Shown here: positions 1 through 56,226 of the stretch, piece after piece
Numbering within the stretch: position 1 is the stretch's first letter
Layout: every line of letters starts with the position of its first letter
Virus record (IMG/VR): IMGVR_UViG_3300020409_000022
Span: 1 to 56,226 of that record
DNA from: a virus
Lineage: Duplodnaviria > Caudoviricetes
Reading direction: 5' to 3' (one strand)
Length of the DNA stretch: 56,226 nt
The notes under the pieces: generated by a model
Databases searched by the model: none
Seen by the model: only the letters and a program-made list of their open reading frames with translations
What the model was told of the DNA's origin: nothing
Translations under genes and position numbers: made by a program

Positions 1-6
1 ATCACC

Positions 7-82
7 TGTGACATTTTTGCAACAAAGACTGTGGTAATTATGCAACAGTTTTATACTCAAGGTTTCCTTGTTGCACATTTTT
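7..82. repeat. Short TGCAACA repeats at left end
   Basis: TGTG-N7-TGCAACA at 7-24 and 30-47; inverted copy TGTTGCA at 69-75. Confidence 0.55.
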
Positions 83-182
83 TAGTCATATTATATACAA
101 GGCATTTTAAAAAATCCCAGCACCTGCATAAAAATTAATCAAATACAATTATCTTATATTCATATTAGAAATTATCTAATAA

Positions 183-195
183 AATCAATGACTTA
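183..195 (+). promoter_or_regulatory. Candidate IHF-binding site
   Basis: AATCAA-TGAC-TTA matches WATCAA-N4-TTR, with AT-rich DNA upstream. Confidence 0.4.
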
Positions 196-326
196 CATAA
201 TATATTGTCAAATTGTTATAGGGTATGCGTGTGCCAGGTACCCGTATGTACGTTATATATATGGCATTTACACAAAATTGGGAAAATAGTTTCATATACC
301 AGAGTTCGCCCACTTACTTAAGATAC

Positions 327-349
327 AAAAAAAGCCCTTAAAAAGGGCT
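327..349 (-). terminator. Intrinsic terminator for ORF 384..599
   Basis: Minus strand hairpin AGCCCTT/AAGGGCT followed by a T-run. Confidence 0.7.
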
Positions 350-359
350 ATTGTAGAGA

Positions 360-372
360 AATCAATGGTTTA
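360..372 (+). promoter_or_regulatory. Second candidate IHF-binding site
   Basis: AATCAA-TGGT-TTA matches WATCAA-N4-TTR. Confidence 0.35.
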
Positions 373-383
373 AGGTCTTAAAC

Positions 384-599
384 TCAGCTTTTGCGTGTTT
401 TCTTTTTCTTGGAAGTATCTTTCTCTTGCTCTGCTTCACGTAGTTTTTGCATGAGTGCAAGAGTATTGCTATCGGGTTTCGCTTTTTGGGTAGTTTTTTT
501 GAGATTATATTCCCCTTTTTGAAGAATGACGGGGGATTTATAAGATTTTGTAAGGTATCGTTTAGGAATATTAGTTGTTTTTCTAAATATTTCTGCCAT
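384..599 (-). CDS. Small basic hypothetical protein (71 aa)
   Basis: ORF flanked by its own sigma70 promoter (669-697) and terminator (327-349). Confidence 0.65.
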   Translation of the reverse strand: MAEIFRKTTNIPKRYLTKSYKSPVILQKGEYNLKKTTQKAKPDSNTLALMQKLREAEQEKDTSKKKKTRKS

Positions 600-668
600 T
601 TTCTCTTAGTGTTGCTCTACTGTGTGTCTTGAAAAAGAAAAAAAGGAGAAAAAAAGAAAAACACTGAA

Positions 669-697
669 TTTATACCCTGTTTTTGCAATCTTGTCAA
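669..697 (-). promoter_or_regulatory. Sigma70-type promoter (leftward)
   Basis: Minus strand TTGACA (697-692), 17-nt spacer, TATAAA (674-669). Confidence 0.75.
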
Positions 698-736
698 GCC
701 CCTAAACAAAAATAAATTTTGCATACCAGTAATTCC

Positions 737-765
737 TTTCCAAAAATGCAATTATGTGGTATAAT
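737..765 (+). promoter_or_regulatory. Extended -10 promoter heading the + strand arm
   Basis: TTTCCA (737-742), 17-nt spacer, TG-G-TATAAT (757-765). Confidence 0.7.
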
Positions 766-774
766 ATATACAGA

Positions 775-996
775 ATGAGTGTCAAGGCAAAATTTAATTC
801 ATTATTAGAACAAATTTCTTATGAATATGAACGCTATGGGCGATTCAAAACGCATATTCCGAGCCATCATGTATATTACATACGTGCAGCTCTTAAAGAA
901 CGTACTGGGAAAGACTTCAGCGTTGAGGAAATAGAAAAGGCATTGATAGCTGAGGGTATGTCGCAGTATGTAGGGGAAAACCCTAACCTGCCATAA
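775..996 (+). CDS. Hypothetical protein, possibly DNA-binding; near-leaderless start
   Basis: The track start at 754 lies inside the promoter; in-frame ATG at 775 lies just after the expected transcription start. Confidence 0.65.
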   Translation: MSVKAKFNSLLEQISYEYERYGRFKTHIPSHHVYYIRAALKERTGKDFSVEEIEKALIAEGMSQYVGENPNLP

Positions 997-1050
997 AGAC
1001 CTGATACTACACTTATGCCTGCGGGGTTCGTTGTAGTTACTCATTTTATT

Positions 1051-1080
1051 GGGCGGAATTTTCAATGTCGGGTTCCGCCC
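1051..1080 (+). other. GC-rich hairpin in intergenic region
   Basis: GGGCGGAATTT-N8-GGGTTCCGCCC stem with G-U pairs on the + strand. Confidence 0.55.
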
Positions 1081-1100
1081 CCTTCACTTTGTGAGATAAA

Positions 1101-1313
1101 ATGTACGAATTATTTGTTTTGGCTTGTCTTGTAGGAAGCCCAGACATGTGTGTGACATTAAAAGATTTATATGGTCCACACCCAACACATGATAAGTGTT
1201 TAACAAGAGCATATGAAATAGCAGTTGGTATGCCAACACATATGCCACAGTATTTTCCTAAAAGCTATAAGTGTTTAGATATGGAAAATGAGGCAGATAA
1301 AGTAGGAACTTAA
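1101..1313 (+). CDS. Hypothetical Cys-containing protein with hydrophobic N-terminus
   Basis: 70-aa ORF abutting the next gene; four spaced Cys. Confidence 0.7.
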   Translation: MYELFVLACLVGSPDMCVTLKDLYGPHPTHDKCLTRAYEIAVGMPTHMPQYFPKSYKCLDMENEADKVGT

Positions 1314-1604
1314 ATGACGAGAAAACGTGGCAGCATGAAAGGCTTCACTATTAAAAGTGGAGACAAACGCCCTACTAAAAAAGGGGCGGGTATGACTGCT
1401 AAAGGAGTTGCTAAATACAGAAGGCAAAACCCAGGGAGTAAACTAAAAACAGCAGTAACTGGAAAAGTTAAACCTGGAAGTAAAGCGGCAAAAAGAAGAA
1501 AGTCATTTTGTGCTAGAAGTGCAGGACAAATGAAGAAGTTTCCAAAAGCAGCTAAGAATCCTAATAGCAGATTGAGACAAGCGAGGCGAAGATGGAAATG
1601 TTAA
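1314..1604 (+). CDS. Small highly basic phage protein (DUF6321-like)
   Basis: RRKSFCARSAGQ...PNSRLRQARRRWKC motif recalled from marine phage proteins. Confidence 0.7.
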   Translation: MTRKRGSMKGFTIKSGDKRPTKKGAGMTAKGVAKYRRQNPGSKLKTAVTGKVKPGSKAAKRRKSFCARSAGQMKKFPKAAKNPNSRLRQARRRWKC

Positions 1605-1719
1605 TTATAGATATGTACTTGAAAATATCAGGATTTTTCGGTAGAATATCTAATTACTTTTATTTAAAGCATACAAGAAAGCTAAGACGTAGACAAATGA
1701 GACTAGGGTTGCGAAAATA

Positions 1720-2115
1720 ATGTTAACACAATTAATAGGACCAATTACATCTTTAGTTGGTAAATTTATTGAAGATAAGGATGCTAAAAACAAACTAAGC
1801 CATGAAATAGCGACTATGGCTGAAAAGCATGCACAGGAATTAGCCAAATCTCAAATAGAAGTAAATAAAGCAGAAGCACAATCAAGACATTGGTTTGTTG
1901 CAAGTTGGAGACCCTTTATTGGGTGGGTTTGCGGTATTGCTCTCGCATGGCATTTTGTTTTAGCCCCCTTTGTTATATTTTTTTCTGCTTTGTTTGGTAT
2001 TACCATGCCTCAGTTACCAGAGTTTGATATGGGCTCTTTGATGACTGTTTTAATGGGGATGCTCGGATTGGGTGGACTCCGTACTTTTGAAAAGTATAAA
2101 AAAATAACAAAGTGA
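1720..2115 (+). CDS. Holin, 3TM / GTA-type family
   Basis: WRPFIGWVCG motif, hydrophobic helices, LGLGGLRTFEK C-terminus; directly upstream of lysozyme. Confidence 0.85.
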   Translation: MLTQLIGPITSLVGKFIEDKDAKNKLSHEIATMAEKHAQELAKSQIEVNKAEAQSRHWFVASWRPFIGWVCGIALAWHFVLAPFVIFFSALFGITMPQLPEFDMGSLMTVLMGMLGLGGLRTFEKYKKITK

Positions 2116-2627
2116 CGCAAGATTTATTCAGACACTTAAGAATACATACTGCCACAAAGGATAAATTAAAAATGAATATAGATATATTAAGAGAAGAAAT
2201 AGAAGCTGATGAGGGGTGCGAGTATAAAATATATCGTTGTTCCGAAGGGTATCCGACAGCAGGTATAGGACATTTGTTAACAGAATGGGATGAAGAATAT
2301 TATGATAAACCTATTGGCACACCAGTTTCTGAAGAACAAGTGCAAGAATGGTTTGTAAATGATGTTCAAGTTGCCATAGGAGATTGCCAAGATATATTTA
2401 ATAGTTTTGATAAATTACCAGAGGACTTACAACACGTATTTGTAAATATGGCTTTTCAGTTGGGAGGTCCTCGCTTACGTAAATTTAGAAAAATGATTGC
2501 TGCCGTAGAGATGGAAGACTATAATGAAGTTGCGGCTCAAATGGAAGACAGTCGTTGGTTCAAACAAACTACAAAAAGAGCCCAACGATTAATAGACAGA
2601 GTTATTAAATTAGGAGTGCCCATATAA
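2112..2627 (+). CDS. Endolysin, T4-lysozyme-like (GH24); alternative start 2172
   Basis: DEG-x5-YRCSEGYPTAGIGHL catalytic region; MAFQLG...FRKM; SRWFKQT..RA. Confidence 0.88.
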   Translation: MTQDLFRHLRIHTATKDKLKMNIDILREEIEADEGCEYKIYRCSEGYPTAGIGHLLTEWDEEYYDKPIGTPVSEEQVQEWFVNDVQVAIGDCQDIFNSFDKLPEDLQHVFVNMAFQLGGPRLRKFRKMIAAVEMEDYNEVAAQMEDSRWFKQTTKRAQRLIDRVIKLGVPI

Positions 2628-3142
2628 TGTCAATAGAAATTGTACCTATAGGAAAGGTTAAAAAGAGTCCTACAGCAAAAGTAAAAAAAGAGAAGCTACC
2701 TAAAATAGTAAAAGGTACAACTTCTCCATTGGATAAAATTGAAGGTAGAAGAAGAAAAGAAGCTAAAGATAGCAACCTTAAATTTCTTAATTTTATGACA
2801 AAGCAGAATCCTAAGTATTTTGAAAGTGTTAAGAAAGCAAAAGAACTGTCTGGACAAGCAGAAGCTGAAAGACAAGGTCGTGGGGCTAGTATTCCTGATG
2901 ATGCTGGAAGATTTGCTAAGAAAAGAGGGGGTATGAATACGCCTAAAAAATCAATCATGGATTTGCCTACAAATGTGCCAAGGTTAAGAGACGGGGCTTT
3001 ACTTGGAGACCTTAACAAAGATGGAAAGATGTCTGGTTACGAAACAGCTAGACAAAATGCTATAGAAAAAAGTATGGCAGAGCAAAAGAGCAAAAAAGCT
3101 AAAAGTGGTTTAGCTATAGGTATAAGTAAAATAAAATCGTAA
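2627..3142 (+). CDS. Basic hypothetical protein with DxNxDG motif
   Basis: GDLNKDGKMSGYE calcium-loop-like motif; Lys-rich; coupled by TAATG overlaps. Confidence 0.7.
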   Translation: MSIEIVPIGKVKKSPTAKVKKEKLPKIVKGTTSPLDKIEGRRRKEAKDSNLKFLNFMTKQNPKYFESVKKAKELSGQAEAERQGRGASIPDDAGRFAKKRGGMNTPKKSIMDLPTNVPRLRDGALLGDLNKDGKMSGYETARQNAIEKSMAEQKSKKAKSGLAIGISKIKS

Positions 3143-3273
3143 TGGTAGCTAAAGTTAGCACAATAAAAAGAAAGATAAAGTCTGGAGAAAAAATGGGCTT
3201 TTCTGAAAGAGCTAGAGCAGTAGCAAAAGGATTATTGCCTAGCAAAGCAAAGAAAAAGAAAAAGAAATCATAA
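3142..3273 (+). CDS. 43-aa basic peptide (not in ORF track)
   Basis: MVAKVSTIKRKIKSGEKMGFSERARAVAKGLLPSKAKKKKKKS; TAATG overlaps at both ends. Confidence 0.7.
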   Translation: MVAKVSTIKRKIKSGEKMGFSERARAVAKGLLPSKAKKKKKKS

Positions 3274-3461
3274 TGCCACATTATACTAAACCATTAAAAA
3301 AAGTTATAGGCAAACTAAAGAAAGCATCTAAAGCTCATGCAGGACAAGCTAAAACTTTAACAAAAATATTAAAAGACCAAAAACAAAGGTACACTACAAA
3401 ACATGTCAAAACCACGAATACCAAGAAAAAAGGGACAACCCGCAGGGTCAAAAAAACATAG
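3273..3461 (+). CDS. Small basic hypothetical protein
   Basis: 62-aa Lys-rich ORF with LKKASKAHAGQAK motif; coupled start. Confidence 0.65.
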   Translation: MPHYTKPLKKVIGKLKKASKAHAGQAKTLTKILKDQKQRYTTKHVKTTNTKKKGTTRRVKKT

Positions 3462-3720
3462 CGATTTATATACAGACGAAAATCCAAAGGGAACGATTAA
3501 GGGATTAAAGTTTGTAACAACTAAAGATGCTGAAGCATCAGTAAGGAAAATAAAGAACTCTGGTAGGTCGCATGCTCATAAAATACAAGCAGCTATTGCA
3601 ATGGAACAAAGAGCAAGAGTTGCTAAAAAATTAGGAGCAGCCGCTGTTTATCGTAAATTTATAAATGCGATGAAAGCAAAGACCAAGGAGAAAAAAAAGA
3701 GTGGCACATCTCGTAAGTAA
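3403..3720 (+). CDS. Small basic conserved phage protein
   Basis: SDLYTDENPKGTIKGLKF...MEQRARV motif. Confidence 0.7.
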   Translation: MSKPRIPRKKGQPAGSKKHSDLYTDENPKGTIKGLKFVTTKDAEASVRKIKNSGRSHAHKIQAAIAMEQRARVAKKLGAAAVYRKFINAMKAKTKEKKKSGTSRK

Positions 3721-4366
3721 TATACCTTTTTTTAAGGTATGGGTTCGTAGAGAATTTACAGCGAACTTTCAGCGATACCATGGAGAGTTTTTACATGGTA
3801 TGGCAGTAGCAGTAACGTCAATGCCAGGAAGAAGTTTGAGTTTTCAAATTATCTTTACTGGTTATGAAGAGGATGAAAATGTACACGGAGGAGCTATGTG
3901 GGCTAGAATGCCTATCACAGCTTTAGTTGGAGATACTCCGTTTGATGAATGGGCTGAGCCAATGCCTAATTATTTGGCACAACCATGGGATTGTTCATCA
4001 CATAATCATTCGGTGTTTGTAATAGAAAGAGCACATTCAACACCATGGATTGCTAAAGTAGACGACCAGTTTTATCCAGCAAAGTATTATTTTACTGTGG
4101 ATTATACGGATAATGAAGTGGCTGACGACCCAGCCCAACATAAACAAAGTCACGTACTAGAATTATTAGATGCGGACAAATGGACAGGCAACATTGTTGC
4201 TTTACCAAACAATCGTGTCAGGGTTACCAACCCAGCATGGTTTGTAACTGGAGAGGGTGCTCCAGATTTTGTACCTAGTCAATGGGTATATAACTCTGAA
4301 ATTAAACATGAGTATATTATGGATAATCAAAGAGTGTTTAATAATTTATATTCTGAGGAGAAATAA
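3701..4366 (+). CDS. Conserved hypothetical globular protein (221 aa)
   Basis: AAGGAG SD before GTG; motifs GGAMWARMPI, QPWDC, HKQSH, ALPNNR. Confidence 0.8.
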   Translation: MAHLVSNIPFFKVWVRREFTANFQRYHGEFLHGMAVAVTSMPGRSLSFQIIFTGYEEDENVHGGAMWARMPITALVGDTPFDEWAEPMPNYLAQPWDCSSHNHSVFVIERAHSTPWIAKVDDQFYPAKYYFTVDYTDNEVADDPAQHKQSHVLELLDADKWTGNIVALPNNRVRVTNPAWFVTGEGAPDFVPSQWVYNSEIKHEYIMDNQRVFNNLYSEEK

Positions 4367-4368
4367 AT

Positions 4369-4575
4369 ATGGCAATGCATGGTAAAAGAGCTAAAGGTAT
4401 GCAAAGAGGCGGAGTAATGAAAGCCAAAGGAATGCAAAGAGGCGGAATGAAAGCTAAAGGGTATGCAAGAGGCGGCATGAAAGCTAAAGGCGGTGCAAAA
4501 GGAGGAGCAGGTATGACTCTTGCTTCAATTAGAGCAATGGCTAAAGCTAAAGGCTATAAATTAGTTAAAGTATAA
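4369..4575 (+). CDS. Basic peptide of tandem KAKG-(M/Y)xRGG repeats
   Basis: GAGGAG SD; MQRGG twice, YARGG, AKGG twice. Confidence 0.75.
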   Translation: MAMHGKRAKGMQRGGVMKAKGMQRGGMKAKGYARGGMKAKGGAKGGAGMTLASIRAMAKAKGYKLVKV

Positions 4576-5021
4576 TGGCTAATAAAAAGCAGACTACTGG
4601 GTCCTTTTTTGGCGACTTGATGAAAGCTATCAAAGCAGGTGGTTCTAGTAAGTTATTAAAGAACTACAAAATTAAGAAAAATGATACAGCGAGTACAATC
4701 GCCAAAAAAGAAGGCATTACGTTAAGACAGTTGATGTCTTTGAATCCAGGGTATAGAACAGGGCAATCAGGAACCCCTTCAAAAGGAACAGTTAAACAAA
4801 AGACTATGTCTGTTGGTAGCACTATTAAAATACCAGACCCTCAGACATTTAAAAATTTTAGACTAACCCCTGTTTCTGATAAATATAAACAAAGTATTAA
4901 AAAACCTGTTTATAAGACTATAAAGAAAAAAGAGTTCAAAGAGATGAATGAACCCTTGAAACGTAAAAGAGGTGCTGTTTCTATAGCTAAGAAAAAAGTT
5001 GTTAGAAGAAAGAAAAAGTAA
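4575..5021 (+). CDS. LysM-domain basic protein
   Basis: YKIKKNDTASTIAKKEGITLRQLMSLNP...VGSTIKIP fits the LysM consensus with a loop insertion. Confidence 0.72.
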   Translation: MANKKQTTGSFFGDLMKAIKAGGSSKLLKNYKIKKNDTASTIAKKEGITLRQLMSLNPGYRTGQSGTPSKGTVKQKTMSVGSTIKIPDPQTFKNFRLTPVSDKYKQSIKKPVYKTIKKKEFKEMNEPLKRKRGAVSIAKKKVVRRKKK

Positions 5022-5125
5022 TGACTGATAAGCGTTGTCCAACTTGTGAATGTTACGAGTGCAATCCTGAGGAATGCACTTGTGACTGTCATTGCAAGGA
5101 AGAAAACAAAAAAGATAATGATTGA
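5021..5125 (+). CDS. 34-aa Cys-rich metallothionein-like peptide (not in ORF track)
   Basis: MTDKRCPTCECYECNPEECTCDCHCKEENKKDND; TAATG-coupled start; overlaps next start. Confidence 0.65.
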   Translation: MTDKRCPTCECYECNPEECTCDCHCKEENKKDND

Positions 5126-5303
5126 GTTTTTACTTGTATTTATGATAGGCAACGAGATAACAAATAAAACACAAATTTTTTCAGATATAAATAAATGTAT
5201 TTATTTTGCTGAAAAACTAAACAAACAACCTAGTATTCCTACAGAGGATGGCAATAAAATAATAACTGCATATTGCAAACCCATACCAAAGAGAAGAAGA
5301 TAA
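5118..5303 (+). CDS. Hypothetical protein (61 aa)
   Basis: ATG at 5118 (MIEFLLVF) preferred over track start 5046; two Cys; loosely like 1101..1313 in layout. Confidence 0.65.
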   Translation: MIEFLLVFMIGNEITNKTQIFSDINKCIYFAEKLNKQPSIPTEDGNKIITAYCKPIPKRRR

Positions 5304-5788
5304 TGGACCCAGCAAGCATAGGTATAGCATTAACTGCGGCAAGTTCTGCTTTTAGTGCAATCAAAAAAGGTTTTCAAATGGGTCGTGAAATAGAGTCTAT
5401 GGGTAAAGATTTATCCCGTTGGATGGGAGCCATGAGTGATGTAGATAATGCAGAAAAGACCACAAAGAATCCTTCCGCTTTACAAAAATTATTTAAAGGA
5501 AAAGAATTAGAAGCTAGTGCTATAGAAGCATTCACAGCAAAGAAAAAATTAGAAGCTCAAAGACAAGAGCTTAAATCATTCATAAACTTTCATTACGGAG
5601 CTAACAGTTGGAATGAAATACTTAAAATGGAAGCTGAAATTAGACTACGTAGAAAACAAGAAATTTATGAGAGACAAGAGTTAATACGAAAAATATGGGA
5701 GGGCGTAGGTTGGGTTCTCTTATTTTGCACATTAGTAGGATTCGTATTTTTCCTTGCGTGGCTTTGGAAAGAAAAAAGAGGAGCATAA
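5303..5788 (+). CDS. Membrane-anchored coiled-coil protein
   Basis: Start MDPASIG by TAATG coupling; helical body; C-terminal transmembrane helix. Confidence 0.75.
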   Translation: MDPASIGIALTAASSAFSAIKKGFQMGREIESMGKDLSRWMGAMSDVDNAEKTTKNPSALQKLFKGKELEASAIEAFTAKKKLEAQRQELKSFINFHYGANSWNEILKMEAEIRLRRKQEIYERQELIRKIWEGVGWVLLFCTLVGFVFFLAWLWKEKRGA

Positions 5789-5790
5789 AC

Positions 5791-5958
5791 ATGGCAGCAA
5801 AAAAGAAAACTAAAAAAACTGGAGGGGCTAAACCAAAGAATCCTTCATTGTATGCTAGAGTAAAAGCAGAAGCAAAGCGTAAATTTAAGGTATATCCATC
5901 AGCATATGCAAATGCATGGCTAGTTAGAACATATAAGAAACGTGGTGGAACTTACTAA
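5791..5958 (+). CDS. Small basic protein (DUF5872-like N-terminal half)
   Basis: GAGGAG SD; PKNPSLYARVKAEAK...PSAYANAWLVRTYKKRGGTY. Confidence 0.7.
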   Translation: MAAKKKTKKTGGAKPKNPSLYARVKAEAKRKFKVYPSAYANAWLVRTYKKRGGTY

Positions 5959-6203
5959 TGGCTAAACCTAAAGGTGGCTTAACTAAATGGTTTAAAGAAG
6001 ATTGGCGTGATGTTAAGACAGGAAAAAAATGTGGTAGGTCAGGGAAAGAAAAAAAGTCAAGACCTTACCCTGCTTGTAGACCCGCAAAAGTAGCAGGTCG
6101 TATTAGTAAAGCAGAGGCAAGAAAAAAGACAGGACCTAAAGCTGTAAAATGGTCAGTGACCGCTTCTGGTAGGAAAAGAAAAACAACACGTAAAAGAAAA
6201 TGA
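5958..6203 (+). CDS. Small basic protein (DUF5872-like C-terminal half)
   Basis: GGLTKWFKEDWRDV..GKKCGR...YPACRP. Confidence 0.7.
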   Translation: MAKPKGGLTKWFKEDWRDVKTGKKCGRSGKEKKSRPYPACRPAKVAGRISKAEARKKTGPKAVKWSVTASGRKRKTTRKRK

Positions 6204-6454
6204 CATCACGTAATTATAAAAAAGAATACGACAGATATCATGCTAAGCCAAAGCAGAAAAAACGAAGAGCGTCACGGAATGCTGCTCGAACAATAATGGC
6301 TAAAAGAGGCTTAGTAAAAAAAGGTGATGGCAAAGATGTTCACCATAAAACAGGTAATCCTATGAATAATAAAAAATTATCTGTAAAAGCAAAAAGTAAA
6401 AATCGTTCATTTGCCAGAACGAAAACAGCAAGAAAGAAGAACCCTCGTGCATAA
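6200..6454 (+). CDS. Small basic HNH-like protein
   Basis: RNYKKEY...RNAAR...KGDGKDVHH...N...NRS; lies beside the terminase genes. Confidence 0.65.
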   Translation: MTSRNYKKEYDRYHAKPKQKKRRASRNAARTIMAKRGLVKKGDGKDVHHKTGNPMNNKKLSVKAKSKNRSFARTKTARKKNPRA

Positions 6455-6839
6455 AGAACTAACAGAACTACAAGCAAAATTCTTAGATGCATTATTTGGA
6501 CCTGCTAAAGGTAATCAAGCAAAAGCTATGAAAATAGCTGGATATTCTGAGAATACAAACCCTCACCATATTGTTAGCACCTTACGTTCTGAAATAATAG
6601 AACGTGCTGAATTAGAGATGGCTGCAAATGCCCCAAAAGCAGTTTTATCAATGGTAGGGATTATTGATGACCCGTCTGCTATTGGCAATAGAGAAAGACT
6701 TGCAGCGTCTCAACAAATATTAGATAGAGTTGGTTTATCAAAAGTTGATAAACTAAATGTAAGCACAGATAAACCTATGGGAGTATTTATACTTCCTGCA
6801 AAGACAGAAGATGATAGCACAGAAACTGAATCCGACTAA
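6447..6839 (+). CDS. terS: Terminase small subunit (putative; GTG start)
   Basis: LTELQAKFL...AMKIAGYS helix-turn-helix typical of TerS; position upstream of TerL. Confidence 0.7.
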   Translation: MHKELTELQAKFLDALFGPAKGNQAKAMKIAGYSENTNPHHIVSTLRSEIIERAELEMAANAPKAVLSMVGIIDDPSAIGNRERLAASQQILDRVGLSKVDKLNVSTDKPMGVFILPAKTEDDSTETESD

Positions 6840-7149
6840 TAGATATGCAACTCTAAAAGGTCCAACTATTCCATGGGGATATAAGGTAAGTAAAATAGAT
6901 GGACAGTTGTTAGAACCTGTAGACGAACAGTTAAAAGCCTTAGAGTTGGCAGAAGAATATTTAAAAGAGTCCTCGTATCCAGAAGTATCTAGATGGTTGA
7001 CAGAATATACAGGTCGTAAGATAACTCCAATGGGATTATGGAAACGAATAAAGACAGACAGAAGAGACAGAAGAAGATATGCTGAACAAAAATGCCGTGC
7101 CTCCAAGACCGAAGTTGAAGGCAACATCCAAGCAAAAGCCGCTAACTAA
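6811..7149 (+). CDS. Stand-alone recombinase-domain-like DNA-binding protein
   Basis: IPWGY...LEPVDEQLKALE...SYPEVSRWL resembles the serine-recombinase DNA-binding domain; no catalytic domain. Confidence 0.55.
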   Translation: MIAQKLNPTNRYATLKGPTIPWGYKVSKIDGQLLEPVDEQLKALELAEEYLKESSYPEVSRWLTEYTGRKITPMGLWKRIKTDRRDRRRYAEQKCRASKTEVEGNIQAKAAN

Positions 7150-8719
7150 ACAAGAAAAAGAGTTAGTAAAAGCAAAGAAACAGCAGAGAGCTGCTAAAAT
7201 AAAGTTAAATTTTGCTCAGCGTAAGATAGCAAATATAGCAAACGGAAGTGATGACAGTGAAATTAAAGAGAAAGCTACAGAGAGTTTACCTGAAACTTAT
7301 TATAAACAGGATGCACCAAGTAAAGAAATATTATTTAAACCAAACCCAGGACCACAGACAGAATTTTTAGCTGCGTCTGAAAGAGAAGTTTTATACGGAG
7401 GAGCTGCAGGAGGAGGAAAAACTTTTAGTTTAATAGTAGACCCTTTACGTTATTGTAACAATTCAAATATGAACGGCTTAATATTAAGACGTACAAATGA
7501 TGAGTTGAGAGAGATTATACATAAGTCCCAAGAATTATATCCAAAAGCATTCCCTGGGGCTAAATGGATGGAGAAGAAAAGCCAATGGACTTTTCCCTCT
7601 GGAGCAAGAATATGGATGACATACTTAGAACAAGAGAAAGATGTATTACGTTACCAAGGACAAGCCTTCACATATATAGGCTTTGATGAATTAACACAAT
7701 ATAGGACACCTTATGCTTGGGATTATTTACGCTCGCGTCTTAGAACTGCAGATACCTCCCTCCCAGTCTACATGCGGGGAACAACAAATCCAGGAGGACC
7801 AGGGCACTCATGGGTCAAAAAAATGTTCATTGACCCTGCTCCAGCGAATAAAGCGTTTTGGGCAACAGATATTACAACGGGGCAAACATTAAAATACCCC
7901 AAAGGACATTCTAAACAAAATCAACCTTTGTTTAAAAGAAAGTTCATACCTGCTAAACTTGTAGATAATCCATTTCTATATGAGCAGGGAGATTATGAAG
8001 CCATGTTGTTGTCTTTACCAGAGACACAACGTAGACAATTATTAGAAGGGAGCTGGGATGTTGCAGAAGGTGCGGCATTTTCTGAGTTTGATAGGAGATA
8101 TCACGTTAAAGAGCCATATCAAATTCCAGGAACTTGGCGAAAATTTAGGTCCTGTGATTACGGGTATTCTTCGTATTCTGCGGTCCTTTGGTTCACAGTT
8201 AATCCTGTGGATGAGCAAATTATTATATATCGTGAAATGTATGTTTCAAAGTATACTGCGAAAGATTTGGCGTTTGCTATCTTGGAAGCGGAAAAAGATG
8301 ATGGTCAAATTTCTTATGGTGTACTGGACAGTTCGTGCTGGCATAAGAGGGGAGATACGGGTCCTTCCTTGGCGGAACAAATGATTTCAGTAGGTTGTAG
8401 ATGGAGACCTTCCGATAGAAGTAGAGGTAGTCGTGTTGCAGGTAAAAACGAAATACACAGAAGATTACAAGTTGATGAAGATACAGAAGAGGCAGGCTTA
8501 ACTATATTTAACACTTGCACCAATCTTATATCTCAGTTACCTGTTATACCTTTAGATAAAAGTAACTCTGAAGATATAGATACAAAATCAGAAGACCACT
8601 TATATGATGCACTAAGATATGGTGTTATGACACGACCAAGGTCAAGGTCAATATTTGATTATGACCCAGCAAAGATTCCACAAACTTGGAATCCTGCAGA
8701 TAAAGTATTTGGATATTAA
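7079..8719 (+). CDS. terL: Terminase large subunit
   Basis: Walker A GGAAGGGKT, Walker B IGFDE, TTNPGG, nuclease motifs DYG and DHLYDALRY. Confidence 0.96.
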   Translation: MLNKNAVPPRPKLKATSKQKPLTKQEKELVKAKKQQRAAKIKLNFAQRKIANIANGSDDSEIKEKATESLPETYYKQDAPSKEILFKPNPGPQTEFLAASEREVLYGGAAGGGKTFSLIVDPLRYCNNSNMNGLILRRTNDELREIIHKSQELYPKAFPGAKWMEKKSQWTFPSGARIWMTYLEQEKDVLRYQGQAFTYIGFDELTQYRTPYAWDYLRSRLRTADTSLPVYMRGTTNPGGPGHSWVKKMFIDPAPANKAFWATDITTGQTLKYPKGHSKQNQPLFKRKFIPAKLVDNPFLYEQGDYEAMLLSLPETQRRQLLEGSWDVAEGAAFSEFDRRYHVKEPYQIPGTWRKFRSCDYGYSSYSAVLWFTVNPVDEQIIIYREMYVSKYTAKDLAFAILEAEKDDGQISYGVLDSSCWHKRGDTGPSLAEQMISVGCRWRPSDRSRGSRVAGKNEIHRRLQVDEDTEEAGLTIFNTCTNLISQLPVIPLDKSNSEDIDTKSEDHLYDALRYGVMTRPRSRSIFDYDPAKIPQTWNPADKVFGY

Positions 8720-8721
8720 TT

Positions 8722-10836
8722 ATGAATGAAGAAAATGATAATGTAGAAGAACTGGTGTTTGTCCCAGAGAATCCTAAGGATGAATTAGCTGCGTATGTAA
8801 ACGAAAAATTCAAGAACGCAGAAGACAGTAGACTATATGATGAGCAAAGATGGTTAAACTCTTACAGACAGTACAGAGGACTATATACATCTGAAACACA
8901 ATTTACTGAAACAGAAAAATCTAAAGTATTCATAAAGATAACTAAAACAAAAGTATTAGCCGCTTATGGTCAAATCATAGATGTTCTATTTGCAGGGCAA
9001 AGATTTCCGTTAGGGGTTGAAGCAACTAGAATACCAGATGGTGTAACAGAGGCTGTAAACTTTGACCCGAAGAATCCTGAGAGTGCCTTAAGCGAACTAG
9101 GTACAGTACATGGATTTCCTGGGGATGGCAGAGACATACCAAGAGGAGCAACTCAAGAATCATTGCAAAATGACATGATGCTTGGGGCTTTCTCTGATGA
9201 TTTAGAAGATATAAAAGATAAATTAAAAGCTGGTGCTGGATTAACACCAACAGCTCAAACATATTATCCTGCACAAAAAGCAGCCAAAAGAATGGAAAAA
9301 ACTATATTAGACCAATTAGAAGAGTCTAATGCTTCCAAACATTTAAGAACAGTTGCTTTTGAGATGGCATTGTTTGGAACAGGAATATTAAAAGGTCCTT
9401 TTGCTTTTGATAAAGAAAGAGCAAACTGGGATGAAGAAGGAAACTATTCACCAGAAACTGATACTGTACCAAGAGTAGAGTCTGTTTCTATATGGAATTT
9501 TTATCCAGACTATGATGCTAATAATATGTCTGAAGTAGAATATGTAGTAGAAAGACATAAATTAAGTTATTCTGAATTAAGAAACTTAAAGAAGCGACCC
9601 TACTTTGATGCAGAGGCTATAGATGAATGTGCTGAGATGGGATACAATTATGTCCGTAAATGGTGGGAAACAGATTTAAGAGATAACGAAACACAATATA
9701 ATGTAGATAGATTTGAAGTGTTAGAGTTTTGGGGTAACTTAGATAAAACAATAGCTGAAGCTGCTGGACTTGAGATACCTGATGAATATAAAGAAATGGA
9801 TACTCTACAAGTTAATGTATGGGTATGTAACAATAAAATACTTAGATTAGTTGTTAATCCTTTTACACCAAAACGTATTCCATACTGTGCGTCACCTTAT
9901 GAAATCAATCCTTATAGTTTCTTTGGTGTTGGACTAGCGGAAAACATGTCTGATACTCAAACACTTATGAATGGTTTTATGAGAATGGCAGTAGACAATG
10001 CTGTATTATCAGGTAATTTAGTTTTTGAAATAGACGAAACTAATTTAGTGCCTGGTCAAGATTTACAAGTATACCCAGGAAAAGTATTTAGAAGACAAGG
10101 GGGAGCTCCAGGGCAAGCTTTGTTTGGAACAAAGTATCCTAACGTAAGTACAGAGAACATGATGATGTTTGATAAAGCAAGAGCTTTAGCAGATGATGCA
10201 ACAGGCATACCTTCATATTCTCATGGACAAACAGGAGTGGCAGGCACAGGAAGAACTGCTGCAGGAATAAGCATGCTTATGGGAGCAGCACAACTTAGTA
10301 TTAAAAGTGTTGTTAAAAATTTAGATGATTATTTACTACAACCTTTAGGAGAGGCTTTGTTTGCTTTCAACATGCAGTTTGATTTTGACCCAGAAGCTCG
10401 TGGCGATTTAGAAGTAAAAGCCAGAGGAACTGAAAGTCTTATGAAGAATGAAGTTAGAAGTCAAAGACTTTTACAACTTTTACAAATGGCAGGAAATGCT
10501 GCAGTTGCACCATATTTAAAGATACCTGTTATATTACGAGAGCTAGGACATGCTATGGATTTAGACTCTGAAAAATTAATTAATGATGAAAGAGAAGCAT
10601 TTAAACAAGCAGAGATATTGAAAGCTGCAGGAGGCTTACCTCAGAAAGAACAACAAGCTCAAGGACTAAGTCCTAATGACCCAACAGGAGGAGGAGCAGG
10701 TAATATAGGAGTGGGACAAGCACCCGTTCCTGGAGAACAAGGATTTAGTGCTCCACAGAATCCTGCTCAACAGCAACCTCAAGAACCAGCCGCTGCTGCT
10801 CAGTTAGAACAATTACTTGGTGGTCTTAGGCAATGA
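8722..10836 (+). CDS. Portal protein
   Basis: 704 aa after TerL; ALFGTGILKG, FFGVGLAE, TGIPSYSHG podoviral portal motifs; Q/P-rich tail. Confidence 0.92.
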   Translation: MNEENDNVEELVFVPENPKDELAAYVNEKFKNAEDSRLYDEQRWLNSYRQYRGLYTSETQFTETEKSKVFIKITKTKVLAAYGQIIDVLFAGQRFPLGVEATRIPDGVTEAVNFDPKNPESALSELGTVHGFPGDGRDIPRGATQESLQNDMMLGAFSDDLEDIKDKLKAGAGLTPTAQTYYPAQKAAKRMEKTILDQLEESNASKHLRTVAFEMALFGTGILKGPFAFDKERANWDEEGNYSPETDTVPRVESVSIWNFYPDYDANNMSEVEYVVERHKLSYSELRNLKKRPYFDAEAIDECAEMGYNYVRKWWETDLRDNETQYNVDRFEVLEFWGNLDKTIAEAAGLEIPDEYKEMDTLQVNVWVCNNKILRLVVNPFTPKRIPYCASPYEINPYSFFGVGLAENMSDTQTLMNGFMRMAVDNAVLSGNLVFEIDETNLVPGQDLQVYPGKVFRRQGGAPGQALFGTKYPNVSTENMMMFDKARALADDATGIPSYSHGQTGVAGTGRTAAGISMLMGAAQLSIKSVVKNLDDYLLQPLGEALFAFNMQFDFDPEARGDLEVKARGTESLMKNEVRSQRLLQLLQMAGNAAVAPYLKIPVILRELGHAMDLDSEKLINDEREAFKQAEILKAAGGLPQKEQQAQGLSPNDPTGGGAGNIGVGQAPVPGEQGFSAPQNPAQQQPQEPAAAAQLEQLLGGLRQ

Positions 10837-11057
10837 TACAAGAGGTGGCTAAAGAACTACTAAAAGTAGTTAACGATAAAAAAACAATGGATGCTTTAGA
10901 AAAGTATATGAACTATAGAGTAGAGGAATTACATAAATTATTAGAGCAACAAGATAAAATATCTGATATTAATAAAGCCCAAGGAGCTATAAAAGAATTA
11001 CGTAGAATAAAAACACTACGTGAAGAAGTAATAGCAAAGGCAAGAAATGGAGCTTGA
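10833..11057 (+). CDS. Small helical protein downstream of portal
   Basis: ATGA overlap; AQGAIKEL motif typical of post-portal small proteins. Confidence 0.7.
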   Translation: MIQEVAKELLKVVNDKKTMDALEKYMNYRVEELHKLLEQQDKISDINKAQGAIKELRRIKTLREEVIAKARNGA

Positions 11058-13866
11058 TAATAGACCAGCATGGCTTTCAAGAGCTATGAATAAAAATACT
11101 CCTAGTAAAAATGGAGCTACTGTTCAAACAGCAAATGAGTATGTAAAAGATTTAGGAGGAGAGGTAATATATCCTACTTTGCGAATGGGTAAAGATGGGA
11201 AGTTACGTGATGCAGATATTGATGAAGCATTAGATAAAAAAGATTACATCTTAGTAAAAGGACCATTAGGTAAAAAAACAGCAGATAAAGCTGTAGCTAA
11301 ATCAAAACAAATAAGTAAACAAATAGGAATAGCCAGACAAATGAAACAGGGGGGCACAATGGCAAAAACAAAAAAAGCAAGAGCAGGATTAGGTATGTTA
11401 CCTATGACTAATAAACAAAGTAATCCAGTTGGTAACAAACGACAAACAGCACAAAAAATGCCACAAAAAGGGGCATCACCAAAAGTTATTGACCCAAGAG
11501 ACGAAGCCATAAAATTAGTATCTAAAAAATATGAGCAAGATAAAAAACAAGGATTAGTTGTACCTCCCCCAATGGCAACTGCACCAGTTCAAACAGCTCC
11601 TATGCAAACAGCGTTAGTGCCTATGCAACCAATGCAACCAATGGAAGAAGAAACTCCTACCCCTATGAAAAAAGGAGGAACAAAAACAAAAGAAGGTATG
11701 TCTGTAGTTATAGGTCTAGGCTCTGGTACACCTTCATATGAGCAAGCCTCTATGGGAGATACTCAAGACCCTCCTCCAGGTGCAACATCAGAAGAAGTTG
11801 CAGATGACCAACAAGTATTATTAAGTAAAGGAGAACTCGTAGTGCCTGCTAATGTAGTTCGTTATCATGGTCTTGGAACATATGAAGGGATGAGAAGAGA
11901 GGCTCTTATGGGCTTAAAACAAATGGAAGATGCTGGACAAGTAGAATATGTAGATGATGAACCTAAGAAAGCTCAAGCTGGTTTAGCTTTAGCATCAGGT
12001 CCCAGTGTTGCCACAACTCCAGGAATACAGCAACAACAACAGACTTATAATCCTGCACTAGGACAATTTGGAACTGCTACAACACCTCAAGCAGCTTCTG
12101 CCAAATTTATAAGAACCCCAGGATTTATAGATAGAAATAAAGATGGTATTGAAGATAGACTACAACCTAGCGTGACTGGGACAACGGGAGTTGTTCCTGC
12201 AGCATTTAGAAGTCCTGCAGCTTTAGCAACAGGTCCTGTTACTAATCCTAATATTGTTGTAGGAGCAGGTAATGTAGGAGCATATAAAGATGTTCAATCA
12301 GATGCTACAAGACCCCCTGGAGAAGAAACCACTACTCCTCCTCCTCAGAATAACCAAGGCATGGCGAGAAGAACTGCACCAGTGACTTCATCAGATATAT
12401 CTGGTTCAGACGATAATAATGAAATGGCAGAATTAGGTGGTGCTAGAGTAGATATCGGAGGTCAAGAGTATGCCATACAATATGATTTTAAAGGTAATGT
12501 TACTGGTCTTGCTAGTGTTAGTGATTACAGAAAAACAGGTAACATAAATTTTATTGAGCCTAGTGATGACATAAAAAATTCAATAGCTAAAATAAATCAG
12601 GGACAAAGAGCTTTAGCCAGAGGAATTGCTAGTCCTGTAATGAATGCCATGGGATTATTCAAAGATGATGCAGAGATAATTGCAACAGGAAAGAATGAAG
12701 TAGCAAAATTAAGAGGAAGTTCTTTTGAAAGTAAAACACAGGAAGCAGTTAAACAAGATGCTGCTGCTGCAGCCGATATAGCCGAAGAGGAAAAAGGTAT
12801 AGTTGGAGAAGCACCAACAGTTAAAGCACCTTCGTTAAATACCCAAGTTTCTAATTTACTTGATAAAGAAAAAGAAATACAAGTTGGTAGAGAACCTATT
12901 AAAGTAGAAGATTTAAAATCTCAAAATATTCCTGATTTTCGTTATGCTCCAGGAGATATAACAGGCAAGATAGGAGATGCTAAGTTAACTAAAGCAGAAA
13001 TGGATTTCTTAACAGGAAAAACAAATACCATAAAGGAAACAGACCCAACAGTAAAAAGTACATTAGAAAGACTAGAGGAGGTATATAGAAATAGAAGAGA
13101 ATCCCCTGAGGATATTATAGTTCCAACTGTTGAACAAGAGCCTAGAAATAGATATGGACAAACTAAAGAAGAAGAAAGAAAAGGAGTTGAAATAGGTTTA
13201 TCAAGAGGGTTTAATCCAGAGACTGTAGCTCCAGGAACAGCAACAAATGCAGCTTTAACTGGTAAAGGGTATAGTCCATCGGGTGCTGCACCTAGAGGTT
13301 CTCAATTTAGTGCGACAGGAGTATTTAGTTCTGGTAGTGATGATGATGACGATGGTGGAGTTGGAACTTCTGGAGATTTAGGAGGAGCAACAGGTGCAGG
13401 TAGAACAGGAGAAGGCACTGAAGGAGTAGAAGGTGTTGGAGGCACACAAACTGCTGAAGAGACCACAGTAGACCCAACTAAAGGAAAAGATTTGAGTAGA
13501 ACATTCGCAGATGATGCAGCTACATCTGACACTGGTGGAGGAAAAATAGTTTGCACAGAAATGTATAGACAGACTCAACTTGATGATTGGGCACAAGCTA
13601 TGAAGATATGGTATGTGTATCAGAAAAAATACTTGACAAGCACTCACCAAGTAGGTTATCATTGGTTATTCAAACCTTTTGTTAGTGGCATGAGAGTTAA
13701 TAACGTACTAACAAAAATTGGTGCTTACTTCGCAAAAGAAAGAACAAAACATCTAAGACATATTTTGACAAAGGGCAGAGCCAAAGACAGTATTGTTGGC
13801 AACATCTTTTGTAAAATAATACATCCTATAGTTTACTTAGCAGGATGTGCAATCCGTAAAAAATAA
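11047..13866 (+). CDS. Large low-complexity multi-segment virion-associated protein (939 aa)
   Basis: Between portal and scaffold; DD-x3-LSKGELVVPA motif; xxxGG motifs; C-terminal KIVCTEM domain. Confidence 0.8.
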   Translation: MELDNRPAWLSRAMNKNTPSKNGATVQTANEYVKDLGGEVIYPTLRMGKDGKLRDADIDEALDKKDYILVKGPLGKKTADKAVAKSKQISKQIGIARQMKQGGTMAKTKKARAGLGMLPMTNKQSNPVGNKRQTAQKMPQKGASPKVIDPRDEAIKLVSKKYEQDKKQGLVVPPPMATAPVQTAPMQTALVPMQPMQPMEEETPTPMKKGGTKTKEGMSVVIGLGSGTPSYEQASMGDTQDPPPGATSEEVADDQQVLLSKGELVVPANVVRYHGLGTYEGMRREALMGLKQMEDAGQVEYVDDEPKKAQAGLALASGPSVATTPGIQQQQQTYNPALGQFGTATTPQAASAKFIRTPGFIDRNKDGIEDRLQPSVTGTTGVVPAAFRSPAALATGPVTNPNIVVGAGNVGAYKDVQSDATRPPGEETTTPPPQNNQGMARRTAPVTSSDISGSDDNNEMAELGGARVDIGGQEYAIQYDFKGNVTGLASVSDYRKTGNINFIEPSDDIKNSIAKINQGQRALARGIASPVMNAMGLFKDDAEIIATGKNEVAKLRGSSFESKTQEAVKQDAAAAADIAEEEKGIVGEAPTVKAPSLNTQVSNLLDKEKEIQVGREPIKVEDLKSQNIPDFRYAPGDITGKIGDAKLTKAEMDFLTGKTNTIKETDPTVKSTLERLEEVYRNRRESPEDIIVPTVEQEPRNRYGQTKEEERKGVEIGLSRGFNPETVAPGTATNAALTGKGYSPSGAAPRGSQFSATGVFSSGSDDDDDGGVGTSGDLGGATGAGRTGEGTEGVEGVGGTQTAEETTVDPTKGKDLSRTFADDAATSDTGGGKIVCTEMYRQTQLDDWAQAMKIWYVYQKKYLTSTHQVGYHWLFKPFVSGMRVNNVLTKIGAYFAKERTKHLRHILTKGRAKDSIVGNIFCKIIHPIVYLAGCAIRKK

Positions 13867-13929
13867 TTATGGATTAGAAACTAGCTACTTATCCCCCAAT
13901 AATGGCTACGATAACCCTAGGAGAAAAAC

Positions 13930-14796
13930 ATGGCTGATATGGCTGTAAAAAAAGAAATTAAAAAAGAACCTATAAAATATACAAGAAATGATAATAAAGA
14001 AGAAGAAACATTAAATGCTTTAGTTAAAGAAAGAGACGAAGCTCTTGGCAAAGCTAAAGTTGAGGAAGAAGATAAGGCAGAAACCGAATCTCTTGCTCCA
14101 GAAGAAAAAACTTTTAAAAAGAGGTATGGTGACTTACGTAGACACTCTCAAGAAAAAGAAAAATCATATCAAGATGAAATATTTAAATTAAAAGAACAAT
14201 TAGCACAAACTGCTAAGAAAGAAATAAATTTACCAAAGTCTGATGAAGAAATAGATAAATGGTCACAAGAATATCCAGATGTTGCAAAAATTGTAGAAAC
14301 AATAGCTACAAAGAAAGCAAAGGAATTAGATACAACTCTTGAGGACAGGATGAAAGTTCTTGCAGATAGGGAAGCCGAGGCGAGCCGTGCTCGTGCAGAA
14401 GCAGAACTTATGAGAATACATCCAGACTTTGATGATATTAGAAATGACCAAGAGTTCCATGACTGGGTTGAAACACAACCTAGATGGGTACAACAGGCAT
14501 TGTATGAAAATGAAACAGATTCTAAATCTGCAGCAAGAGCTATAGATTTATATAAAGTAGATATGGGTATAACAGCTACTGCAAAGAAAAAGACTGATAA
14601 TAAAGAAGCTGCTAAAGCAGTTACAAAAGGCACAACCTCAAGTCCTGCAAATTCAAAAAGCACTCAGTCAAATCAAATCAGAGAATCTGATGTAGCTAAA
14701 ATGAGACCCCACGAATTTGAGAAAAACGAAGAGATGATAAAAGAAGCAATACAGTCTGGTAATTTTATATATGACATGACCAGACCTGGTGCTTAA
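13930..14796 (+). CDS. Capsid scaffolding protein
   Basis: AGGAG SD; acidic coiled-coil; FKKRYGDLRRH and HPDF...FHDWV motifs; precedes major capsid. Confidence 0.85.
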   Translation: MADMAVKKEIKKEPIKYTRNDNKEEETLNALVKERDEALGKAKVEEEDKAETESLAPEEKTFKKRYGDLRRHSQEKEKSYQDEIFKLKEQLAQTAKKEINLPKSDEEIDKWSQEYPDVAKIVETIATKKAKELDTTLEDRMKVLADREAEASRARAEAELMRIHPDFDDIRNDQEFHDWVETQPRWVQQALYENETDSKSAARAIDLYKVDMGITATAKKKTDNKEAAKAVTKGTTSSPANSKSTQSNQIRESDVAKMRPHEFEKNEEMIKEAIQSGNFIYDMTRPGA

Positions 14797-14804
14797 AATT
14801 TTTC

Positions 14805-14833
14805 TTTACTTTTTTTCATTTGTATGATATAAA
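14805..14833 (+). promoter_or_regulatory. Promoter for the major capsid gene
   Basis: TTTACT (14805-14810), 17-nt spacer, TG-A-TATAAA (-10 at 14828-14833). Confidence 0.65.
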
Positions 14834-15012
14834 ATGTATAAATAGTAGCCCGTCTTTGTGACGACCACCTACTTTTACATTTTTCACGAATTTTATACTA
14901 ATAAAAACTACCTAGTCTGAGTTTGCCCCTCTATGAGGATACCAAATGGAAGCTAGCCTTTTGATTGTGTATGTAACTCGTATTTAACCAACTATTAGCC
15001 GAGGAGGAAACT

Positions 15013-16086
15013 ATGGCTTTCAAAACTGCGGCTGGATACGGGAATCTACCTAATGGCAATTTTAGCCCTATTATTTATTCCCAAAAGGTTCAGCAGGCTT
15101 TTCGTAAGACCTCTGTTGTAGAGTCAATCACTAATAGTGATTACTTTGGAGAGATTGCGAACTATGGTGATACTGTCAAAATTATTAAAGAGCCAGAAAT
15201 CACTGTAAAAGAATATGCTCGTGGAGTTAATATTCAACCACAAGACTTAGATGATGAGGATTTTTCTCTCGTTGTCGATAAAGCAAACTATTTTGCTTTT
15301 AAAGTAGATGATATCGAAGAAGCACACAGTCATGTAAACTTTGAGTCTTTAGCATCTGATAGAGCAGGCTACAGACTAAGAGACCAACATGACCAAGAGA
15401 TTCTTGGATATTTATCTGGTTTCAAGCAATCATCATTAAATACTGTTGCTGGAACTGCTAATGACACAGTAAGTGGCACAAAAGCAGTATCAACTGCAGG
15501 TTCTGATGAATTGTTAACAAGCATGAAGCTAAGAAAAGATAGCTTTGGTAACATCACTACTTCAAGTGCTGGAGACCACTCTATTCCGTTAGCTCCAAGA
15601 ATGCCAGGTGCGACAGCACAGGCTACAGCAACTGCTACACCATTGCAAGTCATTGCAAGAATGGGCAGATTGTTAGACACACAGTTTGTCGATTCAGATG
15701 GTAGATGGCTAGTTCTACATCCAACTTTCGTTGAAGTTTTAAAAGATGAAGATTCAAGACTTTTAAATGCAGACTTTGGCGAGTCAGGTGGATTGAGAGC
15801 AGGTTTAACTATTGGCAGAATACATGGTTTTGATGTATATATGTCAAATAACTTACCTTCTGCTGGTACAGGACCTGGGACATCAGGTTCAGCTAACCAA
15901 AATACAAACTTTGGTGTTATCGTAGCAGGTCATTCTTCAGCAGTGGCAACAGCTTCTCAGATAACAAAAACAGAGTCTTACAGAGACCCTGATTCATTTG
16001 CAGATATCGTAAGAGGTATGCATTTGTATGGCAGAAAGATTCTTCGACCAGAAGCAATCGTAACTGCTAAGTATAACGTAGCGTAA
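15013..16086 (+). CDS. Major capsid protein (HK97 fold, P22/T7-like)
   Basis: GAGGAGG SD; FSPIIYS, GEI..YGDTVKI, FADIVRGMHLYGRKILRPEA. Confidence 0.95.
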   Translation: MAFKTAAGYGNLPNGNFSPIIYSQKVQQAFRKTSVVESITNSDYFGEIANYGDTVKIIKEPEITVKEYARGVNIQPQDLDDEDFSLVVDKANYFAFKVDDIEEAHSHVNFESLASDRAGYRLRDQHDQEILGYLSGFKQSSLNTVAGTANDTVSGTKAVSTAGSDELLTSMKLRKDSFGNITTSSAGDHSIPLAPRMPGATAQATATATPLQVIARMGRLLDTQFVDSDGRWLVLHPTFVEVLKDEDSRLLNADFGESGGLRAGLTIGRIHGFDVYMSNNLPSAGTGPGTSGSANQNTNFGVIVAGHSSAVATASQITKTESYRDPDSFADIVRGMHLYGRKILRPEAIVTAKYNVA

Positions 16087-16097
16087 GGGAGATATAA

Positions 16098-16628
16098 ATG
16101 GCAACTTTTGATTTAACCTCAAAAGATACTACTGGTGTATCTTCTGATTCTATTGTGGCTATGCCATCATCTAAAAATACTAATGTGATGAGAAATATTG
16201 AGGCTTACCTTGATATTGATGCATTAGTAGCAGCAGGTGGTAGCTTTTCAGACGGAGATGTCTTTCAGGTGTTAGAAATCCCTGCAAACACTTTAGTTCT
16301 AAATTCAGGTGCAGAAGTAATGAAAGCATTTACTTCAAGTTGTACTCTTGATATGGACTTTGGTGGTGGTGATGACATTATTGATGGTGCAGATATAACC
16401 TCCACAGGTTTTTGTGCAGCAGGAACTAATGGTCAAACTAACACTGTTGTAGGAAGTGCAGCTTCAACGTATACTCAATTTATTACATCAACTGATACTA
16501 TTGATTGTACTATTGCAGGTGCTGCTCCAGCTACAGGCAGACTTAGAGTCTATGCAACTGTTATTGATTTAGCAGGTCATGGATTAGACGATAAGCCAGA
16601 CGAAGTCGATAGAGACCAGTTAGCATAA
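16098..16628 (+). CDS. Putative capsid decoration / minor capsid protein
   Basis: Directly after major capsid and before a terminator; beta-rich; GDVFQVLEIPANTLV. Confidence 0.7.
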   Translation: MATFDLTSKDTTGVSSDSIVAMPSSKNTNVMRNIEAYLDIDALVAAGGSFSDGDVFQVLEIPANTLVLNSGAEVMKAFTSSCTLDMDFGGGDDIIDGADITSTGFCAAGTNGQTNTVVGSAASTYTQFITSTDTIDCTIAGAAPATGRLRVYATVIDLAGHGLDDKPDEVDRDQLA

Positions 16629-16639
16629 CTTAACTTAAC

Positions 16640-16670
16640 GGGTGGCGGGTAATACTGCCACCCTATTTTT
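16640..16670 (+). terminator. Intrinsic terminator after capsid genes
   Basis: GGGTGGCGG...CTGCCACCC stem followed by TATTTTT. Confidence 0.85.
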
Positions 16671-16675
16671 ATATC

Positions 16676-17614
16676 ATGGCAGAAACTTTTCTTACATTAA
16701 CCAATAGCGTATTAGCACGATTAAATGAAGTTGAACTAACTTCATCAAATTTTTCTAACGCTAGAGGTATACAAGTGCAAGCAAAAAATGCTGTCAATGA
16801 AGCAGTACGTTATATAAACCAAAAAGAATTTAGTTATCCTTTTAATCATGCTACTAATACTAGCACGTTGGTTCCTGGAACATTTAAATACAGTGTTCCT
16901 ACATCAACTAAACACATAGATTATAACACAGCAAGAATAGTAAAAAACACCGATTTAGGAGTAGGAGGCAACAGTTTAACACCTCTTACTTATAATCAAT
17001 ATATAGCCGATAATGTAGAACAAGAAGATGAAATAGATACAACTACATTAGATGGGACTTTAACAGATTCAGCCACGACTGTAACAGTGGCAAGCACATC
17101 AGGGTTCGATAGCTCTGGAACATTATTCATTGAAAATGAACAGATAACCTATACAGGAACAACTTCTACTACTTTTACAGGGGCAACTAGAGGTGCTAAT
17201 AGTACAACAGCAGCAGCTCACAGCAGTGGAACACAGGTAGCTCAGTTTAGTGGTGGAGGAATCCCCACACATATAATTAGAACTTTGGACAATAATTATA
17301 TTCTTTATCCTTTCCCAGATAAAGCGTACACTTTGAAGTTTGATTATTTCACTTTTCCAACTACAATGTCAGCACACGGAGATACTACAACAATACCAGA
17401 TAGGTTTGCACCAGTTATAGTGGATGGTGCTACATCTTATGTTTATCAGTACAGAGGTGAAATAGAGCAATATCAATTAAACTTTGCAAGATTTGAACAA
17501 GGTATAAAAAATATGCAGACTTTACTTGTTAATAAATATGAGTACGTAAGGTCTACAGTTGTCCTAAGACCAGCTACAATGGCTGGATATTTTAGCACAG
17601 AAACGACAACATAA
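16676..17614 (+). CDS. Head-tail adaptor / tail tubular protein A-like, with inserted beta domain
   Basis: FLTLTNSVLARLNE N-terminus, YPFPDKAY, IPDRF; Thr-rich insert. Confidence 0.75.
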   Translation: MAETFLTLTNSVLARLNEVELTSSNFSNARGIQVQAKNAVNEAVRYINQKEFSYPFNHATNTSTLVPGTFKYSVPTSTKHIDYNTARIVKNTDLGVGGNSLTPLTYNQYIADNVEQEDEIDTTTLDGTLTDSATTVTVASTSGFDSSGTLFIENEQITYTGTTSTTFTGATRGANSTTAAAHSSGTQVAQFSGGGIPTHIIRTLDNNYILYPFPDKAYTLKFDYFTFPTTMSAHGDTTTIPDRFAPVIVDGATSYVYQYRGEIEQYQLNFARFEQGIKNMQTLLVNKYEYVRSTVVLRPATMAGYFSTETTT

Positions 17615-19164
17615 TGCCAGATTTATCCAGAACACAACCAGTATCTTTTAACTGCGAGGGAGGACTGGTTTTAAATCGTTCTACGTTTATGATGCAACCA
17701 GGGGAAGCACTTGAGTTAGAAAACTTCGAGCCTGATATTGAGGGTGGTTACAGAAGAATAAATGGATTTAGTAAATACGTAACAGCAGTAGTTCCTCATA
17801 CTTCTGATACTTCAGAAAGAGTATTAATGGTTGCTACCTTTGCAAGTAAAGTTGTAGCAGCAAGAGGAACAAATATATTTACTGCAGATGCAGGAGGTTC
17901 TTCATGGACAACAGTAGATAGTGGAAGAACTAATGCAGGTAAATATAATTTTGAAAGATTTAACTTTGATGGTAACGATAAATTAATTGTTGCAGATGGT
18001 ACAAATGCACCAACAGTATTTAATACATCATTTAGTGCAACAGACGTAGATTCAGCAGGAACTGGCGAAGTTAGCACTGCAGTTACAGGTGCAAAATTTG
18101 TAACAGCATTTAAAGAACATATGTTCTACGCAGGTATGTCTGGCTCTAAACAAGAGATAATATTTAGTGTGCCTTTTGATGAAGATAACTTTCTTACAGC
18201 AAGTGGTGCAGGAAGTATTAAAGTTGATGATACTATAACTGGACTTAAAGTTTTCCGAGAAAATTTATTTATCTTTTGTGAAAACAGAATATTTAAACTG
18301 TCAGGAACATCAAGTAGTGATTTTGCTATAACTGCAGTAACAAGAGATATAGGCTGTATCAATGGAGATACAATCCAAGAATTTGCAGGTGACTTAATAT
18401 TCTTAGGTCCTGATGGATTAAGAACAGTTGCAGGTACTGCAAGAATTGGTGACGTTGAATTGGGTACTATAAGTTCTAACGTGCAGAGTTTATTTGATGA
18501 TAACTTAGATAGTGCGTCAGAATTTGAGTCAGTGGTTATACCTGATAAAACTCAATACAGAGTATTTTTTACAAAGGCTGCTCAAGCACAAGGCTCTACT
18601 CAAGGAGTTATATGTGTTTTGAAAGGCGAAAGATTTGAGTTTTCTAAAATGAAAGGCATAAAACCTGCTTCAACAGATACTTTCATAAGTGCAGGAAATG
18701 TAATAATTTTACATGGTGATTATGCCAATGGGTTTGTTTATAGGCAAGAGTCAGGTAATGACTTTGATGGCACAATAATAAGTGGTAAGTATAGAAGTCC
18801 TGACTTAACATTTGGTGATGCAGGTATACGTAAGCATATGCAACGTGTCATTGTAAACTTTGAACCTGAATCATCAATAGACGCAGATTTATTTTTAAGA
18901 TATGATTATGAATCTAGAGATGCTGTTCAACCCACAGCTTATGCGTTAGATTCAGAAGATGTTGCAGCGTTGTATGGAACATCTACATACGGAACAAGTT
19001 CTAGTTTAAAAGGGACTTATGGTGGAACGTCAAGACCTTTATTTAGACAATCAGTTGAGGGTTCAGGTTTTGCAGTTGCACTAAGAGTAAATGATGGTGG
19101 CACTACTGCACCATATTCTTTAAAAGGATTTCAACTAGAATATCAAACAGGAGCTAGAAGATAA
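17614..19164 (+). CDS. Tail nozzle / tubular protein B (stabilisation protein)
   Basis: Position after adaptor; GGL N-terminus; beta-propeller-like motifs DIGCI..DTIQE, LIFLGPDGLR. Confidence 0.8.
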   Translation: MPDLSRTQPVSFNCEGGLVLNRSTFMMQPGEALELENFEPDIEGGYRRINGFSKYVTAVVPHTSDTSERVLMVATFASKVVAARGTNIFTADAGGSSWTTVDSGRTNAGKYNFERFNFDGNDKLIVADGTNAPTVFNTSFSATDVDSAGTGEVSTAVTGAKFVTAFKEHMFYAGMSGSKQEIIFSVPFDEDNFLTASGAGSIKVDDTITGLKVFRENLFIFCENRIFKLSGTSSSDFAITAVTRDIGCINGDTIQEFAGDLIFLGPDGLRTVAGTARIGDVELGTISSNVQSLFDDNLDSASEFESVVIPDKTQYRVFFTKAAQAQGSTQGVICVLKGERFEFSKMKGIKPASTDTFISAGNVIILHGDYANGFVYRQESGNDFDGTIISGKYRSPDLTFGDAGIRKHMQRVIVNFEPESSIDADLFLRYDYESRDAVQPTAYALDSEDVAALYGTSTYGTSSSLKGTYGGTSRPLFRQSVEGSGFAVALRVNDGGTTAPYSLKGFQLEYQTGARR

Positions 19165-22100
19165 ATGGGTCAAACATACACTAGACAATCTTCCTACAGT
19201 GATGGAGACGTAATAACTGCAGCTCATACCAATGATGAGTTTAATCAGTTATTAGCAGCATTTCAAGCAAGTACAGGGCATACTCACGATGGCACAGCTA
19301 ACGAAGGTGGTCCTATTACCAAACTACTTGGTACTGCTATTACGATAGGTGATGGTACTGCAGGAACAGATATAGCAGTGACATTTGATGGTGAAACATC
19401 AGATGGTGTATTAACATGGAAAGAAGATGAGGATTATTTTGAATTTAGTGATGACATACTTATTGCTTCTACAGAAAAGTTACAATTTAGAGACACAGCA
19501 ATATACATCAATTCTAGTGCAGACGGACAACTAGATTTAGTAGCAGATACAGAAATACAAATTGCAGCTACTACAGTTGATTTAAATGGTAACTTAGATG
19601 TTTCAGGTTCTATTACTTTAGGTGGCACTGAAATTACATCTACTGCAGCAGAACTAAATATTCTAGATGGAGTTACTTCTACTGCATCAGAACTAAACAT
19701 ATTAGATGGAGTAACATCTACTACTGCAGAGTTGAATATTCTCGATGGAGTAACCTCAACTGCAACAGAATTAAATTTAGTTGATGGTTCATCTGCAGGT
19801 ACTATAGTAAATAGCAAAGCAGTTGTATATGGTTCTAGTGGCGAAGTAAATGCAACGACACTACAAATAGCAGGAACTTCTATTACTTCCACTGCAGCCG
19901 AACTTAATATTCTAGATGGAGTAACTGCCACTGCATCAGAGTTAAATATTTTAGATGGGGTGACTTCTACTGCATCAGAGTTAAATATACTTGATGGAGT
20001 AACTGCAACAACTGCAGAGTTAAACATTTTAGATGGTGTCACTTCAACTGCATCAGAGTTAAATATTTTAGATGGTGTTACTTCAACCACTGCAGAGCTA
20101 AATATACTTGATGGTGTAACTTCTACCACAGGTGAACTTAATTTACTTGATGGGTCAGCTAAATCAACTTCATCTATTACTATTGCTGACAGTGATGCCT
20201 TTATTATAATAGATGGTAATACAACCAAACAAATACCTGCTTCTGATTTAACAACATATTTAGCAGCAGGTGATATTACTGGTGTGACTGCAGGCGTAGG
20301 GCTTAGTGGAGGTGGTTCCTCAGGTGACGTAACAGTAACATTAGATTTATCAGAACTAAGTGATGTTACCCCTGTAAATGGAGATAAACTTGCTACGTTA
20401 GACTCTGATGGTTCAACAGAACAATTAACAACTGTGGCATCTCTTGCCACGCTATTTGCAGGTACAGGCTTATCTGCATCTAACTCTGTAATTAGTATTG
20501 ATGCAGCACAAACAGGTATAACTAGTTTACTTGCAACAGATATTAAAATTGGTGAAGATAACGAAACAAAAATAGACTTTGAGACTGCTAATGAAATACA
20601 TTTCTATGCAGCGAATGCAGAGCAAGTATTTGTTTCAGATGGAGTCTTTGGACCACAGACAGATAGTGATGTAGACTTAGGTACAACAGGTGTTAGATTT
20701 AAAGATGCTTACGTAGATTCTGTAACAGTTACAGGAGATGTTTCTGTAGGTGACGACCTTACAGTAGAAGGTGGTGTAATAGAATTAAAAAACACTGGGT
20801 CACAATCAGAACTTAGAATGTATTGTGAGTCTAGTAATGCACACTACGCTGCACTTCAAGCTCCTGCTCACAGTGCTTTTTCTGGTAACACTACACTAAC
20901 TTTACCTGCAACTACAGATACTATTGTAGGTAGAGCAACTACAGATACTCTCACAAATAAAACATTAACTAGTCCAAAGATAAATGAAAACGTAGCAGTT
21001 ACTGCAAGTGCAACAGAAATAAATCTTTTAGATGGTGTTACTGCAACAACCTCAGAATTAAATATACTTGACGGAGTTACATCCACAGCAGCAGAGTTGA
21101 ATTTAGTAGATGGTATAACTGCAGGTACAGTAGCTGCATCAAAAGCAGTTATAGCAGATTCAAACAAAGACGTAAGTGGTTTTAGAAATGTAAGTATGAC
21201 AGGTGACTTAACAGTTTCAGGTGATGCTATAGTTATGAATACAAACACTGCAGGTCACTTACTCATTGCAGATGGCACAGATTTTAACCCAAGAGCAGTA
21301 GGTGATTTATCAGAAATATCTACAGTTGCAAATGATGATGTGTTTTTAGCAGTAGATACTTCAGGTGGTGGTCTAAAGAAAATTACACGAAGCACTATTG
21401 TTTCAGGATTAGCAGTATCAGGCACAGGTTTAGATAATATAGTTGAAGACACTACACCTCAGTTAGGTGGTAATTTAGATGTAAACGGCAATAATATTAC
21501 AGGTTCTACACTGACGTTGGACTCTGCAGGAGACATCATACTTGATGCAGATGGTACAGATATAACTTTAAAAGATGGTGGAACAACTTTTGCTAATCTT
21601 AAAAACTCTAGTGGTGAGTTAGTAATTCAATCAGGTTCTACACCTACAACTGCTATGACATTTAGTGGTGCTAACGTAACTTTAGCAGGAAACTTAACTG
21701 TATCAGGAACAACAACTACAGTAAACTCTACTACTGTAAATTTAAATGACCACAATATTGTATTAGATAGTGGTAACAGTACAAGTGCAGTCGTAAATGG
21801 TGCAGGTATAACTCTTGAAGGTGGTAGTGGAGATGATGCTACATTTACATATAATACAACAGGTCCTAAGTTTGAATTAAAGTTAGGTTCTAGCCACGAA
21901 GATTTACAAGTAGACCAACTCATTGCAGCATCTTTAGATATATCAGGGAATGTGGATGTAGATGGAAAACTTGAAACAGATGAGCTATCTATAAATGGCA
22001 CTGACGTAACTGCTACTGCATCAGAGTTAAACATCTTAGATGGTGTCACTGCGACAGCATCAGAGCTTAATATTATGGATGGGGTTACTGCGACAACAGC

Positions 22101-23601
22101 AGAACTAAACATTCTTGATGGAGTTACTGCTAGTGCTACAGATATCAACTTAATAGATGGCATTACGAATGGAACTGTAATAGCAAGTAAAGCTATTATA
22201 ACTGATTCTAATAAAGACATATCAGGTGGTAGAAATATTACAATCTCAGGTGAGCTTGACGCAGCTACCCTAGACATTAGTGGTAATGCAGATATAGATG
22301 GTACACTTGAAGCAGATGCAATCACAGTGGGTGGCACTGCATTAAATACTGTTATAGCAGGTGTTACTGTATCCAACGCTACAACTGCAGCAGTAGCAAC
22401 AACAGTTACAATAACAGATAATGAAAGTACAAACGAAGACAACGCAGTTGTATTTACGGCAGGTGGTGACGTAGATGGTGGTAATTTAGGTTTAGAGAGT
22501 GATGGTAACTTAACTTACAATCCAAGCACAGGAAGATTAACTGCTACACAGTTAGCAGGTACATTACAAACTGCTGCACAGACAAACATTACATCACTAG
22601 GAACACTTACAACATTAACAGTAGATGACATTACTATTAATGGTAGCACTATATCTGACAGTGGAGATTTTACACTAGATATCAATGGTGACATAAATTT
22701 TGATGCTAATGGTGGTGATTTTAAATTTAAAGATAACGGAACAGAAATACTAAGGATTACCAACTCATCTAGTGATGTAATTATTAGACCTGTTGCCGAT
22801 GCTAAAGATATAATTTTTCAACAGAGAGATGGCACTGAAGTAGCAAGAGTTGAAGACAATGGTACATTTAATGTTGTTACAGACAAACTTGCTATAAACG
22901 GAACAGCAATTACATCCACTGCTGCAGAGTTAAACAAACTAGATGGGGTAACTTCTACAACTGCTGAATTAAATATCTTAGATGGGGTAACCTCTACTGC
23001 TGCAGAACTCAACATTCTCGATGGTGTCACATCTACCACTGCAGAATTAAATATATTAGATGGAGTAACCTCTACTACTGCAGAGTTAAATTTACTTGAT
23101 GGGTCAACTGCAGGAACAGTTGTAGCATCAAAAGCAGTTGTAGTAGACTCAAATAAAGATATAGCAAGTTTTAGAAATGTTACATTGACAGGCGAGCTTG
23201 ATGCAGCTACATTAGATATATCAGGTAATGCAGATATAGATGGAACACTTGAGACAGATGCGTTGTCCATTAATGGTACAACTGTTACTTCTACTGCTGC
23301 AGAACTAAACATCCTTGACGGAGTAACTTCTACTGCATCCGAATTAAATATTCTTGATGGTGTTACAGCGACAACTGCAGAACTAAACATACTTGATGGT
23401 GTGACATCTACTGCAGCGGAATTAAACATCATGGATGGTAATACATCTGCTTCTTCTACAACATTAGTTGATGCAGACAGGGTAGTAACAAACGACAATG
23501 GAACAATGAAACAGGTTGCATTATCAGATGTTAAAACATACTTGAGTAGTGCAGGCTTTTCAAGTGAAGACCCAACTGCATTAGCTATTGCATTGGGTTA
23601 A
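19165..23601 (+). CDS. Long tail fibre with 13-aa repeats (1478 aa)
   Basis: N-terminal anchor YTRQ...EFNQL..AF...GHTHDG; ELNILDG repeats; C-terminal ALAIALG. Confidence 0.88.
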   Translation: MGQTYTRQSSYSDGDVITAAHTNDEFNQLLAAFQASTGHTHDGTANEGGPITKLLGTAITIGDGTAGTDIAVTFDGETSDGVLTWKEDEDYFEFSDDILIASTEKLQFRDTAIYINSSADGQLDLVADTEIQIAATTVDLNGNLDVSGSITLGGTEITSTAAELNILDGVTSTASELNILDGVTSTTAELNILDGVTSTATELNLVDGSSAGTIVNSKAVVYGSSGEVNATTLQIAGTSITSTAAELNILDGVTATASELNILDGVTSTASELNILDGVTATTAELNILDGVTSTASELNILDGVTSTTAELNILDGVTSTTGELNLLDGSAKSTSSITIADSDAFIIIDGNTTKQIPASDLTTYLAAGDITGVTAGVGLSGGGSSGDVTVTLDLSELSDVTPVNGDKLATLDSDGSTEQLTTVASLATLFAGTGLSASNSVISIDAAQTGITSLLATDIKIGEDNETKIDFETANEIHFYAANAEQVFVSDGVFGPQTDSDVDLGTTGVRFKDAYVDSVTVTGDVSVGDDLTVEGGVIELKNTGSQSELRMYCESSNAHYAALQAPAHSAFSGNTTLTLPATTDTIVGRATTDTLTNKTLTSPKINENVAVTASATEINLLDGVTATTSELNILDGVTSTAAELNLVDGITAGTVAASKAVIADSNKDVSGFRNVSMTGDLTVSGDAIVMNTNTAGHLLIADGTDFNPRAVGDLSEISTVANDDVFLAVDTSGGGLKKITRSTIVSGLAVSGTGLDNIVEDTTPQLGGNLDVNGNNITGSTLTLDSAGDIILDADGTDITLKDGGTTFANLKNSSGELVIQSGSTPTTAMTFSGANVTLAGNLTVSGTTTTVNSTTVNLNDHNIVLDSGNSTSAVVNGAGITLEGGSGDDATFTYNTTGPKFELKLGSSHEDLQVDQLIAASLDISGNVDVDGKLETDELSINGTDVTATASELNILDGVTATASELNIMDGVTATTAELNILDGVTASATDINLIDGITNGTVIASKAIITDSNKDISGGRNITISGELDAATLDISGNADIDGTLEADAITVGGTALNTVIAGVTVSNATTAAVATTVTITDNESTNEDNAVVFTAGGDVDGGNLGLESDGNLTYNPSTGRLTATQLAGTLQTAAQTNITSLGTLTTLTVDDITINGSTISDSGDFTLDINGDINFDANGGDFKFKDNGTEILRITNSSSDVIIRPVADAKDIIFQQRDGTEVARVEDNGTFNVVTDKLAINGTAITSTAAELNKLDGVTSTTAELNILDGVTSTAAELNILDGVTSTTAELNILDGVTSTTAELNLLDGSTAGTVVASKAVVVDSNKDIASFRNVTLTGELDAATLDISGNADIDGTLETDALSINGTTVTSTAAELNILDGVTSTASELNILDGVTATTAELNILDGVTSTAAELNIMDGNTSASSTTLVDADRVVTNDNGTMKQVALSDVKTYLSSAGFSSEDPTALAIALG
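19633..23439 (+). repeat. 27 copies of a 39-bp / 13-aa repeat (V/I)T(S/A)TxxELNILDG in six blocks
   Basis: Counted from the translation: blocks of 4, 7, 3, 4, 5 and 4 units; synonymous codons diverged. Confidence 0.85.
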
Positions 23602-23617
23602 AAAATAGGATACAATT

Positions 23618-23965
23618 ATGGCAAATACATTTAAATTAGTAACTAAAGCAGGTGTAACAAGTGCTGATGTCATTTACACAGTAGCAAGTTCTACAACAAC
23701 AGTTGTTTTAGGAATTATGCTCGGTAATACAACAACAAGTCAAGTTACTGCAACAGTTACAATAGAATCAGATACAAGCAATAGGTCAGGTGCAAACAAT
23801 GAAGCAAATCAAACTGTGGAGTTAGTTACAAACGCACCTATACCTGCAGGTTCATCTCTTGAATTATTAGCAGGTAATAAAGTTGTAATGGAAACTACTG
23901 ATGTATTAAAACTAACTGCATCAGGTGCAACTGACATAGCAGTATCAATCATGGAGATTACATAA
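23618..23965 (+). CDS. Fibre-associated small beta protein (MANTFK-type)
   Basis: Follows the fibre; IPAGSSLELL..NKVV motif; ends SIMEIT. Confidence 0.75.
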   Translation: MANTFKLVTKAGVTSADVIYTVASSTTTVVLGIMLGNTTTSQVTATVTIESDTSNRSGANNEANQTVELVTNAPIPAGSSLELLAGNKVVMETTDVLKLTASGATDIAVSIMEIT

Positions 23966-24414
23966 TGGCAATTATAGGTAATCCACTTCCTGCTAACTTT
24001 CAAGCTCCACCCTCAGTGGTGAGGTTTAATGGTGATGGAAGTGATACTACATTTGCTTTAGGAAGAACAATAGGTACTGTACAAGATATACTTGTTTCTG
24101 TAGATGGTGTTGTTCAAGATAGTTCTGCTTATACTGTGCCTGATGGTTCTACTCTTACTTTTACTGCAGCACCTTCAAGTGGTACAAATAATATTTTTGT
24201 ATACTTTCTAGGATTAGCAGGTGAATCTATAACACCTACTGCTGAATTTAAAGGTAACTTTAAAGCAGGTGGTTTATTTAGAACTAACTCACAAACGTTG
24301 GATTCTAATATAACAATAACCTCTTCTGAAAATGCAAATGTTACAGGTCCTCTTACAATATCAAGTGGTGTAACATTGACAGTTGAAAGTGGTGGAAGGT
24401 TAGTAACATTATGA
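23965..24414 (+). CDS. Fibre adaptor-like protein A
   Basis: MAIIGNP N-terminus; FNGDGS.TTF.L...VDGVVQ...LTFTAAP domain; C-terminal NSQT..ITI..ENA..GP shared with 27229..27687. Confidence 0.75.
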   Translation: MAIIGNPLPANFQAPPSVVRFNGDGSDTTFALGRTIGTVQDILVSVDGVVQDSSAYTVPDGSTLTFTAAPSSGTNNIFVYFLGLAGESITPTAEFKGNFKAGGLFRTNSQTLDSNITITSSENANVTGPLTISSGVTLTVESGGRLVTL

Positions 24415-24818
24415 GTACAATTAAAACAGACACCTTAACTGGTACAAGTACAGCAGGTTCTATTTCTGTTACAGGCGAAGGAAATAGTACAACAACTAAT
24501 CTGCAACAAGGTCTTATTAAAGCATTTATTCATCATACAGGTGATAGTCCTACAACTAATGATTCATTTAATGTTGCTTCTTTAACTGATAATGATACTG
24601 GAGATTATACTTATACTTGGACTAATGCTTTTGGTAATACTTTTCCTAGTGTTAGTGGTATGTCTACCGAAGATGGCACAATAGGTTATGTAACCTTGTA
24701 TTTTGATAGGTCTTGGACTAAGTCAGGAGCTAATTTAAGAGTTCAAGGTATAGACCAAGGAGATAGTTATGATGATGGAGCATACTCCACTGTAATGGTG
24801 GCAGGAGATTTAGCATGA
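24411..24818 (+). CDS. GDLA-family adhesin-like paralog 1
   Basis: KAF...SFNVASLTDNDTGDY...GDLA. Confidence 0.78.
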   Translation: MSTIKTDTLTGTSTAGSISVTGEGNSTTTNLQQGLIKAFIHHTGDSPTTNDSFNVASLTDNDTGDYTYTWTNAFGNTFPSVSGMSTEDGTIGYVTLYFDRSWTKSGANLRVQGIDQGDSYDDGAYSTVMVAGDLA

Positions 24819-25246
24819 GTACCATAAAAACAAACACCTTAACAGGTACAACTTCAGCAGGTAGCATTCTTGTTACAGGAGAGGGTGGTGTTCAAACCAC
24901 AAACTTACAACAAGGATTATGTAAGGCTTGGACTTTTTTTGATTCAACCCCAACAACACCTGACCATACAGATAGTTTTAATGCTACTACATTAACTGAC
25001 ATTGGAACTGGTAATCAAAAGTTTGATTTTATAAATCCTATGGGCAATGCTAATTTTGCTTTTGGTGGTGCTGCAGTAGTTGATGAAACTACATTTGCTG
25101 TGTTAAGTGGCTCAGAAATAGCAGGAACTCATGCTCGTTCTACTTCAAATACTGGTGGATTTTTTACTTCAAATACTGCATCTGTAAATAGTGGTGCAAA
25201 TGCAAATAGTATATCAATTACAATACACGGAGATTTAGCAGAATGA
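24815..25246 (+). CDS. GDLA-family paralog 2
   Basis: KAW...SFNATTLTDIGTG...GDLAE. Confidence 0.78.
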   Translation: MSTIKTNTLTGTTSAGSILVTGEGGVQTTNLQQGLCKAWTFFDSTPTTPDHTDSFNATTLTDIGTGNQKFDFINPMGNANFAFGGAAVVDETTFAVLSGSEIAGTHARSTSNTGGFFTSNTASVNSGANANSISITIHGDLAE

Positions 25247-25662
25247 CAAACGGAACAATAGCATTTGATACATTAACAACATCTGATTCAAAGAACACTG
25301 GTACAGAGAAGTCTATTGATACGAGTTATATTTTTAATGGTTCAGCTAAATCATGGCTTAACTATGCTCAAAATGGTGACACAATAAACGATAGTTTTAA
25401 CATATCATCAGTATCTGATGAAAGCACAAGTGAATTTAAACCTGTCATGACAAATGCCATGGCGAATATTAATTATTCTGTTTATGGTGCTTATGCACCT
25501 AATTATGGTGTTGCTTCTAGTACAGGATATTCTATGCACCAGGATGGAACATCTGAGAGAGCACCAACAACAGTAGATTATTTTGCAAGAACTGTAGGAG
25601 CTAATGGAAGTGGTTTTGATTCTAAGTATAATTTAATTTCATTAGATGGAGACGTAGCATGA
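25243..25662 (+). CDS. GDLA-family paralog 3
   Basis: KSW...SFNISSVSD...GDVA. Confidence 0.78.
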   Translation: MTNGTIAFDTLTTSDSKNTGTEKSIDTSYIFNGSAKSWLNYAQNGDTINDSFNISSVSDESTSEFKPVMTNAMANINYSVYGAYAPNYGVASSTGYSMHQDGTSERAPTTVDYFARTVGANGSGFDSKYNLISLDGDVA

Positions 25663-26144
25663 CAATAAAAACACCAGAGTTTCAAGGCACACATTTATGG
25701 GATAGATTGTGTTGGGCAAAAGAAAACTTAGAAGGTAAGCAATCAGACTATCGTATTGTATGGCAAGACCCTGATAAACCTGAAGAGTGTTCTAAGGTAA
25801 CTGTGCCTGACCCTAATTGGATGGCTTGTGCGTTACAAGGTGGCATACTACCACCTGTAGAAGTATATTGGGCATTAGCAGAAGATGAAGCAAAGCCTGA
25901 CTTTAAGAAGCATACAAGAGGTTATTTGCTACACAATACTAAACCTATTGATGCAATGACAGAAGAACAAGCAATAGAATATTTAATTATGAAAGATATA
26001 CCACAAAGAGTGTGGAGAGAATATCAAAAAGCTAATCAACCTAGATTAGTGATTTGTAAAAAGAATCAGCTTCCAAGTACAAGAGAGTGGCGAAATGCTT
26101 GGAAGATTGATGAGAATATTAATGCCACTCATAAGGCAGCATAA
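25659..26144 (+). CDS. Fibre-associated hypothetical protein (possible chaperone)
   Basis: ATGA-coupled; MTEEQAIEYLIMKDIP...LPS.REWRNAW. Confidence 0.72.
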   Translation: MTIKTPEFQGTHLWDRLCWAKENLEGKQSDYRIVWQDPDKPEECSKVTVPDPNWMACALQGGILPPVEVYWALAEDEAKPDFKKHTRGYLLHNTKPIDAMTEEQAIEYLIMKDIPQRVWREYQKANQPRLVICKKNQLPSTREWRNAWKIDENINATHKAA

Positions 26145-26155
26145 AGGAGAACACA

Positions 26156-26527
26156 ATGCCAAAAACATTTATAATGGATAGAAATGGTAAAACAGTTGAT
26201 GCTTCAACTGTAACCAAGCCATCTGATAGACACTTTAGAGAAGCATGGACACTAAGTGGTGATGTTATCTCTGAAGACATGACCGAAGCTAAAAAAATCT
26301 TTCAAGATAAAATTAGAGAAGTCAGATTACCACTACTAGAAGCAGAAGATGTAGTGTACATGAAAGCATTAGAAGCAGATGATGCAAGTGCAAAGACTGC
26401 AAGTGTAGCTAAAAAGAAAGCACTTAGAGATGCACCTGCAGCCAAAGCTATATCTGATGCAGACACTATTGCAAAGCTCAAGGCAGCTTGGGATACATCT
26501 GTATTAGGTGACAGTCCATACGCATAA
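26156..26527 (+). CDS. Tail fibre assembly chaperone-like protein
   Basis: AAGGAG SD; KIREVRLPLL..EDV.YMKALE...KKALRDAP pattern. Confidence 0.65.
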   Translation: MPKTFIMDRNGKTVDASTVTKPSDRHFREAWTLSGDVISEDMTEAKKIFQDKIREVRLPLLEAEDVVYMKALEADDASAKTASVAKKKALRDAPAAKAISDADTIAKLKAAWDTSVLGDSPYA

Positions 26528-26537
26528 GGAATAGGTT

Positions 26538-27008
26538 ATGGCTTTAACTAAAGTACAAGCTGATGGGATTAATTTAGCTGACACCTTTGCTTTTACTGGC
26601 ACTGTTAGTGGAGCAGGTAAGGTTTTACAAGTTTTAGGTTCTTCATTAGCATCACAAGTAACAACAGCATCAACAAGTTTTGTAACAACAGGTGTATCGG
26701 TTGATATTACACCTTCTTCATCTTCTAACAAAGTTGCTCTTTTATTTGGATTACCTACTTATGCAGCAGTAGGGTCACATTTTATTGGAACACTTTATAG
26801 AGATAGTACAAACCTTGGTAACTCAAGCTGGGGTATGGGATTTGGTTCAAATTCTATTGCTGTAAATGTAAATGGTGCTTTTCTTGATTCACCAAATACA
26901 ACAAGCCAAGTTACATATGCAATTTATTGTAGGTCTTATTCTGGCACAGGGTACGCTATGATTAATAATGCTTTGGCTTCACTAACTGTTATGGAGATAT
27001 CAGCGTAA
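26538..27008 (+). CDS. MEI-family adhesin-like paralog 1
   Basis: GKVLQV...ITPSSSSNKV...LDSPNTTSQVTY...MEISA. Confidence 0.78.
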   Translation: MALTKVQADGINLADTFAFTGTVSGAGKVLQVLGSSLASQVTTASTSFVTTGVSVDITPSSSSNKVALLFGLPTYAAVGSHFIGTLYRDSTNLGNSSWGMGFGSNSIAVNVNGAFLDSPNTTSQVTYAIYCRSYSGTGYAMINNALASLTVMEISA

Positions 27009-27229
27009 TGGAAGAAATTAAAGAATTTGAAAAGTTAAGTAAAGCTATACAAACTTTAAAGTCAAATTGTGAGTTTGTCTTTAGTGGAACAATAATAGAC
27101 GAAGTAAACTTTAATAAAATTAAATGGGTTACTGGTGTAGAAGAAAATGGAATGGCAAAAACTACAACCACTTGTCCACATAGTGAAATAACTTGGACTA
27201 AAGTAAAAGCAGAAATGGACAAATTATAA
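27008..27229 (+). CDS. Small XkdW-like fibre-associated protein
   Basis: AIQTLK.NCEF...IKW...TWTKVKAE; TAATG coupling. Confidence 0.6.
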   Translation: MEEIKEFEKLSKAIQTLKSNCEFVFSGTIIDEVNFNKIKWVTGVEENGMAKTTTTCPHSEITWTKVKAEMDKL

Positions 27230-27687
27230 TGGGATATATAGGAAAATCACCCTCTAATGGAGTAAGAAGTAGGTTTGTTTACCAAGCGACTGCAGGTCAA
27301 ACTTCTTTTAGTGGTAGTGATGCAAATTCTTTAACATTAGCATACACTGATAGCTTGTATATGGATGTGTACCAAAATGGTGTTCTCCTCAAAACAGGTA
27401 CAGATTATGCAGCTACAAGTGGCACAAGTGTCGTGTTAGTGACGGCAGCAAGTGCAAATGATATTGTAGAAATGATTGTTTATGATGTCTTCTCAGTTCA
27501 AGATACTTATACTAAAACTGAGTCAGACACACGTTATCCATTCAAAGGTAATAACAGTATTATAAGATTAAATGGGCAGACTATAAGTGCAGACATAACT
27601 ATAGACTCAGATGAGAATGGAGTCAGTGCAGGTCCTATTACACAGAACGCCACAGTCACTGTTAATGGTTATTGGAGTATCGTATGA
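27229..27687 (+). CDS. Fibre adaptor-like protein B
   Basis: MGYIGKSP; ATAGQTSF...DVYQNGVLL...DY domain; C-terminus paralogous to 23965..24414. Confidence 0.75.
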   Translation: MGYIGKSPSNGVRSRFVYQATAGQTSFSGSDANSLTLAYTDSLYMDVYQNGVLLKTGTDYAATSGTSVVLVTAASANDIVEMIVYDVFSVQDTYTKTESDTRYPFKGNNSIIRLNGQTISADITIDSDENGVSAGPITQNATVTVNGYWSIV

Positions 27688-28088
27688 CAAGTCAGTTAAA
27701 TGTAGATACCATAAAAGGCAAATCAACAGCAGGTTCTATTTCTATTCAAGGTGAAGGAAGCAAAACTACTAATCTGCAACAAGGGTTGTTAAAGGCATGG
27801 TCTCATACTACAACACATAACACATTAGCAGATTCTTTAAATATTAGTTCTGTTACGGATAATGGAGGTGGGCAGTCCAACGACACTTTTACCAATCCTT
27901 TTGCAAATACGACTTATTGTATTAATTATGGTATACGAGATGGTGGTGGCACTAATGATGACAGACTTATAATGTCAGGTTCAAGTGAGTTGTTTTCAAC
28001 ATCACAGTATGGGGTTTATTGTGTTAGCACTACAACACTAAATGATGCTGACTTTTTATTTTTACAATACGCAGGAGACTTAGCATAA
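27684..28088 (+). CDS. GDLA-family paralog 4
   Basis: ATGA-coupled start at 27684; TNLQQGLLKAW...SLNISSVTDNG...GDLA. Confidence 0.78.
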   Translation: MTSQLNVDTIKGKSTAGSISIQGEGSKTTNLQQGLLKAWSHTTTHNTLADSLNISSVTDNGGGQSNDTFTNPFANTTYCINYGIRDGGGTNDDRLIMSGSSELFSTSQYGVYCVSTTTLNDADFLFLQYAGDLA

Positions 28089-28465
28089 TGGCAAGTATAT
28101 TAAAAGTAGATAGCATAGGAAAGACATCTGGTAGTACACAAGATACTATGGCTGGGTTAGCAAAGATTTTAGCAAGTCTTGATACAACAGGAACAGCAGA
28201 AATTGATAACTCTTTTAATCTTGCTAGTATAACAGACAATGGAACTGGAGATTTTACATTAGATTTTACAAATGATTTGAGTAGTGCTTTTTCTTTTTGT
28301 TCTTTTATGTGTGCTGCTAATGCAAGTTTTGATGATGAAGGTTCGGCTCATGTAATATCAAGAGCAACAGGAACACATAGATTTGGTGTAACTGATATAC
28401 ATAATGCAGCAGACGCTTTTGATTATGACCCTGTAATGTTTACAATACACGGAGACTTAGCATAA
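28088..28465 (+). CDS. GDLA-family paralog 5
   Basis: SFNLASITDNGTGDF...HGDLA. Confidence 0.78.
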   Translation: MASILKVDSIGKTSGSTQDTMAGLAKILASLDTTGTAEIDNSFNLASITDNGTGDFTLDFTNDLSSAFSFCSFMCAANASFDDEGSAHVISRATGTHRFGVTDIHNAADAFDYDPVMFTIHGDLA

Positions 28466-28857
28466 TGGCTAGTGAATTAAGAGTAGATACATTAAAAGAT
28501 GCGAGTGGTAATAATAGTGTTGCTACGAGCACAGTAGCAAGTGGGAGTGCTAAAGCATGGTGTTTGTTTGAAGGTGATGGTACTGCTGCAATAACAGATT
28601 CTTTTAATTTTGGTTCTATTACAGACAACGGAACTGGTGATTATTCTTTTGCAATAACTAATAACATGAGCAATGGAAATTACTGTGTTCCTTGCGGAAC
28701 TGTGAAAGACACAGGTGGACAGACTACAAACATAGCAGTTGACCACGATAATCCTCCAAGTGCAAGTGTATTAAGAATGTTATGTGTAGATGATTATACA
28801 CAAGCACAAAGAGATGGTGAGTTGCAATCCTTTAATGTTTTAGGAGACTTAGCATGA
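28465..28857 (+). CDS. GDLA-family paralog 6
   Basis: KAW...SFNFGSITDNGTGDY...GDLA. Confidence 0.78.
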   Translation: MASELRVDTLKDASGNNSVATSTVASGSAKAWCLFEGDGTAAITDSFNFGSITDNGTGDYSFAITNNMSNGNYCVPCGTVKDTGGQTTNIAVDHDNPPSASVLRMLCVDDYTQAQRDGELQSFNVLGDLA

Positions 28858-29381
28858 GTAAAGCAGCAGATTTAGCAAGATTTATAGGTGGTGGTTTTTC
28901 AGGTAAAGTTTTACAAGTTGTAAGCACGAATAAAACTGATAAAACAGATAGTGCAGATTTTGATACAAGTTTTGAAAATGTAACTGGCTTAACTGTAAAT
29001 ATTACTCCATCATCTACCTCTAGTAAAATATATGTTATCGCCACTTTACAAATTTCAGTTGCAGGCTATCACCTTACTTTTAGAATTGCTAGAGGGGGAA
29101 GCACTATAGTAGAGCCAAGTGCAGCAGGAAACAGAATGCTAGGTATGACACATATTTATGGTAGCTCTTCTTTTAATGACCATTACAATATTGAAAGTAA
29201 AGTAATGCAAGTTTTAGATAGTCCAAGTTCTACATCAGAGCTAACTTATAGTGTGCAAGGAAAAAATGCAAACAATGCAAACACTACTGGTTTAGTTGTT
29301 AATTCAACAAATAATGATGTAGATGCTGCTTACAATTCAAGAGTTATTTCAACTATTACAGCTATGGAGATTGCTGGATAA
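28854..29381 (+). CDS. MEI-family adhesin-like paralog 2
   Basis: GKVLQV...ITPSSTSSKI...LDSPSSTSELTY...MEIAG. Confidence 0.78.
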   Translation: MSKAADLARFIGGGFSGKVLQVVSTNKTDKTDSADFDTSFENVTGLTVNITPSSTSSKIYVIATLQISVAGYHLTFRIARGGSTIVEPSAAGNRMLGMTHIYGSSSFNDHYNIESKVMQVLDSPSSTSELTYSVQGKNANNANTTGLVVNSTNNDVDAAYNSRVISTITAMEIAG

Positions 29382-29614
29382 TGGAAATAGACGCAATGTT
29401 ATTTTGGAACATTATCTTAACTATGGTCGTTATACCATTTGGTTGGGCATTTAACAAGATGTTCCAAGAGGTAAAACGTCTACAGATATTATTAAATAAG
29501 ACACGAGAAGAGTATGCACGTAAAGATGATGTAAAAGAAGATATGCATGACATCATGGATGCAATGAAAAGATTAGAAGATAAGCTAGACAAGATATTGA
29601 TGGGAGCTAGATAG
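29381..29614 (+). CDS. Small membrane protein with coiled-coil tail
   Basis: N-terminal transmembrane helix, then heptads ending RLEDKLDKIL. Confidence 0.75.
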   Translation: MEIDAMLFWNIILTMVVIPFGWAFNKMFQEVKRLQILLNKTREEYARKDDVKEDMHDIMDAMKRLEDKLDKILMGAR

Positions 29615-31431
29615 TGGCAGAGGCTAGAAAAAGAAAAATGCAAGAGGGCGGCACTACCATAAGTAATGTAACACCGCCAACTACAACTACCATGGATGTA
29701 GATGAGTATATGGGACAACAGATTACTAATCCTGTAATGCCTCAACAAAGTCAATTTGTTCCTCAGACACAAGCAATACAACCAGGAGAAGAAGTTTCTC
29801 CAGAGGCATATGCTTTACAGGGGCAACCTGATATACCAATATCACAAGCTACAACCACACAAGCACAAGGTCCTGCTGTGTCTCCAGCAGCACAAGTATC
29901 TCCAGCATTAATTGGGACTACAACACCAACAGCGACTGCTCAACAAGGCACAGGACTCACGCAACAAGCTGTAGCACAAGAAGGAGTTGTATCTCCTCAA
30001 GCGTTAGCACAAGCTCAACAAGGAGTTAGTCAAGGACTAGTACAACAAGCAGACATAACTCAAAGACAAGTTACAGCCCCTGAACAAATAACAGGAGCAG
30101 TAGCAGATACATCATTTTTAGCAGGAACTACACCTGCTCAAACAGATTTTGTAAGTCAGGTAGAGGGTGCCACAATGACTGTCACACCAGAAATGACAGT
30201 GCAAGGACAGTTAGCCCGTATATCTCAACAATTTACAGATGGTCAGGTACCATCTTGGGCAGCAGGGGTTGTGCGTAACGCTACAGCAGTAATGGCACAA
30301 AGAGGTCTTGCAGCTTCATCAATGGCAGGAGCAGCTATAACTCAAGCAATATTAGAGGCTTCTGTACCCATAGCAACAGCAGATGCTCAAACATACTACA
30401 ATACTGCTGTTAAAATAATGGACAATCAACAGCAAGCAAACTTAACAAATACACAAAATAATTTAAATGTTTCGTTAGCTAATATGTCTAACAGACAACA
30501 AACAGCTCTAGCGAAAATGCAAGTGCAGGCGGCTCTGGCAGGTCAAACCCTCTCAAATCAACAACAAGCAAATATCCTCAACGCTGAAAAATTTGCCGAA
30601 GCAGCTAATCTTAATTTTACGCAAGAACAGCAGAGAGTGTTTTCTAACTCTAAAATGATGGAAACACTTAATTTGCAAAACTTAAATAATGCACAAACAG
30701 TAGCCTTGTCAAACGCAGCTAATTTTGCTAAAATGGATATGGCTAATCTAAATAATAGGCAACAAGCCATGGTATTAAATGCACAAGGCTTTTTGCAAAT
30801 GGATATGTCTAATTTAAGTAACACTCAACAAACAGAAACTATAAATCAACAAGCTAGATTGCAAACTTTGTTGTCAGACCAAGCAGCCCAAAATGCTGCT
30901 CAAAACTTTAATGCTACTAGTCAGAACCAGGTAAATCAGTTTTTTGAGACATTGGCATCTGATATTAGAAAACTAAACGCAACACAGGCTAACTCACATG
31001 AGCAGTTCAATGCAGGACAAGCTAATGCCTTATCACAGTTTCGTGCTACCATGCAAAATACAAGAGAACAATTTAATACAAAGAATGCTTTAGAGATAGC
31101 CCAAAGTAATGCTACCTGGAGAAGAAACGTAAACACCGCAAACACAGCTTCAGTAAATGCAGCTAATCAAATTAATGCAGCTAATTACTTAGGTATATCA
31201 AATCAAGCATTAGCAAACATTTGGCAACAATATAGAGATGAAGCAGACTATGTATATAATTCATCAGAGAATGCTCAAGATAGAGCATTTAATTATGCTA
31301 TGGCTGTACTTGATGCAAAAGTATCGGCAGACCAGTATGATAAATACTTAGATGAACAATCATCTAGTGCTATTGGTGGTTTTATTGCAGAATTAGGTAT
31401 AGCGGCAATAAATAGAGGAATATTCGGATGA
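29614..31431 (+). CDS. Gln/Ala/Asn-rich internal virion (ejection/pilot-like) protein
   Basis: Long Q/N/A coiled-coil with roughly 11-residue N-x-x-Q-Q periodicity; glycine-rich hydrophobic C-terminus; after tail genes. Confidence 0.7.
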   Translation: MAEARKRKMQEGGTTISNVTPPTTTTMDVDEYMGQQITNPVMPQQSQFVPQTQAIQPGEEVSPEAYALQGQPDIPISQATTTQAQGPAVSPAAQVSPALIGTTTPTATAQQGTGLTQQAVAQEGVVSPQALAQAQQGVSQGLVQQADITQRQVTAPEQITGAVADTSFLAGTTPAQTDFVSQVEGATMTVTPEMTVQGQLARISQQFTDGQVPSWAAGVVRNATAVMAQRGLAASSMAGAAITQAILEASVPIATADAQTYYNTAVKIMDNQQQANLTNTQNNLNVSLANMSNRQQTALAKMQVQAALAGQTLSNQQQANILNAEKFAEAANLNFTQEQQRVFSNSKMMETLNLQNLNNAQTVALSNAANFAKMDMANLNNRQQAMVLNAQGFLQMDMSNLSNTQQTETINQQARLQTLLSDQAAQNAAQNFNATSQNQVNQFFETLASDIRKLNATQANSHEQFNAGQANALSQFRATMQNTREQFNTKNALEIAQSNATWRRNVNTANTASVNAANQINAANYLGISNQALANIWQQYRDEADYVYNSSENAQDRAFNYAMAVLDAKVSADQYDKYLDEQSSSAIGGFIAELGIAAINRGIFG

Positions 31432-31706
31432 TTGGAATAGCAGCAGCAATAGGTGCACAAATAATAGGAGGCACTTTAAATAAAAGTGGAGGGCAACGCT
31501 CTGTACAACAAACACAAGTTCAATCTCCAAGGTCTTTTCAATCAAGTATATATGAAAAGTTTGGTAGAGCAACAAGTAGGCGACCTAGAGTATCAGGTTT
31601 CACAAGACCTGCAGAAGTATCAACAGGTTCTTTCTATGGTCCAACAAGTAAATATAATGCTATAATAAGAAAAAGACTAGGTCTACTAACGTCAACGAAA
31701 GCATAA
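31428..31706 (+). CDS. Small putative internal virion protein
   Basis: Ala/Gly hydrophobic N-terminus, basic body; ATGA overlap. Confidence 0.6.
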   Translation: MIGIAAAIGAQIIGGTLNKSGGQRSVQQTQVQSPRSFQSSIYEKFGRATSRRPRVSGFTRPAEVSTGSFYGPTSKYNAIIRKRLGLLTSTKA

Positions 31707-31710
31707 TAAC

Positions 31711-32283
31711 ATGGATATACAATTAAAAGATACCATGACTTTACCGAGTGGTAAAGAAAGGTCTGTATTTGATACAACTATTCCTGGACAATCATTTACG
31801 GCAAACCCAGGCATATATCCTTGGGATAGCCCACCATTGTTAAACTCATCAGATGAAGTTGTACAATTTTTTTCAGAAAAATTTGATAATGAATCAGCCG
31901 CTACACAGTTATTAACTTTGTTAGAAACAGATATTTCTGTATCAACAATAGTTGATTCTTTGTTGTTAGCAGGATTTGCAGAAGGCTTATTTAATCCTGA
32001 TGTTGCCGTATTAGCTGCAGAAGATTTAATATTACTAATTACTTATTTAGGTAAAGAAGCAGGATTAGACCCTAAAATAGTAGATGAGCAAGAGGGCACT
32101 GTAAGTGACGCATTACAAAAAATTGCTACACTTAAAGAAAGCAAAAAAGAATTTGCAGATTATAATGCTGGCATAGAACCTCCAACTGAGGAAGAAACAA
32201 CAGAAGAAGAACCTTTGCAAAAAGGATTGATGGCAAAGAAACCAAAAGAAGTAACGCAGGAGACAGAAGATGGTATCATTTAG
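31711..32283 (+). CDS. Acidic hypothetical virion-associated protein
   Basis: IPGQSFT..PG.YPWDSPP, GLFNPDV, C-terminal KGLMAK. Confidence 0.75.
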   Translation: MDIQLKDTMTLPSGKERSVFDTTIPGQSFTANPGIYPWDSPPLLNSSDEVVQFFSEKFDNESAATQLLTLLETDISVSTIVDSLLLAGFAEGLFNPDVAVLAAEDLILLITYLGKEAGLDPKIVDEQEGTVSDALQKIATLKESKKEFADYNAGIEPPTEEETTEEEPLQKGLMAKKPKEVTQETEDGII

Positions 32284-34129
32284 AGGTTTAATGAGAGGTG
32301 CTGCTCAAGCAGGCACTCGTAGACTACAATCTGTCAATTACCTTGATGAGCAAGGTATAGAACAAATAGCTCAAACTTTCCAAAAGACTGCTCCTAAAAT
32401 ACAAGAAGAACAGCAGAAAGCTCAAAAAGGTATAGATGATATAAATACTTTAGCTAATTCATTAGGTATCAATCCAGATGTTGTTGCTCATACAATGAAA
32501 GTGTATGGCAATGACAGAGCTAAAACTATGACACATCTTATAAATTTAAAGAAACATTTTAAGGGCAAGCCTATACCCGTTACTGCTATAGAGCAGACAG
32601 ACCAAATGTTGACAAAACCAGAAGTTACAGAAGCAAAAGTAGATGCTGTTGTGCCTGAGACAAAGACTGATGATGAATTTAAATTCACAAGCCTGTTTAA
32701 AACAAGAGGCAGAGAAGATTTAATAAATGAATTTATAAATAGAAACCCAGGACTAGACCCACAAACTGTCAAGAATGTTTTAGCTGGTAATTATGATTTA
32801 CCTCAGTTTACACCCACCACACAAATATCCTCTGATGTATTTATGAAAGGATTTGAAGGTGCTACAGGCAAATTAGGCGACTTATATAAAACATCATTTG
32901 CTAGATTTAAGAAATTAGATGACCAACTAATTACAAAGCCTGGAGCTTTTAGTGAGGCAAACAAAAACCTAATTCTTAAATTACGCCCTAAGTTTACAGA
33001 ATTTCAAAATGCTTTAATTGACAATGATAAAACTAAAGCAGACAGTCTTTTTCAAGAAATAACAAAATTAGGCTTTAACAATATTACAACTCTCCAAGAA
33101 GACTCTTCTAGCAAACCAACTGAAAAATATAAAATTATTTTTAATAGAATGGTAGCAAGATTTCCAAATCAAACTAAAGAGTTCCATACACAAAAAACAG
33201 AGGAGTTTTTAGCAAGTGATGTTATATTCAGCGGAAACAGTGCTTTCAAAAAAATCATAGACCCTAATGGAAATGCTGCATTAATTCCAATGTATGTCAT
33301 CAGAAATGGAAATGAAACTATATCTAATGACAAAGTGTATAAAAAGACATTATCATCAATACAAAAAGGTACTAATAACTTTGCTAAAATATTTAGATTA
33401 AGGAACACACTGGAGAAAATTCCTAATGCATTTAGTATAGAGGGGCAATTTAGACAAGGAGTTACTGGATTTCTTGGTTTATTTGGCTCAGAAGATTGGG
33501 CTAAAAGCGTTGGTGGGGCTGATATAATAATGTCTCAACAAGATAGAATATCTTTTGTTTCTTCTGTTAAAGACGAATTATTTGATGACCCAAGGTTATC
33601 AGACCAAGATTTGAGACTTGTATTAAATTACATAGCAATACTTGATAATCCTCTTGCGTCAAAGCCGTTAGCTAGAGCTGCTTTATTAGGCATAGAAAGA
33701 GCATTAGTGAACAGCCAGGCTATGAATATAGCTCAACTATATCCTAACCTTACAGCCGCGGCTTACGATAGTGACGGAGACATAGACTTTAAGAAGGACA
33801 GCGTTGCAGTTAGGCTACATAATAATCTTATGACTGCTGCATTTGGTCCTAATCATAAGAAAAAGTATGAAAAAATGAATGCTAAACAACAAGAGAGATA
33901 TAAGTTAATAGCTCTGCAAAATTACAAGGTCGTTCAGAACTCTGTTGGTGCTGTTAATGCTTTCCAAAGTAATGTGGACAATGCTGAATTTAAATTCAGA
34001 AGTAAGAATTTATTTGATATAACAAAAGCTCCAAAGTTTAGTACAGCAGCAGTAGGACATGCAGATGCATTTAATAAAGTACTGAAAGAATACGAGGAAG
34101 TAAAAGCAAAGAGGTTACAAGAATCGTGA
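32270..34129 (+). CDS. Putative internal virion protein (619 aa)
   Basis: AGGAG SD; helical; position typical of podoviral ejection proteins. Confidence 0.7.
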   Translation: MVSFRGLMRGAAQAGTRRLQSVNYLDEQGIEQIAQTFQKTAPKIQEEQQKAQKGIDDINTLANSLGINPDVVAHTMKVYGNDRAKTMTHLINLKKHFKGKPIPVTAIEQTDQMLTKPEVTEAKVDAVVPETKTDDEFKFTSLFKTRGREDLINEFINRNPGLDPQTVKNVLAGNYDLPQFTPTTQISSDVFMKGFEGATGKLGDLYKTSFARFKKLDDQLITKPGAFSEANKNLILKLRPKFTEFQNALIDNDKTKADSLFQEITKLGFNNITTLQEDSSSKPTEKYKIIFNRMVARFPNQTKEFHTQKTEEFLASDVIFSGNSAFKKIIDPNGNAALIPMYVIRNGNETISNDKVYKKTLSSIQKGTNNFAKIFRLRNTLEKIPNAFSIEGQFRQGVTGFLGLFGSEDWAKSVGGADIIMSQQDRISFVSSVKDELFDDPRLSDQDLRLVLNYIAILDNPLASKPLARAALLGIERALVNSQAMNIAQLYPNLTAAAYDSDGDIDFKKDSVAVRLHNNLMTAAFGPNHKKKYEKMNAKQQERYKLIALQNYKVVQNSVGAVNAFQSNVDNAEFKFRSKNLFDITKAPKFSTAAVGHADAFNKVLKEYEEVKAKRLQES

Positions 34130-37100
34130 GTGATGTACAAATATTAAATAAATTATTTCCTGAAGATACAACAAATAATCAGACCTTAGCTGACAAGATT
34201 GTAAAAGGTACAACGGACAAAAGTGAAGAAGAGCAAATGAAAGGTGCTTTTGGAATGGGACCTCTTGGTAAAGTAGCCTTGCCTGCACGTTTGGAAGATG
34301 CTCAAATATTAGAAGTACAACCAGGAATAGTTACAAGTGTGAACGTGCCTACGCAAGAAGGACCTTTTGGAATAAAATCTAATGTAAGGTACGCTAGAGA
34401 AGGGGATTTTGAAAGAAGTCAAGAAACTGTTGAAAAGATTAAATTACAAGAGCAAAACAAATATGCCACAAGAATAAATAAACTAAAGACAGAAGCAGGA
34501 TTTAAAGACGACAAAATTGACATATCTGATTTTACTCAAACTAGCTTTTTTGGTATAAGTCCAGCAGAAGAAACAGAGACAACTAAAGTTCTAAACTCAT
34601 ACCCAGGCTCTCAACAAGCTGAACTTGCTTTTGTTGATGACAATGACGATTATTTAAAATGGTTAGAAGACACAGTAGGAAAAGACAACTTTAAAGTATT
34701 TTTTGATAAAGACGCTTCTTTCTTAGAGCCTAAAGCATACGTATCCATAAAAAATCCAGAGACAGGAGAGTTCACTCCATTTTCATCTGTAACTAAAACT
34801 TTTGGGGATGGGCTACTTCGATTCGGTGCTACTTTAGCTTACGAAATTCCAACTTATGCTGCTAACGTAGCTGTTGCGACAGCCGTTTCAGCTCCTTTAC
34901 TTGCTATACCTGTTGCAGGTATACCTCTTGCAACATTAGCTTTTACTTATACTTTATATGCTGGAGGAAAAGGAAGAGAAAGATTAAGAGAGTATGTAAA
35001 AGAAGAGTTAGGAATAAATGAAGATGCAGATAAAAATTTATTTGAAAACATGGTTAGACTTATAAATAATGCTTTAGATGTAACAACAAGTCCTGGGGGA
35101 GGCACTTTTAGAGAAGAATTGGCAGGACTTGCAGACGCTATACCAGGAGGATTTTACTTCAAAAGAGGATTAAAAAATGCAGCAGAAAAAGCTAAGTTAA
35201 AATTTTTAGAAAGAGTGGATGCACAAGCTAAAGAAGGAGAGTTCCCATCTGTAAAACCTGCAATGAGATTTCAAGAGCAAACTCAAACAGGAGGAAGGCT
35301 AGACATAGGTAAGCCTCTTGACAAATTCTTAATAACAAATTTAACACCTAATAAAATTTTAGAGAGATTTCAAAATATTTCTTCTCAAGTATCTGTAGTT
35401 ATACCTTCTAGGATAAAACAACAAATGAACTCTGTTGTGGAATACATTCAAAAATATAAAGATAACGCAGGAAAAGGTAATTTTGAACAATTTAGAAAAA
35501 CTTTAGATGATTTAGGCACTTACTTAAAAGACGCCAGAACTAAAGTCAGTGAAATAGATATGAGAAACTTAGGAACTTCTTTAGTTGAATTAGATACTAT
35601 GTTTTTAACTTTGCGTAAATTTGAATCTGATGCATTATATAAAAATGTGTTTGATAAAACAAAAAACTCTGTGTATAACTTATCAACAATTAGAGAAGCT
35701 CTTCCTGATATATACAAAGCTATAATACCTACGAGACAAGGGGATGAAATAGTACCAGAGGTTCCTATAGCAGGTAAGCAAGAAAACTTAATTAGAAATG
35801 TTGTGAGTCAAATTGCTACGTTAGGAAACAAAGATGGAAAACTCACTAGACAAGCGGTGGTGTCAGCGATAAATAAATTTAAAAAAGCAAACCCAGACTT
35901 TGCTGGTGTGAACTATGCTGATGTCAAAACTCCTGCAGAGTTACTACAAATGTATGCAAGTTACTTTGGATACTTAGCAAGAGATGTATATGGTAGTGCA
36001 GGCACAGCGATAAACCTACCTTTAGCACAAACTGCTATGCAATTCAGAAACATTTTCTTAGACTTAATTGCAAAACCTGATAAAAATATACCTGGACTTG
36101 CTGAGGCTCTTAAGAAAGCTAATTCTTTTTACAAAGAAACTTTTGACAAAACTACCATGGAAACACAAGTAGCTTTACGTAATGCTATGAAAGGACCTGT
36201 AAAACAAGAACCAGGACAATTCATAACTAAGATAATAGGAAGTAAGACTGGAACAGCTCCAACTGAGTTTTCTACTATTACAATCGACAACATAGGATTT
36301 ATGAACGATTACATACAGAAAGAGTTAAGAAATCTAACTGATGAAAAAATACAAGCCTTAATAAAAAGAGGAATGTCAGATGAACAAATTAAATCAGGAA
36401 CAAGTGCTGTTGCAAATCTAAAAACTTCATTTAATGCAGTCATAGGCAACAAAATAAATAATATAACTGATATAAAAACAGGCAGACAAGGCACTGCTCA
36501 AGAAGTTATAGATTATATAAATAGCTTTGATGATAAAGCATTAGAAGTGCTGGGACTAGTTAAGAGAAATCCAGACGGCTCTATTAATAGAGATGCAAAA
36601 AATAAATTAATAGAAGATACTTTAATATTACAGGATTTAGCCTCTGGAGGTTTTGTCAATATAACAACATTAAGTGTTAACACTCCATTTGGTAAAATAA
36701 TAAAGGGCTATTTTGAAGATGATAAAATGCTTGTTACAAACTTTGAGAAACTACTTAGAGTTGCAAGACAAAGTAAAAAGAAACCCATTGACGTTAAACC
36801 AGTTGAAAGACTCAAGCAAACTGCTGAAGTAAATAATATTAGAAAAGGACTAATAGAATACATATTCTCAGTTGACAGCGGAGTATTCAAACAAATAGAT
36901 AAAAATACTGCATTTGGTAACGCAGGCGACTTTAGAATTGATGCCGCTAAATTACAAGAAGTAGTTGAAAAAATAAATGGAATAGATGTGTTTAAGCAAA
37001 TATTTAGTAAAAAAGATTTTGATATTTTAAATGGTTTAAATCAATATACTTTAACTATATCAAAAGGTATGAATGATGTCGGTGCATCTTTATCTGGTGC

Positions 37101-37434
37101 TCAGATTATAGGTGGAATAATAGATGGTGTCACTAACTTAGAGGGTGGCAAATTTGTAAAAGGTATTGCAAGATTAGCAGGACAAAATAGATTAGCTAAA
37201 ATATTTGTTAGTGATAAAGTATCAAATTTATTTACAGGAGCATCTTTACAAAACATAAGAACAAACAAAGAAAAATTAAAAGAAATATTCCTTGGTAAAC
37301 AAAGTGTAGCAGCTATAATATCTAATATAGCTTTAGACCCTTCAATTCAAGGTGAGGGGGATGATTCTGCCGAGGGACAAACTCAACTTAGCACTAGAGA
37401 ATTAGAGCTACTTAAGAAGATAACCCCTAATTAA
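34126..37434 (+). CDS. Large putative internal virion protein (1102 aa)
   Basis: Last gene of the structural arm; hydrophobic Ala-rich hairpin near residues 230-280. Confidence 0.72.
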   Translation: MSDVQILNKLFPEDTTNNQTLADKIVKGTTDKSEEEQMKGAFGMGPLGKVALPARLEDAQILEVQPGIVTSVNVPTQEGPFGIKSNVRYAREGDFERSQETVEKIKLQEQNKYATRINKLKTEAGFKDDKIDISDFTQTSFFGISPAEETETTKVLNSYPGSQQAELAFVDDNDDYLKWLEDTVGKDNFKVFFDKDASFLEPKAYVSIKNPETGEFTPFSSVTKTFGDGLLRFGATLAYEIPTYAANVAVATAVSAPLLAIPVAGIPLATLAFTYTLYAGGKGRERLREYVKEELGINEDADKNLFENMVRLINNALDVTTSPGGGTFREELAGLADAIPGGFYFKRGLKNAAEKAKLKFLERVDAQAKEGEFPSVKPAMRFQEQTQTGGRLDIGKPLDKFLITNLTPNKILERFQNISSQVSVVIPSRIKQQMNSVVEYIQKYKDNAGKGNFEQFRKTLDDLGTYLKDARTKVSEIDMRNLGTSLVELDTMFLTLRKFESDALYKNVFDKTKNSVYNLSTIREALPDIYKAIIPTRQGDEIVPEVPIAGKQENLIRNVVSQIATLGNKDGKLTRQAVVSAINKFKKANPDFAGVNYADVKTPAELLQMYASYFGYLARDVYGSAGTAINLPLAQTAMQFRNIFLDLIAKPDKNIPGLAEALKKANSFYKETFDKTTMETQVALRNAMKGPVKQEPGQFITKIIGSKTGTAPTEFSTITIDNIGFMNDYIQKELRNLTDEKIQALIKRGMSDEQIKSGTSAVANLKTSFNAVIGNKINNITDIKTGRQGTAQEVIDYINSFDDKALEVLGLVKRNPDGSINRDAKNKLIEDTLILQDLASGGFVNITTLSVNTPFGKIIKGYFEDDKMLVTNFEKLLRVARQSKKKPIDVKPVERLKQTAEVNNIRKGLIEYIFSVDSGVFKQIDKNTAFGNAGDFRIDAAKLQEVVEKINGIDVFKQIFSKKDFDILNGLNQYTLTISKGMNDVGASLSGAQIIGGIIDGVTNLEGGKFVKGIARLAGQNRLAKIFVSDKVSNLFTGASLQNIRTNKEKLKEIFLGKQSVAAIISNIALDPSIQGEGDDSAEGQTQLSTRELELLKKITPN

Positions 37435-37724
37435 TCTACTACATCCATATCATTTACTCTAGTTCGTAGTCTAACAGACTCTTCATGTAGTTTATTAGCT
37501 ATATTTAACAATAAGTCTTTGCCATCTTTAGCAATTCGCACATCTTTATTTTTTAGCACAGTAACAGTATAGCCCTCTACTAAGTCATCTATGATGTCGC
37601 TCCACTTGTATTCGGCATACATGTTATCTTTTTCTGGAGATAAGACTACGCCTATACCATTCTCAGTAGGCACAAGATGTACAAAAATTTCACTTACTAA
37701 TTCTACTTTTTTGTATGTCATCAC
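37431..37724 (-). CDS. Hypothetical protein
   Basis: 97-aa ORF; last gene of the - arm; stop overlaps the + arm stop in TTAA. Confidence 0.65.
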   Translation of the reverse strand: MMTYKKVELVSEIFVHLVPTENGIGVVLSPEKDNMYAEYKWSDIIDDLVEGYTVTVLKNKDVRIAKDGKDLLLNIANKLHEESVRLRTRVNDMDVVD

Positions 37725-37974
37725 ACTTTTCCTTTGAGGGCAATCTTGCCCAATCTTTTATACCAATCTTAAATCTAGTTAAAGCATGTCTACTGCTTTT
37801 ATCTGATGTGACTAAATCGCCTTGTGATATTCTAGCCCACTTTCTACCCTCAACAACATAAACTAAATATGTCCCACAAAGAGGATATTTTGATTCAAAG
37901 AATCTAGCTTTGTACCTTTGTGCGTTTTTCCACACTGGACTTAGTGGTTTTTCTAGTGTTGATATTTTTGACAT
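37690..37974 (-). CDS. Hypothetical protein
   Basis: 94-aa ORF; YVVEGRKWARI. Confidence 0.65.
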   Translation of the reverse strand: MSKISTLEKPLSPVWKNAQRYKARFFESKYPLCGTYLVYVVEGRKWARISQGDLVTSDKSSRHALTRFKIGIKDWARLPSKEKCDDIQKSRISK

Positions 37975-38383
37975 TTTTTTCCCTTTCTCTAAATGCTTTT
38001 ATTACGTCTGATGAAAATAACTTTTGTATATTGAGCAAATACATCTTAGATGCATTATGGTCGCCCCCTTTTACTGTCTTAGTATAATCAAGGGAGTCAA
38101 TAATACTGCGTAAAACATCAGTGCGAAAAACAAGTGTTGCATAGGTTTCTTTTCCAATGCACAAATTATGAAACCAATAATCTGATTCCGTAGCTTTAAT
38201 TCCCGAAGGTTTACCATAACTTTCATACTCCACTGCTATATTACCTGTCCGTTGCCACATGTCTCTTTCAGATTTAACTTCAATAGTTTTATTCTGAAGC
38301 ATGTCGGCAACTTGTTTTTCTCTGACTTCACCCCACTGTAAGTCAATATCAAATTTTTTTCTATCTTTTATAGAGGGTTTCAT
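37904..38383 (-). CDS. Putative PD-(D/E)xK-like nuclease
   Basis: FDIDL..GE..E...IEVKSE...TGNIAVEY...PSGI.AT.SDYW. Confidence 0.6.
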   Translation of the reverse strand: MKPSIKDRKKFDIDLQWGEVREKQVADMLQNKTIEVKSERDMWQRTGNIAVEYESYGKPSGIKATESDYWFHNLCIGKETYATLVFRTDVLRSIIDSLDYTKTVKGGDHNASKMYLLNIQKLFSSDVIKAFREREKNVKNINTRKTTKSSVEKRTKVQS

Positions 38384-38625
38384 TACTTTTTTGTTTTTGC
38401 TTCAGCAGGTTTAGTTTCATCCTTTTTTTCAAAGTACTTCAGTATCATGGCAAGCCTATCGTCATACTTACCGATTTCTGTAATCTCTTTATCTATAGAT
38501 TCCATTATATCGGAATGCTCCCCTATACCCACGGGAGTTCTTAGATAAATCTCCACGTTAGCTATATGCTTATTTATCTGTCCTGCATAATAGGACTTAG
38601 CTGCTGCTAATAACATTTCTCTCAT
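38383..38625 (-). CDS. Conserved marine phage hypothetical protein
   Basis: AAGGAG SD; ANVEIYL..PVGIGEHSDI. Confidence 0.8.
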   Translation of the reverse strand: MREMLLAAAKSYYAGQINKHIANVEIYLRTPVGIGEHSDIMESIDKEITEIGKYDDRLAMILKYFEKKDETKPAEAKTKK

Positions 38626-38798
38626 TTACTTCTCCTTAGGTTTTTAAAGTAGCTGTTATTGAATCCTCTTAACCATTCTTTACCTCTAAAAGAATTAGCA
38701 TTATAAGGATTAGTTCTTTCGTGCGTGCGACCTTTTGTTTTTGATGTTCTAAAAAAATCTTTTTGTCCTTGTTTAAAAAATCTATCTACAGTAGCCAT
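38622..38798 (-). CDS. 58-aa Rmf-like-fold peptide (not in ORF track)
   Basis: MATVDRFFKQGQKDFFRTSKTKGRTHERTNPYNANSFRGKEWLRGFNNSYFKNLRRSK; fills the gap; ATGA overlap. Confidence 0.6.
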   Translation of the reverse strand: MATVDRFFKQGQKDFFRTSKTKGRTHERTNPYNANSFRGKEWLRGFNNSYFKNLRRSK

Positions 38799-38805
38799 AC
38801 CACAT

Positions 38806-40737
38806 TTACTTTCCTATGTCAACTATTTCACAACTGTCTGCCGTGCAAGCAAGAGTTTGATTACCTACAGTGTTGTCTTCAGTTTCATAATCTTTTAACT
38901 TAGTCCAATCTATGAACTCTGGCATTTTTTTACTAAACTCTTTGTAATCTTTTTCAGAGCAATCTTGATATGGGGCTTGTTCATACACCATATCGTTACG
39001 TGGTAAAAAAGACAATCCAGAAGCTATATCAAAGTTATCATATATCCAACTGCCAGTTTTAAGCCACTCATCTTTTGCCACAGATACAGTTACAGATGGT
39101 TTGTGTTCACACCAGTTTTCTGCATATATTTTCCAAAAATCAAGTTGCTCTACTGCTGACATATCATCTCTTGTAATACAATCTTCGGGAGCTTTTATAG
39201 GAAAACTAAATACTGCGTTTTCTTTGCTCCACCCATCTGTTTCCCAAGGTATATTGTTATCCATCATAAATCTTGTGAGAGGGTCTTTTTTATCTCCACG
39301 AACTGTACGGATATAATACTTACTATGTCTAGCATGAATACCAGAAGCAGAATCTGTGAGTTGTGAAACTGTTCCAGAGGGTTTTACACAAGTAATAGCA
39401 GTTGATTGAGGAATGCCTAATAATTGTGCATATTTTTTGTTTGTTTCAACGGCAACCTCACGTAAAGTTTTCAATACTTCAGCTAAATTAGTTCCCTGGT
39501 CTGTGCCATTTGTAATAGCATTGTCCATTATACCCGTCATAGAGACCCCAAGCAGTCTTTCTTCTTCAGTATTCTTCTGCCACACCTTACGTAAGTAAGG
39601 AAAGTGAGTCAAAGTAGACTGGAAAGTTCCTATTATTGTAGCAGTGTGAACTTTAGCCTTTAGAGTGCTTAAGTTATCATTTCCTCGTACAATAACTTCA
39701 GATAAATTACAGAACTGGTAAGGTCTCAATATTATCTCGCTACAAGGATTAGTACCAAAGTCATACTCTGCATCTCTTCTGCCATTTTCTAATGCTTTAT
39801 TTTTTGCGGCACCTCTGTAGAACATGCCTCTTTCTCCAGTTCCAGACTCTGCAAGAGCAATCCACTCTCTCATAAATGTGTATGGGTCTGGTTTTTCTGT
39901 GTAAGCAACTGAATTATTTGACATTTGTCTTTGAGGTTCTGTTTTATAGAACTCTCCAGTTTTAGCGTGGCGCATTCTGTCGTCAGATAAATTAGACAGA
40001 CTAATCATTGCAGAACGTCTAACTCCGCCAGATACAACAACTTCACCAACTTTACACATTAAGTCGTGGCACTCTAAACTTGATAACTTTCTGCCACTTG
40101 CATCTCTAAATATCTTAACTGTGAACCTAAATAAATTATCCAAAGGTGCAGGTCCAGATGCTCTACCACCAAATATTTTTAATTTAGCTCCTGCAGGTCT
40201 AATTAAACTTAAATCCCATTTAGGTATTTCCCCTGCCCATAATAAAGCTAACAACTTACGGAATGCCTTTGCCCACCCCTCTTTGCTATCCTTGACAATT
40301 ATTGTTTCTTCTGTATCAAAAAGTAAAGCAGGTACTTCTGGAAGTTTACTTATAAAATTTCTTTCAACAGAAAACCCTACACCAGTTCCACACATAAGGA
40401 TATACATGGCTTCGTCAAATGCTTTAGGGTCATCAACGGGTAAATAAGAACAATTATACCCTGCAGTATTATCTCTATCTAATGCTTTACCTGCCGTCAT
40501 CATGGCTCTCATGGAAGGCATAACTTCTTGATGCATTATAGATTGTCTTATGTTTTCTTTTACTTCTTCATCTAAAGTAAAATTATGCTTTGTTTTCAGA
40601 TGCTTAACCATAAAATCTATATATCGACTTATAGTTTCGTGCCATTCTTCTCTTCTGTTTTCATCATCTATCCACCTAGCATACCTAGATTTGTGAATGA
40701 ATTGTTGGTAGTATGTTGGTAATGTTACATTGCTCAT
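38806..40737 (-). CDS. nrdJ: Class II (adenosylcobalamin-dependent) ribonucleotide reductase
   Basis: PSMR, NCSY, TNPCSEI, TCVKPSGT, C-terminal ACTADSCEI; no beta subunit or activase gene in the genome. Confidence 0.93.
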   Translation of the reverse strand: MSNVTLPTYYQQFIHKSRYARWIDDENRREEWHETISRYIDFMVKHLKTKHNFTLDEEVKENIRQSIMHQEVMPSMRAMMTAGKALDRDNTAGYNCSYLPVDDPKAFDEAMYILMCGTGVGFSVERNFISKLPEVPALLFDTEETIIVKDSKEGWAKAFRKLLALLWAGEIPKWDLSLIRPAGAKLKIFGGRASGPAPLDNLFRFTVKIFRDASGRKLSSLECHDLMCKVGEVVVSGGVRRSAMISLSNLSDDRMRHAKTGEFYKTEPQRQMSNNSVAYTEKPDPYTFMREWIALAESGTGERGMFYRGAAKNKALENGRRDAEYDFGTNPCSEIILRPYQFCNLSEVIVRGNDNLSTLKAKVHTATIIGTFQSTLTHFPYLRKVWQKNTEEERLLGVSMTGIMDNAITNGTDQGTNLAEVLKTLREVAVETNKKYAQLLGIPQSTAITCVKPSGTVSQLTDSASGIHARHSKYYIRTVRGDKKDPLTRFMMDNNIPWETDGWSKENAVFSFPIKAPEDCITRDDMSAVEQLDFWKIYAENWCEHKPSVTVSVAKDEWLKTGSWIYDNFDIASGLSFLPRNDMVYEQAPYQDCSEKDYKEFSKKMPEFIDWTKLKDYETEDNTVGNQTLACTADSCEIVDIGK

Positions 40738-40916
40738 CTAATTATCCTCACTGTTATATCTTTTACTTGCAATCCCGAAATCTCGTGGAGTAAATCTTGT
40801 AGTTGTTCTTCTACAAAAAAAGGTATTTCTTCACTATCAAGACATATTTCTTCTTGGTCTGCTACTGCTACTATTCTTATGTTTATCTTATGATTTAGGG
40901 TTCTCTTGTTTGTCAT
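40734..40916 (-). CDS. Hypothetical protein
   Basis: 60-aa ORF with overlaps at both ends. Confidence 0.6.
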   Translation of the reverse strand: MTNKRTLNHKINIRIVAVADQEEICLDSEEIPFFVEEQLQDLLHEISGLQVKDITVRIIR

Positions 40917-41217
40917 CTGTAATATCTATTAAGTAATTTAGATACCATTGTGCCTTATGTAAATCTTCTAAAGGCTTTCCTTTGTATCTATATCTCCACA
41001 AGTACTTTAATATATTTCCTTGTAAATAATGCTCAAAGCCTTCACCAGTAGCGGCTTCTATAGCATCAATACACTCAATGCCGAACTCATTATAATGAGC
41101 AGGGCTATTAACATTGTCATGTTCTTTGAATAACTTAAGTTGACTTTCTTTTTCTTGTTCCAAATGTTCTCTCACTTCTTTAAATCTATTTCTTATAGCT
41201 TCTCTGTACATCCCCAT
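40888..41217 (-). CDS. DUF3310 / T7 gp1.7-like nucleotide kinase family protein
   Basis: VNSPAHY...IECIDAI...GNILKYLWRY..KG...EDL.KA.WYL. Confidence 0.85.
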   Translation of the reverse strand: MGMYREAIRNRFKEVREHLEQEKESQLKLFKEHDNVNSPAHYNEFGIECIDAIEAATGEGFEHYLQGNILKYLWRYRYKGKPLEDLHKAQWYLNYLIDITDDKQENPKS

Positions 41218-41229
41218 TTTTTATCCTTT

Positions 41230-41469
41230 CTAATGTATAGTGACTGAAGGCATGGTATCATCAAAACTACTTCTTCCGTCTTCAAGTACGTCATCTGTGT
41301 AATTAACTGCCCCATATGCCATTCCTCTTGTTAAAAGAGCATAGAACATAACATCTTCTTCTGTCAATAATTTTTTGTCCATTTTGTGATAAATTTCTAT
41401 ATCAAACCCTTGGTCTTTATGTCTTATGATAACTGCTGAATCACCTTTGTTTAAACTTAGTTTACTCAT
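41230..41469 (-). CDS. Hypothetical protein
   Basis: 79-aa ORF with AGGAGGAG SD. Confidence 0.7.
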   Translation of the reverse strand: MSKLSLNKGDSAVIIRHKDQGFDIEIYHKMDKKLLTEEDVMFYALLTRGMAYGAVNYTDDVLEDGRSSFDDTMPSVTIH

Positions 41470-41818
41470 GTTCTCCTCCTACATCATCTGGGTCATATTT
41501 AAATCTTTTTCCATTGTAATACATATATCTACTTCTGCTAGGGGTATGATATCCTTTTCTTAAAAAGAAAGTTGGTTTTCTTTTTGCAGTTTCAAACGTA
41601 GCAACAGTTATAACAATAGCAGCTAAAATAAATACGTGAGCAATCGCAGTTATGCCAAACACCCACATACTTCCAAAATACATAGAAAATGCTATACACC
41701 ACATCCATGCTAATACTTGCATAACCATATGCCTAGCATTTAAATCTGGTATGTATTTCAGAGGATTATGTTCATAGTTCATAACCATTTCCCATAAATT
41801 GTAAACTAATTTTCTCAT
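41462..41818 (-). CDS. Membrane protein with two hydrophobic helices
   Basis: NPLKYIPD...MQVLAWMWCIAFS...AH...T.ATF. Confidence 0.75.
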   Translation of the reverse strand: MRKLVYNLWEMVMNYEHNPLKYIPDLNARHMVMQVLAWMWCIAFSMYFGSMWVFGITAIAHVFILAAIVITVATFETAKRKPTFFLRKGYHTPSRSRYMYYNGKRFKYDPDDVGGEHE

Positions 41819-41934
41819 GTTATAAGCTCCGCAAACACTGCGTATACTGCATATGAGTAAAGTAATATTATTACTAATTTTAGTACTTTATTGAATGAAT
41901 CATCTGCCATTTTGTCCCAATGTGGTCTAGTCAT
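41815..41934 (-). CDS. 39-aa single-TM peptide (not in ORF track)
   Basis: MTRPHWDKMADDSFNKVLKLVIILLYSYAVYAVFAELIT; overlaps both neighbours. Confidence 0.55.
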   Translation of the reverse strand: MTRPHWDKMADDSFNKVLKLVIILLYSYAVYAVFAELIT

Positions 41935-42271
41935 TTTTAATACCTAATTTTATAAAATGTTCTGCATCTACTATAGCAAGAGGCTTCTCTCTATTCATCT
42001 TTATAATAACTACGGGTTCTCCCAACTCTTCATAACTACATGCTTGTCTATAGTAATTATACAAAGTCCGTGTTCTTTCAGTGTTTTTACACTCTATACT
42101 GTAAGGAAACTTTTTTAGTGCTTGTGAAGAAAGTTGGACATCAACTCCATTTACTCCCATAGGAGTCGATTTGATGTCCAGGTTAGTTAGATTAGTCATC
42201 AGACTTAGTAGTTTCTCCACTACCCATTGCTGAAGTTTTCTTCCCTTTGCTTTTGCTGACCTTGGGCTCAT
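41927..42271 (-). CDS. Holliday junction resolvase-like PD-(D/E)xK nuclease
   Basis: Likely start MSPRSAKAKGRKLQ; MGVNGVDVQL, YSIECKN, EPVVIIK. Confidence 0.78.
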   Translation of the reverse strand: MSPRSAKAKGRKLQQWVVEKLLSLMTNLTNLDIKSTPMGVNGVDVQLSSQALKKFPYSIECKNTERTRTLYNYYRQACSYEELGEPVVIIKMNREKPLAIVDAEHFIKLGIKND

Positions 42272-42458
42272 CTTCTTTTTCTGATTTAATGTTATAGATA
42301 GCTTTTTTTGGGAACGTATAACTTGTCTTTTCTGACGTTGTGAGGGTGACGAACTCTGTTTCGTTGTTGAGTTGGTCGATAAAGTCTTTCGCATCTTCGT
42401 CAGACGTTCTAAAGATTTTATGACTTGTTTGTCCATCCTCTTCCTTAAGAGTTATCGT
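42192..42458 (-). CDS. Hypothetical acidic protein; start uncertain
   Basis: Natural-looking reading frame filling the gap between exonuclease and resolvase, but no nearby ATG/GTG/TTG. Confidence 0.45.
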   Translation of the reverse strand, partial: TITLKEEDGQTSHKIFRTSDEDAKDFIDQLNNETEFVTLTTSEKTSYTFPKKAIYNIKSEKEDEPKVSKSKGKKTSAMGSGETTKSDD

Positions 42459-43335
42459 TAAGTCTGTCCTGCCACTCTTCTGAGATGTAGGTGTAGTATA
42501 CCCATTTTGGGTTTTTGCCTTTGCTTGGGAGTTGTCGTCTGAACTCAATATTTCCCCAACAGTCATATTTGTAGGGACAATAACTGCATTCAATGCCCAA
42601 GGTGCGGTTTCCTGTAGGTTTTCCATAATAAACTTCTTCATTGTCGGTGAAGCTACGTTGAAAAGGTTTGTCGCTGGATATCGCTTTGACCACTTTACGT
42701 ATGTTGTCATAAACATTCTCTCTTTCTTCTTTGTTGTCTACTGCCTCAGCTACTGCTATTTCACCAGTAGATTTATTTACTGCTAACCACCCACGAAAAG
42801 GGACTTTGTTAGCCATTCCGTATCCCAACCCTTGGGATACATAACCGAATGAATCGGATTCTTTTATTCTCTCAAACGCATTGTCTGATTTAAATTTATA
42901 TTCAAAAGCATATGGAGATACAGTTTTTATATCATATATGCCATCATCTAATTCAATATCGAACTCTCCAGTTATTGAGTTCTTTTTGTCTATTTTTAAT
43001 TCTACTTTTTTATGTTTGTTTTTTACATTGACTCCTGCCGCTTCTAATAATGATATAACTAAGGCTTCTATTACATCCCCTAATATCATTCTCATCTTGA
43101 AATCATATGTTGGAGTCTCTGGCTTTACATTCTTGGCTTGCATCTGTAGTTGGCATAAAGGTCTGCCAACATTACTCATTCGTAAATAAAAATCTTTGTT
43201 TTCGTTTGTAAATTGTTTTTCTAAGGCTTTTTGTGCAGACTTGCCAAAGTCTTCTAAAATGTGACGAGGCATTTCTGCCTCGCCTTGAGCTGCCTTTGAA
43301 AGGAAAGAAAGTAGGGCAGCTTCAACTTTGTTCAT
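42445..43335 (-). CDS. Cas4-like PD-(D/E)xK exonuclease
   Basis: LRMSNVG, GEFD, YDIKT, QxxGY, C-terminal CSYCPYKYDCW. Confidence 0.85.
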   Translation of the reverse strand: MNKVEAALLSFLSKAAQGEAEMPRHILEDFGKSAQKALEKQFTNENKDFYLRMSNVGRPLCQLQMQAKNVKPETPTYDFKMRMILGDVIEALVISLLEAAGVNVKNKHKKVELKIDKKNSITGEFDIELDDGIYDIKTVSPYAFEYKFKSDNAFERIKESDSFGYVSQGLGYGMANKVPFRGWLAVNKSTGEIAVAEAVDNKEERENVYDNIRKVVKAISSDKPFQRSFTDNEEVYYGKPTGNRTLGIECSYCPYKYDCWGNIEFRRQLPSKGKNPKWVYYTYISEEWQDRLNDNS

Positions 43336-44204
43336 GCTCTCATGTCTTCTGGTAGGTCGTCATTCAGAGCATTATCCCCAGAAATATCTACTGGAGAACT
43401 CTCGGCATCTATATAATCACCCTTACTAATAAGAGCTTTATCATACTCTGCCATTACCTGCTTGTTTTCACCATCAATATTAGACATAAAGTGTTCTAGT
43501 AAAGATTGGTCGTCTGGTGTAAAATCGGCAGGTCCTTCAGACACCTTAAAACCTGCGACATAATATACCAAGCCACCATTTTTCTTCTTTTCTAACGAAC
43601 CTCTCAGTTTGTAGAATATGAACGGCTTCTTTTGTGCCGATAGTGAATCAAGGGGAACTGAAATAGGCATAAAATTACTACCTCTGGCTCTCCATAGGAC
43701 AGGTAAATCTCCTACATCCACTTTTTGACCTTCATGGTCAACGGCATCTATTAACGAGACTTTGCCATATAGCATTCTAAAGCATTTGATGGATTTCTGT
43801 AAAAGTGCTTGGTCTGCTGACAAACCCTCTCTTTGACTAGCTGGCACTGAGCCACACCTCATAGTCCCCATGATGTCTGGAACTTCTGTTTGGGGGTAAA
43901 GGTTTTTAGCCAAAATTGATTTGTTTACAAATTCATTTGCTTCAGCATCATAGTGAACGTACTGATACCTCTGCACGAAAACTTGTAAATCAATCTCTTT
44001 CGCATACACAGTTTTATCTGGTAGCGTTATAGACCAAGAACCTGCTGGGATACTTCTACCCTCATCATCTTCATGGTCTCTATTTATTTTAAGAAATAGA
44101 TGTGTAGATATACCAGTGTTTTCACTTGGTAACTCTTGACCTATTACTTTTGCAATGTCTTCAAATGAAGTTTTTGCGGTTACTGTGGGTAATGATGTCA
44201 TCAA
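43332..44204 (-). CDS. Putative single-stranded DNA-binding protein
   Basis: Between polymerase and exonuclease; beta-rich; acidic tail ...NDDLPEDMRA; AGGAGG SD. Confidence 0.6.
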   Translation of the reverse strand: MMTSLPTVTAKTSFEDIAKVIGQELPSENTGISTHLFLKINRDHEDDEGRSIPAGSWSITLPDKTVYAKEIDLQVFVQRYQYVHYDAEANEFVNKSILAKNLYPQTEVPDIMGTMRCGSVPASQREGLSADQALLQKSIKCFRMLYGKVSLIDAVDHEGQKVDVGDLPVLWRARGSNFMPISVPLDSLSAQKKPFIFYKLRGSLEKKKNGGLVYYVAGFKVSEGPADFTPDDQSLLEHFMSNIDGENKQVMAEYDKALISKGDYIDAESSPVDISGDNALNDDLPEDMRA

Positions 44205-44243
44205 TACCTCCTTTCATAAAGTATAATTTATACTACATTGTTT

Positions 44244-46349
44244 TTAGTTAGTCAAATAAAAAGTTTCCATATCTAACCAATTATTTCCTATCTCTATATC
44301 CACTGCTAATGGCACATTCCATTTTATGTTGTAGACATCTTCAAACTGCTTGTCCACCTCTGTCATAGCCTTATGTGTCAACTTAGCTACGAGGTTCTCT
44401 TCCCCTGGAAATATATCTAGTACAATAGAATCATGCACAGTATTTATGATTTTAGATGTTACATTGTGAGTGTCAAGGAGTTTTTGTAGTTCTATTAATG
44501 CTAATGGAACAATGCATCCTCCTGCCACACCTTGAACTGGGTAATTTTTTATAGAAGGTGCTCCAGATGCCGAACCACTAGCAAGTCTTCTAGTATCGGG
44601 GAAAGCAAACTGCTGACCAGTATAGACACTAACTATACCATGTGAAATAGCTTCGGTTTGCAACATCTCATGCCACTTTCCTAGCTTAGGATACTTCTCT
44701 ACGAAGGCTTGGTAGTATGCGGTCTCATTTGGGGTACCCGTAGTACCCCCGTATAAAGGCTTAAAGGTGTGAGCCTTAGCTTGTGTACGCTCTTCCTTAG
44801 TTACATCCTTCTCTGACTTCTGAAATATTATGGAAGCCGTATATGTATGCACATCTTTACCATCTATTATATCTTGATACATAACCTCATCACCACATAA
44901 CTGTGCGGCAACTCTAAACTCTAACTGACTATAGTCCGCTTGTAATATTTTACCTTTATCAAACCTAGACACGACAACTGCCCTAACAGGAAATGTGTTA
45001 CCTCTAGGTTGATTTTGGAAGTTAGGGTCGGAAGACGACAATCTTGTTGTTCTCGTTATACATTGATTAAACTTAGGATGTAATCTGTGATTAGATTTTG
45101 TGTTTCTTTCTATACCACCAACAAAACTAGACAAGTAAACATCTACTGCATTTAGCCGAACTGTTGATTGTAGAAAACTTATAGCATCTTCATTTTTTCT
45201 ATACTTAGCAACATCAAGTAAACGAACTAGAGTTCTTTTATCTGTGGCAAAACCATTAGCAGATACATCCCATATATCTCTTGGGTTCATTGTGAGTCCT
45301 GCAACTTTAGGAAAAGGTATGTACAAATAACCTTTGCCTTGACACTTAGGACACTTAGTAGCTTTTTTCCAACGAGTGCCATCTTTTTTTAATTTAAAAT
45401 ATTCCCCTCTGCCTTTGCAATAGTCACAATGTTGTGCTTTTGTTTTGTGAACTCTGTCAGTTAATATTTTAACTTTGGTGGCAAAATGAGAGAATCCCAT
45501 TCTTGGTCTAAGCAAAGGTTTACCTTTTTCATTTGTCCCTATATTAAACTCTTGTGCCCATCTCTTTTTATCTTTTACTTTTCTTGAATATATGAGTTGA
45601 CTTAACTGCTCTGGAGAAGCAAAATTAATTGGTGTGTCGCCCATGACGTTATGGGTTATAGATTCCATAACAGATTTCAGCTCTGTCTGTTCTTTTTGAT
45701 AATCTGATTTTACATCTTGTAACTTATCTAAATTAATGTGAATGCCGTTCTGCTCAATCTTTGCTAGAACTGGTAAAAAATCGTTCATAAGTTTTAAGTG
45801 AGGTCTCATATTTACAAACCCCTCTTTTGTGAATAAAACTTTTTGTGCTTGGTATAACTCTCTAGTGGATATAATATCTGCTAATCCATATTCTTCAACA
45901 ATGTGAATCGGCATGGTGTCAAAGCCTTTTCCATCAGATAAATAATCTTGTACAATAGAGGACTTTTTCATGGATACTTTGCGTCTAATACAAGAGTCCG
46001 CCAAACTTATGCCCCACTTTTGGCTACGGAGAAGTAAATACTCACCAATCATTGTGTCATACACTTTGCCATTGTATGTGAATCCACTCTCCCATAACCA
46101 TACCAAATCAAACTTAATATTATGCCCAACCAAAAGTTGTGAATTATCCAAGGTCTGCTGAACTTTTGTGAATGAATTTTTAGTATCAAATGTTTTGTCC
46201 TTGTGATGAAACCAATGAAACTGAGGTTCTCCGTCATCACAAGCATATTGAACGGAAACTAATTTATTTGAAGGTGTGAATGGTAACGGGTCTGTTCTTT
46301 TGTTTTCATCTATTGTGAATGTAGTTTCTACATCTAAATATGTAATCAT
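44244..46349 (-). CDS. polA: Family A DNA polymerase with 3'-5' exonuclease and DnaJ-like zinc-finger insert
   Basis: YLDVET, GHNIKFD; CDYCKGRG and CPKCQGKG; motifs A (ADYSQLE), B (RTQAKAHTFKPLYG), C (VHDS). Confidence 0.96.
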   Translation of the reverse strand: MITYLDVETTFTIDENKRTDPLPFTPSNKLVSVQYACDDGEPQFHWFHHKDKTFDTKNSFTKVQQTLDNSQLLVGHNIKFDLVWLWESGFTYNGKVYDTMIGEYLLLRSQKWGISLADSCIRRKVSMKKSSIVQDYLSDGKGFDTMPIHIVEEYGLADIISTRELYQAQKVLFTKEGFVNMRPHLKLMNDFLPVLAKIEQNGIHINLDKLQDVKSDYQKEQTELKSVMESITHNVMGDTPINFASPEQLSQLIYSRKVKDKKRWAQEFNIGTNEKGKPLLRPRMGFSHFATKVKILTDRVHKTKAQHCDYCKGRGEYFKLKKDGTRWKKATKCPKCQGKGYLYIPFPKVAGLTMNPRDIWDVSANGFATDKRTLVRLLDVAKYRKNEDAISFLQSTVRLNAVDVYLSSFVGGIERNTKSNHRLHPKFNQCITRTTRLSSSDPNFQNQPRGNTFPVRAVVVSRFDKGKILQADYSQLEFRVAAQLCGDEVMYQDIIDGKDVHTYTASIIFQKSEKDVTKEERTQAKAHTFKPLYGGTTGTPNETAYYQAFVEKYPKLGKWHEMLQTEAISHGIVSVYTGQQFAFPDTRRLASGSASGAPSIKNYPVQGVAGGCIVPLALIELQKLLDTHNVTSKIINTVHDSIVLDIFPGEENLVAKLTHKAMTEVDKQFEDVYNIKWNVPLAVDIEIGNNWLDMETFYLTN

Positions 46350-47557
46350 GCCGTATACCTGCTTAAATCTGTGTTAAGATTACAAATAATATTACCATGA
46401 AAACCTGTCAACTTATTTTTTGATATTGTTAAATATCTTTTAGTATCTTGGCTATCTGTTATATCTGATTTACCTATACCAACTATTAAGTCAGCTTCAG
46501 CCGCTTTACCAGTTTTACTATTCTCCATCATTGCATAAGTTACATTTGTTTTACCCTCAGCATCTGCTGATGCTTGACTTACCCCTATCCCAAACAGATT
46601 GTGCCTTTTGCATATCTCTCTAAACTTAGTATATATGCACCTTAATTTTTCATCTGTTCTAGCAAAAGTACCCATGACATTTATTTTATCAAGTTGGTCT
46701 ATAATTAAGATGTCTGGTTTTTTATCTTCGCAATAAGTATTTAACCATTCTATAGAGGCATCTACATAATCAACCATAGTTATGTTCTGTGCTATCTCAT
46801 TGAACTTATCTGATACTTGTGAACGATTTGTGTATATCTGTTTATCTGTTACGCCTGCATATGATGATACTGCTCTTAACATAGTTCTTCTAGCAGGTTC
46901 TTCGTTTGTAATAATGTGAACATTAGCCCCTTGTGAACAAAAGCCGTTTGGTGATGCAACTAACGACACATAAAATGCAGTTTTACCTACCTCTGGTCTA
47001 GCAAAAGCAATCATAAACTCTCCACCTTTGCCACCTCGAACAACACGACTTAGACTTGGTATGTTAAACTGCCAACAGTTTTCATTATCATTATGTTCTA
47101 AAAGTGTTTGTAAATCTGTTGTTATAGGCACAACATCATCTTCTGGTACGAAACCTTCTTGTGATTTTTCTAGCAAAACTTTTATATCATGTAGTTTCTC
47201 TGGGTGTCCTTCCATAATAGCCAATCCTAAATCAGCTATGTTTCTTCCTATCTCTTGTTGCCACATTTTTTGTAACACATCTTTAGCAACATCATTTCCT
47301 ATATCTTCCATATCCTCTATGTCAGATAAAACTTCTGCTATAACTTCTCTTTTTGCACGAGTGGCAGTTGGGTTCTCCACACGATAAACTTCCCTTACTT
47401 CAATGTTATTTAAATCTCTTTCGTATTTACCATGACAAGTTACAATCGTGTCATATAAGTCTGCCAATTCATTTGGGAACATTGAACGCAAAACCCTATG
47501 TTTGTTCTCATCAAAAAAATCCTTTTGCATCAATAACTTAATTAGTTGTTTTTCCAT
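46346..47557 (-). CDS. DnaB-like (SF4) replicative helicase
   Basis: Walker A ARPEVGKT, ITNEE, IIDQLD, VSQA, ISKNKL. Confidence 0.93.
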   Translation of the reverse strand: MEKQLIKLLMQKDFFDENKHRVLRSMFPNELADLYDTIVTCHGKYERDLNNIEVREVYRVENPTATRAKREVIAEVLSDIEDMEDIGNDVAKDVLQKMWQQEIGRNIADLGLAIMEGHPEKLHDIKVLLEKSQEGFVPEDDVVPITTDLQTLLEHNDNENCWQFNIPSLSRVVRGGKGGEFMIAFARPEVGKTAFYVSLVASPNGFCSQGANVHIITNEEPARRTMLRAVSSYAGVTDKQIYTNRSQVSDKFNEIAQNITMVDYVDASIEWLNTYCEDKKPDILIIDQLDKINVMGTFARTDEKLRCIYTKFREICKRHNLFGIGVSQASADAEGKTNVTYAMMENSKTGKAAEADLIVGIGKSDITDSQDTKRYLTISKNKLTGFHGNIICNLNTDLSRYTA

Positions 47558-48312
47558 ATCACTTCACTAATCTGTTCAATGTCATAATATTTTAAATCCT
47601 CTTTTAATCTTACTACACTAGCACTGACAATATAAGATAGGTATTTTTGTAAGTCAAGAGACTTTCTGGTGGCATCAGCGTCAAGACATATAAATACATG
47701 TTTAAATTTTTTTAATTGTGTTAAATCAGCATCTTTCATGTTAGTGCCTAACAATGCTACACCTGTGAACTTGGTTGAAACTGCACAAGCACTGGCGGCA
47801 TCTTCTACTAATATTGCATATTCATGTGAACCACAAAAAAACAACTTCTGTGATTTGCCATACCTATACCATTTTGGTATAACTTTTTTATTTAAACTAC
47901 GACCAATCGCATCAAAATGTTGTGAACCATCAGAGACTACAAAAACAACTCTGTCTTGTTTTGGGTCATACAGTATCTTTGCCCGTTTATCTTGGAGGGC
48001 ATCAAGACAGTTATTATATTTTAAATAGGTAAGTGCTTTTTGATTGTTGTGAACCGATACAAAATAATCAGGCAACTGAAAGGAAGGCTGATAGTAAGAA
48101 GAAAGAATGATAGTTTTGATGTCTGACTTTGACCTTTTTGTTTCTTTGCCACCTTTTATCTTGCAAGATGCTTTGTAACAATTCCACAATAGTTTGCCGT
48201 GCATTTTTGTAATAGTAAATGTATTTCTGCCAGAACACATAGGGCAGTTTACTCGAATGGAAATATTTTCGTTGGGTTGATTTTGTTCTATGAATTTATG
48301 TAAATTTATCAT
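47542..48312 (-). CDS. DNA primase (zinc ribbon + TOPRIM)
   Basis: CPMC...CYKASC; LVED; ALLGT; LDADA; ATG at 48312 preferred because track start 48372 is inside the promoter. Confidence 0.9.
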   Translation of the reverse strand: MINLHKFIEQNQPNENISIRVNCPMCSGRNTFTITKMHGKLLWNCYKASCKIKGGKETKRSKSDIKTIILSSYYQPSFQLPDYFVSVHNNQKALTYLKYNNCLDALQDKRAKILYDPKQDRVVFVVSDGSQHFDAIGRSLNKKVIPKWYRYGKSQKLFFCGSHEYAILVEDAASACAVSTKFTGVALLGTNMKDADLTQLKKFKHVFICLDADATRKSLDLQKYLSYIVSASVVRLKEDLKYYDIEQISEVIWKNN

Positions 48313-48343
48313 AGTGGTATAATTCCCCTCGGCAAGTTCTTCG

Positions 48344-48372
48344 CTTTTACCATAGGAATAAAAATGTGTCAA
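48344..48372 (-). promoter_or_regulatory. Promoter for the replication genes
   Basis: Minus strand TTGACA, 17-nt spacer, TG-G-TAAAAG. Confidence 0.55.
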
Positions 48373-48373
48373 G

Positions 48374-48423
48374 AAAAAAAATCCCCAAGACTACAGATAA
48401 GGAGGAAAAAAGTCTTGGGGATT
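48374..48423 (-). terminator. Terminator ending the early region; 13-bp stem, 18-nt loop
   Basis: Minus strand AATCCCCAAGACT/AGTCTTGGGGATT followed by a T-run. Confidence 0.75.
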
Positions 48424-48432
48424 ACTTATTGG

Positions 48433-48717
48433 TTACTTTGAAACTTTAGTGATGACCTCTTGTTTCTTAGCAAACCTATAAGTTCTGTAGTAGTTTGGGT
48501 GTTCGCAGCCTTCATGCTTTGGAACTTCCAAACCAAATATGTCTTCGAAAAAATATTGAACAAAAAGTAAATCACACATTTGGTCATAAGAAACTGGAAC
48601 ATTGTCCTTTACCATATTGGTTACTTCTTTTAGTCTGTTCATATTCTCAATTAATCTTTCTTTTGTTTCTTCATCAAGATTAACTATATTTTTCATAAAT
48701 TTGTCTGATATTTGCAT
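48433..48717 (-). CDS. Hypothetical protein
   Basis: 94 aa; AGGAG SD. Confidence 0.7.
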   Translation of the reverse strand: MQISDKFMKNIVNLDEETKERLIENMNRLKEVTNMVKDNVPVSYDQMCDLLFVQYFFEDIFGLEVPKHEGCEHPNYYRTYRFAKKQEVITKVSK

Positions 48718-48726
48718 AATACTCTC

Positions 48727-48813
48727 CTATAAATTTGCAACTGTTAAAAGACAAGCCCACATGGTAGCAACCACAAGGGCACCTACAAATAAACTAATAA
48801 ACCATTCATACAT
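48727..48813 (-). CDS. 28-aa hydrophobic peptide (not in ORF track)
   Basis: MYEWFISLFVGALVVATMWACLLTVANL; AAGGAG SD. Confidence 0.55.
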   Translation of the reverse strand: MYEWFISLFVGALVVATMWACLLTVANL

Positions 48814-48955
48814 ATTTAGCTCTCCTTAATTTTTGCATTGAACATTTAAAACAATGTAAATAATGACTAAAGAAAAACATTTTGGTAACTTCAAAAGTTT
48901 TCCCACAAGATGCACATTTATGTTTGGCATTAGTGTCTATAACTACTGTATTCAT
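48806..48955 (-). CDS. 49-aa C4 zinc-finger peptide (not in ORF track)
   Basis: CASC...CFKC; AAGGAG SD; ATGA overlap with upstream ORF. Confidence 0.6.
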   Translation of the reverse strand: MNTVVIDTNAKHKCASCGKTFEVTKMFFFSHYLHCFKCSMQKLRRAKYV

Positions 48956-49161
48956 GGCAACTCCTTTTCTGCTATGGCTTTATATATTTCTTCTGTTTCT
49001 AAATTTTTCATATACTCTTTGGCACTCCTTTCATTTACATGAGTATATACCTCAAAGCCGTTTGAGTCAAAAACACAATAATAATCTTTACAACCACTAC
49101 CTCGAATAACCTCAAGGTAATGGTTGTCTGTGGCAAATAGCACATTCGGAGGTAACGACAT
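48952..49161 (-). CDS. Hypothetical protein
   Basis: 69 aa; TAATG-coupled to the peptidase. Confidence 0.65.
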   Translation of the reverse strand: MSLPPNVLFATDNHYLEVIRGSGCKDYYCVFDSNGFEVYTHVNERSAKEYMKNLETEEIYKAIAEKELP

Positions 49162-50534
49162 TAGAAGTCAAACCCACGATTGTAAAGACTAGCCTCAGAA
49201 TCTTCTTCTACAGATTGCCCAGTACAATCTTCTATGCCTTTGTCGTACCCAGCATCATAGGTATCTACAACTAATTCTGCTATATCATTAAAAGACATAT
49301 CTTCATTAATCATATGATACTTGACTCTATCTCTCTTTTGTTGCTCTGACTCTTTTTCTTGAAAACCCTCTGTTGGGTCAAATGTAAGTTTCTTCACAAC
49401 ATTGTTAGCCTTGTCAATAAGTGATTGATACTTGTTTCTAGGAGTTCTCACAGTTTTAGTTGACCTAGTAAACTTGTTATCGCCCATACTGTACAAATTG
49501 CTACGATAGTTACGACCATAAGTGAATCTGGATTGCTTTTGTCTGACACATGGAAGTTTGTCCCATTCCATCTTGAGTAAGCTAGGAATCAAATGAACTT
49601 CTAACCACTCCAAGTCAAACTGCTCATCACGAGTGTGCTGACTTTTGTAGCCAACTGCAATATTAGTACACTCTTGTATCAAACCAGTGTAGTTTGCAGA
49701 ATCTGTAAAACTACCAAAAGTAGATGGTTTCATTTGTTCCTTTGGAGGAAGAAACGCATTCATCTGTTCACAAAAAGACTCAGCAAATTTATCAGAACAA
49801 CAAGTGCCACCACTTTGACGAGTGATTACATCATTGTATCCATATCGGTCAAAAGCAATACAGTAATTCATACCTGCCACAATCTCTGGTGTTTCTTCAC
49901 TAATATAGGTAGAGCCGATACCTCCACACTCTTCGCCAACATGAAATACATACAGACCATCAATACCATTCTCAATAAGTTTGCACATAATGTAACAACC
50001 AAGTTTGTCATCAGCACCAAGCACAGTTGGAGACATAACAGTTTTTTGCACAACTCTTACCTTGTTAGCTTTGAAATCTTTAGCTGACATACTAGATAAT
50101 TCTTTCTCAGAATATTCTTTGTCGCCCTTACCAACAAAACCGATATCAACATCATCAAAACTAGCTTTGACATACTTGTCATCAGATATGTGAAGGTTAA
50201 TCAAAGTCTGGTCATCATCATGCACAGTATCCATGTGAGAGCTAAACATAACTTTACTCGCTTTGTAGTCGCCTACATGAACAATTAAGTTACCTTTTTT
50301 GTCTACCATGATATCGTCTGTGTATTTACGAATATGATTAGACAAAATGTTACGAACTATAGACTCATTCTGTGTACTTCCATGAGAGGAAGCATTTGTC
50401 AACAAGTCAAATAGTAAGACATTCATGTCTTTCCCTCGTTTAACTAAAGGCATATCCTTTATGTTTAACTTCTCTTCTTTTTCATGGTTGTAAAGACCAC
50501 CATAATAGCCATTATTACTTAAGTAATGCATCAC
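49161..50534 (-). CDS. M20/M28-clan co-catalytic zinc peptidase
   Basis: SHMDTVH, LGADDKLG, GEECGG, AFDR, TDS, VGY..QHT..E. Confidence 0.88.
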   Translation of the reverse strand: MMHYLSNNGYYGGLYNHEKEEKLNIKDMPLVKRGKDMNVLLFDLLTNASSHGSTQNESIVRNILSNHIRKYTDDIMVDKKGNLIVHVGDYKASKVMFSSHMDTVHDDDQTLINLHISDDKYVKASFDDVDIGFVGKGDKEYSEKELSSMSAKDFKANKVRVVQKTVMSPTVLGADDKLGCYIMCKLIENGIDGLYVFHVGEECGGIGSTYISEETPEIVAGMNYCIAFDRYGYNDVITRQSGGTCCSDKFAESFCEQMNAFLPPKEQMKPSTFGSFTDSANYTGLIQECTNIAVGYKSQHTRDEQFDLEWLEVHLIPSLLKMEWDKLPCVRQKQSRFTYGRNYRSNLYSMGDNKFTRSTKTVRTPRNKYQSLIDKANNVVKKLTFDPTEGFQEKESEQQKRDRVKYHMINEDMSFNDIAELVVDTYDAGYDKGIEDCTGQSVEEDSEASLYNRGFDF

Positions 50535-52582
50535 TTTTCTCCTTTGTTAGTGATTGTTATATTGTTTCTAATTTTTGCGACATCAATGCCTGGAAGAAGT
50601 ATGTCACTGAAAAATTCATCAAATGATTTATTTGAAAACTCTTCAATAGCATTTCCCTCCATGCTCACCATATCAAACTCCACGCTGTCGCCAATGGAAT
50701 CTAGGGATACATATTTTATACTGTAAGGAACACTAATTCTCTTTCTCACAAAAGTATCTTGTTTTGGCATACCACGAGTATTGTCGTGATATGGCAGAAG
50801 CTGACAAAAATTATTAATTGATGTTAGCTTGTTTGAAAACACAAAAGGTCTTGAAAGACCAGAACCTATAAACTGCACCTTTAGTTCTTGACCATCTGGT
50901 GCATACAAGACATCTCTAGCACAATAATTGTGATAAGATATAAAGTAATCACCCTCTGTGTCTGCCCAAGAAAAAGGAACATAAGTGTATATGTCGACAT
51001 TATTGATAGCAGCTTGTAAGTTACTCACATAGCCACCTTGACAATACAGTTGTATAACTTGTTTACTGCTTTCATCTCGTCTTCTTTGGAACTCTGGCTG
51101 ATTAATCCATTCCATGTGACTTGATGAATGCCAAGTCATTTGACCATCTTCCTCAGCACAGAAAGAACCACAATACAGTTGACCATCAGCAGTTCTCATA
51201 AGTTCTTCGGGTTCATCATATACATCTCCACAGTTGACACATTGCACCTCTTGGTTACCTCTGCCATAAGTATACACACCTCTTGTTGATGATACATCTG
51301 GAGTGAACGCACTTCTTCTGTACTTGTAACCAGAGTTTGTAGATGAGGTCTTGATAAAGTACTTGTTACACAATCTTTCATCAGAGTAAATATCTCTCTT
51401 CAAGTTGTTGAACAGTACAAAATCAAATTCTTGCGTTTCCTTGTTGTACTTGCCAATTATATATCTACGAGGCAAAGTGTCAAAGTAAGGAAAAGGACAA
51501 GCAGCAACTCCATCAAACACAGCTTGAGGCATAGAGAACTCTAGTACTTCACTAGCTTTGTAAAACACTTCATCTCTAACTTGGTATACCCAATCATCAC
51601 CAGAGAAAGGCTTGTATACAACTCCGTGTTTCTTAAGTTCTTCTTTCATTCGGTCTTCGTATACATGCTTGTTGTAGTAAATCCTAACTGCATACTCTTG
51701 TCCACCCACTTCATAAGTAAGACACCTAGCAAGAACAGTAGTCCCTCTTGAAATGTAATAACCCCAAACTTTAGGACAGTAAGCATAGAACTCCAACGGA
51801 TGTCTGTCGGCAGGCAAAGCAAATCCATTACGAGAATCCATACAAGATTGTGGAGAATCTTTACCACCATACTTGTACATATCGCCATAATGTTTGACAA
51901 ATTCTTTGCCACCACTAGCAAATCGGTAAACCTCAACTGGCTTGTAAATATCCATCATTTTTTCTGCCATGTTGTCAACCAAAGTAGCATTAAGAGGTTG
52001 GTTATCTTTATCAACAACACACCTAGCCAAAGCTCTAGTCAAACTCATGTGAAGTCGTTTTGACAGAGTTTTACTACCTCTGTAAAATGGCAACCACCTT
52101 TGTTTCAAAGTTTCATCTGCAAGATTGTCTACAACTTTCTGTTGCATAACAGAAGTGAAATGAGGAAAAAATGGATTCTCATTTGTCAGCCTATGCCCGT
52201 TGTTCTCATGCCCTTTGTAGTCATCAAGTTGTAAGTTTGGAAAAGCAATAGCTCCCTCTGGAGGAGCATCTTTTCCATTAGACCAGTTAAATATAACTGG
52301 ATATAGAAACTTAAGGTTGACAGAGTTCCAATAGCGATTGTTACCCTTTTGACATGCACGATAAGCGTCTTCAACTTGTTGAGTGAACTCAGTAAAAGGT
52401 TTAGCAAGAATGTATAGCTTTCTTGAGATAGCCACTTGTATTGGGTGAATAGTCTCTTTCATAAATACAAAATGGTCTTTATTCAAACCATTGTGTGAGA
52501 TATATTGAGTCAGTTCATCATTAAGTTTTGTTCTTCTTGCAGTATGTTCTTTAGGATTAATTGATGCAATTCTGGGCATCAT
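50531..52582 (-). CDS. Large unknown early protein with SCM motif and zinc finger (683 aa)
   Basis: QSCMD...LARCL...RIYY...PYFDT core; CVNC...C..FC finger; coupled to the peptidase. Confidence 0.8.
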   Translation of the reverse strand: MMPRIASINPKEHTARRTKLNDELTQYISHNGLNKDHFVFMKETIHPIQVAISRKLYILAKPFTEFTQQVEDAYRACQKGNNRYWNSVNLKFLYPVIFNWSNGKDAPPEGAIAFPNLQLDDYKGHENNGHRLTNENPFFPHFTSVMQQKVVDNLADETLKQRWLPFYRGSKTLSKRLHMSLTRALARCVVDKDNQPLNATLVDNMAEKMMDIYKPVEVYRFASGGKEFVKHYGDMYKYGGKDSPQSCMDSRNGFALPADRHPLEFYAYCPKVWGYYISRGTTVLARCLTYEVGGQEYAVRIYYNKHVYEDRMKEELKKHGVVYKPFSGDDWVYQVRDEVFYKASEVLEFSMPQAVFDGVAACPFPYFDTLPRRYIIGKYNKETQEFDFVLFNNLKRDIYSDERLCNKYFIKTSSTNSGYKYRRSAFTPDVSSTRGVYTYGRGNQEVQCVNCGDVYDEPEELMRTADGQLYCGSFCAEEDGQMTWHSSSHMEWINQPEFQRRRDESSKQVIQLYCQGGYVSNLQAAINNVDIYTYVPFSWADTEGDYFISYHNYCARDVLYAPDGQELKVQFIGSGLSRPFVFSNKLTSINNFCQLLPYHDNTRGMPKQDTFVRKRISVPYSIKYVSLDSIGDSVEFDMVSMEGNAIEEFSNKSFDEFFSDILLPGIDVAKIRNNITITNKGEK

Positions 52583-53148
52583 TCCCTCCCTTCAATTATA
52601 GAAAACATTGCTTGTCCTCGTAAAGCCACAACAGAACCAGATGCAATTTCAACAATTCTATCGTGAGCGTCATCATATCCATCTACTGCAAACTCAACAT
52701 CAAGTTGCCTAGTTAGTTGCATAGCAAACACTTTATTAGGATAGCTTTGATGTCTGTCGAATAGCAGAAACAAGTGAGGTCTGCCCTTGTCATCTAACTT
52801 ATCTTTTACTGAAATAACTGGACAGTTGACAGTATTCTTAAGATAATCCTCAGACAACATAAGAATCTTTGGAGTATCAAGCATATTGATTGTCACTTGT
52901 CCATAGCCAATAACTATGACATCTTTACCAGTACTGTGACTTCGTGGCGTAACAGTAGCAAAAGCATGCAATGGTGTGTGACCATCTAGTCGAAAGCCAA
53001 ACACAAAATCATCATTTCTGCCCATAGCGACATACTTTCTGCCATCTGAAGTGCCACTTGATACATACCTAAATACAGACCCAGCTTTTAAGTCTGTGCG
53101 TTTACATTGTTTTCCTACAAGTTGTAGAATAATTTTACTAGATAACAT
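52579..53148 (-). CDS. Hypothetical beta-rich protein
   Basis: 189 aa; AAGGAG SD; coupled to the 683-aa gene. Confidence 0.75.
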   Translation of the reverse strand: MLSSKIILQLVGKQCKRTDLKAGSVFRYVSSGTSDGRKYVAMGRNDDFVFGFRLDGHTPLHAFATVTPRSHSTGKDVIVIGYGQVTINMLDTPKILMLSEDYLKNTVNCPVISVKDKLDDKGRPHLFLLFDRHQSYPNKVFAMQLTRQLDVEFAVDGYDDAHDRIVEIASGSVVALRGQAMFSIIEGRE

Positions 53149-53590
53149 ATTGATTTCTCCTTTTTGTTTCAGTTAAATGATATCTTCTGTCTAAATCACC
53201 ATCAAGCAATCGCTTGAGAGCGAATGAGTTGTAAGCAAAAGTCTCGGTCTTTAGGCTAAAGTTAGCACCAGCATTGTGGTCATCTGTGAAATACTTAACC
53301 ATTTCATTCCATTGCTTTTGAGCAATAGCCAGATAATAGCCTAGAGTTGCATCAGTTGAGAGAACATCACCAATCTCATTAGCATTGCACAACACAATAG
53401 TGTCCATGATTCTTCTCTTTCTGTGATACCAGTAGTAGTATTTTCTGCTATTGTCTAAGTCATAGGCAAGCATTCTAACTTTATACTTGCCATCATTGAA
53501 ACCATCAATTTTGCCGAGCAATCTAAAAGCATCACATCTGGTGCTATAGTAGACTTGCACAACTTTACCATCTTCAAATCGTCTAGGCAT
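53138..53590 (-). CDS. Hypothetical protein
   Basis: Start MPRRFEDG at 53590 with GGAG SD preferred over track start 53653. Confidence 0.7.
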   Translation of the reverse strand: MPRRFEDGKVVQVYYSTRCDAFRLLGKIDGFNDGKYKVRMLAYDLDNSRKYYYWYHRKRRIMDTIVLCNANEIGDVLSTDATLGYYLAIAQKQWNEMVKYFTDDHNAGANFSLKTETFAYNSFALKRLLDGDLDRRYHLTETKRRNQYVI

Positions 53591-53840
53591 TTTTGTCTCC
53601 CAGAGTTTTTGATAGTTCGTGGTCGTAGTTTTTTGGACTACAGCCAACTTCATAGACTTGTTGCCTAGTGGTTACGGGTTGGTATGCACCTTTGTGCAAC
53701 GGAATACTAGCGTAAGTATTCTTAATACTATAATCCATAGCAGAAGCACAAGTAGTACAAAGATGAGCGAAGTGCTTAGCGACAGACCTACGCTCAATAG
53801 GAATGTCGGTGTAACATTGTGTACATTCATAATATGTCAT
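53583..53840 (-). CDS. DksA/TraR-type C4 zinc-finger protein
   Basis: CTQC-x3-IP-x-ER-x10-CTTC; GAGGT SD. Confidence 0.65.
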   Translation of the reverse strand: MTYYECTQCYTDIPIERRSVAKHFAHLCTTCASAMDYSIKNTYASIPLHKGAYQPVTTRQQVYEVGCSPKNYDHELSKTLGDKNA

Positions 53841-53861
53841 AATCCTTTACCTCGTGAATGT

Positions 53862-53937
53862 TGGTGATGCCTGGAGGATTCGAACCTCCGTTGCCGCTGT
53901 GAAAGAGCGATGTCCTAGACCACTAGACGAAGGCATC
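53862..53937 (-). tRNA. trnE: tRNA-Glu (anticodon UUC), CCA encoded
   Basis: GATGCCT/AGGCATC acceptor stem, D arm, TCGCT-CTTTCAC-AGCGG anticodon arm, GGAGG-TTCGAAT-CCTCC T arm, ACCA end; 76 nt. Confidence 0.96.
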
Positions 53938-53961
53938 AGTTAGTTATTTATTTACTCTTAT

Positions 53962-53990
53962 ATAATAGCAAAACCCCGTCTGCTATGCAA
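53962..53990 (-). promoter_or_regulatory. Early sigma70-type promoter upstream of the tRNA
   Basis: TTGCAT, 17-nt spacer, TG-C-TATTAT; near copy of the promoter at 56137-56165. Confidence 0.75.
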
Positions 53991-54003
53991 ACAAACGGGG
54001 CTT
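53970..54003 (-). terminator. Terminator hairpin overlapping the tRNA promoter
   Basis: Minus RNA GCCCCGUUUG...CAGACGGGG followed by UUUU; G-U pairs favour the - strand. Confidence 0.65.
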
Positions 54004-54033
54004 CTTCGGGAGGAAACTTATGGTGAAAAGTAT

Positions 54034-54255
54034 TTAAACTTTCACTATTTGAGACTTGCTCAAATATGAGTTCAACTGTTCACCAGAGTGATTTATTCTG
54101 TGTTGCTTAAATGCTCTCATAAATCTGTCAACATCAAATCTTCTGTTATCAGATTTAAAGTATCCACACAAAGCAACAATATTGTCGTGAGATATATTTG
54201 AATATCCAAGTATTCTTGCTATATCTTCATAGTGTTTTCTTGAGTACTTACTCAT
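54034..54255 (-). CDS. Small early hypothetical protein
   Basis: SRKHYEDIA...F..DN.RFD.DRF..A motif; AGGAGG SD. Confidence 0.75.
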   Translation of the reverse strand: MSKYSRKHYEDIARILGYSNISHDNIVALCGYFKSDNRRFDVDRFMRAFKQHRINHSGEQLNSYLSKSQIVKV

Positions 54256-54439
54256 TATTACCTCCTTTCTCTTTACAGCCTACATAAATAACTTCATGTG
54301 AACCAAAATCTAAATTATCAAAATTGTGAATGACAAACTTTCTGCATTCTTCTTTTGTTAAAAAAACATGGTCAAACACAGTTGTGCCTATTTGCCTATC
54401 AGTATTCATGAGCAATGCCCAAGCAACAAACCAAGTCAT
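54248..54439 (-). CDS. Small early hypothetical protein
   Basis: 63 aa; TAAGGAGG SD. Confidence 0.7.
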   Translation of the reverse strand: MTWFVAWALLMNTDRQIGTTVFDHVFLTKEECRKFVIHNFDNLDFGSHEVIYVGCKEKGGNNE

Positions 54440-54440
54440 T

Positions 54441-54611
54441 CTAAAACCTCCTTACTTTAGATGAACAACTACTACAACAATCTTTTGTAACATAATTGTC
54501 CCAAGCAAAATTCCAATCATCTATTGTAAGTTCTTCAACGATAAAATCTTTTTTGCATACATTACACTTAATAACATCTTCTTCTATTATATCACTTAAA
54601 TATTGAGTCAT
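54441..54611 (-). CDS. 56-aa Cys-rich peptide (not in ORF track)
   Basis: CNVC...CCSSC; ATGA overlap; GGAG SD. Confidence 0.6.
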   Translation of the reverse strand: MTQYLSDIIEEDVIKCNVCKKDFIVEELTIDDWNFAWDNYVTKDCCSSCSSKVRRF

Positions 54612-54856
54612 ACTAACTCTCCATTAGAATATCTCACAATCTCAAACTTCTTCAATGTGTGCAGTTCTTCAGGTCTTAATTTCCATCTTGCACCAACAGA
54701 TATTTCGTACCACCTATCTATATTATCTCGAACATCTCCATAGACTTCATCAATGAGTTCTTGATTGGTGTCAAAATTCTGAGGCTTTGTGAATACAGAA
54801 TATTCGCTGTAAGTACGATATGAACTTTCTGAAATGTCAAATCTTACCAACATCAT
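54608..54856 (-). CDS. Small early hypothetical protein
   Basis: 82 aa; GAGG SD; coupled. Confidence 0.7.
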   Translation of the reverse strand: MMLVRFDISESSYRTYSEYSVFTKPQNFDTNQELIDEVYGDVRDNIDRWYEISVGARWKLRPEELHTLKKFEIVRYSNGELV

Positions 54857-55029
54857 TGTGAACGAGCCTCAAATAGTTTATCTGCTAATGCAGAAACATA
54901 TTCATCTAAAACTGCTGATTCAGTTTTTAGACCATGCTCTTCACAAGCATTTTGAAACTCATCAATAGTCATCTCAGATACTTCATCAAGAATATCTTCT
55001 TTGATTCTGTCGTTGTGTTCATTACTCAT
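54853..55029 (-). CDS. 58-aa highly acidic peptide (not in ORF track)
   Basis: MSNEHNDRIKEDILDEVSEMTIDEFQNACEEHGLKTESAVLDEYVSALADKLFEARSQ; TAAGGAGG SD. Confidence 0.7.
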   Translation of the reverse strand: MSNEHNDRIKEDILDEVSEMTIDEFQNACEEHGLKTESAVLDEYVSALADKLFEARSQ

Positions 55030-55171
55030 TTATCCCTCCTTACATGATACAACTTCTCTTGAATTATATTATCTATTTTACTTAAAGTGTCTTTGCCACT
55101 TTGTGACATTCTGTCTATGTCAAAAAATAAATCTTGCACTAACTTATATAATATCTTCAGTTCTTTATTAT

Positions 55172-55381
55172 TCATTTATTCCTCCTTATGTGAACTATAT
55201 CCATGTGATTAACATATTTATTAAATGAACCTTGAGCAGACATTAAATCTGTCAAAGCATTTTGTAACAAATCATCATTTGATTTAATGGACAAAGTGTA
55301 ACTTTGTAATTTACTAATGAGAGCAGATAATTTATTTCTGTCGTCATATAAGTCATTTATAAATTCATTACTCACTTGCAA
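55172..55381 (-). CDS. Small early helical protein
   Basis: 69 aa; GGAGG SD. Confidence 0.7.
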   Translation of the reverse strand: MQVSNEFINDLYDDRNKLSALISKLQSYTLSIKSNDDLLQNALTDLMSAQGSFNKYVNHMDIVHIRRNK

Positions 55382-55577
55382 CCTCCGTAATTGTGAATTT
55401 TAACCAGTCTGGTCGTTTAACGCATTTTCTCATACTAGATGAAAAATTAATATCTTGTTTAACAAGCTCAGTCGCTTTGTTATCAACTTCTTTCATGTTC
55501 TCACTAGAAAAGATAACTGGTTTCCCAGTTACCTTATCTTCATAAGTAATTTCGCAAAGTATAAAATATCTTTTCAT
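55368..55577 (-). CDS. Small early hypothetical protein
   Basis: 69 aa; AGGAG SD; TAATG coupling. Confidence 0.7.
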   Translation of the reverse strand: MKRYFILCEITYEDKVTGKPVIFSSENMKEVDNKATELVKQDINFSSSMRKCVKRPDWLKFTITEVASE

Positions 55578-55825
55578 TAATATCTCCTACGGCTAATTGA
55601 ACTGGCTCTCTCATCAATAATAAATGCTAACGCCATACAAATAACACCAAGAAAAGCCAGACCAACAAATGTCATACCTAGCAACTCAATGTTTCTAACA
55701 CCTGCAACAAAAAGAAATATTGGAATCATAAGTGCAAGTAAAACATTACCAAGAAAAGCATAGCCGAAATAATCGGCTACACTTCTCAATTTATTTATTC
55801 TTTGTAATCTTTCATGGTATCTCAT
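55577..55825 (-). CDS. Small early membrane protein (2 TM)
   Basis: Two hydrophobic helices; GGAG SD. Confidence 0.72.
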   Translation of the reverse strand: MRYHERLQRINKLRSVADYFGYAFLGNVLLALMIPIFLFVAGVRNIELLGMTFVGLAFLGVICMALAFIIDERASSISRRRY

Positions 55826-55826
55826 A

Positions 55827-56096
55827 TCAGTTCTCCAAGAAATAGTTTAAGTAAACTGCACCAGAATTTGCTTTAACAAACTGATACAACTTTTCTTTAT
55901 CTCTTGTGGGATATACACATTGAACACCATTAACTGTAATCAAATGAAGAAGTCCTTTCTTCCATAAGTTACGGACAATAGTGTCTTTGTGTCCACACAA
56001 AACATAAATGTTTCTATGTACAAAGCCAGTCTTCTCAGTTAACTGCATGAGTATATTCTGCAGAAAACTAGCCTCGTTTCTAAGTGTCAACTCCAT
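55827..56096 (-). CDS. First early gene, hypothetical
   Basis: 89 aa; GGGAG SD just downstream of the end promoter. Confidence 0.72.
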   Translation of the reverse strand: MELTLRNEASFLQNILMQLTEKTGFVHRNIYVLCGHKDTIVRNLWKKGLLHLITVNGVQCVYPTRDKEKLYQFVKANSGAVYLNYFLEN

Positions 56097-56136
56097 ATTT
56101 TTTCTCCCGATAAATAAGTTGATTTATTACTCTTAT

Positions 56137-56165
56137 ATATTAGCAAATGTACATTGCTTACGCAA
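56137..56165 (-). promoter_or_regulatory. Early sigma70-type promoter at right end
   Basis: TTGCGT, 17-nt spacer, TG-C-TAATAT, then ATAAGAGTAA as in the promoter at 53962-53990. Confidence 0.75.
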
Positions 56166-56226
56166 ACAAACTGAGAAAAAGTGTGAATGGGTCGGCTTTC
56201 ACATTTTGCTTTTCGCCAGCTCTGAT

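Follow-up and report, generated by a model that had tools for sequence, protein, structure and literature searches.

We consider it rather probable that the array of small genes behind the long tail fibre gene of this phage encodes a hub-and-plug host-recognition apparatus made of many small proteins. The conserved hubs would be adaptors A and B, a paralogous pair of short fibre stubs, and each would serve four separately encoded receptor-binding proteins, in which a slot-specific N-terminal tag would act as docking peptide for the hypervariable head behind it. The heads would be lectin-like beta-sandwiches in six proteins (G1 to G6) and of the MEI type in the fourth slots; they would most likely be homotrimers docked side by side on the hub, giving a branched structure, and the conserved proteins c161 and c123 would serve the unit in an accessory or assembly role. 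The sequence-only reading had proposed that many small subunits make up a modular, plug-in system for receptor binding, and the conserved triplets of G genes, fixed slot tags and swapped heads described below argue, at the level of sequence, in favour of this.

The window, i.e. the whole stretch of 56,226 nucleotides that was analysed, is a 98% complete HMO-2011-type podophage. All genes of the array locus are on the + strand, and their order and coordinates, as first proposed, matched on re-reading of the open reading frames. The long tail fibre (19165..23601, 1478 aa), mentioned for context only, contains many 14-aa ..ELNILDGVTS.. repeats, matches phrog_29288 (E 7e-26) and shares its N-terminus (blastp) with HMO-2011 gp43 and the fibres of roseophages CRP-1, CRP-13 and CRP-738. 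Its conserved companion, the MANTFK protein (23618..23965, 115 aa), matches phrog_1276 and phrog_26609 (E 7e-8), is 40% identical to HMO-2011 gp42, a 'putative structural protein', and has a homologue after the fibre in CRP-13. There follow adaptor A (23965..24414, 149 aa), the heads G1 (24411..24818, 135 aa), G2 (24815..25246, 143 aa) and G3 (25243..25662, 139 aa) in slots A1 to A3, c161 (25659..26144), c123 (26156..26527) and MEI1 (26538..27008), the fourth-slot head of cassette A. Beyond x73 (27008..27229, 73 aa), cassette B comprises adaptor B (27229..27687, 152 aa), G4 (27684..28088, 134 aa), G5 (28088..28465, 125 aa) and G6 (28465..28857, 130 aa) in slots B1 to B3, and MEI2 (28854..29381, 175 aa) in slot B4, and is devoid of c161 and c123 genes of its own. 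The start of G4 was taken as the ATG, the TTG at 27672 given by the ORF lister being further upstream.

Twelve of the 14 junctions between MANTFK and MEI2 overlap by 1 or 4 nt, and the genes of the array are translationally coupled. The codons for the terminal GDLA of a G gene (as in G1; GDVA in G3) constitute the Shine-Dalgarno site for the next gene and show codon bias; they are followed by the overlapping stop and start and by the conserved tag. Conserved junctions of this kind bracket each variable head.

The six G proteins are mutually related, with blastp E-values from 2e-21 to 1e-3 save for the G3–G5 pair (0.02), and a profile search retrieved exactly six G genes in the whole record (G1 at E 4.5e-37). 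The similarity of the G, MEI and adaptor copies is thus far above chance by blastp, in agreement with the paralogy claimed at the outset, and the motifs on which that claim drew are visible in the alignments: KAW, SFN..S.TD.GTG and GDLA in the G proteins, MxxIG and N.QT..ITI..EN...GP in the adaptors. Each G protein consists of an N-terminal arm of 20–35 aa, the length of which varies by slot, and a small beta-sandwich. All match the 'tail fiber' family phrog_11355 (G1 E 1e-8, G2 1e-12, G3 2e-12, G4 5.5e-12, G5 7e-10, G6 1e-17). The AF2 model of G6, the member that was modelled (pLDDT 90.5, pTM 0.79), lies closest to domains at the distal end of spikes and fibres from phages (phiAB6 Z 7.8, Pam1 Z 7.5, AP22 gp53 Z 6.7, LKA1 gp49 Z 5.9); Helix pomatia agglutinin (Z 5.6) and the foot of R-pyocin (Z 5.2) are likewise similar to it, Z-scores of 5–8 being 'middling' on the comparison tool's own scale.

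These folds and the PHROG 'tail fiber' matches of the G proteins, adaptors and MEI2 speak against a reading in which the products are soluble lectin-like or accessory proteins (decoys, host-surface or superinfection agents) encoded in a late operon. The very small size of the proteins would suit such a role, as would the resemblance of the c161 and c123 translations to cytoplasmic globular or helical proteins. However, the same G domain terminates long fibres, the small genes are tightly coupled in their place between the fibre stubs and the structural genes, and the tags would hardly be conserved if they had nothing to dock on. We therefore regard a function outside the virion as highly improbable.

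The R-pyocin fibre, a structural neighbour of G6, has stacked knobs, and long fibres can terminate in 5–9 tandem G-like beads, one of which opens with the same type of tag; some of these single chains possess a fibre-type N-terminus (P0241, P0243, P0246). This favours a serial arrangement, in which an adaptor trimer, three G trimers and a terminal head would form one thin fibre per cassette, each tag gripping the preceding bead in a non-covalent version of the tandem-G fibres. The fixed order and number of genes and the position of the largest and most varied heads at the end would be consistent with beads on a string. Yet all beads are hypervariable, so that conserved surface to hold the next tag is scarce, and a locus may have as few as 1 or as many as 5 G genes. 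For these reasons, and in view of the heads found in HMO-2011 (see below), we find this arrangement unlikely.

Three G genes in a row follow adaptor A in 32 of 37 loci and directly follow adaptor B in 60 of the 62 loci that extend for four or more genes beyond it; among 52 more distant, diverse contigs, 40 have three immediately 5′ of c161, the other 12 having 1, 2, 4 or 5. The unit of adaptor C-domain, three G genes, c161 and c123, the modal arrangement of these diverse contigs (40 of 52), is also present in cyanophages Mel-JY33 and Nsp-JY18, and the core unit thus reaches phages of Microcystis and Nostoc. The pattern of one triplet per adaptor, the loss of which the sequence-only reading had named as grounds for its own refutation, is accordingly retained in close and distant loci and in both cyanophages. 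That three is the modal number over such large evolutionary distances may hint at a single mixed trimer of pseudo-threefold symmetry on each adaptor, in which the cassette's three G chains would associate like chains A, B and C of complement C1q. This heterotrimer had been offered as an option from the start, and it would be in keeping with the three slots being distinct old lineages and with the existence of eight tagless proteins of 337–356 aa made up of three G domains in tandem and nothing else. The deviating counts in 12 of the 52 loci argue against it, as do the unequal arm lengths between slots and the occurrence of G heads in single-gene slots.

The hub-and-plug scheme draws on what is conserved and what is exchanged at each position. 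Across 160 related contigs, the loci of which are metagenomic and not mutually independent, median identity to the positional counterparts was 66% for adaptor A, 86% for adaptor B, 74% for c161 and 78% for c123, as against 34–45% for the heads in G slots and 30–34% in MEI slots. Every gene position nevertheless retains its own N-terminal tag (here MTSQLNVDTI in G4, MASILKVD in G5, MASELRVDTL in G6, MALTKV..G.. in MEI1 and MSKAADLA in MEI2), regardless of whether the head is of the G, MEI, C1q, gp28 or an unclassified type. Within slots, identity amounts to 52–84% over residues 1–12 versus 11–58% over residues 13–24, and the best match from another locus often lay in the same slot (A1 14/25, A2 24/37, A3 30/41, B1 49/62, B2 43/56, B3 39/53).

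HMO-2011 has all eight slots and tags, but the heads differ in two of them: A2 holds an MEI-type head and B2 a Pfam C1q head (E 4e-10), each with a PF16778 chaperone gene after it. In loci L134, L135 and L139, the C1q head has been exchanged for an unclassified one behind a single tag. These non-G heads of HMO-2011 argue against a serial fibre; C1q-type heads have both chain ends at the base, so that an in-line C1q bead in the middle slot B2 is unlikely. A mixed trimer would likewise have to tolerate an MEI, C1q or unclassified head with its own chaperone in one slot, as seen in these four genomes and in L061. In addition, sequence comparison shows single G genes to be exchanged independently of their neighbours: B1 is at least 80% identical with B2 below 60% in 2 pairs, the reverse holds in 3 and both are conserved in 13, the corresponding counts for B2/B3 by the same criteria being 3, 9 and 13. 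Taken with the variable G count and the single-gene slots, this makes the heterotrimer quite improbable.

The two MEI proteins are 33% identical (blastp E 2e-9), and MEI2 matches the C-terminal part of the 'tail fiber' family phrog_6942 (positions 541–707 of 708, E 7e-16). The MALTKV tag is common to 55 distinct proteins at the MEI1 position, behind which are found G, MEI, unknown 165–190-aa heads or 240–368-aa proteins with a coiled-coil end. An MSKAAELA-type tag is common to 49 distinct proteins at the MEI2 position, where the heads in 60 loci are gp28-type (28), G (15), MEI (11) or unclassified (6). Hence the view of MEI as the fourth member of each cassette holds for this genome but not for its relatives, in which the slot is filled by any of these four kinds of head.

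c161 always lies after the third G gene and is present in 67 of 67 loci; it is 75% identical to HMO gp36 and has homologues in Mel-JY33 (E 6e-44) and Nsp-JY18 (E 2e-43), and no name for it was found in Pfam, PHROG or the Atlas. The helical c123, paired with c161, matches phrog_20196 (E 1.5e-30), is 66% identical to HMO gp35 and also has homologues in the two cyanophages (E 9e-24 and 1e-25, respectively). Both had been called chaperone-like; Pfam matches neither, and c123 bears only a weak likeness (hhalign 18%) to a chaperone profile built from the PF16778-type proteins that occupy the x73 position in relatives. c123 is possibly an assembly factor. The place of x73 itself is often taken in relatives by a PF16778 tail-assembly chaperone gene (the 'MEI gp38' order), but x73 has neither a Pfam match, with no family at E≤0.1, nor a PHROG match, and scores E 1.3 against the same profile, so that its description as XkdW-like was not borne out.

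Both adaptors comprise a T7-gp17-N-like beta-sandwich and a C-domain of roughly 55 aa with the motif N.QT..ITI..EN...GP..T..G.TLTV..GG.LV. They are 33% identical across their C-halves (blastp E 5e-6) and align over 134 columns with an hhalign probability of 95%. Adaptor A is 66% identical to HMO gp41 and matches the first 159 of 373 positions of phrog_18673 'tail fiber' (E 5e-32); adaptor B is 79% identical to HMO gp33 and gave 2461 metagenomic clusters at E≤1e-3, the top 120 all being at least 85% identical. Pfam matches of the two adaptors are sub-threshold or absent (adaptor A to PF03906 at E 1.6e-4, below the cut-off), while the adaptor A homologues P0028, P0029, P0086, P0107 and P0113 carry precomputed PF03906 matches, and in 1021 longer proteins the adaptor A N-domain is fused to heads such as C1q and S74. 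The N-domain, modelled confidently by AF2 for adaptor B, resembles fibre N-termini from podophage tail complexes of solved structure (HRP29 E 3.5e-4, LME-1 Z 8.0, P-SCSP1u Z 6.7). Its residues 10–87 share the fold of the T7 gp17 N-terminal domain (PF03906; Foldseek probability 0.96–0.99 to 7ey9, 7ey7 and 7boz; VIA Z 4.9–5.1), although, unlike gp17, the adaptors lack shaft and tip. The C-domain, on which the tags are predicted to dock, came out poorly as an AF2 monomer (pLDDT 54–73, without secondary structure), so that its role as hub is suggested by adjacency alone. A symmetric trimeric hub by itself does not explain separate sites for three or four different tags. In CRP-1, CRP-13 and CRP-738, an adaptor-B-like domain sits within the long fibre, near its C-end, and the small-gene array was not found in these roseophages; the domain thus does not serve as a tail anchor in every case, nor is the array universal in the group.

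The array is kin to known branched receptor-binding systems, as a variant of them. In the TP901-1 BppU/BppL 'tripod', one adaptor trimer bears three receptor-binding trimers, as proposed here, but these are identical products of one gene, whereas the array uses three distinct genes with distinct tags. CBA120 (TSP1–4), G7C (gp63.1/gp66) and K1-5/SP6 carry several different trimeric receptor-binding proteins on one attachment point via N-terminal domains. The adaptor N-domain shares its fold with the N-terminal structure of TSP4 (superposition on residues 187–250: Z 7.5, rmsd 1.6, 62 residues), but those proteins are large enzymatic spikes with folded docking modules, whereas the docking element of the array appears to be a peptide of 12–30 residues. 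In the branched dual systems of Klebsiella podophages KP32, K11 and KP34, as described in the accessible portions of the reports, the first receptor-binding protein combines an anchor with a T4gp10-like branching domain and the second has a conserved N-terminal docking peptide (PMC6872550, PMC13352976). The array would share with them a docking domain on a tail-anchored protein, separate receptor-binding proteins with a conserved N-terminal peptide and variable specificity modules traded between phages. In contrast to what those portions describe, its hubs are headless, of about 150 aa and two in number, with three or four plug-ins each; the plug-ins, of 125–175 aa, are single small sandwiches without depolymerase; c161 and c123 belong to the unit; and docking is a prediction.

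Small C1q-domain receptor-binding proteins have also been described in 'metaviromic islands' of marine podophages (Mizuno et al. 2014, PMC3909814). Like the array proteins, these lie beside the tail fibre and combine an N-terminus that recruits metagenome reads well with a hypervariable head. The available part of that paper deals with single C1q genes in pelagiphages and contains no description of a G family, of slot tags, of a cassette of adaptor plus three, or of c161/c123. The cassette is old and widespread and would be a way, so far undescribed, to build a many-headed adhesin. This marine phage belongs to the very abundant HMO-2011 kind, and, if the proposed scheme is correct, its virion could display up to eight different specificities.

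A scan of IMG/VR with adaptor B, one of the two proposed hub proteins of about 150 residues, yielded at least 600 candidate stretches; 587 of those listed were confirmed, and profiles from the window and from phage HMO-2011 were used to annotate the 80 best loci, which were retained. As only 5 of 82 sources span the region from MANTFK, the protein following the long fibre, to the gp25 homologue, counts were made per cassette, and they refer to metagenomic relatives rather than independent samples. Three G genes (the small paralogs ending in GDLA) lie 3′ of adaptor A in 32 of 37 complete cassettes, the remainder reading G G G G (three cases), G ? G (one case) and, in HMO-2011, G MEI gp38 G. Behind adaptor B, G G G opens the gene order in 60 of the 62 loci that have four or more genes downstream. 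The pattern of one triplet per adaptor, on which the sequence-only reading had staked its proposal of a modular array, is thus conserved. The genes that follow are more diverse: the fourth gene after adaptor B is of the gp28 type in 28 loci, a G in 15, a MEI gene (the head family of the fourth slot in the window) in 11 and of unknown type in 6, and the interval between the accessory gene c123 and adaptor B is occupied by one further variable head, which among 72 loci is a G in 20, a MEI in about 18 and of unknown type in about 31. Median identities of the window proteins to their positional counterparts are 66% for adaptor A, 86% for adaptor B, 74% for the accessory protein c161 and 78% for c123, against 34–45% for the G slots and 30–34% for the MEI slots. 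The best 80 loci contain 280 distinct G sequences, 140 of which are left after a 50%-identity filter.

Each gene position keeps its own conserved N-terminus regardless of the type of head. The consensus tags are MSTLkaDTIq, MS..ktntlTG and MA.g.ia.dtl for the three triplet slots of cassette A (A1–A3), MTSqLNVDTI, MAS.LKVD and MASeLRVNTL for those of cassette B (B1–B3), and MALTkv...G and MsKAAeLA for the fourth slots of A and B, respectively; when residues 1–12 of the slot consensus are contrasted with residues 13–24, a short conserved peptide is seen to precede a variable module. The MALTKV tag is found on G and MEI heads, on several unknown proteins of 165–190 residues and on proteins of 240–368 residues with a coiled-coil end, and MSKAAELA on gp28-type, G, MEI and other heads. 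Three loci (L028, L042 and L058) even encode a hybrid in which the first ~32 residues of MEI1 precede a G head. Despite its apparently broken triplet, HMO-2011 shares all eight tags, in unchanged order: a MEI-type head occupies slot A2 (gp39) and a Pfam C1q head occupies slot B2 (gp31), and a gene for a PF16778 tail-assembly chaperone follows each of them. The best match from another locus belongs to the same slot in 56–79% of cases, and the slots are therefore old lineages. In L063 and L071, the A1 tag of cassette A is followed by tags of the B2, B3 and B4 types, which suggests, at the level of sequence, that tags, and hence sockets, may be exchanged between the two cassettes by recombination.

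The C-terminal signatures after which the head families were named can also be read at the nucleotide level. Five G genes of the window end in GDLA (24804–24818, 25232–25246, 28074–28091, 28451–28468 and 28843–28857), as do G genes of loci L002–L081. Among 253 G genes with this ending, the glycine codon is GGA in 246 and the aspartate codon GAC in 206, compared with 26% and 27%, respectively, elsewhere in the same genes; the alanine codon is GCA in 239, and the ATG of the next gene overlaps the stop codon in 251. Owing to this strong codon bias and to the overlap, the C-terminus is dual-coded: its codons are nearly always GGA GAY YTA GCA followed by TAATG or ATGA, and the resulting GGAGAY..GCA-TAATG/ATGA is a Shine–Dalgarno site at the right distance from the overlapping start of the next gene. 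A Shine–Dalgarno-like core is present in the last 16 nt of G genes in 380/393 cases, of adaptor B in 81/81, of MANTFK in 25/32 and of MEI genes in 19/31, and of adaptor A, c161 and c123 in 0/38, 1/68 and 0/72, respectively. The MEI ending (ATG GAG AT.) contains the same GGAG, and the MEI and MANTFK endings (ATGGAGAT) share it with the GDLA junction. Given this core and the codon bias, the GDLA and MEI signatures are largely coupling signals. A role of GDLA as a docking motif was dropped, since the codon bias places much of its conservation at the RNA level. Fused tandem forms of G keep only the 'GD'. In the window, overlaps of either 1 nt or 4 nt are present at 12 of the 14 gene junctions between MANTFK and MEI2, indicating a single translationally coupled operon.

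The record of 56,226 bases looks complete (CheckV completeness 98%), and its nearest isolate is Puniceispirillum (SAR116) phage HMO-2011, with 72% nucleotide identity across 28% of the region and the same gene order from the coat protein through the tail genes. Immediately 5′ of the long fibre, the gene at 17614–19164 (+) matches a PHROG named 'amidase', a name that also appears in the RefSeq record of HMO-2011. Its counterpart there, gp44, is listed by Hardies et al. (PMC4819975) as a tubular tail B homologue; on the strength of this entry, the database name is probably misleading and the tail of the window phage is a T7-like podophage tail. The long fibre itself (19165–23601, +; 1478 aa) consists mostly of 14-residue ..ELNILDGVTS.. 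repeats in several blocks, and its length in relatives spans widely, from 593 to 828 residues. Long ORFs on the opposite strand (19434–20450, 21627–22442 and 22818–23498) look like by-products of the repeats. The fifteen genes that had been read from the sequence were all recovered on the plus strand, without change of position (array genes, 23618–29381). Their proposed family relationships also hold: the six GDLA proteins, G1–G6, are mutual paralogs (blastp E 2e-21 to 1e-3 in 14 of 15 pairs) and the only G genes of the genome, MEI1 and MEI2 are related (E 2e-9), and so are adaptors A and B (hhalign 95%). The 'XkdW-like' label given to x73, the 73-residue product encoded before adaptor B, finds no support: no Pfam family was found at E ≤ 0.1, and comparison with a profile of 23 gp38/gp30-like proteins, which bears on kinship with PF16778 (Phage_tail_APC) or XkdW, gave E 1.3. 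Behind the last head, a 77-residue protein (29381–29614, +), which is hydrophobic in an N-terminal segment and ends in a helical tail, has weak PHROG matches, including phrog_462 'lipoprotein' (E 3e-5), and recurs at the same place in relatives; judging from these features, it may be a lysis or membrane protein and not a part of the array.

The G heads belong to a very large family. All six match phrog_11355 'tail fiber protein' (E 1.2e-8, 1.4e-12, 2.3e-12, 5.5e-12, 6.9e-10 and 1.2e-17 for G1–G6), and, in a set of 1.84 billion representatives, the G profile recovers 30,202 clusters (50% identity) at E ≤ 1e-3. The model of G6 (138-row alignment, pLDDT 90.5, pTM 0.79) has an N-terminal arm followed, from residue 28, by an all-beta sandwich. 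The model is structurally closest to distal domains of phage spikes and fibres (phiAB6, Pam1, AP22 gp53, LKA1 gp49, K64-1 S2-4 and the R-pyocin foot) and to Helix pomatia agglutinin, all with Z 5–7.8; these scores are middling, although the theme of the predicted neighbours is consistent. Foldseek found no match to the G6 model at E ≤ 0.001. The fold of G is not called C1q-like here, TNF/C1q chains reaching only Z 3.7–4.0 against the G6 model (VIA). MEI2 aligns with the C-terminal 167 of the 708 positions of a PHROG tail-fibre family and has no named relatives in the Atlas. Neither MEI protein matches Pfam C1q (PF00386) and 22 MEI proteins gave an hhalign probability of 0.1% against C1q heads; by contrast, HMO-2011 gp31 is a Pfam C1q protein at E 4e-10. 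In hhalign comparisons, no relation was seen between MEI and C1q or G, between MANTFK and MEI or G, or between the adaptors and G (probability at most 3% in each case), and C1q against G gave 8.7%.

For adaptor A, the similarity to a PHROG tail-fibre family of 373 positions covers positions 1–159 (E 5e-32); with 21.8 bits (E 1.6e-4), the protein falls below the gathering cut-off of 25.2 for PF03906, the N-terminal domain of the T7 tail fibre, which the Pfam search did not detect in adaptor B. When the PDB was searched by sequence with either adaptor, or with the profiles of G and of the adaptors, only chance matches such as antibody light chains came back. Adaptor B forms 2,461 clusters at 90% identity, and the best 120 relatives of its search are all at least 85% identical, which makes that search too uniform for modelling. 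An AlphaFold model based on a 93-row alignment (pLDDT 72) gave a confident beta-sandwich for residues 10–87 and no usable model for the C-terminal third. The sandwich resembles the fibre N-termini of the HRP29 tail (8es4_F, E 3.5e-4), LME-1 (9efk_AE, E 7e-4; Z 8.0) and P-SCSP1u (Z 6.7), as well as T7 gp17 in 7ey9 (chains a/b/c; E about 1e-2, probability 0.99) and 7boz (Z 4.9). In the model, the N-domain of adaptor B has the gp17 N-terminal fold of solved tail complexes, the scores being middling. It also resembles N-terminal domains of CBA120 TSP4, which we take to be gp10-like (Z 7.5, rmsd 1.6, and Z 6.5). In 1021 longer relatives, the N-domain is followed by a shaft and C1q, S74 chaperone or other modules, so that the adaptors can be described as headless fibre stubs. 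The C-domain, of ~55 residues, also occurs alone: a 56-residue 'mini-adaptor' starting with MALSRIGKGIG (L131, L143, L152, L156 and L166) precedes a C1q head, three or four G genes, c161, c123 and a conserved 251-residue protein. As the element that always adjoins heads, the C-domain is, by adjacency, the likely socket for them.

The two accessory genes c161 and c123 (25659–26527; L086 and L088) are kept from marine alphaproteobacterial phages to freshwater cyanophages. Neither has named relatives; for c161 the comparison took in Pfam, PHROGs and the Atlas. A short motif, PS.R.[FW]R.AW, is common to the last part of c161 and the first part of c123 (hhalign E 9e-4 over 18 columns). G-like genes are also present in unrelated isolates. 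Microcystis phage Mel-JY33 and Nostoc phage Nsp-JY18 encode a 422-residue fibre with an adaptor-like end (E 9e-14 and 2e-15), followed by exactly three G genes, homologues of c161 (E 6e-44 and 2e-43) and c123 (E 9e-24 and 1e-25), and lysis genes; in the freshwater T7-like genome MW202867, a 284-residue 'T7-like tail fiber' ending in the adaptor C-domain precedes three G genes. A further scan, seeded with the c161 protein of the cyanophages, produced 436 candidates; 422 were confirmed and 80 were kept. In the 52 loci with both an adaptor match and c161, the number of G genes directly 5′ of c161 is three in 40, four in 7, two in 3, and one and five in a single locus each; heads of all kinds between adaptor and c161 number three in 28 loci, four in 19 loci, five in 4 loci and one in a single locus.

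Taken together, the comparative evidence supports the plug-in interpretation of the sequence-only reading; the virion location, docking site and geometry of the array are putative. That reading had also considered a heterotrimeric arrangement. A mixed G1–G2–G3 trimer would place the three paralogs of a triplet in one knob; this is unlikely, since one of the three slots may be occupied by a head from a different family that brings its own chaperone, loci differ in how many G genes they have, single G genes are swapped while their neighbours stay, G heads are also used in single-gene slots, and arm lengths are unequal between slots. Alternatively, the heads may form a serial stack of beads. Among the best 150 G-profile matches, 22 have more than one G stretch, 8 of these having exactly three tandem G domains in 337–356 residues, with linkers of ~14 residues and no N-terminal tag (P0245, P0247, P0249, P0250, P0254, P0259, P0262 and P0264); these could be single-chain pseudo-trimers or three stacked knobs. 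Several other multi-G proteins are long fibres with 5–9 G-like beads. The occurrence of tandem beads in single chains makes a stack physically plausible, but it fits poorly with a C1q head in the middle slot and with beads that have no conserved surface. The most likely geometry is a branched one, in which homotrimeric heads would all dock through their tags on the conserved hub, so that conserved parts meet conserved parts, although this would not by itself account for different sockets on a symmetric trimer. A complex prediction for three copies of adaptor B with G5, G6 and G4 as partner gave ipSAE values of 0.15 and 0.16, against a threshold of 0.32, and weighs neither in favour of binding nor against it.

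In the model, the adaptor N-domain has a fold that speaks for tail attachment of the T7 kind. The roseophages CRP-1, CRP-13 and CRP-738, which are of the HMO-2011 type and have no small-gene array, contain an adaptor-B-like domain near the C-terminal end of the long fibre (residues 622–739 of 1080, 567–657 of 668 and 598–690 of 787; genes at L082 7129–10371, L083 7303–9309 and L084 7210–9573), whose N-terminus is common with that of the window's long fibre. This fusion joins long fibre and adaptor in one protein. Since the domain is internal to these fibres, its role may differ from fibre-to-tail attachment at the adaptor–nozzle junction, and the array may, in line with the earlier idea, be plugged into the 'headless' long fibre.

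Branched receptor-binding complexes, such as those of CBA120, G7C and K1-5, are the functionally closest systems. In the Klebsiella KP32-type system, according to two accounts (PMC6872550, PMC13352976), an anchor, a branching domain and a docking peptide are combined. The short conserved N-terminal peptide of the window's heads is comparable, and the adaptor N-domain, with its likeness to TSP4, may correspond to the T4gp10-like branching domain of the KP32-type primary protein. Marine 'metaviromic islands', according to another account (PMC3909814), contain small C1q proteins whose N-terminus is conserved and whose head is hypervariable. A literature search covering main texts turned up no account of the G family, of the slot tags, of the cassette of an adaptor plus three heads, or of c161/c123; 'tail fiber' appears 0 times in the main text of the ISME 2022 survey of HMO-2011-type phages, and GenBank records label the array genes only 'tail fiber protein' or 'hypothetical'. 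The array is a variation on known branched systems within a very abundant phage group.

The 60-nt junctions are 62–82% identical between distinct sequences, and 13–33% of junction pairs have in common an exact run of at least 20 nt; as a sequence pattern, this would suit exchange of head cassettes by recombination, without proving it. One may go further and speculate, although we consider this doubtful, that the array is an ancient natural 'cassette-exchange' system for host range, with a conserved hub, fixed addressed sockets and swappable heads. Each hypervariable head gene would then sit between conserved nucleotide junctions, flanked 5′ by the GGAGAY-YTA-GCA-TAATG/ATGA coupling site and the tag codons and 3′ by the next junction. 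These junctions would double as translational coupling sites and short homology arms, through which single heads, whatever their fold, could pass between co-infecting phages from one socket to another and even from one cassette to the other; c161 and c123 would serve as dedicated loaders. Should this be true, the ocean's most abundant podophages would display up to eight independent specificities, reshuffled one by one. If the plug-in reading is true, its tag of 12–30 residues and domain of ~100 residues would offer a very compact scaffold for studies of adhesin docking, much of the hypervariable 'island' of HMO-2011-type phages would be an ordered set of addressed sockets, and there would be a concrete handle with which to predict and test the host range of uncultured marine and freshwater phages.

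Follow-up and report, generated by a model that had tools for sequence, protein, structure and literature searches.

A locus of small, tightly packed genes in a marine phage carries GGAGAY in the last codons of nine genes, and across relatives the synonymous positions of this motif are held nearly constant. We consider it quite probable that this is a packed receptor-binding locus in which the Shine-Dalgarno (SD) site of the next gene is embedded, under a codon lock, in the end of the preceding one and in which the bodies of the encoded knob proteins are exchanged via flanking homology.

Genome setting and gene layout

The window, i.e., the entire 56,226-nt record that was analyzed (98% complete at this length), is a whole HMO-2011-type marine podophage. 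Its closest DNA match was Puniceispirillum phage HMO-2011 (72% identity, with 28% of the query covered), and its gene order is that of HMO-2011. The region from 23.6 to 29.4 kb is, judging from its sequence, a receptor-binding locus: a tight run of co-oriented genes with two putative anchors, N1 and N2, after each of which small knob proteins fill a series of slots (Table 1). Six of the knob genes are P-type and end in GDLA or GDVA; A2 and A3 are A-type and end in MEI. A1 also has an MEI end but has no assigned fold. X and Y also occur in cyanophages Mel-JY33 and Nsp-JY18, and no relatives of Z were found among the fetched loci.

Table 1. Features of the putative receptor-binding locus and its genome context, with positions in the window
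Feature	Position	Strand	Remarks
Repeat-rich fiber protein, 1478 aa	19165..23601	+	Many ELNILDGVTST-like repeats; phrog_29288 and phrog_30158 (unknown function); upstream of locus, context only
A1, structural protein, 115 aa, ends ..SIMEIT	23618..23965	+	ATGGAGAT at 23951-23958; GGAG 8 nt before N1 start
N1, first anchor, 149 aa	23965..24414	+	Resembles T7 tail-fiber N-terminal domain; phrog_18673
P1 knob gene, slot a1	24411..24818	+	GGAGATTTAGCA at 24804-24815, GDLA codons and putative SD for P2; ATGA overlap
P2 knob gene, slot a2, ends GDLAE	24815..25246	+	Motif at 25229-25240; putative SD for P3
P3 knob gene, slot a3, ends GDVA	25243..25662	+	Motif at 25648-25659; putative SD for X
X, conserved gene between both arrays (unknown function)	25659-26144	+	ORF; X/Y region 25659..26527
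Y, conserved gene between both arrays (unknown function)	26156-26527	+	Own spacer SD, TAAAGGAGAA
A2, A-type knob, slot b1, ends ..VMEISA	26538..27008	+	ATGGAGAT at 26991-26998; GGAG 11 nt before following start
Z, 73 aa	27008..27229	+	ORF
N2, second anchor, 152 aa, ends ..YWSIV	27229..27687	+	TGGAGT gives GGAG (27674-27677), 6 nt before P4 start
P4 knob gene, slot c1, ATG at 27684	27684..28088	+	Motif at 28074-28085; TAATG junction
P5 knob gene, slot c2	28088..28465	+	Motif at 28451-28462; TAATG junction
P6 knob gene, slot c3	28465..28857	+	Motif at 28843-28854; ATGA overlap
A3, TNF/C1q-like knob (model), slot c4, ends ..AMEIAG	28854..29381	+	ATGGAGAT at 29364-29371; GGAG 11 nt before start at 29381
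RusA-like Holliday-junction resolvase	41930-42436	-	General recombination function of genome
Cas4-domain exonuclease (Cas4-like)	42448-43335	-	General recombination function of genome; pair spans 41930..43335

N1 matched phrog_18673 ("tail fiber protein") over residues 1 to 149 (E value, 4.7e-32), and its match to PF03906, the phage T7 tail fiber N-terminal domain (E value, 1.6e-4), scored 21.8 bits, under the 25.2 cutoff. We recovered 64 unique N1 orthologs that were 68 to 100% identical to N1. N2 is 32% identical to N1 and gave no hits to PF03906 at E values up to 0.1. All six P paralogs were matched over most of the protein by phrog_11355, a small "tail fiber protein" (E values, 1.2e-8 to 1.2e-17), and the window's own paralogs are 29 to 42% identical to P1. 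An AF2 model of P6 (pLDDT, 85) showed low confidence at residues 1 to 20 and a beta-sandwich at residues 29 to 130; its best matches were distal tailspike or fiber domains of Pam1 (Z 7.5), phiAB6 (Z 7.5), AP22 gp53 (Z 6.6), and an R-pyocin fiber (Z 5.5), all of which lie below Z 8, in a common range. The A3 model, with a pLDDT of only 72, matched the TNF-like lectin PLTL (Z 13.3; rmsd, 2.5 over 122 residues), and its 38 chains at a Z of at least 8 included C1q, BclA, and cyanophage A-1(L) fiber domains. The models suggest that P-type knobs are beta-sandwiches and that A-type knobs are TNF/C1q-like jelly rolls; the terminal motif is the last strand in the knob models.

The GGAGAY motif and its codon lock

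GGAGAYKTAGCA was present in exactly six copies in the window (24804, 25229, 25648, 28074, 28451, and 28843), all on the plus strand, compared to 0.01 expected from shuffles. All six copies are ORF ends, read as G-D-L/V-A, each with a stop/start junction (ATGA or TAATG) after it; in P2, one additional Glu codon lies between the motif and ATGA. ATGGAGAT occurred 7 times (1.77 expected), and three of these copies (23951, 26991, and 29364) lie in the last 4 to 6 codons of A1, A2, and A3 in the frame M-E-I. In total, GGAGAY is found 12 times on the plus strand of 23951-29383, with three copies being internal (24600, 24759, and 28247), and the six GDLA/GDVA ends and three MEI ends thus confirm the initial annotation's description of a GGAGAY shared by nine gene ends. 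At each of these nine ends, the gene overlaps or abuts the next start (ATGA or TAATG), and GGAG precedes the next ATG by 7, 10, 7, 10, 10, and 7 nt at successive GDLA-type ends and by 8, 11, and 11 nt at successive MEI ends.

This arrangement suggests that the GGAG in the last codons serves as the SD site of the next, stop/start-overlapping gene, as was first proposed from the window, and both the 7- to 11-nt spacing at 9/9 junctions and the codon usage described below bear this out at the level of sequence statistics, on which the SD role rests. GGAG lies 4 to 12 nt ahead of the start in 28 of 68 window genes versus 2.7% of arbitrary positions. Among the unique overlapping or abutting junctions of 82 records, 198 of 270 had GGAG within the upstream codons; at junctions with a gap of at least 7 nt, it was found at or past the stop (55/78).

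An hmmsearch identified 205 P-type ORFs in the 82 records, 184 of which had GD[LVIM]A within 7 residues of the C terminus, yielding 159 unique junctions. GGA, whose use at this site the initial annotation had proposed to set against genome-wide codon use, encoded the terminal Gly in 157 of these 159 (GGG in 2), compared to 34% of Gly codons in the window (418/1215), and 29% within P genes (720/2473; 44% for Gly codons that precede Asp). Since the sequences are related, these are not 159 independent events, and a control with other Gly residues of the same alignment answers kinship only in part. In that control (144 sequences), the terminal Gly was GGA in 141/142, whereas four other conserved Gly columns used GGA in 33/116, 20/122, 42/95, and 65/139 (16 to 47%). 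The next codons were freer: Asp was GAC in 119 and GAT in 40 of the unique P junctions, and Leu was TTA in 76, CTA in 41, CTC in 26, CTT in 6, TTG in 6, and CTG in 1. Unique P ends comprised 100 ATGA and 71 TAATG junctions. A comparable lock was seen in the other frame. The Glu of xEI was GAG in 39/40 cases among the 52 unique ends of the A1 family and in 10/10 cases in the A family (jointly 49/50), compared to a window background of 31% GAG.

Ends that depart from the motif followed the same pattern. Among the 21 P-type hits lacking GD[LVIM]A, those ending in GELA, GELG, GVLA, GALA, GGLS, or GDLS still hold GGAG, and hits in which the second residue, Asp, is replaced kept a G-initial codon in 10 of 11 cases (E, 6; G, 2; V, 1; A, 1; the single N did not). 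At two SDLA ends and one QVIP end, the embedded GGAG is lost and TAG-GAG follows the stop instead; GNLA (GGAAAT) was the only variant P end without GGAG. Likewise, the 12 A1 ends without xEI have TAAGGA or TAGGAG in a spacer. GC-rich cyanophage Mel-JY33 uses GGAGACCTCGCATGA twice, and in Nsp-JY18 an HGSLA end is written GGGAGC, with GGAG still inside. The 47 unique non-P slot genes (A-type included) were scored with a strict pattern, namely, embedded GGAG or GGAG/AGGA/GAGG in the spacer; the last codons held GGAG in 16, an SD-like site lay past the stop in 9, and neither was seen in 22. GDLA and xEI are protein motifs too, being kept, e.g., as GDLA in GC-rich cyanophages, with two layers of constraint on one site.

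Slots and probable exchange of knob bodies

The first ~10 residues of slot genes are slot-specific across body families. The slot b1 N terminus MALT[KQR]V, for example, precedes at least 10 body families, and slots hold unrelated folds or families (P, A, C1q, f30, f33, f36, and others) behind one N-terminal peptide. Bodies that are 85 to 95% identical in protein occupy different slots of different genomes, with flanks that cannot be aligned. There were 17 cross-slot body pairs with at least 70% protein identity (2 of them at least 90%), and in DNA alignments of pairs of this kind, identity was ~75 to 98% from about +100 to +165 nt to the GGAGAY..GCA end. In Logan contigs (4 runs from 4 studies; short contigs aligned at 92% likeness, with sides of 20 to 55 nt), we found 15 listed joints and 12 further ones; similarity resumed within -7 to +11 nt of a junction GGAGAY in 14 of the 15 listed. 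The listed joints include eleven body replacements within one gene, which jointly cover all six P genes and begin some +10 to +208 nt into the gene, as well as four cross-gene joints with sides of 20 to 31 nt, which repeats can produce. The link between breakpoints and junctions suggested by the initial annotation was therefore seen at the right edges and not at the left ones. Since the N-terminal ~10 residues belong to the slot, the exchanged unit would be a body running from an internal left edge to the GDLA end rather than a whole gene; shuffling of bodies between slots and genomes is thus upheld, while the proposal that any cassette can follow any other is not.

In keeping with exchange, contig breaks within 1.5 kb of N1 fell downstream in 33/79 loci and upstream in 11/79. 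Where long segments with identity of at least 95% ended sharply, it was mostly at a border between a conserved and a variable gene (N1/slot 1 in 50/60 right ends; slot 3/X in 14/19 left ends), a pattern that would arise from any slot-varying process, and a stricter gene-centered search returned only 5 right-edge and 8 left-edge events, which were scattered. Inspection of the sequence shows the strings reported as common to paralogs 2/5 and 1/4, and repeat families D1, D5, D7, and D9 cover them. They need no recent gene conversion. Identical residues were written with identical codons in ~50 to 65% of cases in most comparisons and in 18/27 for the N-terminal part of P1/P4.

Dedicated rearrangement systems were also considered. 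The 98%-complete record gave no matches to RVT_1 (reverse transcriptase) or to Phage_integrase or Resolvase (site-specific recombinases), in agreement with the initial view that no dedicated recombinase is involved. A shufflon or invertible-segment system was rejected given this result, the co-orientation of all cassettes, and inverted repeats that are short and imperfect (at most 24 nt, 78 to 89% complementary). A diversity-generating retroelement was rejected given the lack of an RVT_1 match and direct repeats that are only paralog segments with 60 to 95% identity and lengths of at most 101 nt.

Three other explanations of the motif were weighed. The 12-nt GGAGAY(T/G)TAGCA junction could itself be a preferred crossover site, a microhomology linker by which whole cassettes are joined in any order without a recombinase. 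The right edges of replaced bodies in the listed Logan joints and in the visible cross-slot alignments, the presence of bodies in different slots, and the absence of recombinase and reverse transcriptase matches are all consistent with this. However, nearly all P genes carry the motif, and similarity would therefore resume there wherever the crossover fell; the left edges are internal instead of at the upstream junction, the N-terminal peptides stay with the slot, the conserved block runs well past 12 nt into the next gene and thereby offers longer homology, and the window paralogs lack the excess of identical codons that recent conversion would leave. We therefore consider such a site unlikely. 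Divergence in place, in which diversifying selection would change the bodies fast and leave anchors, N-terminal peptides, and C-terminal motifs conserved, is very improbable. The concentration of sharp edges at conserved/variable gene borders, the age of the window paralogs (29 to 42% identical to P1), and the few clean events from the strict search fit no exchange at all, but 85 to 95% identical bodies beside unalignable flanks do not, and unrelated folds behind the same N-terminal peptide are impossible by divergence in place.

Protein constraint alone, with GDLA and MEI as conserved C-terminal strands and DNA identity as a by-product of codon bias, is almost certainly not the explanation. 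It would account for the retention of Asp, Leu, and Ala while Leu uses six codons, for GDLA in GC-rich cyanophages, and for a motif that lies within the last strand of the models. Yet the synonymous positions are locked, so conservation does not come from the protein alone, contrary to the outcome that the initial annotation had named as refuting its proposal: the terminal Gly far exceeds its four control columns in GGA, Glu far exceeds its background in GAG, Asp replacements keep the G-initial codon, and the SD shifts to the spacer where the motif is lost.

The explanation that we favor, embedded SD sites combined with exchange through flanking homology, links these features as follows. Because the genes overlap or abut (ATGA, TAATG), each SD would be forced into the last codons of the preceding gene, and selection would then hold the Gly codon at GGA (GGA-GAY) and the Glu codon at GAG (ATG-GAG), placing GGAG 6 to 11 nt ahead of the next start. 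Direct observations are the motif with its codon lock, an SD that moves elsewhere when the motif is missing, the slot architecture, and the mosaic edges. From them we infer a recombination step: one flanking-homology block would run from the C-terminal motif through the stop/start junction into the slot-specific first codons of the following gene, the conserved sandwich start (around QQGL-K-W) would form the second flank, and general homologous recombination at these flanks would swap knob bodies between phages and slots, with selection retaining in-frame products.

Comparison with known systems

Translational coupling has been reviewed (PMC12548453). As in embedded-SD and coupling systems, GGAG here lies 6 to 11 nt before an overlapping or abutting start, codon choice at the upstream end is bent to keep it, and it alternates with a spacer SD overlapping the stop (TAAGGA, TAGGAG). 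In contrast, one site has here been copied through a gene family inside a conserved C-terminal peptide, and the lock is therefore seen at ~160 unique junctions and in two frames (GGA-GAY and G-GAG-AT).

For the T7-like Klebsiella phages KP32, K11, and KP34, an anchor-and-branch model has been described in which RBP1 has an anchor domain and RBP2 has a conserved docking peptide (PMC6872550, PMC13352976). The present locus likewise has a putative anchor weakly resembling the T7 gp17 N-terminal domain followed by separately encoded receptor-binding proteins, with a short N-terminal peptide conserved by position (docking is putative here) and an exchangeable distal part. It differs in having two anchors, about eight slots, and very small knobs (about 125 to 175 aa) where the Klebsiella phages have one or two large depolymerase tailspikes. 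Phage tail-fiber genes evolve modularly, with distal receptor-binding domains exchanged between conserved flanks and with abrupt mosaic edges where domains or genes meet. The locus resembles such mosaicism in that its N-terminal parts are conserved, its distal domains appear swapped, and its edges are abrupt, but the unit here appears to be a single ~100-residue domain whose right bound doubles as the putative ribosome-binding site of its neighbor, with up to eight slots per locus.

In HMO-2011 itself, gp28 to gp42 (annotated as tail fiber or hypothetical) show the same order, A1-N1-slots-X-Y-slot-N2-slots, and include five P-type genes, all ending in GDLA with GGAGAC. Its slots are filled differently: a2 holds an A-type gene, c2 holds a gene with a C1q domain, and the gene in c4 encodes 364 aa. 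The available part of a report on HMO-2011-type phages (PMC6918029) mentions tail-fiber gene variation as its only point in this regard.

The shuffling proposal is thus partly supported by the sequence comparisons. Neat yet ordinary, the GGAGAY arrangement would give the next gene its ribosome-binding site and at the same time bound, on the right, receptor-binding modules that are swapped among related phages and whose left edge lies about 10 to 210 nt inside the gene.

A gene-end motif that probably doubles as a ribosome-binding site

The knob locus reads A1 - N1 - P1 P2 P3 - X - Y - A2 - Z - N2 - P4 P5 P6 - A3, where N1 and N2 are anchor genes, P1 to P6 are P-type knob genes ending in GDLA or GDVA, A2 and A3 are A-type knobs ending (like A1) in MEI, X and Y are conserved genes, and Z encodes 73 aa. 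The initial annotation had described a shared GGAGAY junction closing nine of these genes, and its copies, positions, and reading frames were all found as claimed, at counts above expectation. GGAGAYKTAGCA occurs six times in the window (0.01 expected); every copy encodes G-D-L/V-A where an ORF ends, with ATGA or TAATG next. ATGGAGAT occurs seven times (1.77 expected), with three copies lying within the last codons of ORFs. There are 12 copies of GGAGAY on the plus strand of the region, and in the 9 that lie at gene ends, GGAG stands 7 to 11 nt before the next ATG (9/9).

Coordinates and sequences of features discussed in the text
Feature	Position	Remark
GGAGAYKTAGCA copies	24804, 25229, 25648, 28074, 28451, 28843	P-type gene ends
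ORFs with ATGGAGAT in their last codons	23618-23965, 26538-27008, 28854-29381	
Region searched for GGAGAY	23951-29383	plus strand
Slot a3 N-terminal peptide		MANGTIAFDTL
Slot b1 N-terminal peptide		MALT[KQR]V, ahead of at least 10 body families
Slot c1 N-terminal peptide		M[TS]S[QV]LNVD
Slot c4 N-terminal peptide		MSKAA[ED]LA
TAGSIxVTGEG...TTNLQQGL sub-module	24411-24540, 27684-27812	
X and Y	25659-26527	161 aa and 123 aa
Small f18-cluster gene	7196-7516 of locus L001	others in L051, L062, L073, L081
1,478-aa protein	19165-23601	
Ferredoxin-family protein	3701-4366	phrog_3704
Ribonucleotide reductase	38806-40737	phrog_367
290-aa ORF	43335-44204	no assignment
290-aa ORF with RusA-like and Cas4-domain genes	41930-44204	minus strand
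Fibre-P-P-P-X-Y module of Microcystis phage Mel-JY33	1-3372 of L082	
Fibre-P-P-P-X-Y module of Nostoc phage Nsp-JY18	1-3309 of L083	

GGAG is the usual Shine-Dalgarno (SD) site of this phage, being found 4 to 12 nt before the start of 28/68 window genes versus 2.7% of arbitrary positions. For codon usage at the junction we relied on 80 IMG/VR loci, mostly fragmentary, fetched with N1 as the query, together with HMO-2011. A local HMM run over this set recovered 205 P-type ORFs; 184 of them end in GD[LVIM]A, giving 159 unique junctions. The terminal Gly of these junctions is encoded by GGA in 157 cases and by GGG in 2, compared to a GGA share of 34% in the window, so the bias that the initial annotation had proposed looking for against genome-wide codon use is indeed present; inside P genes the share is 29%, or 44% before Asp. 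The adjoining Asp is encoded by GAC in 119 junctions and by GAT in 40, and six different codons are in use at the Leu position. Since the P sequences share ancestry, the same 144-row alignment was taken as its own control: GGA accounts for 141/142 codons at the terminal Gly, versus 33/116, 20/122, 42/95, and 65/139 (16 to 47%) at four other conserved Gly columns.

Ends with altered residues follow the same pattern. GGAG is retained in GELA, GELG, GVLA, GALA, GGLS, and GDLS ends; it is lost from two SDLA ends and one QVIP end, where TAG-GAG comes right after the stop, and a GNLA end with GGAAAT is the sole exception among ends departing from GD[LVIM]A. In MEI ends, which use a different frame from GDLA, the Glu codon is GAG in 39/40 A1 ends and 10/10 A-type ends versus a background of 31%. 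When Met is replaced by Leu in this class, the codon is mostly TTG and GGAG is thereby retained, and in the 12 A1 ends that lack the motif, TAAGGA or TAGGAG lies in a spacer. Across 368 unique locus junctions, those that overlap or abut carry GGAG in upstream codons in 198/270 cases, and those with a gap of at least 7 nt have it at or after the stop in 55/78.

The proposal that the motif serves as codons and SD at once is thus well supported: by comparison of sequences, GGAG at knob-gene ends is probably the SD of the next gene. Protein constraint as the sole cause of the motif, the reading that would have undone this proposal, does explain part of the pattern, in that D, L, and A are truly kept as residues, but it leaves the synonymous lock unaccounted for; thus, the SD reading stands. 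We also considered programmed frameshifting or read-through that would fuse the small ORFs, and set it aside, as every one of them comes with an ATG and an SD of its own and with a conserved N-terminal peptide that begins at Met. An SD inside the end of the upstream gene, with translational coupling at overlaps, is established (PMC2784483, PMC12548453).

Slots and the exchange of knob bodies

In loci extending far enough, the order A1-N1-[three slots]-X-Y-[slot]-N2-[three or four slots] is kept; we refer to the slots as a1 to a3 after N1, b1 after Y, and c1 to c4 after N2. Slot content is mostly P-type and also includes A-type, C1q, and several unrelated families, in some cases accompanied by a small accessory gene. 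Which slot a gene occupies sets its first ~10 residues, irrespective of the body behind them. The slot-specific N-termini mean that whole genes do not move freely. The cassette idea therefore holds in outline, bodies moving with a right edge at the motif, but not in detail, and the view that any cassette can follow any other is not supported. Between the slot-specific peptide and the body, some genes of five slots (a1, a2, b1, c1, and c2 in related loci) carry a TAGSIxVTGEG...TTNLQQGL sub-module that is missing from others, so P genes may be three-part mosaics.

Bodies in different slots form 17 pairs at ≥70% protein identity and 2 at ≥90%, and bodies in the same slot form 56 and 49, respectively; the counts are of pairs and do not represent independent events. 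When seven cross-slot pairs are compared as DNA, high identity begins ~100 to 165 nt into the gene, near the QQGL-K-W codons where the sandwich starts, and stops at GGAGAY..GCA or the stop codon, with one pair uninformative on the right, where its contig ends. Independent support comes from Logan contigs (four runs, four studies), which contain parts of the locus. Among the 15 joints listed of 27, 14 resume between -7 and +11 nt from the junction GGAGAY, and 11 of the 15 are replacements within one gene, covering all six P genes, with left edges at +10 to +118 nt; these joints were called with short sides and 92% likeness. The Logan evidence comes from 4 runs, and runs X9 to X20, which contain 0.26 to 0.34 of sampled words, lie outside the joint count. 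From these data, the part that can be exchanged is the knob body, with a right border that falls at the motif. Metagenome assemblies seem to be broken by the slots: among the IMG/VR loci L002 to L081, 33/79 contigs stop within 1.5 kb on the downstream side of N1 versus 11/79 on the upstream side, and a 9-kb flank is reached downstream by only 2/79 contigs and upstream by 21.

The initial annotation had suggested that the motif itself enables crossover, but because it is common to nearly all copies, similarity resumes there wherever the crossover was, and a special role of the motif as crossover point is unproven. Breakpoints in related genomes and contigs agreed with the junctions at right edges but not at left edges, which lie inside the gene. 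Besides the short sides of the Logan joints, several results lessen the weight of the evidence for recombination. Long segments of ≥95% identity have sharp edges, mostly just where conserved N1 or X meets a variable slot (50/60 right ends and 14/19 left ends), and a strict gene-centred search (HSPs of ≥150 nt at ≥85% identity, body covered, 150-nt flanks) left 5 events at right edges and 8 at left edges, a number insufficient for a clustering test. Among the six window paralogs, positions with the same residue showed no clear excess of identical codons that would indicate recent gene conversion (18/27 for P1/P4 and mostly about 40 to 65% in other comparisons); the shared 17- to 22-nt strings therefore require no recent exchange.

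The 98%-complete record encodes no reverse transcriptase and no tyrosine or serine recombinase, and no meaningful inverted repeats were found. These results argue against a shufflon and, together with direct-repeat evidence, against a diversity-generating retroelement, and they agree with the earlier suggestion of shuffling without a dedicated recombinase. The record does encode a Cas4-domain exonuclease and a RusA-like resolvase (PHROG); an adjoining 290-aa ORF could be a candidate annealing partner within a phage recombination module. The economical reading is that knob bodies would be swapped by ordinary homologous exchange between conserved flanks and that selection would then keep intact, translated, attachable knobs. 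Modular exchange is supported in this corrected form, with the body and not the whole gene as the unit.

Anchors, knobs, and their genomic setting

The two anchors share 32% identity. N1 has a PHROG match to phrog_18673 (tail fiber protein; E, 4.7e-32), and its match to the T7 tail-fibre N-terminal domain scores under the Pfam cut-off. A predicted complex of three N1 and three P1 chains scored 0.21 (mark, 0.32), a value neutral as to attachment. All six P genes match phrog_11355. Paralogs are only 29 to 42% identical to P1, and their 11 invariant columns include three from the terminal GDLA motif (G, D, and A). The AlphaFold2 model of P6, built from 144 sequences (pLDDT, 85), begins with 20 residues of low confidence, followed by a short helix, with the remainder, from residue 29, folded as a beta-sandwich. 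Its top VIA-align rows are distal domains of phage tailspikes and fibres and lectins, at modest Z scores of 5.2 to 7.5 (all below 8); Foldseek gave no PDB match at an E value of 0.001 or better, and BFVD yielded 58 viral matches at E ≤0.001, several of them named tail fibres. A3 and A2 align at 32% identity. The PHROG match of A3 is to the C-terminal portion of phrog_6942 (tail fiber protein), and modelling (pLDDT, 72) gives it a TNF/C1q-like jelly roll, for which the lectin PLTL reaches a Z score of 13.3 and 38 chains reach Z ≥8. In both knob types, the last strand of the model is the conserved C-terminal motif.

No genes of the locus are better conserved than X (without a PHROG match) and Y (phrog_20196, unknown function), which always lie between the two knob arrays; an assembly factor or a structural part are possibilities. 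Larger non-P slot genes (A-type and families f70, f71, and f165) often precede a small gene of 74 to 128 aa that is not seen with P-type knobs and that may encode a dedicated chaperone.

The window is a whole virus record of 56,226 nt, estimated to be 98% complete, and has a G+C content of 32 to 38% all along. Its top DNA match is Puniceispirillum phage HMO-2011, with 72% identity over 28% of positions 23600-29400. PHROG matches include terminase, portal/adaptor, major head protein, tail proteins, and a virion protein of an "amidase" family. In the second half, the minus strand carries the replication genes, for DNA polymerase, a DnaB-like helicase, primase, and ribonucleotide reductase. Two annotations, a ferredoxin-family protein and ribonucleotide reductase, concern auxiliary metabolism. 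Upstream of the knob locus, a 1,478-aa protein with PHROG matches of unknown function only contains dozens of near-identical ~14-residue units (ELNILDGVT[SA]T[AT][AS]-like) in several blocks; its positional counterpart in HMO-2011 is gp43, "tail fiber protein" (1,782-nt gene, about 593 aa). A scan of positions 19000-32000 gave 48 promoter-like and 6 terminator-like sites versus shuffle means of 47.2 and 6.0, chance-level counts that carry no information on operon layout.

Relatives and meaning of the locus

A fibre-P-P-P-X-Y module, in which the fibre has an N1-like C-terminus, is also present in two freshwater cyanophages with GC-rich genomes. Mel-JY33 has the GGAGACCTCGCATGA junction twice, and in Nsp-JY18 an HGSLA end is coded GGGAGC, still containing GGAG. 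The module thus appears to be far older and wider than the HMO-2011 group. A tblastn search for P-type domains returned only 8 phage records, and the 2 examined have the same small-gene layout.

In logic, the knob locus, known here from its genes, resembles the anchor-plus-docking-peptide receptor-binding systems described for Klebsiella podophages (PMC6872550, PMC13352976). For HMO-2011-type phages, passages of one report mention only tail-fibre gene variation (PMC6918029), and the titles and abstracts covered on their tail fibres and hypervariability described neither the slot architecture nor the junction motif. In our view, the GGAGAY junction adds another clear case to phenomena already known, and the mechanism is not new.

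A bolder reading, which we think improbable, is that HMO-2011-type phages present as many as eight distinct miniature lectin-like knobs on their two anchors and that the junction block (SD-holding GDLA/MEI codons, stop/start overlap, and the next gene's slot-specific docking peptide) is a selected "universal adaptor" that also serves as the favoured homology in frequent exchange, both inside genomes and between them. If this were true, any incoming knob would stay translated and attached, and host range would have a built-in, recombinase-free means of reshuffling.

HMO-2011-type phages are reported to be among the most abundant viruses in the sea. At the junction, a single short sequence probably does two jobs, as the final strand of one protein and as the ribosome-binding site for the gene that follows, and the codon evidence is unusually clear. 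The locus offers a readable map of receptor binding in these abundant, little-studied marine phages, with two anchors, slots at fixed places, N-terminal peptides particular to each slot, and knobs of ~100 residues that can be exchanged. This map is useful for virome annotation, where the locus seems to break assemblies, and for host-range work on phages of SAR116, Roseobacter, and related hosts.

Follow-up and report, generated by a model that had tools for sequence, protein, structure and literature searches.

Two neighbouring genes of a marine phage may form a two-enzyme module for host takeover, co-inherited and translationally coupled, in which a GNAT-like transferase is paired with an aminopeptidase or deacylase; this is the reading that we tentatively prefer on the basis of structural models and family comparisons. 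The genes lie in a stretch of 56,226 nucleotides (IMGVR_UViG_3300020409_000022:1-56226), hereafter the window, and encode a 683-aa protein with a Ser-Cys-Met (SCM) motif and a 457-aa peptidase. The two enzymes would share a substrate and work on its free amino groups, which most likely belong to N-termini or lysines in proteins or peptides of the host (or of the phage). An acyl or aminoacyl group would be transferred by the GNAT-like protein, possibly via Cys247, and the peptidase would either clip off the N-terminal residue or take off the acyl group, the net role of the pair being takeover or remodelling of the host.

The pair belongs to a minus-strand unit in which tRNA-Glu(UUC) comes first, followed by the gene for a small zinc-ribbon protein, two unnamed genes, the gene for the 683-aa protein, and the peptidase gene. 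The primase, helicase, and DNA polymerase genes lie directly downstream of the unit (Table 1). Adjacent open reading frames (ORFs) of the unit overlap by 1-11 nt, the exception being an 88-nt gap ahead of the 94-aa ORF. All of the elements listed in the initial annotation are where it placed them, with one promoter starting the overlapping unit, and the terminator that it put at about 48400 corresponds to a hairpin with a U-run (48373-48423) ahead of the primase gene. Judged from its predicted promoter, this is a transcription unit of the host-RNA-polymerase type. The promoter overlaps the hairpin of the preceding unit, and of the 14 relatives examined, 13 show this combination of hairpin and promoter 5' of either the zinc-ribbon gene or the tRNA next to it, with the promoter taking the form TTGCAY/TTGCGT-17-TAT(T/A)AT.

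Table 1. Features of the SCM-peptidase unit and its flanks (positions counted from the first letter of the window)
Feature	Positions	Strand	Basis and remarks
Hairpin, terminator of preceding unit	53970..54004	-	15-bp stem, -22.1 kcal/mol, z -5.2
Candidate sigma70-like promoter, extended -10	53962..53990	-	TTGCAT (53990-53985), 17 nt, TATTAT (53967-53962), TG upstream
tRNA-Glu, anticodon UUC	53862..53937	-	ARAGORN; sole tRNA in the window
85-aa C4 zinc-ribbon protein	53583..53840	-	CxxC..CxxC; weak DksA/TraR-type matches, all under curated cut-offs
171-aa protein	53138..53653	-	Homolog in 16/23 relatives
189-aa protein	52579..53148	-	Homolog in 10/23 relatives (tblastn)
683-aa SCM-family protein	50531..52582	-	Multidomain; family search, conservation, structure model
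GNAT-like core, residues 214-342	51557..51943	-	S246-C247-M248 loop, R286, R300-x-Y302; fold searches and conservation
FCS/TRASH-like zinc ribbon, residues about 446-478	51149..51247	-	C448, C451, C471, C475
457-aa MH-clan two-metal peptidase (M42-like, phrog_4191)	49161..50534	-	C-terminal extension of about 110 aa
69-aa ORF	48952..49161	-	Weak phrog_27461 match only
49-aa zinc-ribbon ORF	48806..48955	-	Profile matches under cut-offs
94-aa ORF	48433..48717	-	Homolog elsewhere in L020
Intrinsic-terminator-like hairpin closing the unit	48373..48423	-	13-bp stem and U-run, -19.9 kcal/mol, z -4.8

Judging by sequence conservation, the genes are real and not chance ORFs, since protein-level conservation of both the 683-aa protein and the peptidase extends to 23/23 related viral contigs. 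In every one of these contigs the peptidase comes next after the SCM gene, and at 21 of the 22 loci resolved the first peptidase start codon falls between -23 and +16 nt from the SCM stop. The same pairing is found in PP90, KpIITR008, VP93, and Pasto, and it occurs in KP34-like podophages of Klebsiella as well as in podophages of Pectobacterium, Vibrio, and Rhizobium. Counts by genus in the phage collection match closely (SCM gene/peptidase: Klebsiella 230/231, Vibrio 42/42, Escherichia 10/10, Shigella 4/4), and the co-occurrence of the two genes is very strong. Both are missing from Pelagibacter phage HTVC033P, the nearest cultured relative (46% DNA polymerase identity to the window phage), and in Thermus phage P23-45 and at an uncultured jumbo phage locus related peptidases lack an SCM partner. 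Identities are 23-33% for the SCM protein, 39-49% for the peptidase, 55-69% for the primase, 69-82% for the helicase, and 62-75% for the polymerase; the SCM protein diverges fastest, which fits a host-facing role.

The SCM family was found only in phages (87 cluster representatives at E<=1e-3, 15 at E<=1e-30), and searches of Pfam, PHROG, and NCBIfam gave no name for the 683-aa protein. Its domains run from a helical, basic N-terminal region through the GNAT-like core, a beta-rich extension with the PYFD motif, the zinc ribbon, and a small alpha/beta domain to a low-confidence C-terminal tail. The motifs that the initial annotation picked out in the window protein (SCM at 246-248, ARC at 285-287, RIY at 300-302, PYFD at 365-368, and the zinc-finger cysteines) recur as invariant or nearly invariant family columns in the forms SCM, AR, RxY, PYxD, and CxxC..CxxC. 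Across 50 family sequences Y236, S246, C247, R286, P365, D368, C448, C451, and C471 are fully conserved. PP90 orf08, KpIITR008 gp23, and VP93 ORF6 also have the motif set, and so does Pasto gp004, except that its R-x-Y reads K-F-Y. Proline accounts for seven of the most conserved columns and may have a structural role there. A PcfJ-like identity (PF14284), for which an Atlas feature similarity of 0.83-0.84 was the sole lead, was not supported: at E<=10 the profile matched neither the window nor any of the five records with SCM-family members.

For the core of the 683-aa protein, structure prediction and fold search support the transferase-like fold that the initial annotation had suggested, with modest scores and no sequence profile. 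The full-length model has a pLDDT of 78, and the domain model a pLDDT of 90.6 and a pTM of 0.82. Foldseek searches against the PDB returned GNAT-superfamily chains only (best E 1.7e-3, probability 0.96-0.99); with the domain model FemX came first (E 3e-3), ATE1 and FemX were both among the matches of the core, and AAC enzymes led the Z list. The predicted GNAT order beta1-alpha1-alpha2-beta2-beta3-beta4-alpha3-beta5-alpha4-beta6 is present. In the models, and with modest confidence, the core thus adopts a GNAT-like (acyl-CoA N-acyltransferase-type) fold. No GNAT family of Pfam, NCBIfam, or PHROGs matched the window protein, and 0/50 SCM-family members matched a GNAT profile at E<=0.01.

In GNATs, beta4 and alpha3 are separated by motif A, the loop Q/R-x-x-G-x-G/A that binds pyrophosphate. 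It was not found between these elements of the 683-aa protein, where residues 303-308 read Y-N-K-H-V-Y. The commonest residues in the corresponding SCM-family columns are S, S, N, G, E, and Y, and Gly leads in one motif-A column only (15/83), leaving the family with no G-x-G/A; there is hence no support for a CoA-dependent reaction. Of the invariant set, the Ser-Cys-Met loop lies between alpha1 and alpha2, the Arg on beta3, and the Arg-x-Tyr at the end of beta4, with the Pro-Tyr-x-Asp coming after the last core strands; by GNAT topology, the invariant residues would cluster at one site. The missing motif A also lends something to a different reading, unlikely in our view, in which a non-catalytic GNAT-like domain recruits or regulates the peptidase, or binds a host or replication factor, and the chemistry resides in the peptidase alone. 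The many prolines among the invariant columns, the tight translational coupling of the two genes, and their unchanging place directly upstream of replication genes would suit such an adaptor. However, the polar residues S246, C247, R286, R300, Y302, and D368 stay invariant between families with otherwise <=20% identity, which is more typical of an active site.

The peptidase matches phrog_4191 ("peptidase") at 2.3e-63 and Pfam Peptidase_M42 at 29.7 bits (cut-off 23.2), with Pfam M20 at 14.9, under its cut-off of 24.6. Among PDB sequence matches M42 aminopeptidases are best (lowest E 2.6e-5, short stretches). The M20 deacylase matches are weak ([LysW]-lysine hydrolase 9.6e-5, N-acetyl-ornithine/lysine deacetylase 0.009, DapE 0.015), and all NCBIfam matches fall far under their cut-offs. 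The MH-clan pattern of five metal ligands and a catalytic Glu (H-x-D, bridging D, E-E, D/E, H) is present in full as a predicted set (H100-x-D102, D175, E201-E202, D229, H300, with roles assigned by motif order and not by superposition); these residues are invariant in 19 sequences and near-invariant in 26, PP90, KpIITR008, VP93, and Pasto included. The window thus does encode an intact co-catalytic zinc peptidase, as originally proposed, with every predicted ligand kept. Its first assignment to M20/M28 holds at the level of the MH clan, which M42 shares, and not at that of the family, M42 being closest rather than M20 or M28 specifically. The M42 (TET/FrvX/PepA) aminopeptidases have the same ligand set, H-x-D, D, E-E, D, H, and the window peptidase is very divergent from them, although its Pfam M42 match is above cut-off.

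The weak M20 matches bring in a reading modelled on ArgA/ArgE-type protect-and-deprotect chemistry, in which a metabolite amine (an amino acid, polyamine, cell-wall precursor, or nucleotide-linked amine) would be N-acylated by the GNAT-like protein, with the MH-clan enzyme serving as its cognate deacylase. Small-molecule acetyltransferases commonly have the GNAT fold, and the lead of AAC enzymes in the Z list would agree with it. We regard this reading as rather unlikely, given that the deacylase matches are far weaker than their cut-offs demand and that M42 aminopeptidases match better. In addition, the unit carries no further metabolic genes, and the size, multidomain build, zinc ribbon, and fast divergence of the 683-aa protein are more like those of a macromolecule-directed factor.

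Could the substrate be RNA? TacT-type and TmcA-type GNATs act on tRNA, aminoacyl-tRNA, or other RNA, and the GNAT-like core might do likewise, with the zinc ribbon and basic N-terminal helices binding the RNA. A basic segment around residues 163-187 is conserved (W163, R168, G169, R176, R187). The Cys pattern of the ribbon shows no variation in the family; zf-FLZ and zf-FCS each match just 1/50 members, and the ribbon profile matches L24e and MYM/FCS fingers (E 0.002-0.01). The aminoacyl-tRNA binders FemX and ATE1 among the Foldseek matches point in the same direction, and FemX, L/F-transferase, and ATE1 do not stand apart by score from ordinary GNATs. We consider an RNA-directed enzyme improbable.

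The initial annotation had suggested, as a speculation, that the adjacent tRNA-Glu supplies Glu-tRNA, with which the 683-aa protein glutamylates a target, and that the peptidase removes or primes the glutamate. The tRNA-Glu gene does lie within the unit, the GNAT-like fold is as in Fem, L/F, and ATE transferases, and Pfam M42 takes its name from glutamyl aminopeptidase. However, the link between tRNA-Glu and the SCM protein fails among the 23 relatives, of which four have tRNA-Glu at the same position, four have tRNA-Trp at another position, and 15 have none (three of these with too little upstream DNA to judge); on these counts the tRNA is regarded as unlinked. There was likewise no tRNA at 2/2 Autographiviridae loci scanned, and the FemAB, Leu_Phe_trans, and ATE profiles matched neither the 683-aa protein nor SCM-family members. 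The tRNA-Glu gene is probably an incidental, variable insert next to the pair, use of Glu-tRNA by the 683-aa protein is unlikely, and the glutamylation scheme as a whole is very improbable.

Our preferred reading, a transferase and a peptidase acting together in takeover, can be set beside several known systems. The KP34p10/KP34p11-type early pair of Autographiviridae (phrog_6980 or phrog_13313, "unknown function," with phrog_4191, "peptidase") has the same motif set, and its loci share the order large protein, peptidase, small ORFs, primase, helicase, polymerase. The hypothetical protein and the putative peptidase are named among the conserved core or early genes (PMC4411677, PMC6115819). There are also differences: KP34p10-type proteins show <=20% identity to the window protein, which matches neither phrog_6980 nor phrog_13313; the tail of the window peptidase extends beyond the KP34-type peptidase; and the window phage is an HMO-2011-type marine podovirus outside Autographiviridae, unlike the KP34-type phages.

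GNATs such as AAC(3)-I, RimI, and Gcn5 have the strand and helix order predicted for residues 214-342, and all top structural matches are of this kind. The window core differs from them in having no sequence-profile match and no CoA loop, in being embedded in a multidomain protein, and in a long conserved SCM insertion between alpha1 and alpha2. FemX, L/F-transferase, and ATE1 are set apart from the window protein by the lack of a family profile match and by a tRNA gene that is not conserved. The likeness to Rac (LUZ19 gp28) is by analogy only, an acetyltransferase-fold phage protein and a proteolytic event in takeover by phiKMV-related podophages. Rac, a GNAT of phage origin, sets off cleavage of the alpha subunit of host RNA polymerase by an unidentified host protease; it is small and canonical, has a pocket for acetyl-CoA, and its gene follows that of the phage RNA polymerase (PMC7552054). 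The window pair differs in its divergent fold and phage-encoded peptidase.

In KP34-like Klebsiella phages, with 312 to 370 records in the phage collection, the pair counts as a conserved core component, and it is also present in Pectobacterium and Vibrio podophages and in an abundant marine phage lineage, annotated only as "hypothetical" or "putative peptidase." A GNAT-like fold, invariant motifs, and a strict partner provide a concrete hypothesis, open to experiment, about a protein that ranks among the largest uncharacterised early proteins of these phages. Were it to work as a transferase through a Cys intermediate or with a donor other than CoA, the known chemistry of the GNAT fold and of phage takeover would be extended. 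A bolder version, which we hold to be a long shot, is that the pair rewrites N-termini: the aminopeptidase would expose a residue, and a Cys-dependent GNAT-fold transferase would cap or extend it with an acyl or aminoacyl group. Chosen host proteins would then be sent to, or shielded from, host N-degron proteolysis, a takeover mechanism undescribed for phages that would be present in hundreds of therapeutic Klebsiella phages.

Among the smaller genes of the unit, family searches gave no match for the 171-aa and 189-aa proteins, and the 85-aa zinc-ribbon protein has a homolog in 14/23 relatives. The true start of the 171-aa protein is probably Met22 at 53590, because homolog alignments begin at residue 13-22.

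Two neighbouring genes on the minus strand, one for a 683-aa protein that we call the SCM protein after its Ser-Cys-Met motif and the other for a 457-aa peptidase, constitute a conserved, translationally coupled pair. The SCM protein is motif-rich, predicted to be GNAT-like, and carries a zinc ribbon; the pair lies 5' of the replication genes under a conserved predicted promoter, and its two genes are gained or lost together.

The window is an IMG/VR virus record of 56,226 bp with a completeness of roughly 98%. Its DNA polymerase is nearest to those of HMO-2011-type marine podophages, its identity being 46% with Pelagibacter phage HTVC033P and about 40% with Puniceispirillum phage HMO-2011 and the Roseobacter CRP phages. 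As far as about 37.4 kb the plus strand carries structural genes, and early and replication genes run from the right end on the minus strand. Ferredoxin-like and ribonucleotide reductase genes, both present here, are usual auxiliary genes of marine phages. Every element that the initial annotation had listed for the gene unit (tRNA, ORFs, promoter, terminator hairpin, and overlaps) was found; neighbouring genes overlap by 1-11 nt, with an 88-nt gap as the sole exception.

Features of the gene unit, in order of transcription, and of other parts of the window
Feature	Coordinates	Strand	Remarks
Hairpin overlapping sigma70-like promoter	54004-53970	-	TTGCAT, 17 nt, TATTAT; TG upstream
Terminator-like hairpin with -35 box	53962-54004		-35 box (TTGCAY) in loop and 3' arm
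tRNA-Glu(UUC)	53862-53937	-	
85-aa C4 zinc-ribbon protein		-	Weak DksA/TraR-like matches
171-aa and 189-aa proteins		-	Without family
SCM protein, 683 aa	50531-52582	-	
Peptidase, 457 aa	49161-50534	-	Follows SCM gene
Final ~110 residues of peptidase	49161-49500		Residues about 345-457
Three small ORFs (69, 49, and 94 aa)		-	After peptidase; 49-aa ORF is a zinc ribbon
13-bp hairpin and U-run	48373-48423	-	Just before primase, DnaB-like helicase, and DNA polymerase
939-aa ORF, structural arm	11047-13866	+	No PHROG match
1102-aa ORF, structural arm	34126-37434	+	No PHROG match
605-aa ORF, structural arm	29614-31431	+	No PHROG match
Ferredoxin-like auxiliary gene	3701-4366		phrog_3704
Ribonucleotide reductase	38806-40737		phrog_367

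A hairpin-embedded promoter (TTGCAY or TTGCGT, 17 nt, TAT(T/A)AT, preceded by TG) was seen in 13 of the 14 relatives inspected, ahead of either the zinc-ribbon gene or the tRNA-Glu that precedes it, and this conservation supports a single host-polymerase-type promoter for the unit. We infer its "early" timing from position only. The U-run and the extended -10 box come after the terminator-like hairpin, and the combined terminator-promoter element is kept across relatives (in loci L004-L022, just as in the window, ahead of the zinc-ribbon gene).

The pairing itself was examined in 23 related viral contigs retrieved with a 12-sequence alignment, the full 50-sequence alignment being too divergent for locus finding. 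A peptidase homolog lies 3' of the SCM gene in all 23, so the co-occurrence that had been put forward for checking holds in these contigs, and primase, helicase, and polymerase come next in all 21 loci that reach far enough. From the SCM stop to the first peptidase start codon the distance is -23 to +16 nt in 21 of the 22 resolved loci; the other stands at -104 nt, probably an artefact of using the first start codon, and one further locus has no resolved spacing. The upstream genes occur in 14/23 (zinc ribbon), 16/23 (171 aa), and 10/23 (189 aa) loci.

Outside these contigs, adjacency was checked directly in four loci, those of PP90, KpIITR008, VP93, and Rhizobium phage Pasto, where a "hypothetical protein" of 516-713 aa is encoded immediately 5' of the peptidase. 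Three of these proteins match the family HMM (KpIITR008 1.3e-8, Pasto 2.3e-7, VP93 1.6e-5), and that of PP90 is tied to the family through KpIITR008 (BLAST 3e-11; phrog_13313 3.8e-13). SCM, PYxD, the finger, and the Arg on beta3 are conserved in all four; R-x-Y is kept in PP90, KpIITR008, and VP93, and reads K-F-Y in Pasto. In Pasto (locus L028, 1450-3519) the SCM-family gene is immediately 3' of an ArdA-like antirestriction gene and an integrase follows shortly past the peptidase, which places the pair in an early, anti-defence-type neighbourhood.

Genus counts tell the same story of company kept. A tblastn search with the KpIITR008 protein reached 312 phage records and the peptidase 370 (including Klebsiella 230, Pectobacterium 51, and Vibrio 42), and SCM versus peptidase counts are 231/230 for Klebsiella, 42/42 for Vibrio, 10/10 for Escherichia, and 4/4 for Shigella. 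Pectobacterium gives 17 SCM-protein records against 51 because the KpIITR008 query barely detects that branch. HTVC033P (MZ892993.1) is without the SCM gene, the peptidase, and the three upstream genes; upstream of primase, this closest cultured relative by DNA polymerase has small ORFs only. Thermus phage P23-45 and one inspected jumbo-phage locus (L030) carry a distant peptidase with no SCM-family partner. The jumbo-phage records, LR756501.1, LR756502.1, and LR756504.1 (uncultured, 636-735 kb), show 4-6 separate peptidase-matching places. A hypothetical protein and a putative peptidase are described as conserved early or core genes of KP34-like and PhiM1-like phages (PMC4411677, PMC6115819), and the passages describing them give neither a function; the literature found on KP34, the peptidase, and the early genes consists of genome descriptions, with no functional study of the pair.

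The peptidase falls in phrog_4191 "peptidase" (2.3e-63) and clears the cut-off of Pfam M42; M20 deacylases and, among PDB entries, M42 TET aminopeptidases match it weakly. As H100-x-D102, D175, E201-E202, D229, and H300 are all invariant, its sequence identifies it as an intact MH-clan two-metal hydrolase. Its final ~110 residues are missing from Autographiviridae homologs; in the window's lineage this extension is acidic toward its end.

Its partner is harder to place. The 683-aa protein has no match in Pfam, PHROG, or NCBIfam, nor by tblastn against 50,697 phage records; the region, used as a nucleotide query against the phage collection, and a scan of viral contigs with the single protein also returned nothing. 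When 1.84 billion cluster representatives were searched exhaustively with HMMER, 87 relatives emerged at E<=1e-3 (27 at E<=1e-10, 15 at E<=1e-30), mostly of 500-700 aa with a common core at about residues 110-400, and by sequence the protein is a member of a genuine phage-only family. The 12-sequence alignment found no relative in bacterial and archaeal genomes, its patterns reaching close relatives only; longer, fused versions were looked for without success, which is weak evidence. Searching BFVD by structure brought up 23 phage proteins at E<=1e-3, all uncharacterised; Klebsiella phage KpV48, Vibrio phage DE17, Pectobacterium phage Nobby, and a Pseudomonas phage are among their sources. A profile search of a 5.8-billion-protein set gave only 6 unnamed proteins, all without Pfam domains. 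An identity with PcfJ (protein-atlas similarity 0.83-0.84) was rejected at this sensitivity after a PF14284 test, and atlas matches to EcoRI_methylase (0.91, 168 shared features) and PBECR4 were taken as chance.

Y236, S246, C247, R286, P365, D368, C448, C451, and C471 are invariant in the 50-sequence alignment, and M248, P262, P270, G274, A285, R300, Y302, F349, P352, P363, and Y366 are among the nearly invariant columns; per-column counts were taken over 83 sequences. The SCM, AR(C), R(I)Y, and PYFD motifs and zinc finger picked out initially are exactly these columns. The finger (CxxCG..G..FCSxxCA) weakly resembles FCS/MYM/L24e treble-clef ribbons, and an RNA-directed enzyme is one rival reading of the protein.

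The full-length AF2 model has a mean pLDDT of 78 (>90 across most of residues 10-400), and a domain model of residues 140-445 from 83 sequences reaches pLDDT 90.6 and pTM 0.82. Against PDB, Foldseek matched the full-length model to GNAT-superfamily chains only (best E 1.7e-3, probability 0.96-0.99; none at E<=1e-3), and the domain model to FemX first (3e-3), then AAC(3), RimI, and ATE1. The aligned segment, residues 214-342, is modelled as beta1, alpha1, the SCM loop, alpha2, beta2, beta3, beta4, alpha3, alpha4, and further strands. S246-C247-M248 would sit in a long conserved loop between alpha1 and alpha2, A285-R286 on beta3, and R300-x-Y302 at the end of beta4, with the strands after alpha4 leading into P365-Y366-x-D368. 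The canonical CoA pyrophosphate loop is Q/R-x-x-G-x-G/A. This loop is absent after beta4 in the family and no GNAT profile matches, which argues that the SCM protein is not a canonical acetyl-CoA-dependent GNAT. The transferase-like fold proposed earlier is upheld in its GNAT-like outline by structure prediction and fold search. A non-catalytic adaptor is a rival to set beside these results. On its predicted structure, we class the SCM protein as a divergent branch of the GNAT fold, one whose peptidase partner is obligate.

Among relatives, SCM proteins are 23-33% identical, peptidases 39-49%, and replication proteins 55-82%, making the SCM protein, by these sequences, the fastest-evolving of those compared. 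Both enzymes may act on amino groups of one common host substrate, probably macromolecular; acylation and deacylation of a small molecule is a rival. Rac of LUZ19, a canonical phage GNAT, differs from the SCM protein and offers a functional precedent only: it is described as causing the alpha subunit of the host's RNA polymerase to be cleaved by an unidentified protease (PMC7552054).

The initial annotation had gone further, with the SCM protein as a transferase possibly using Glu-tRNA and the peptidase as its eraser or primer. By Z, FemX and ATE1 fall among the ordinary GNATs, so the fold speaks neither for nor against an aminoacyl-tRNA donor. The tRNA is a variable insert outside the conserved module: tRNA-Glu(UUC) lies just 5' of the zinc-ribbon gene in only 4 of 23 relatives (L009, L015, L020, L023), four others (L004, L006, L008, L010) have a tRNA-Trp, placed after the zinc-ribbon gene and before the 171-aa gene, and 15 have no tRNA (L011, L013, and L021 being uninformative, with <350 nt upstream), nor do the PP90 and KpIITR008 loci. 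Fold and co-occurrence stand, the tRNA link falls, and the Glu-tRNA writer/eraser is unlikely. As single tRNAs differ (Trp vs Glu) at two intergenic spots among related phages, the unit looks, from these sequences, like a hotspot of tRNA insertion.
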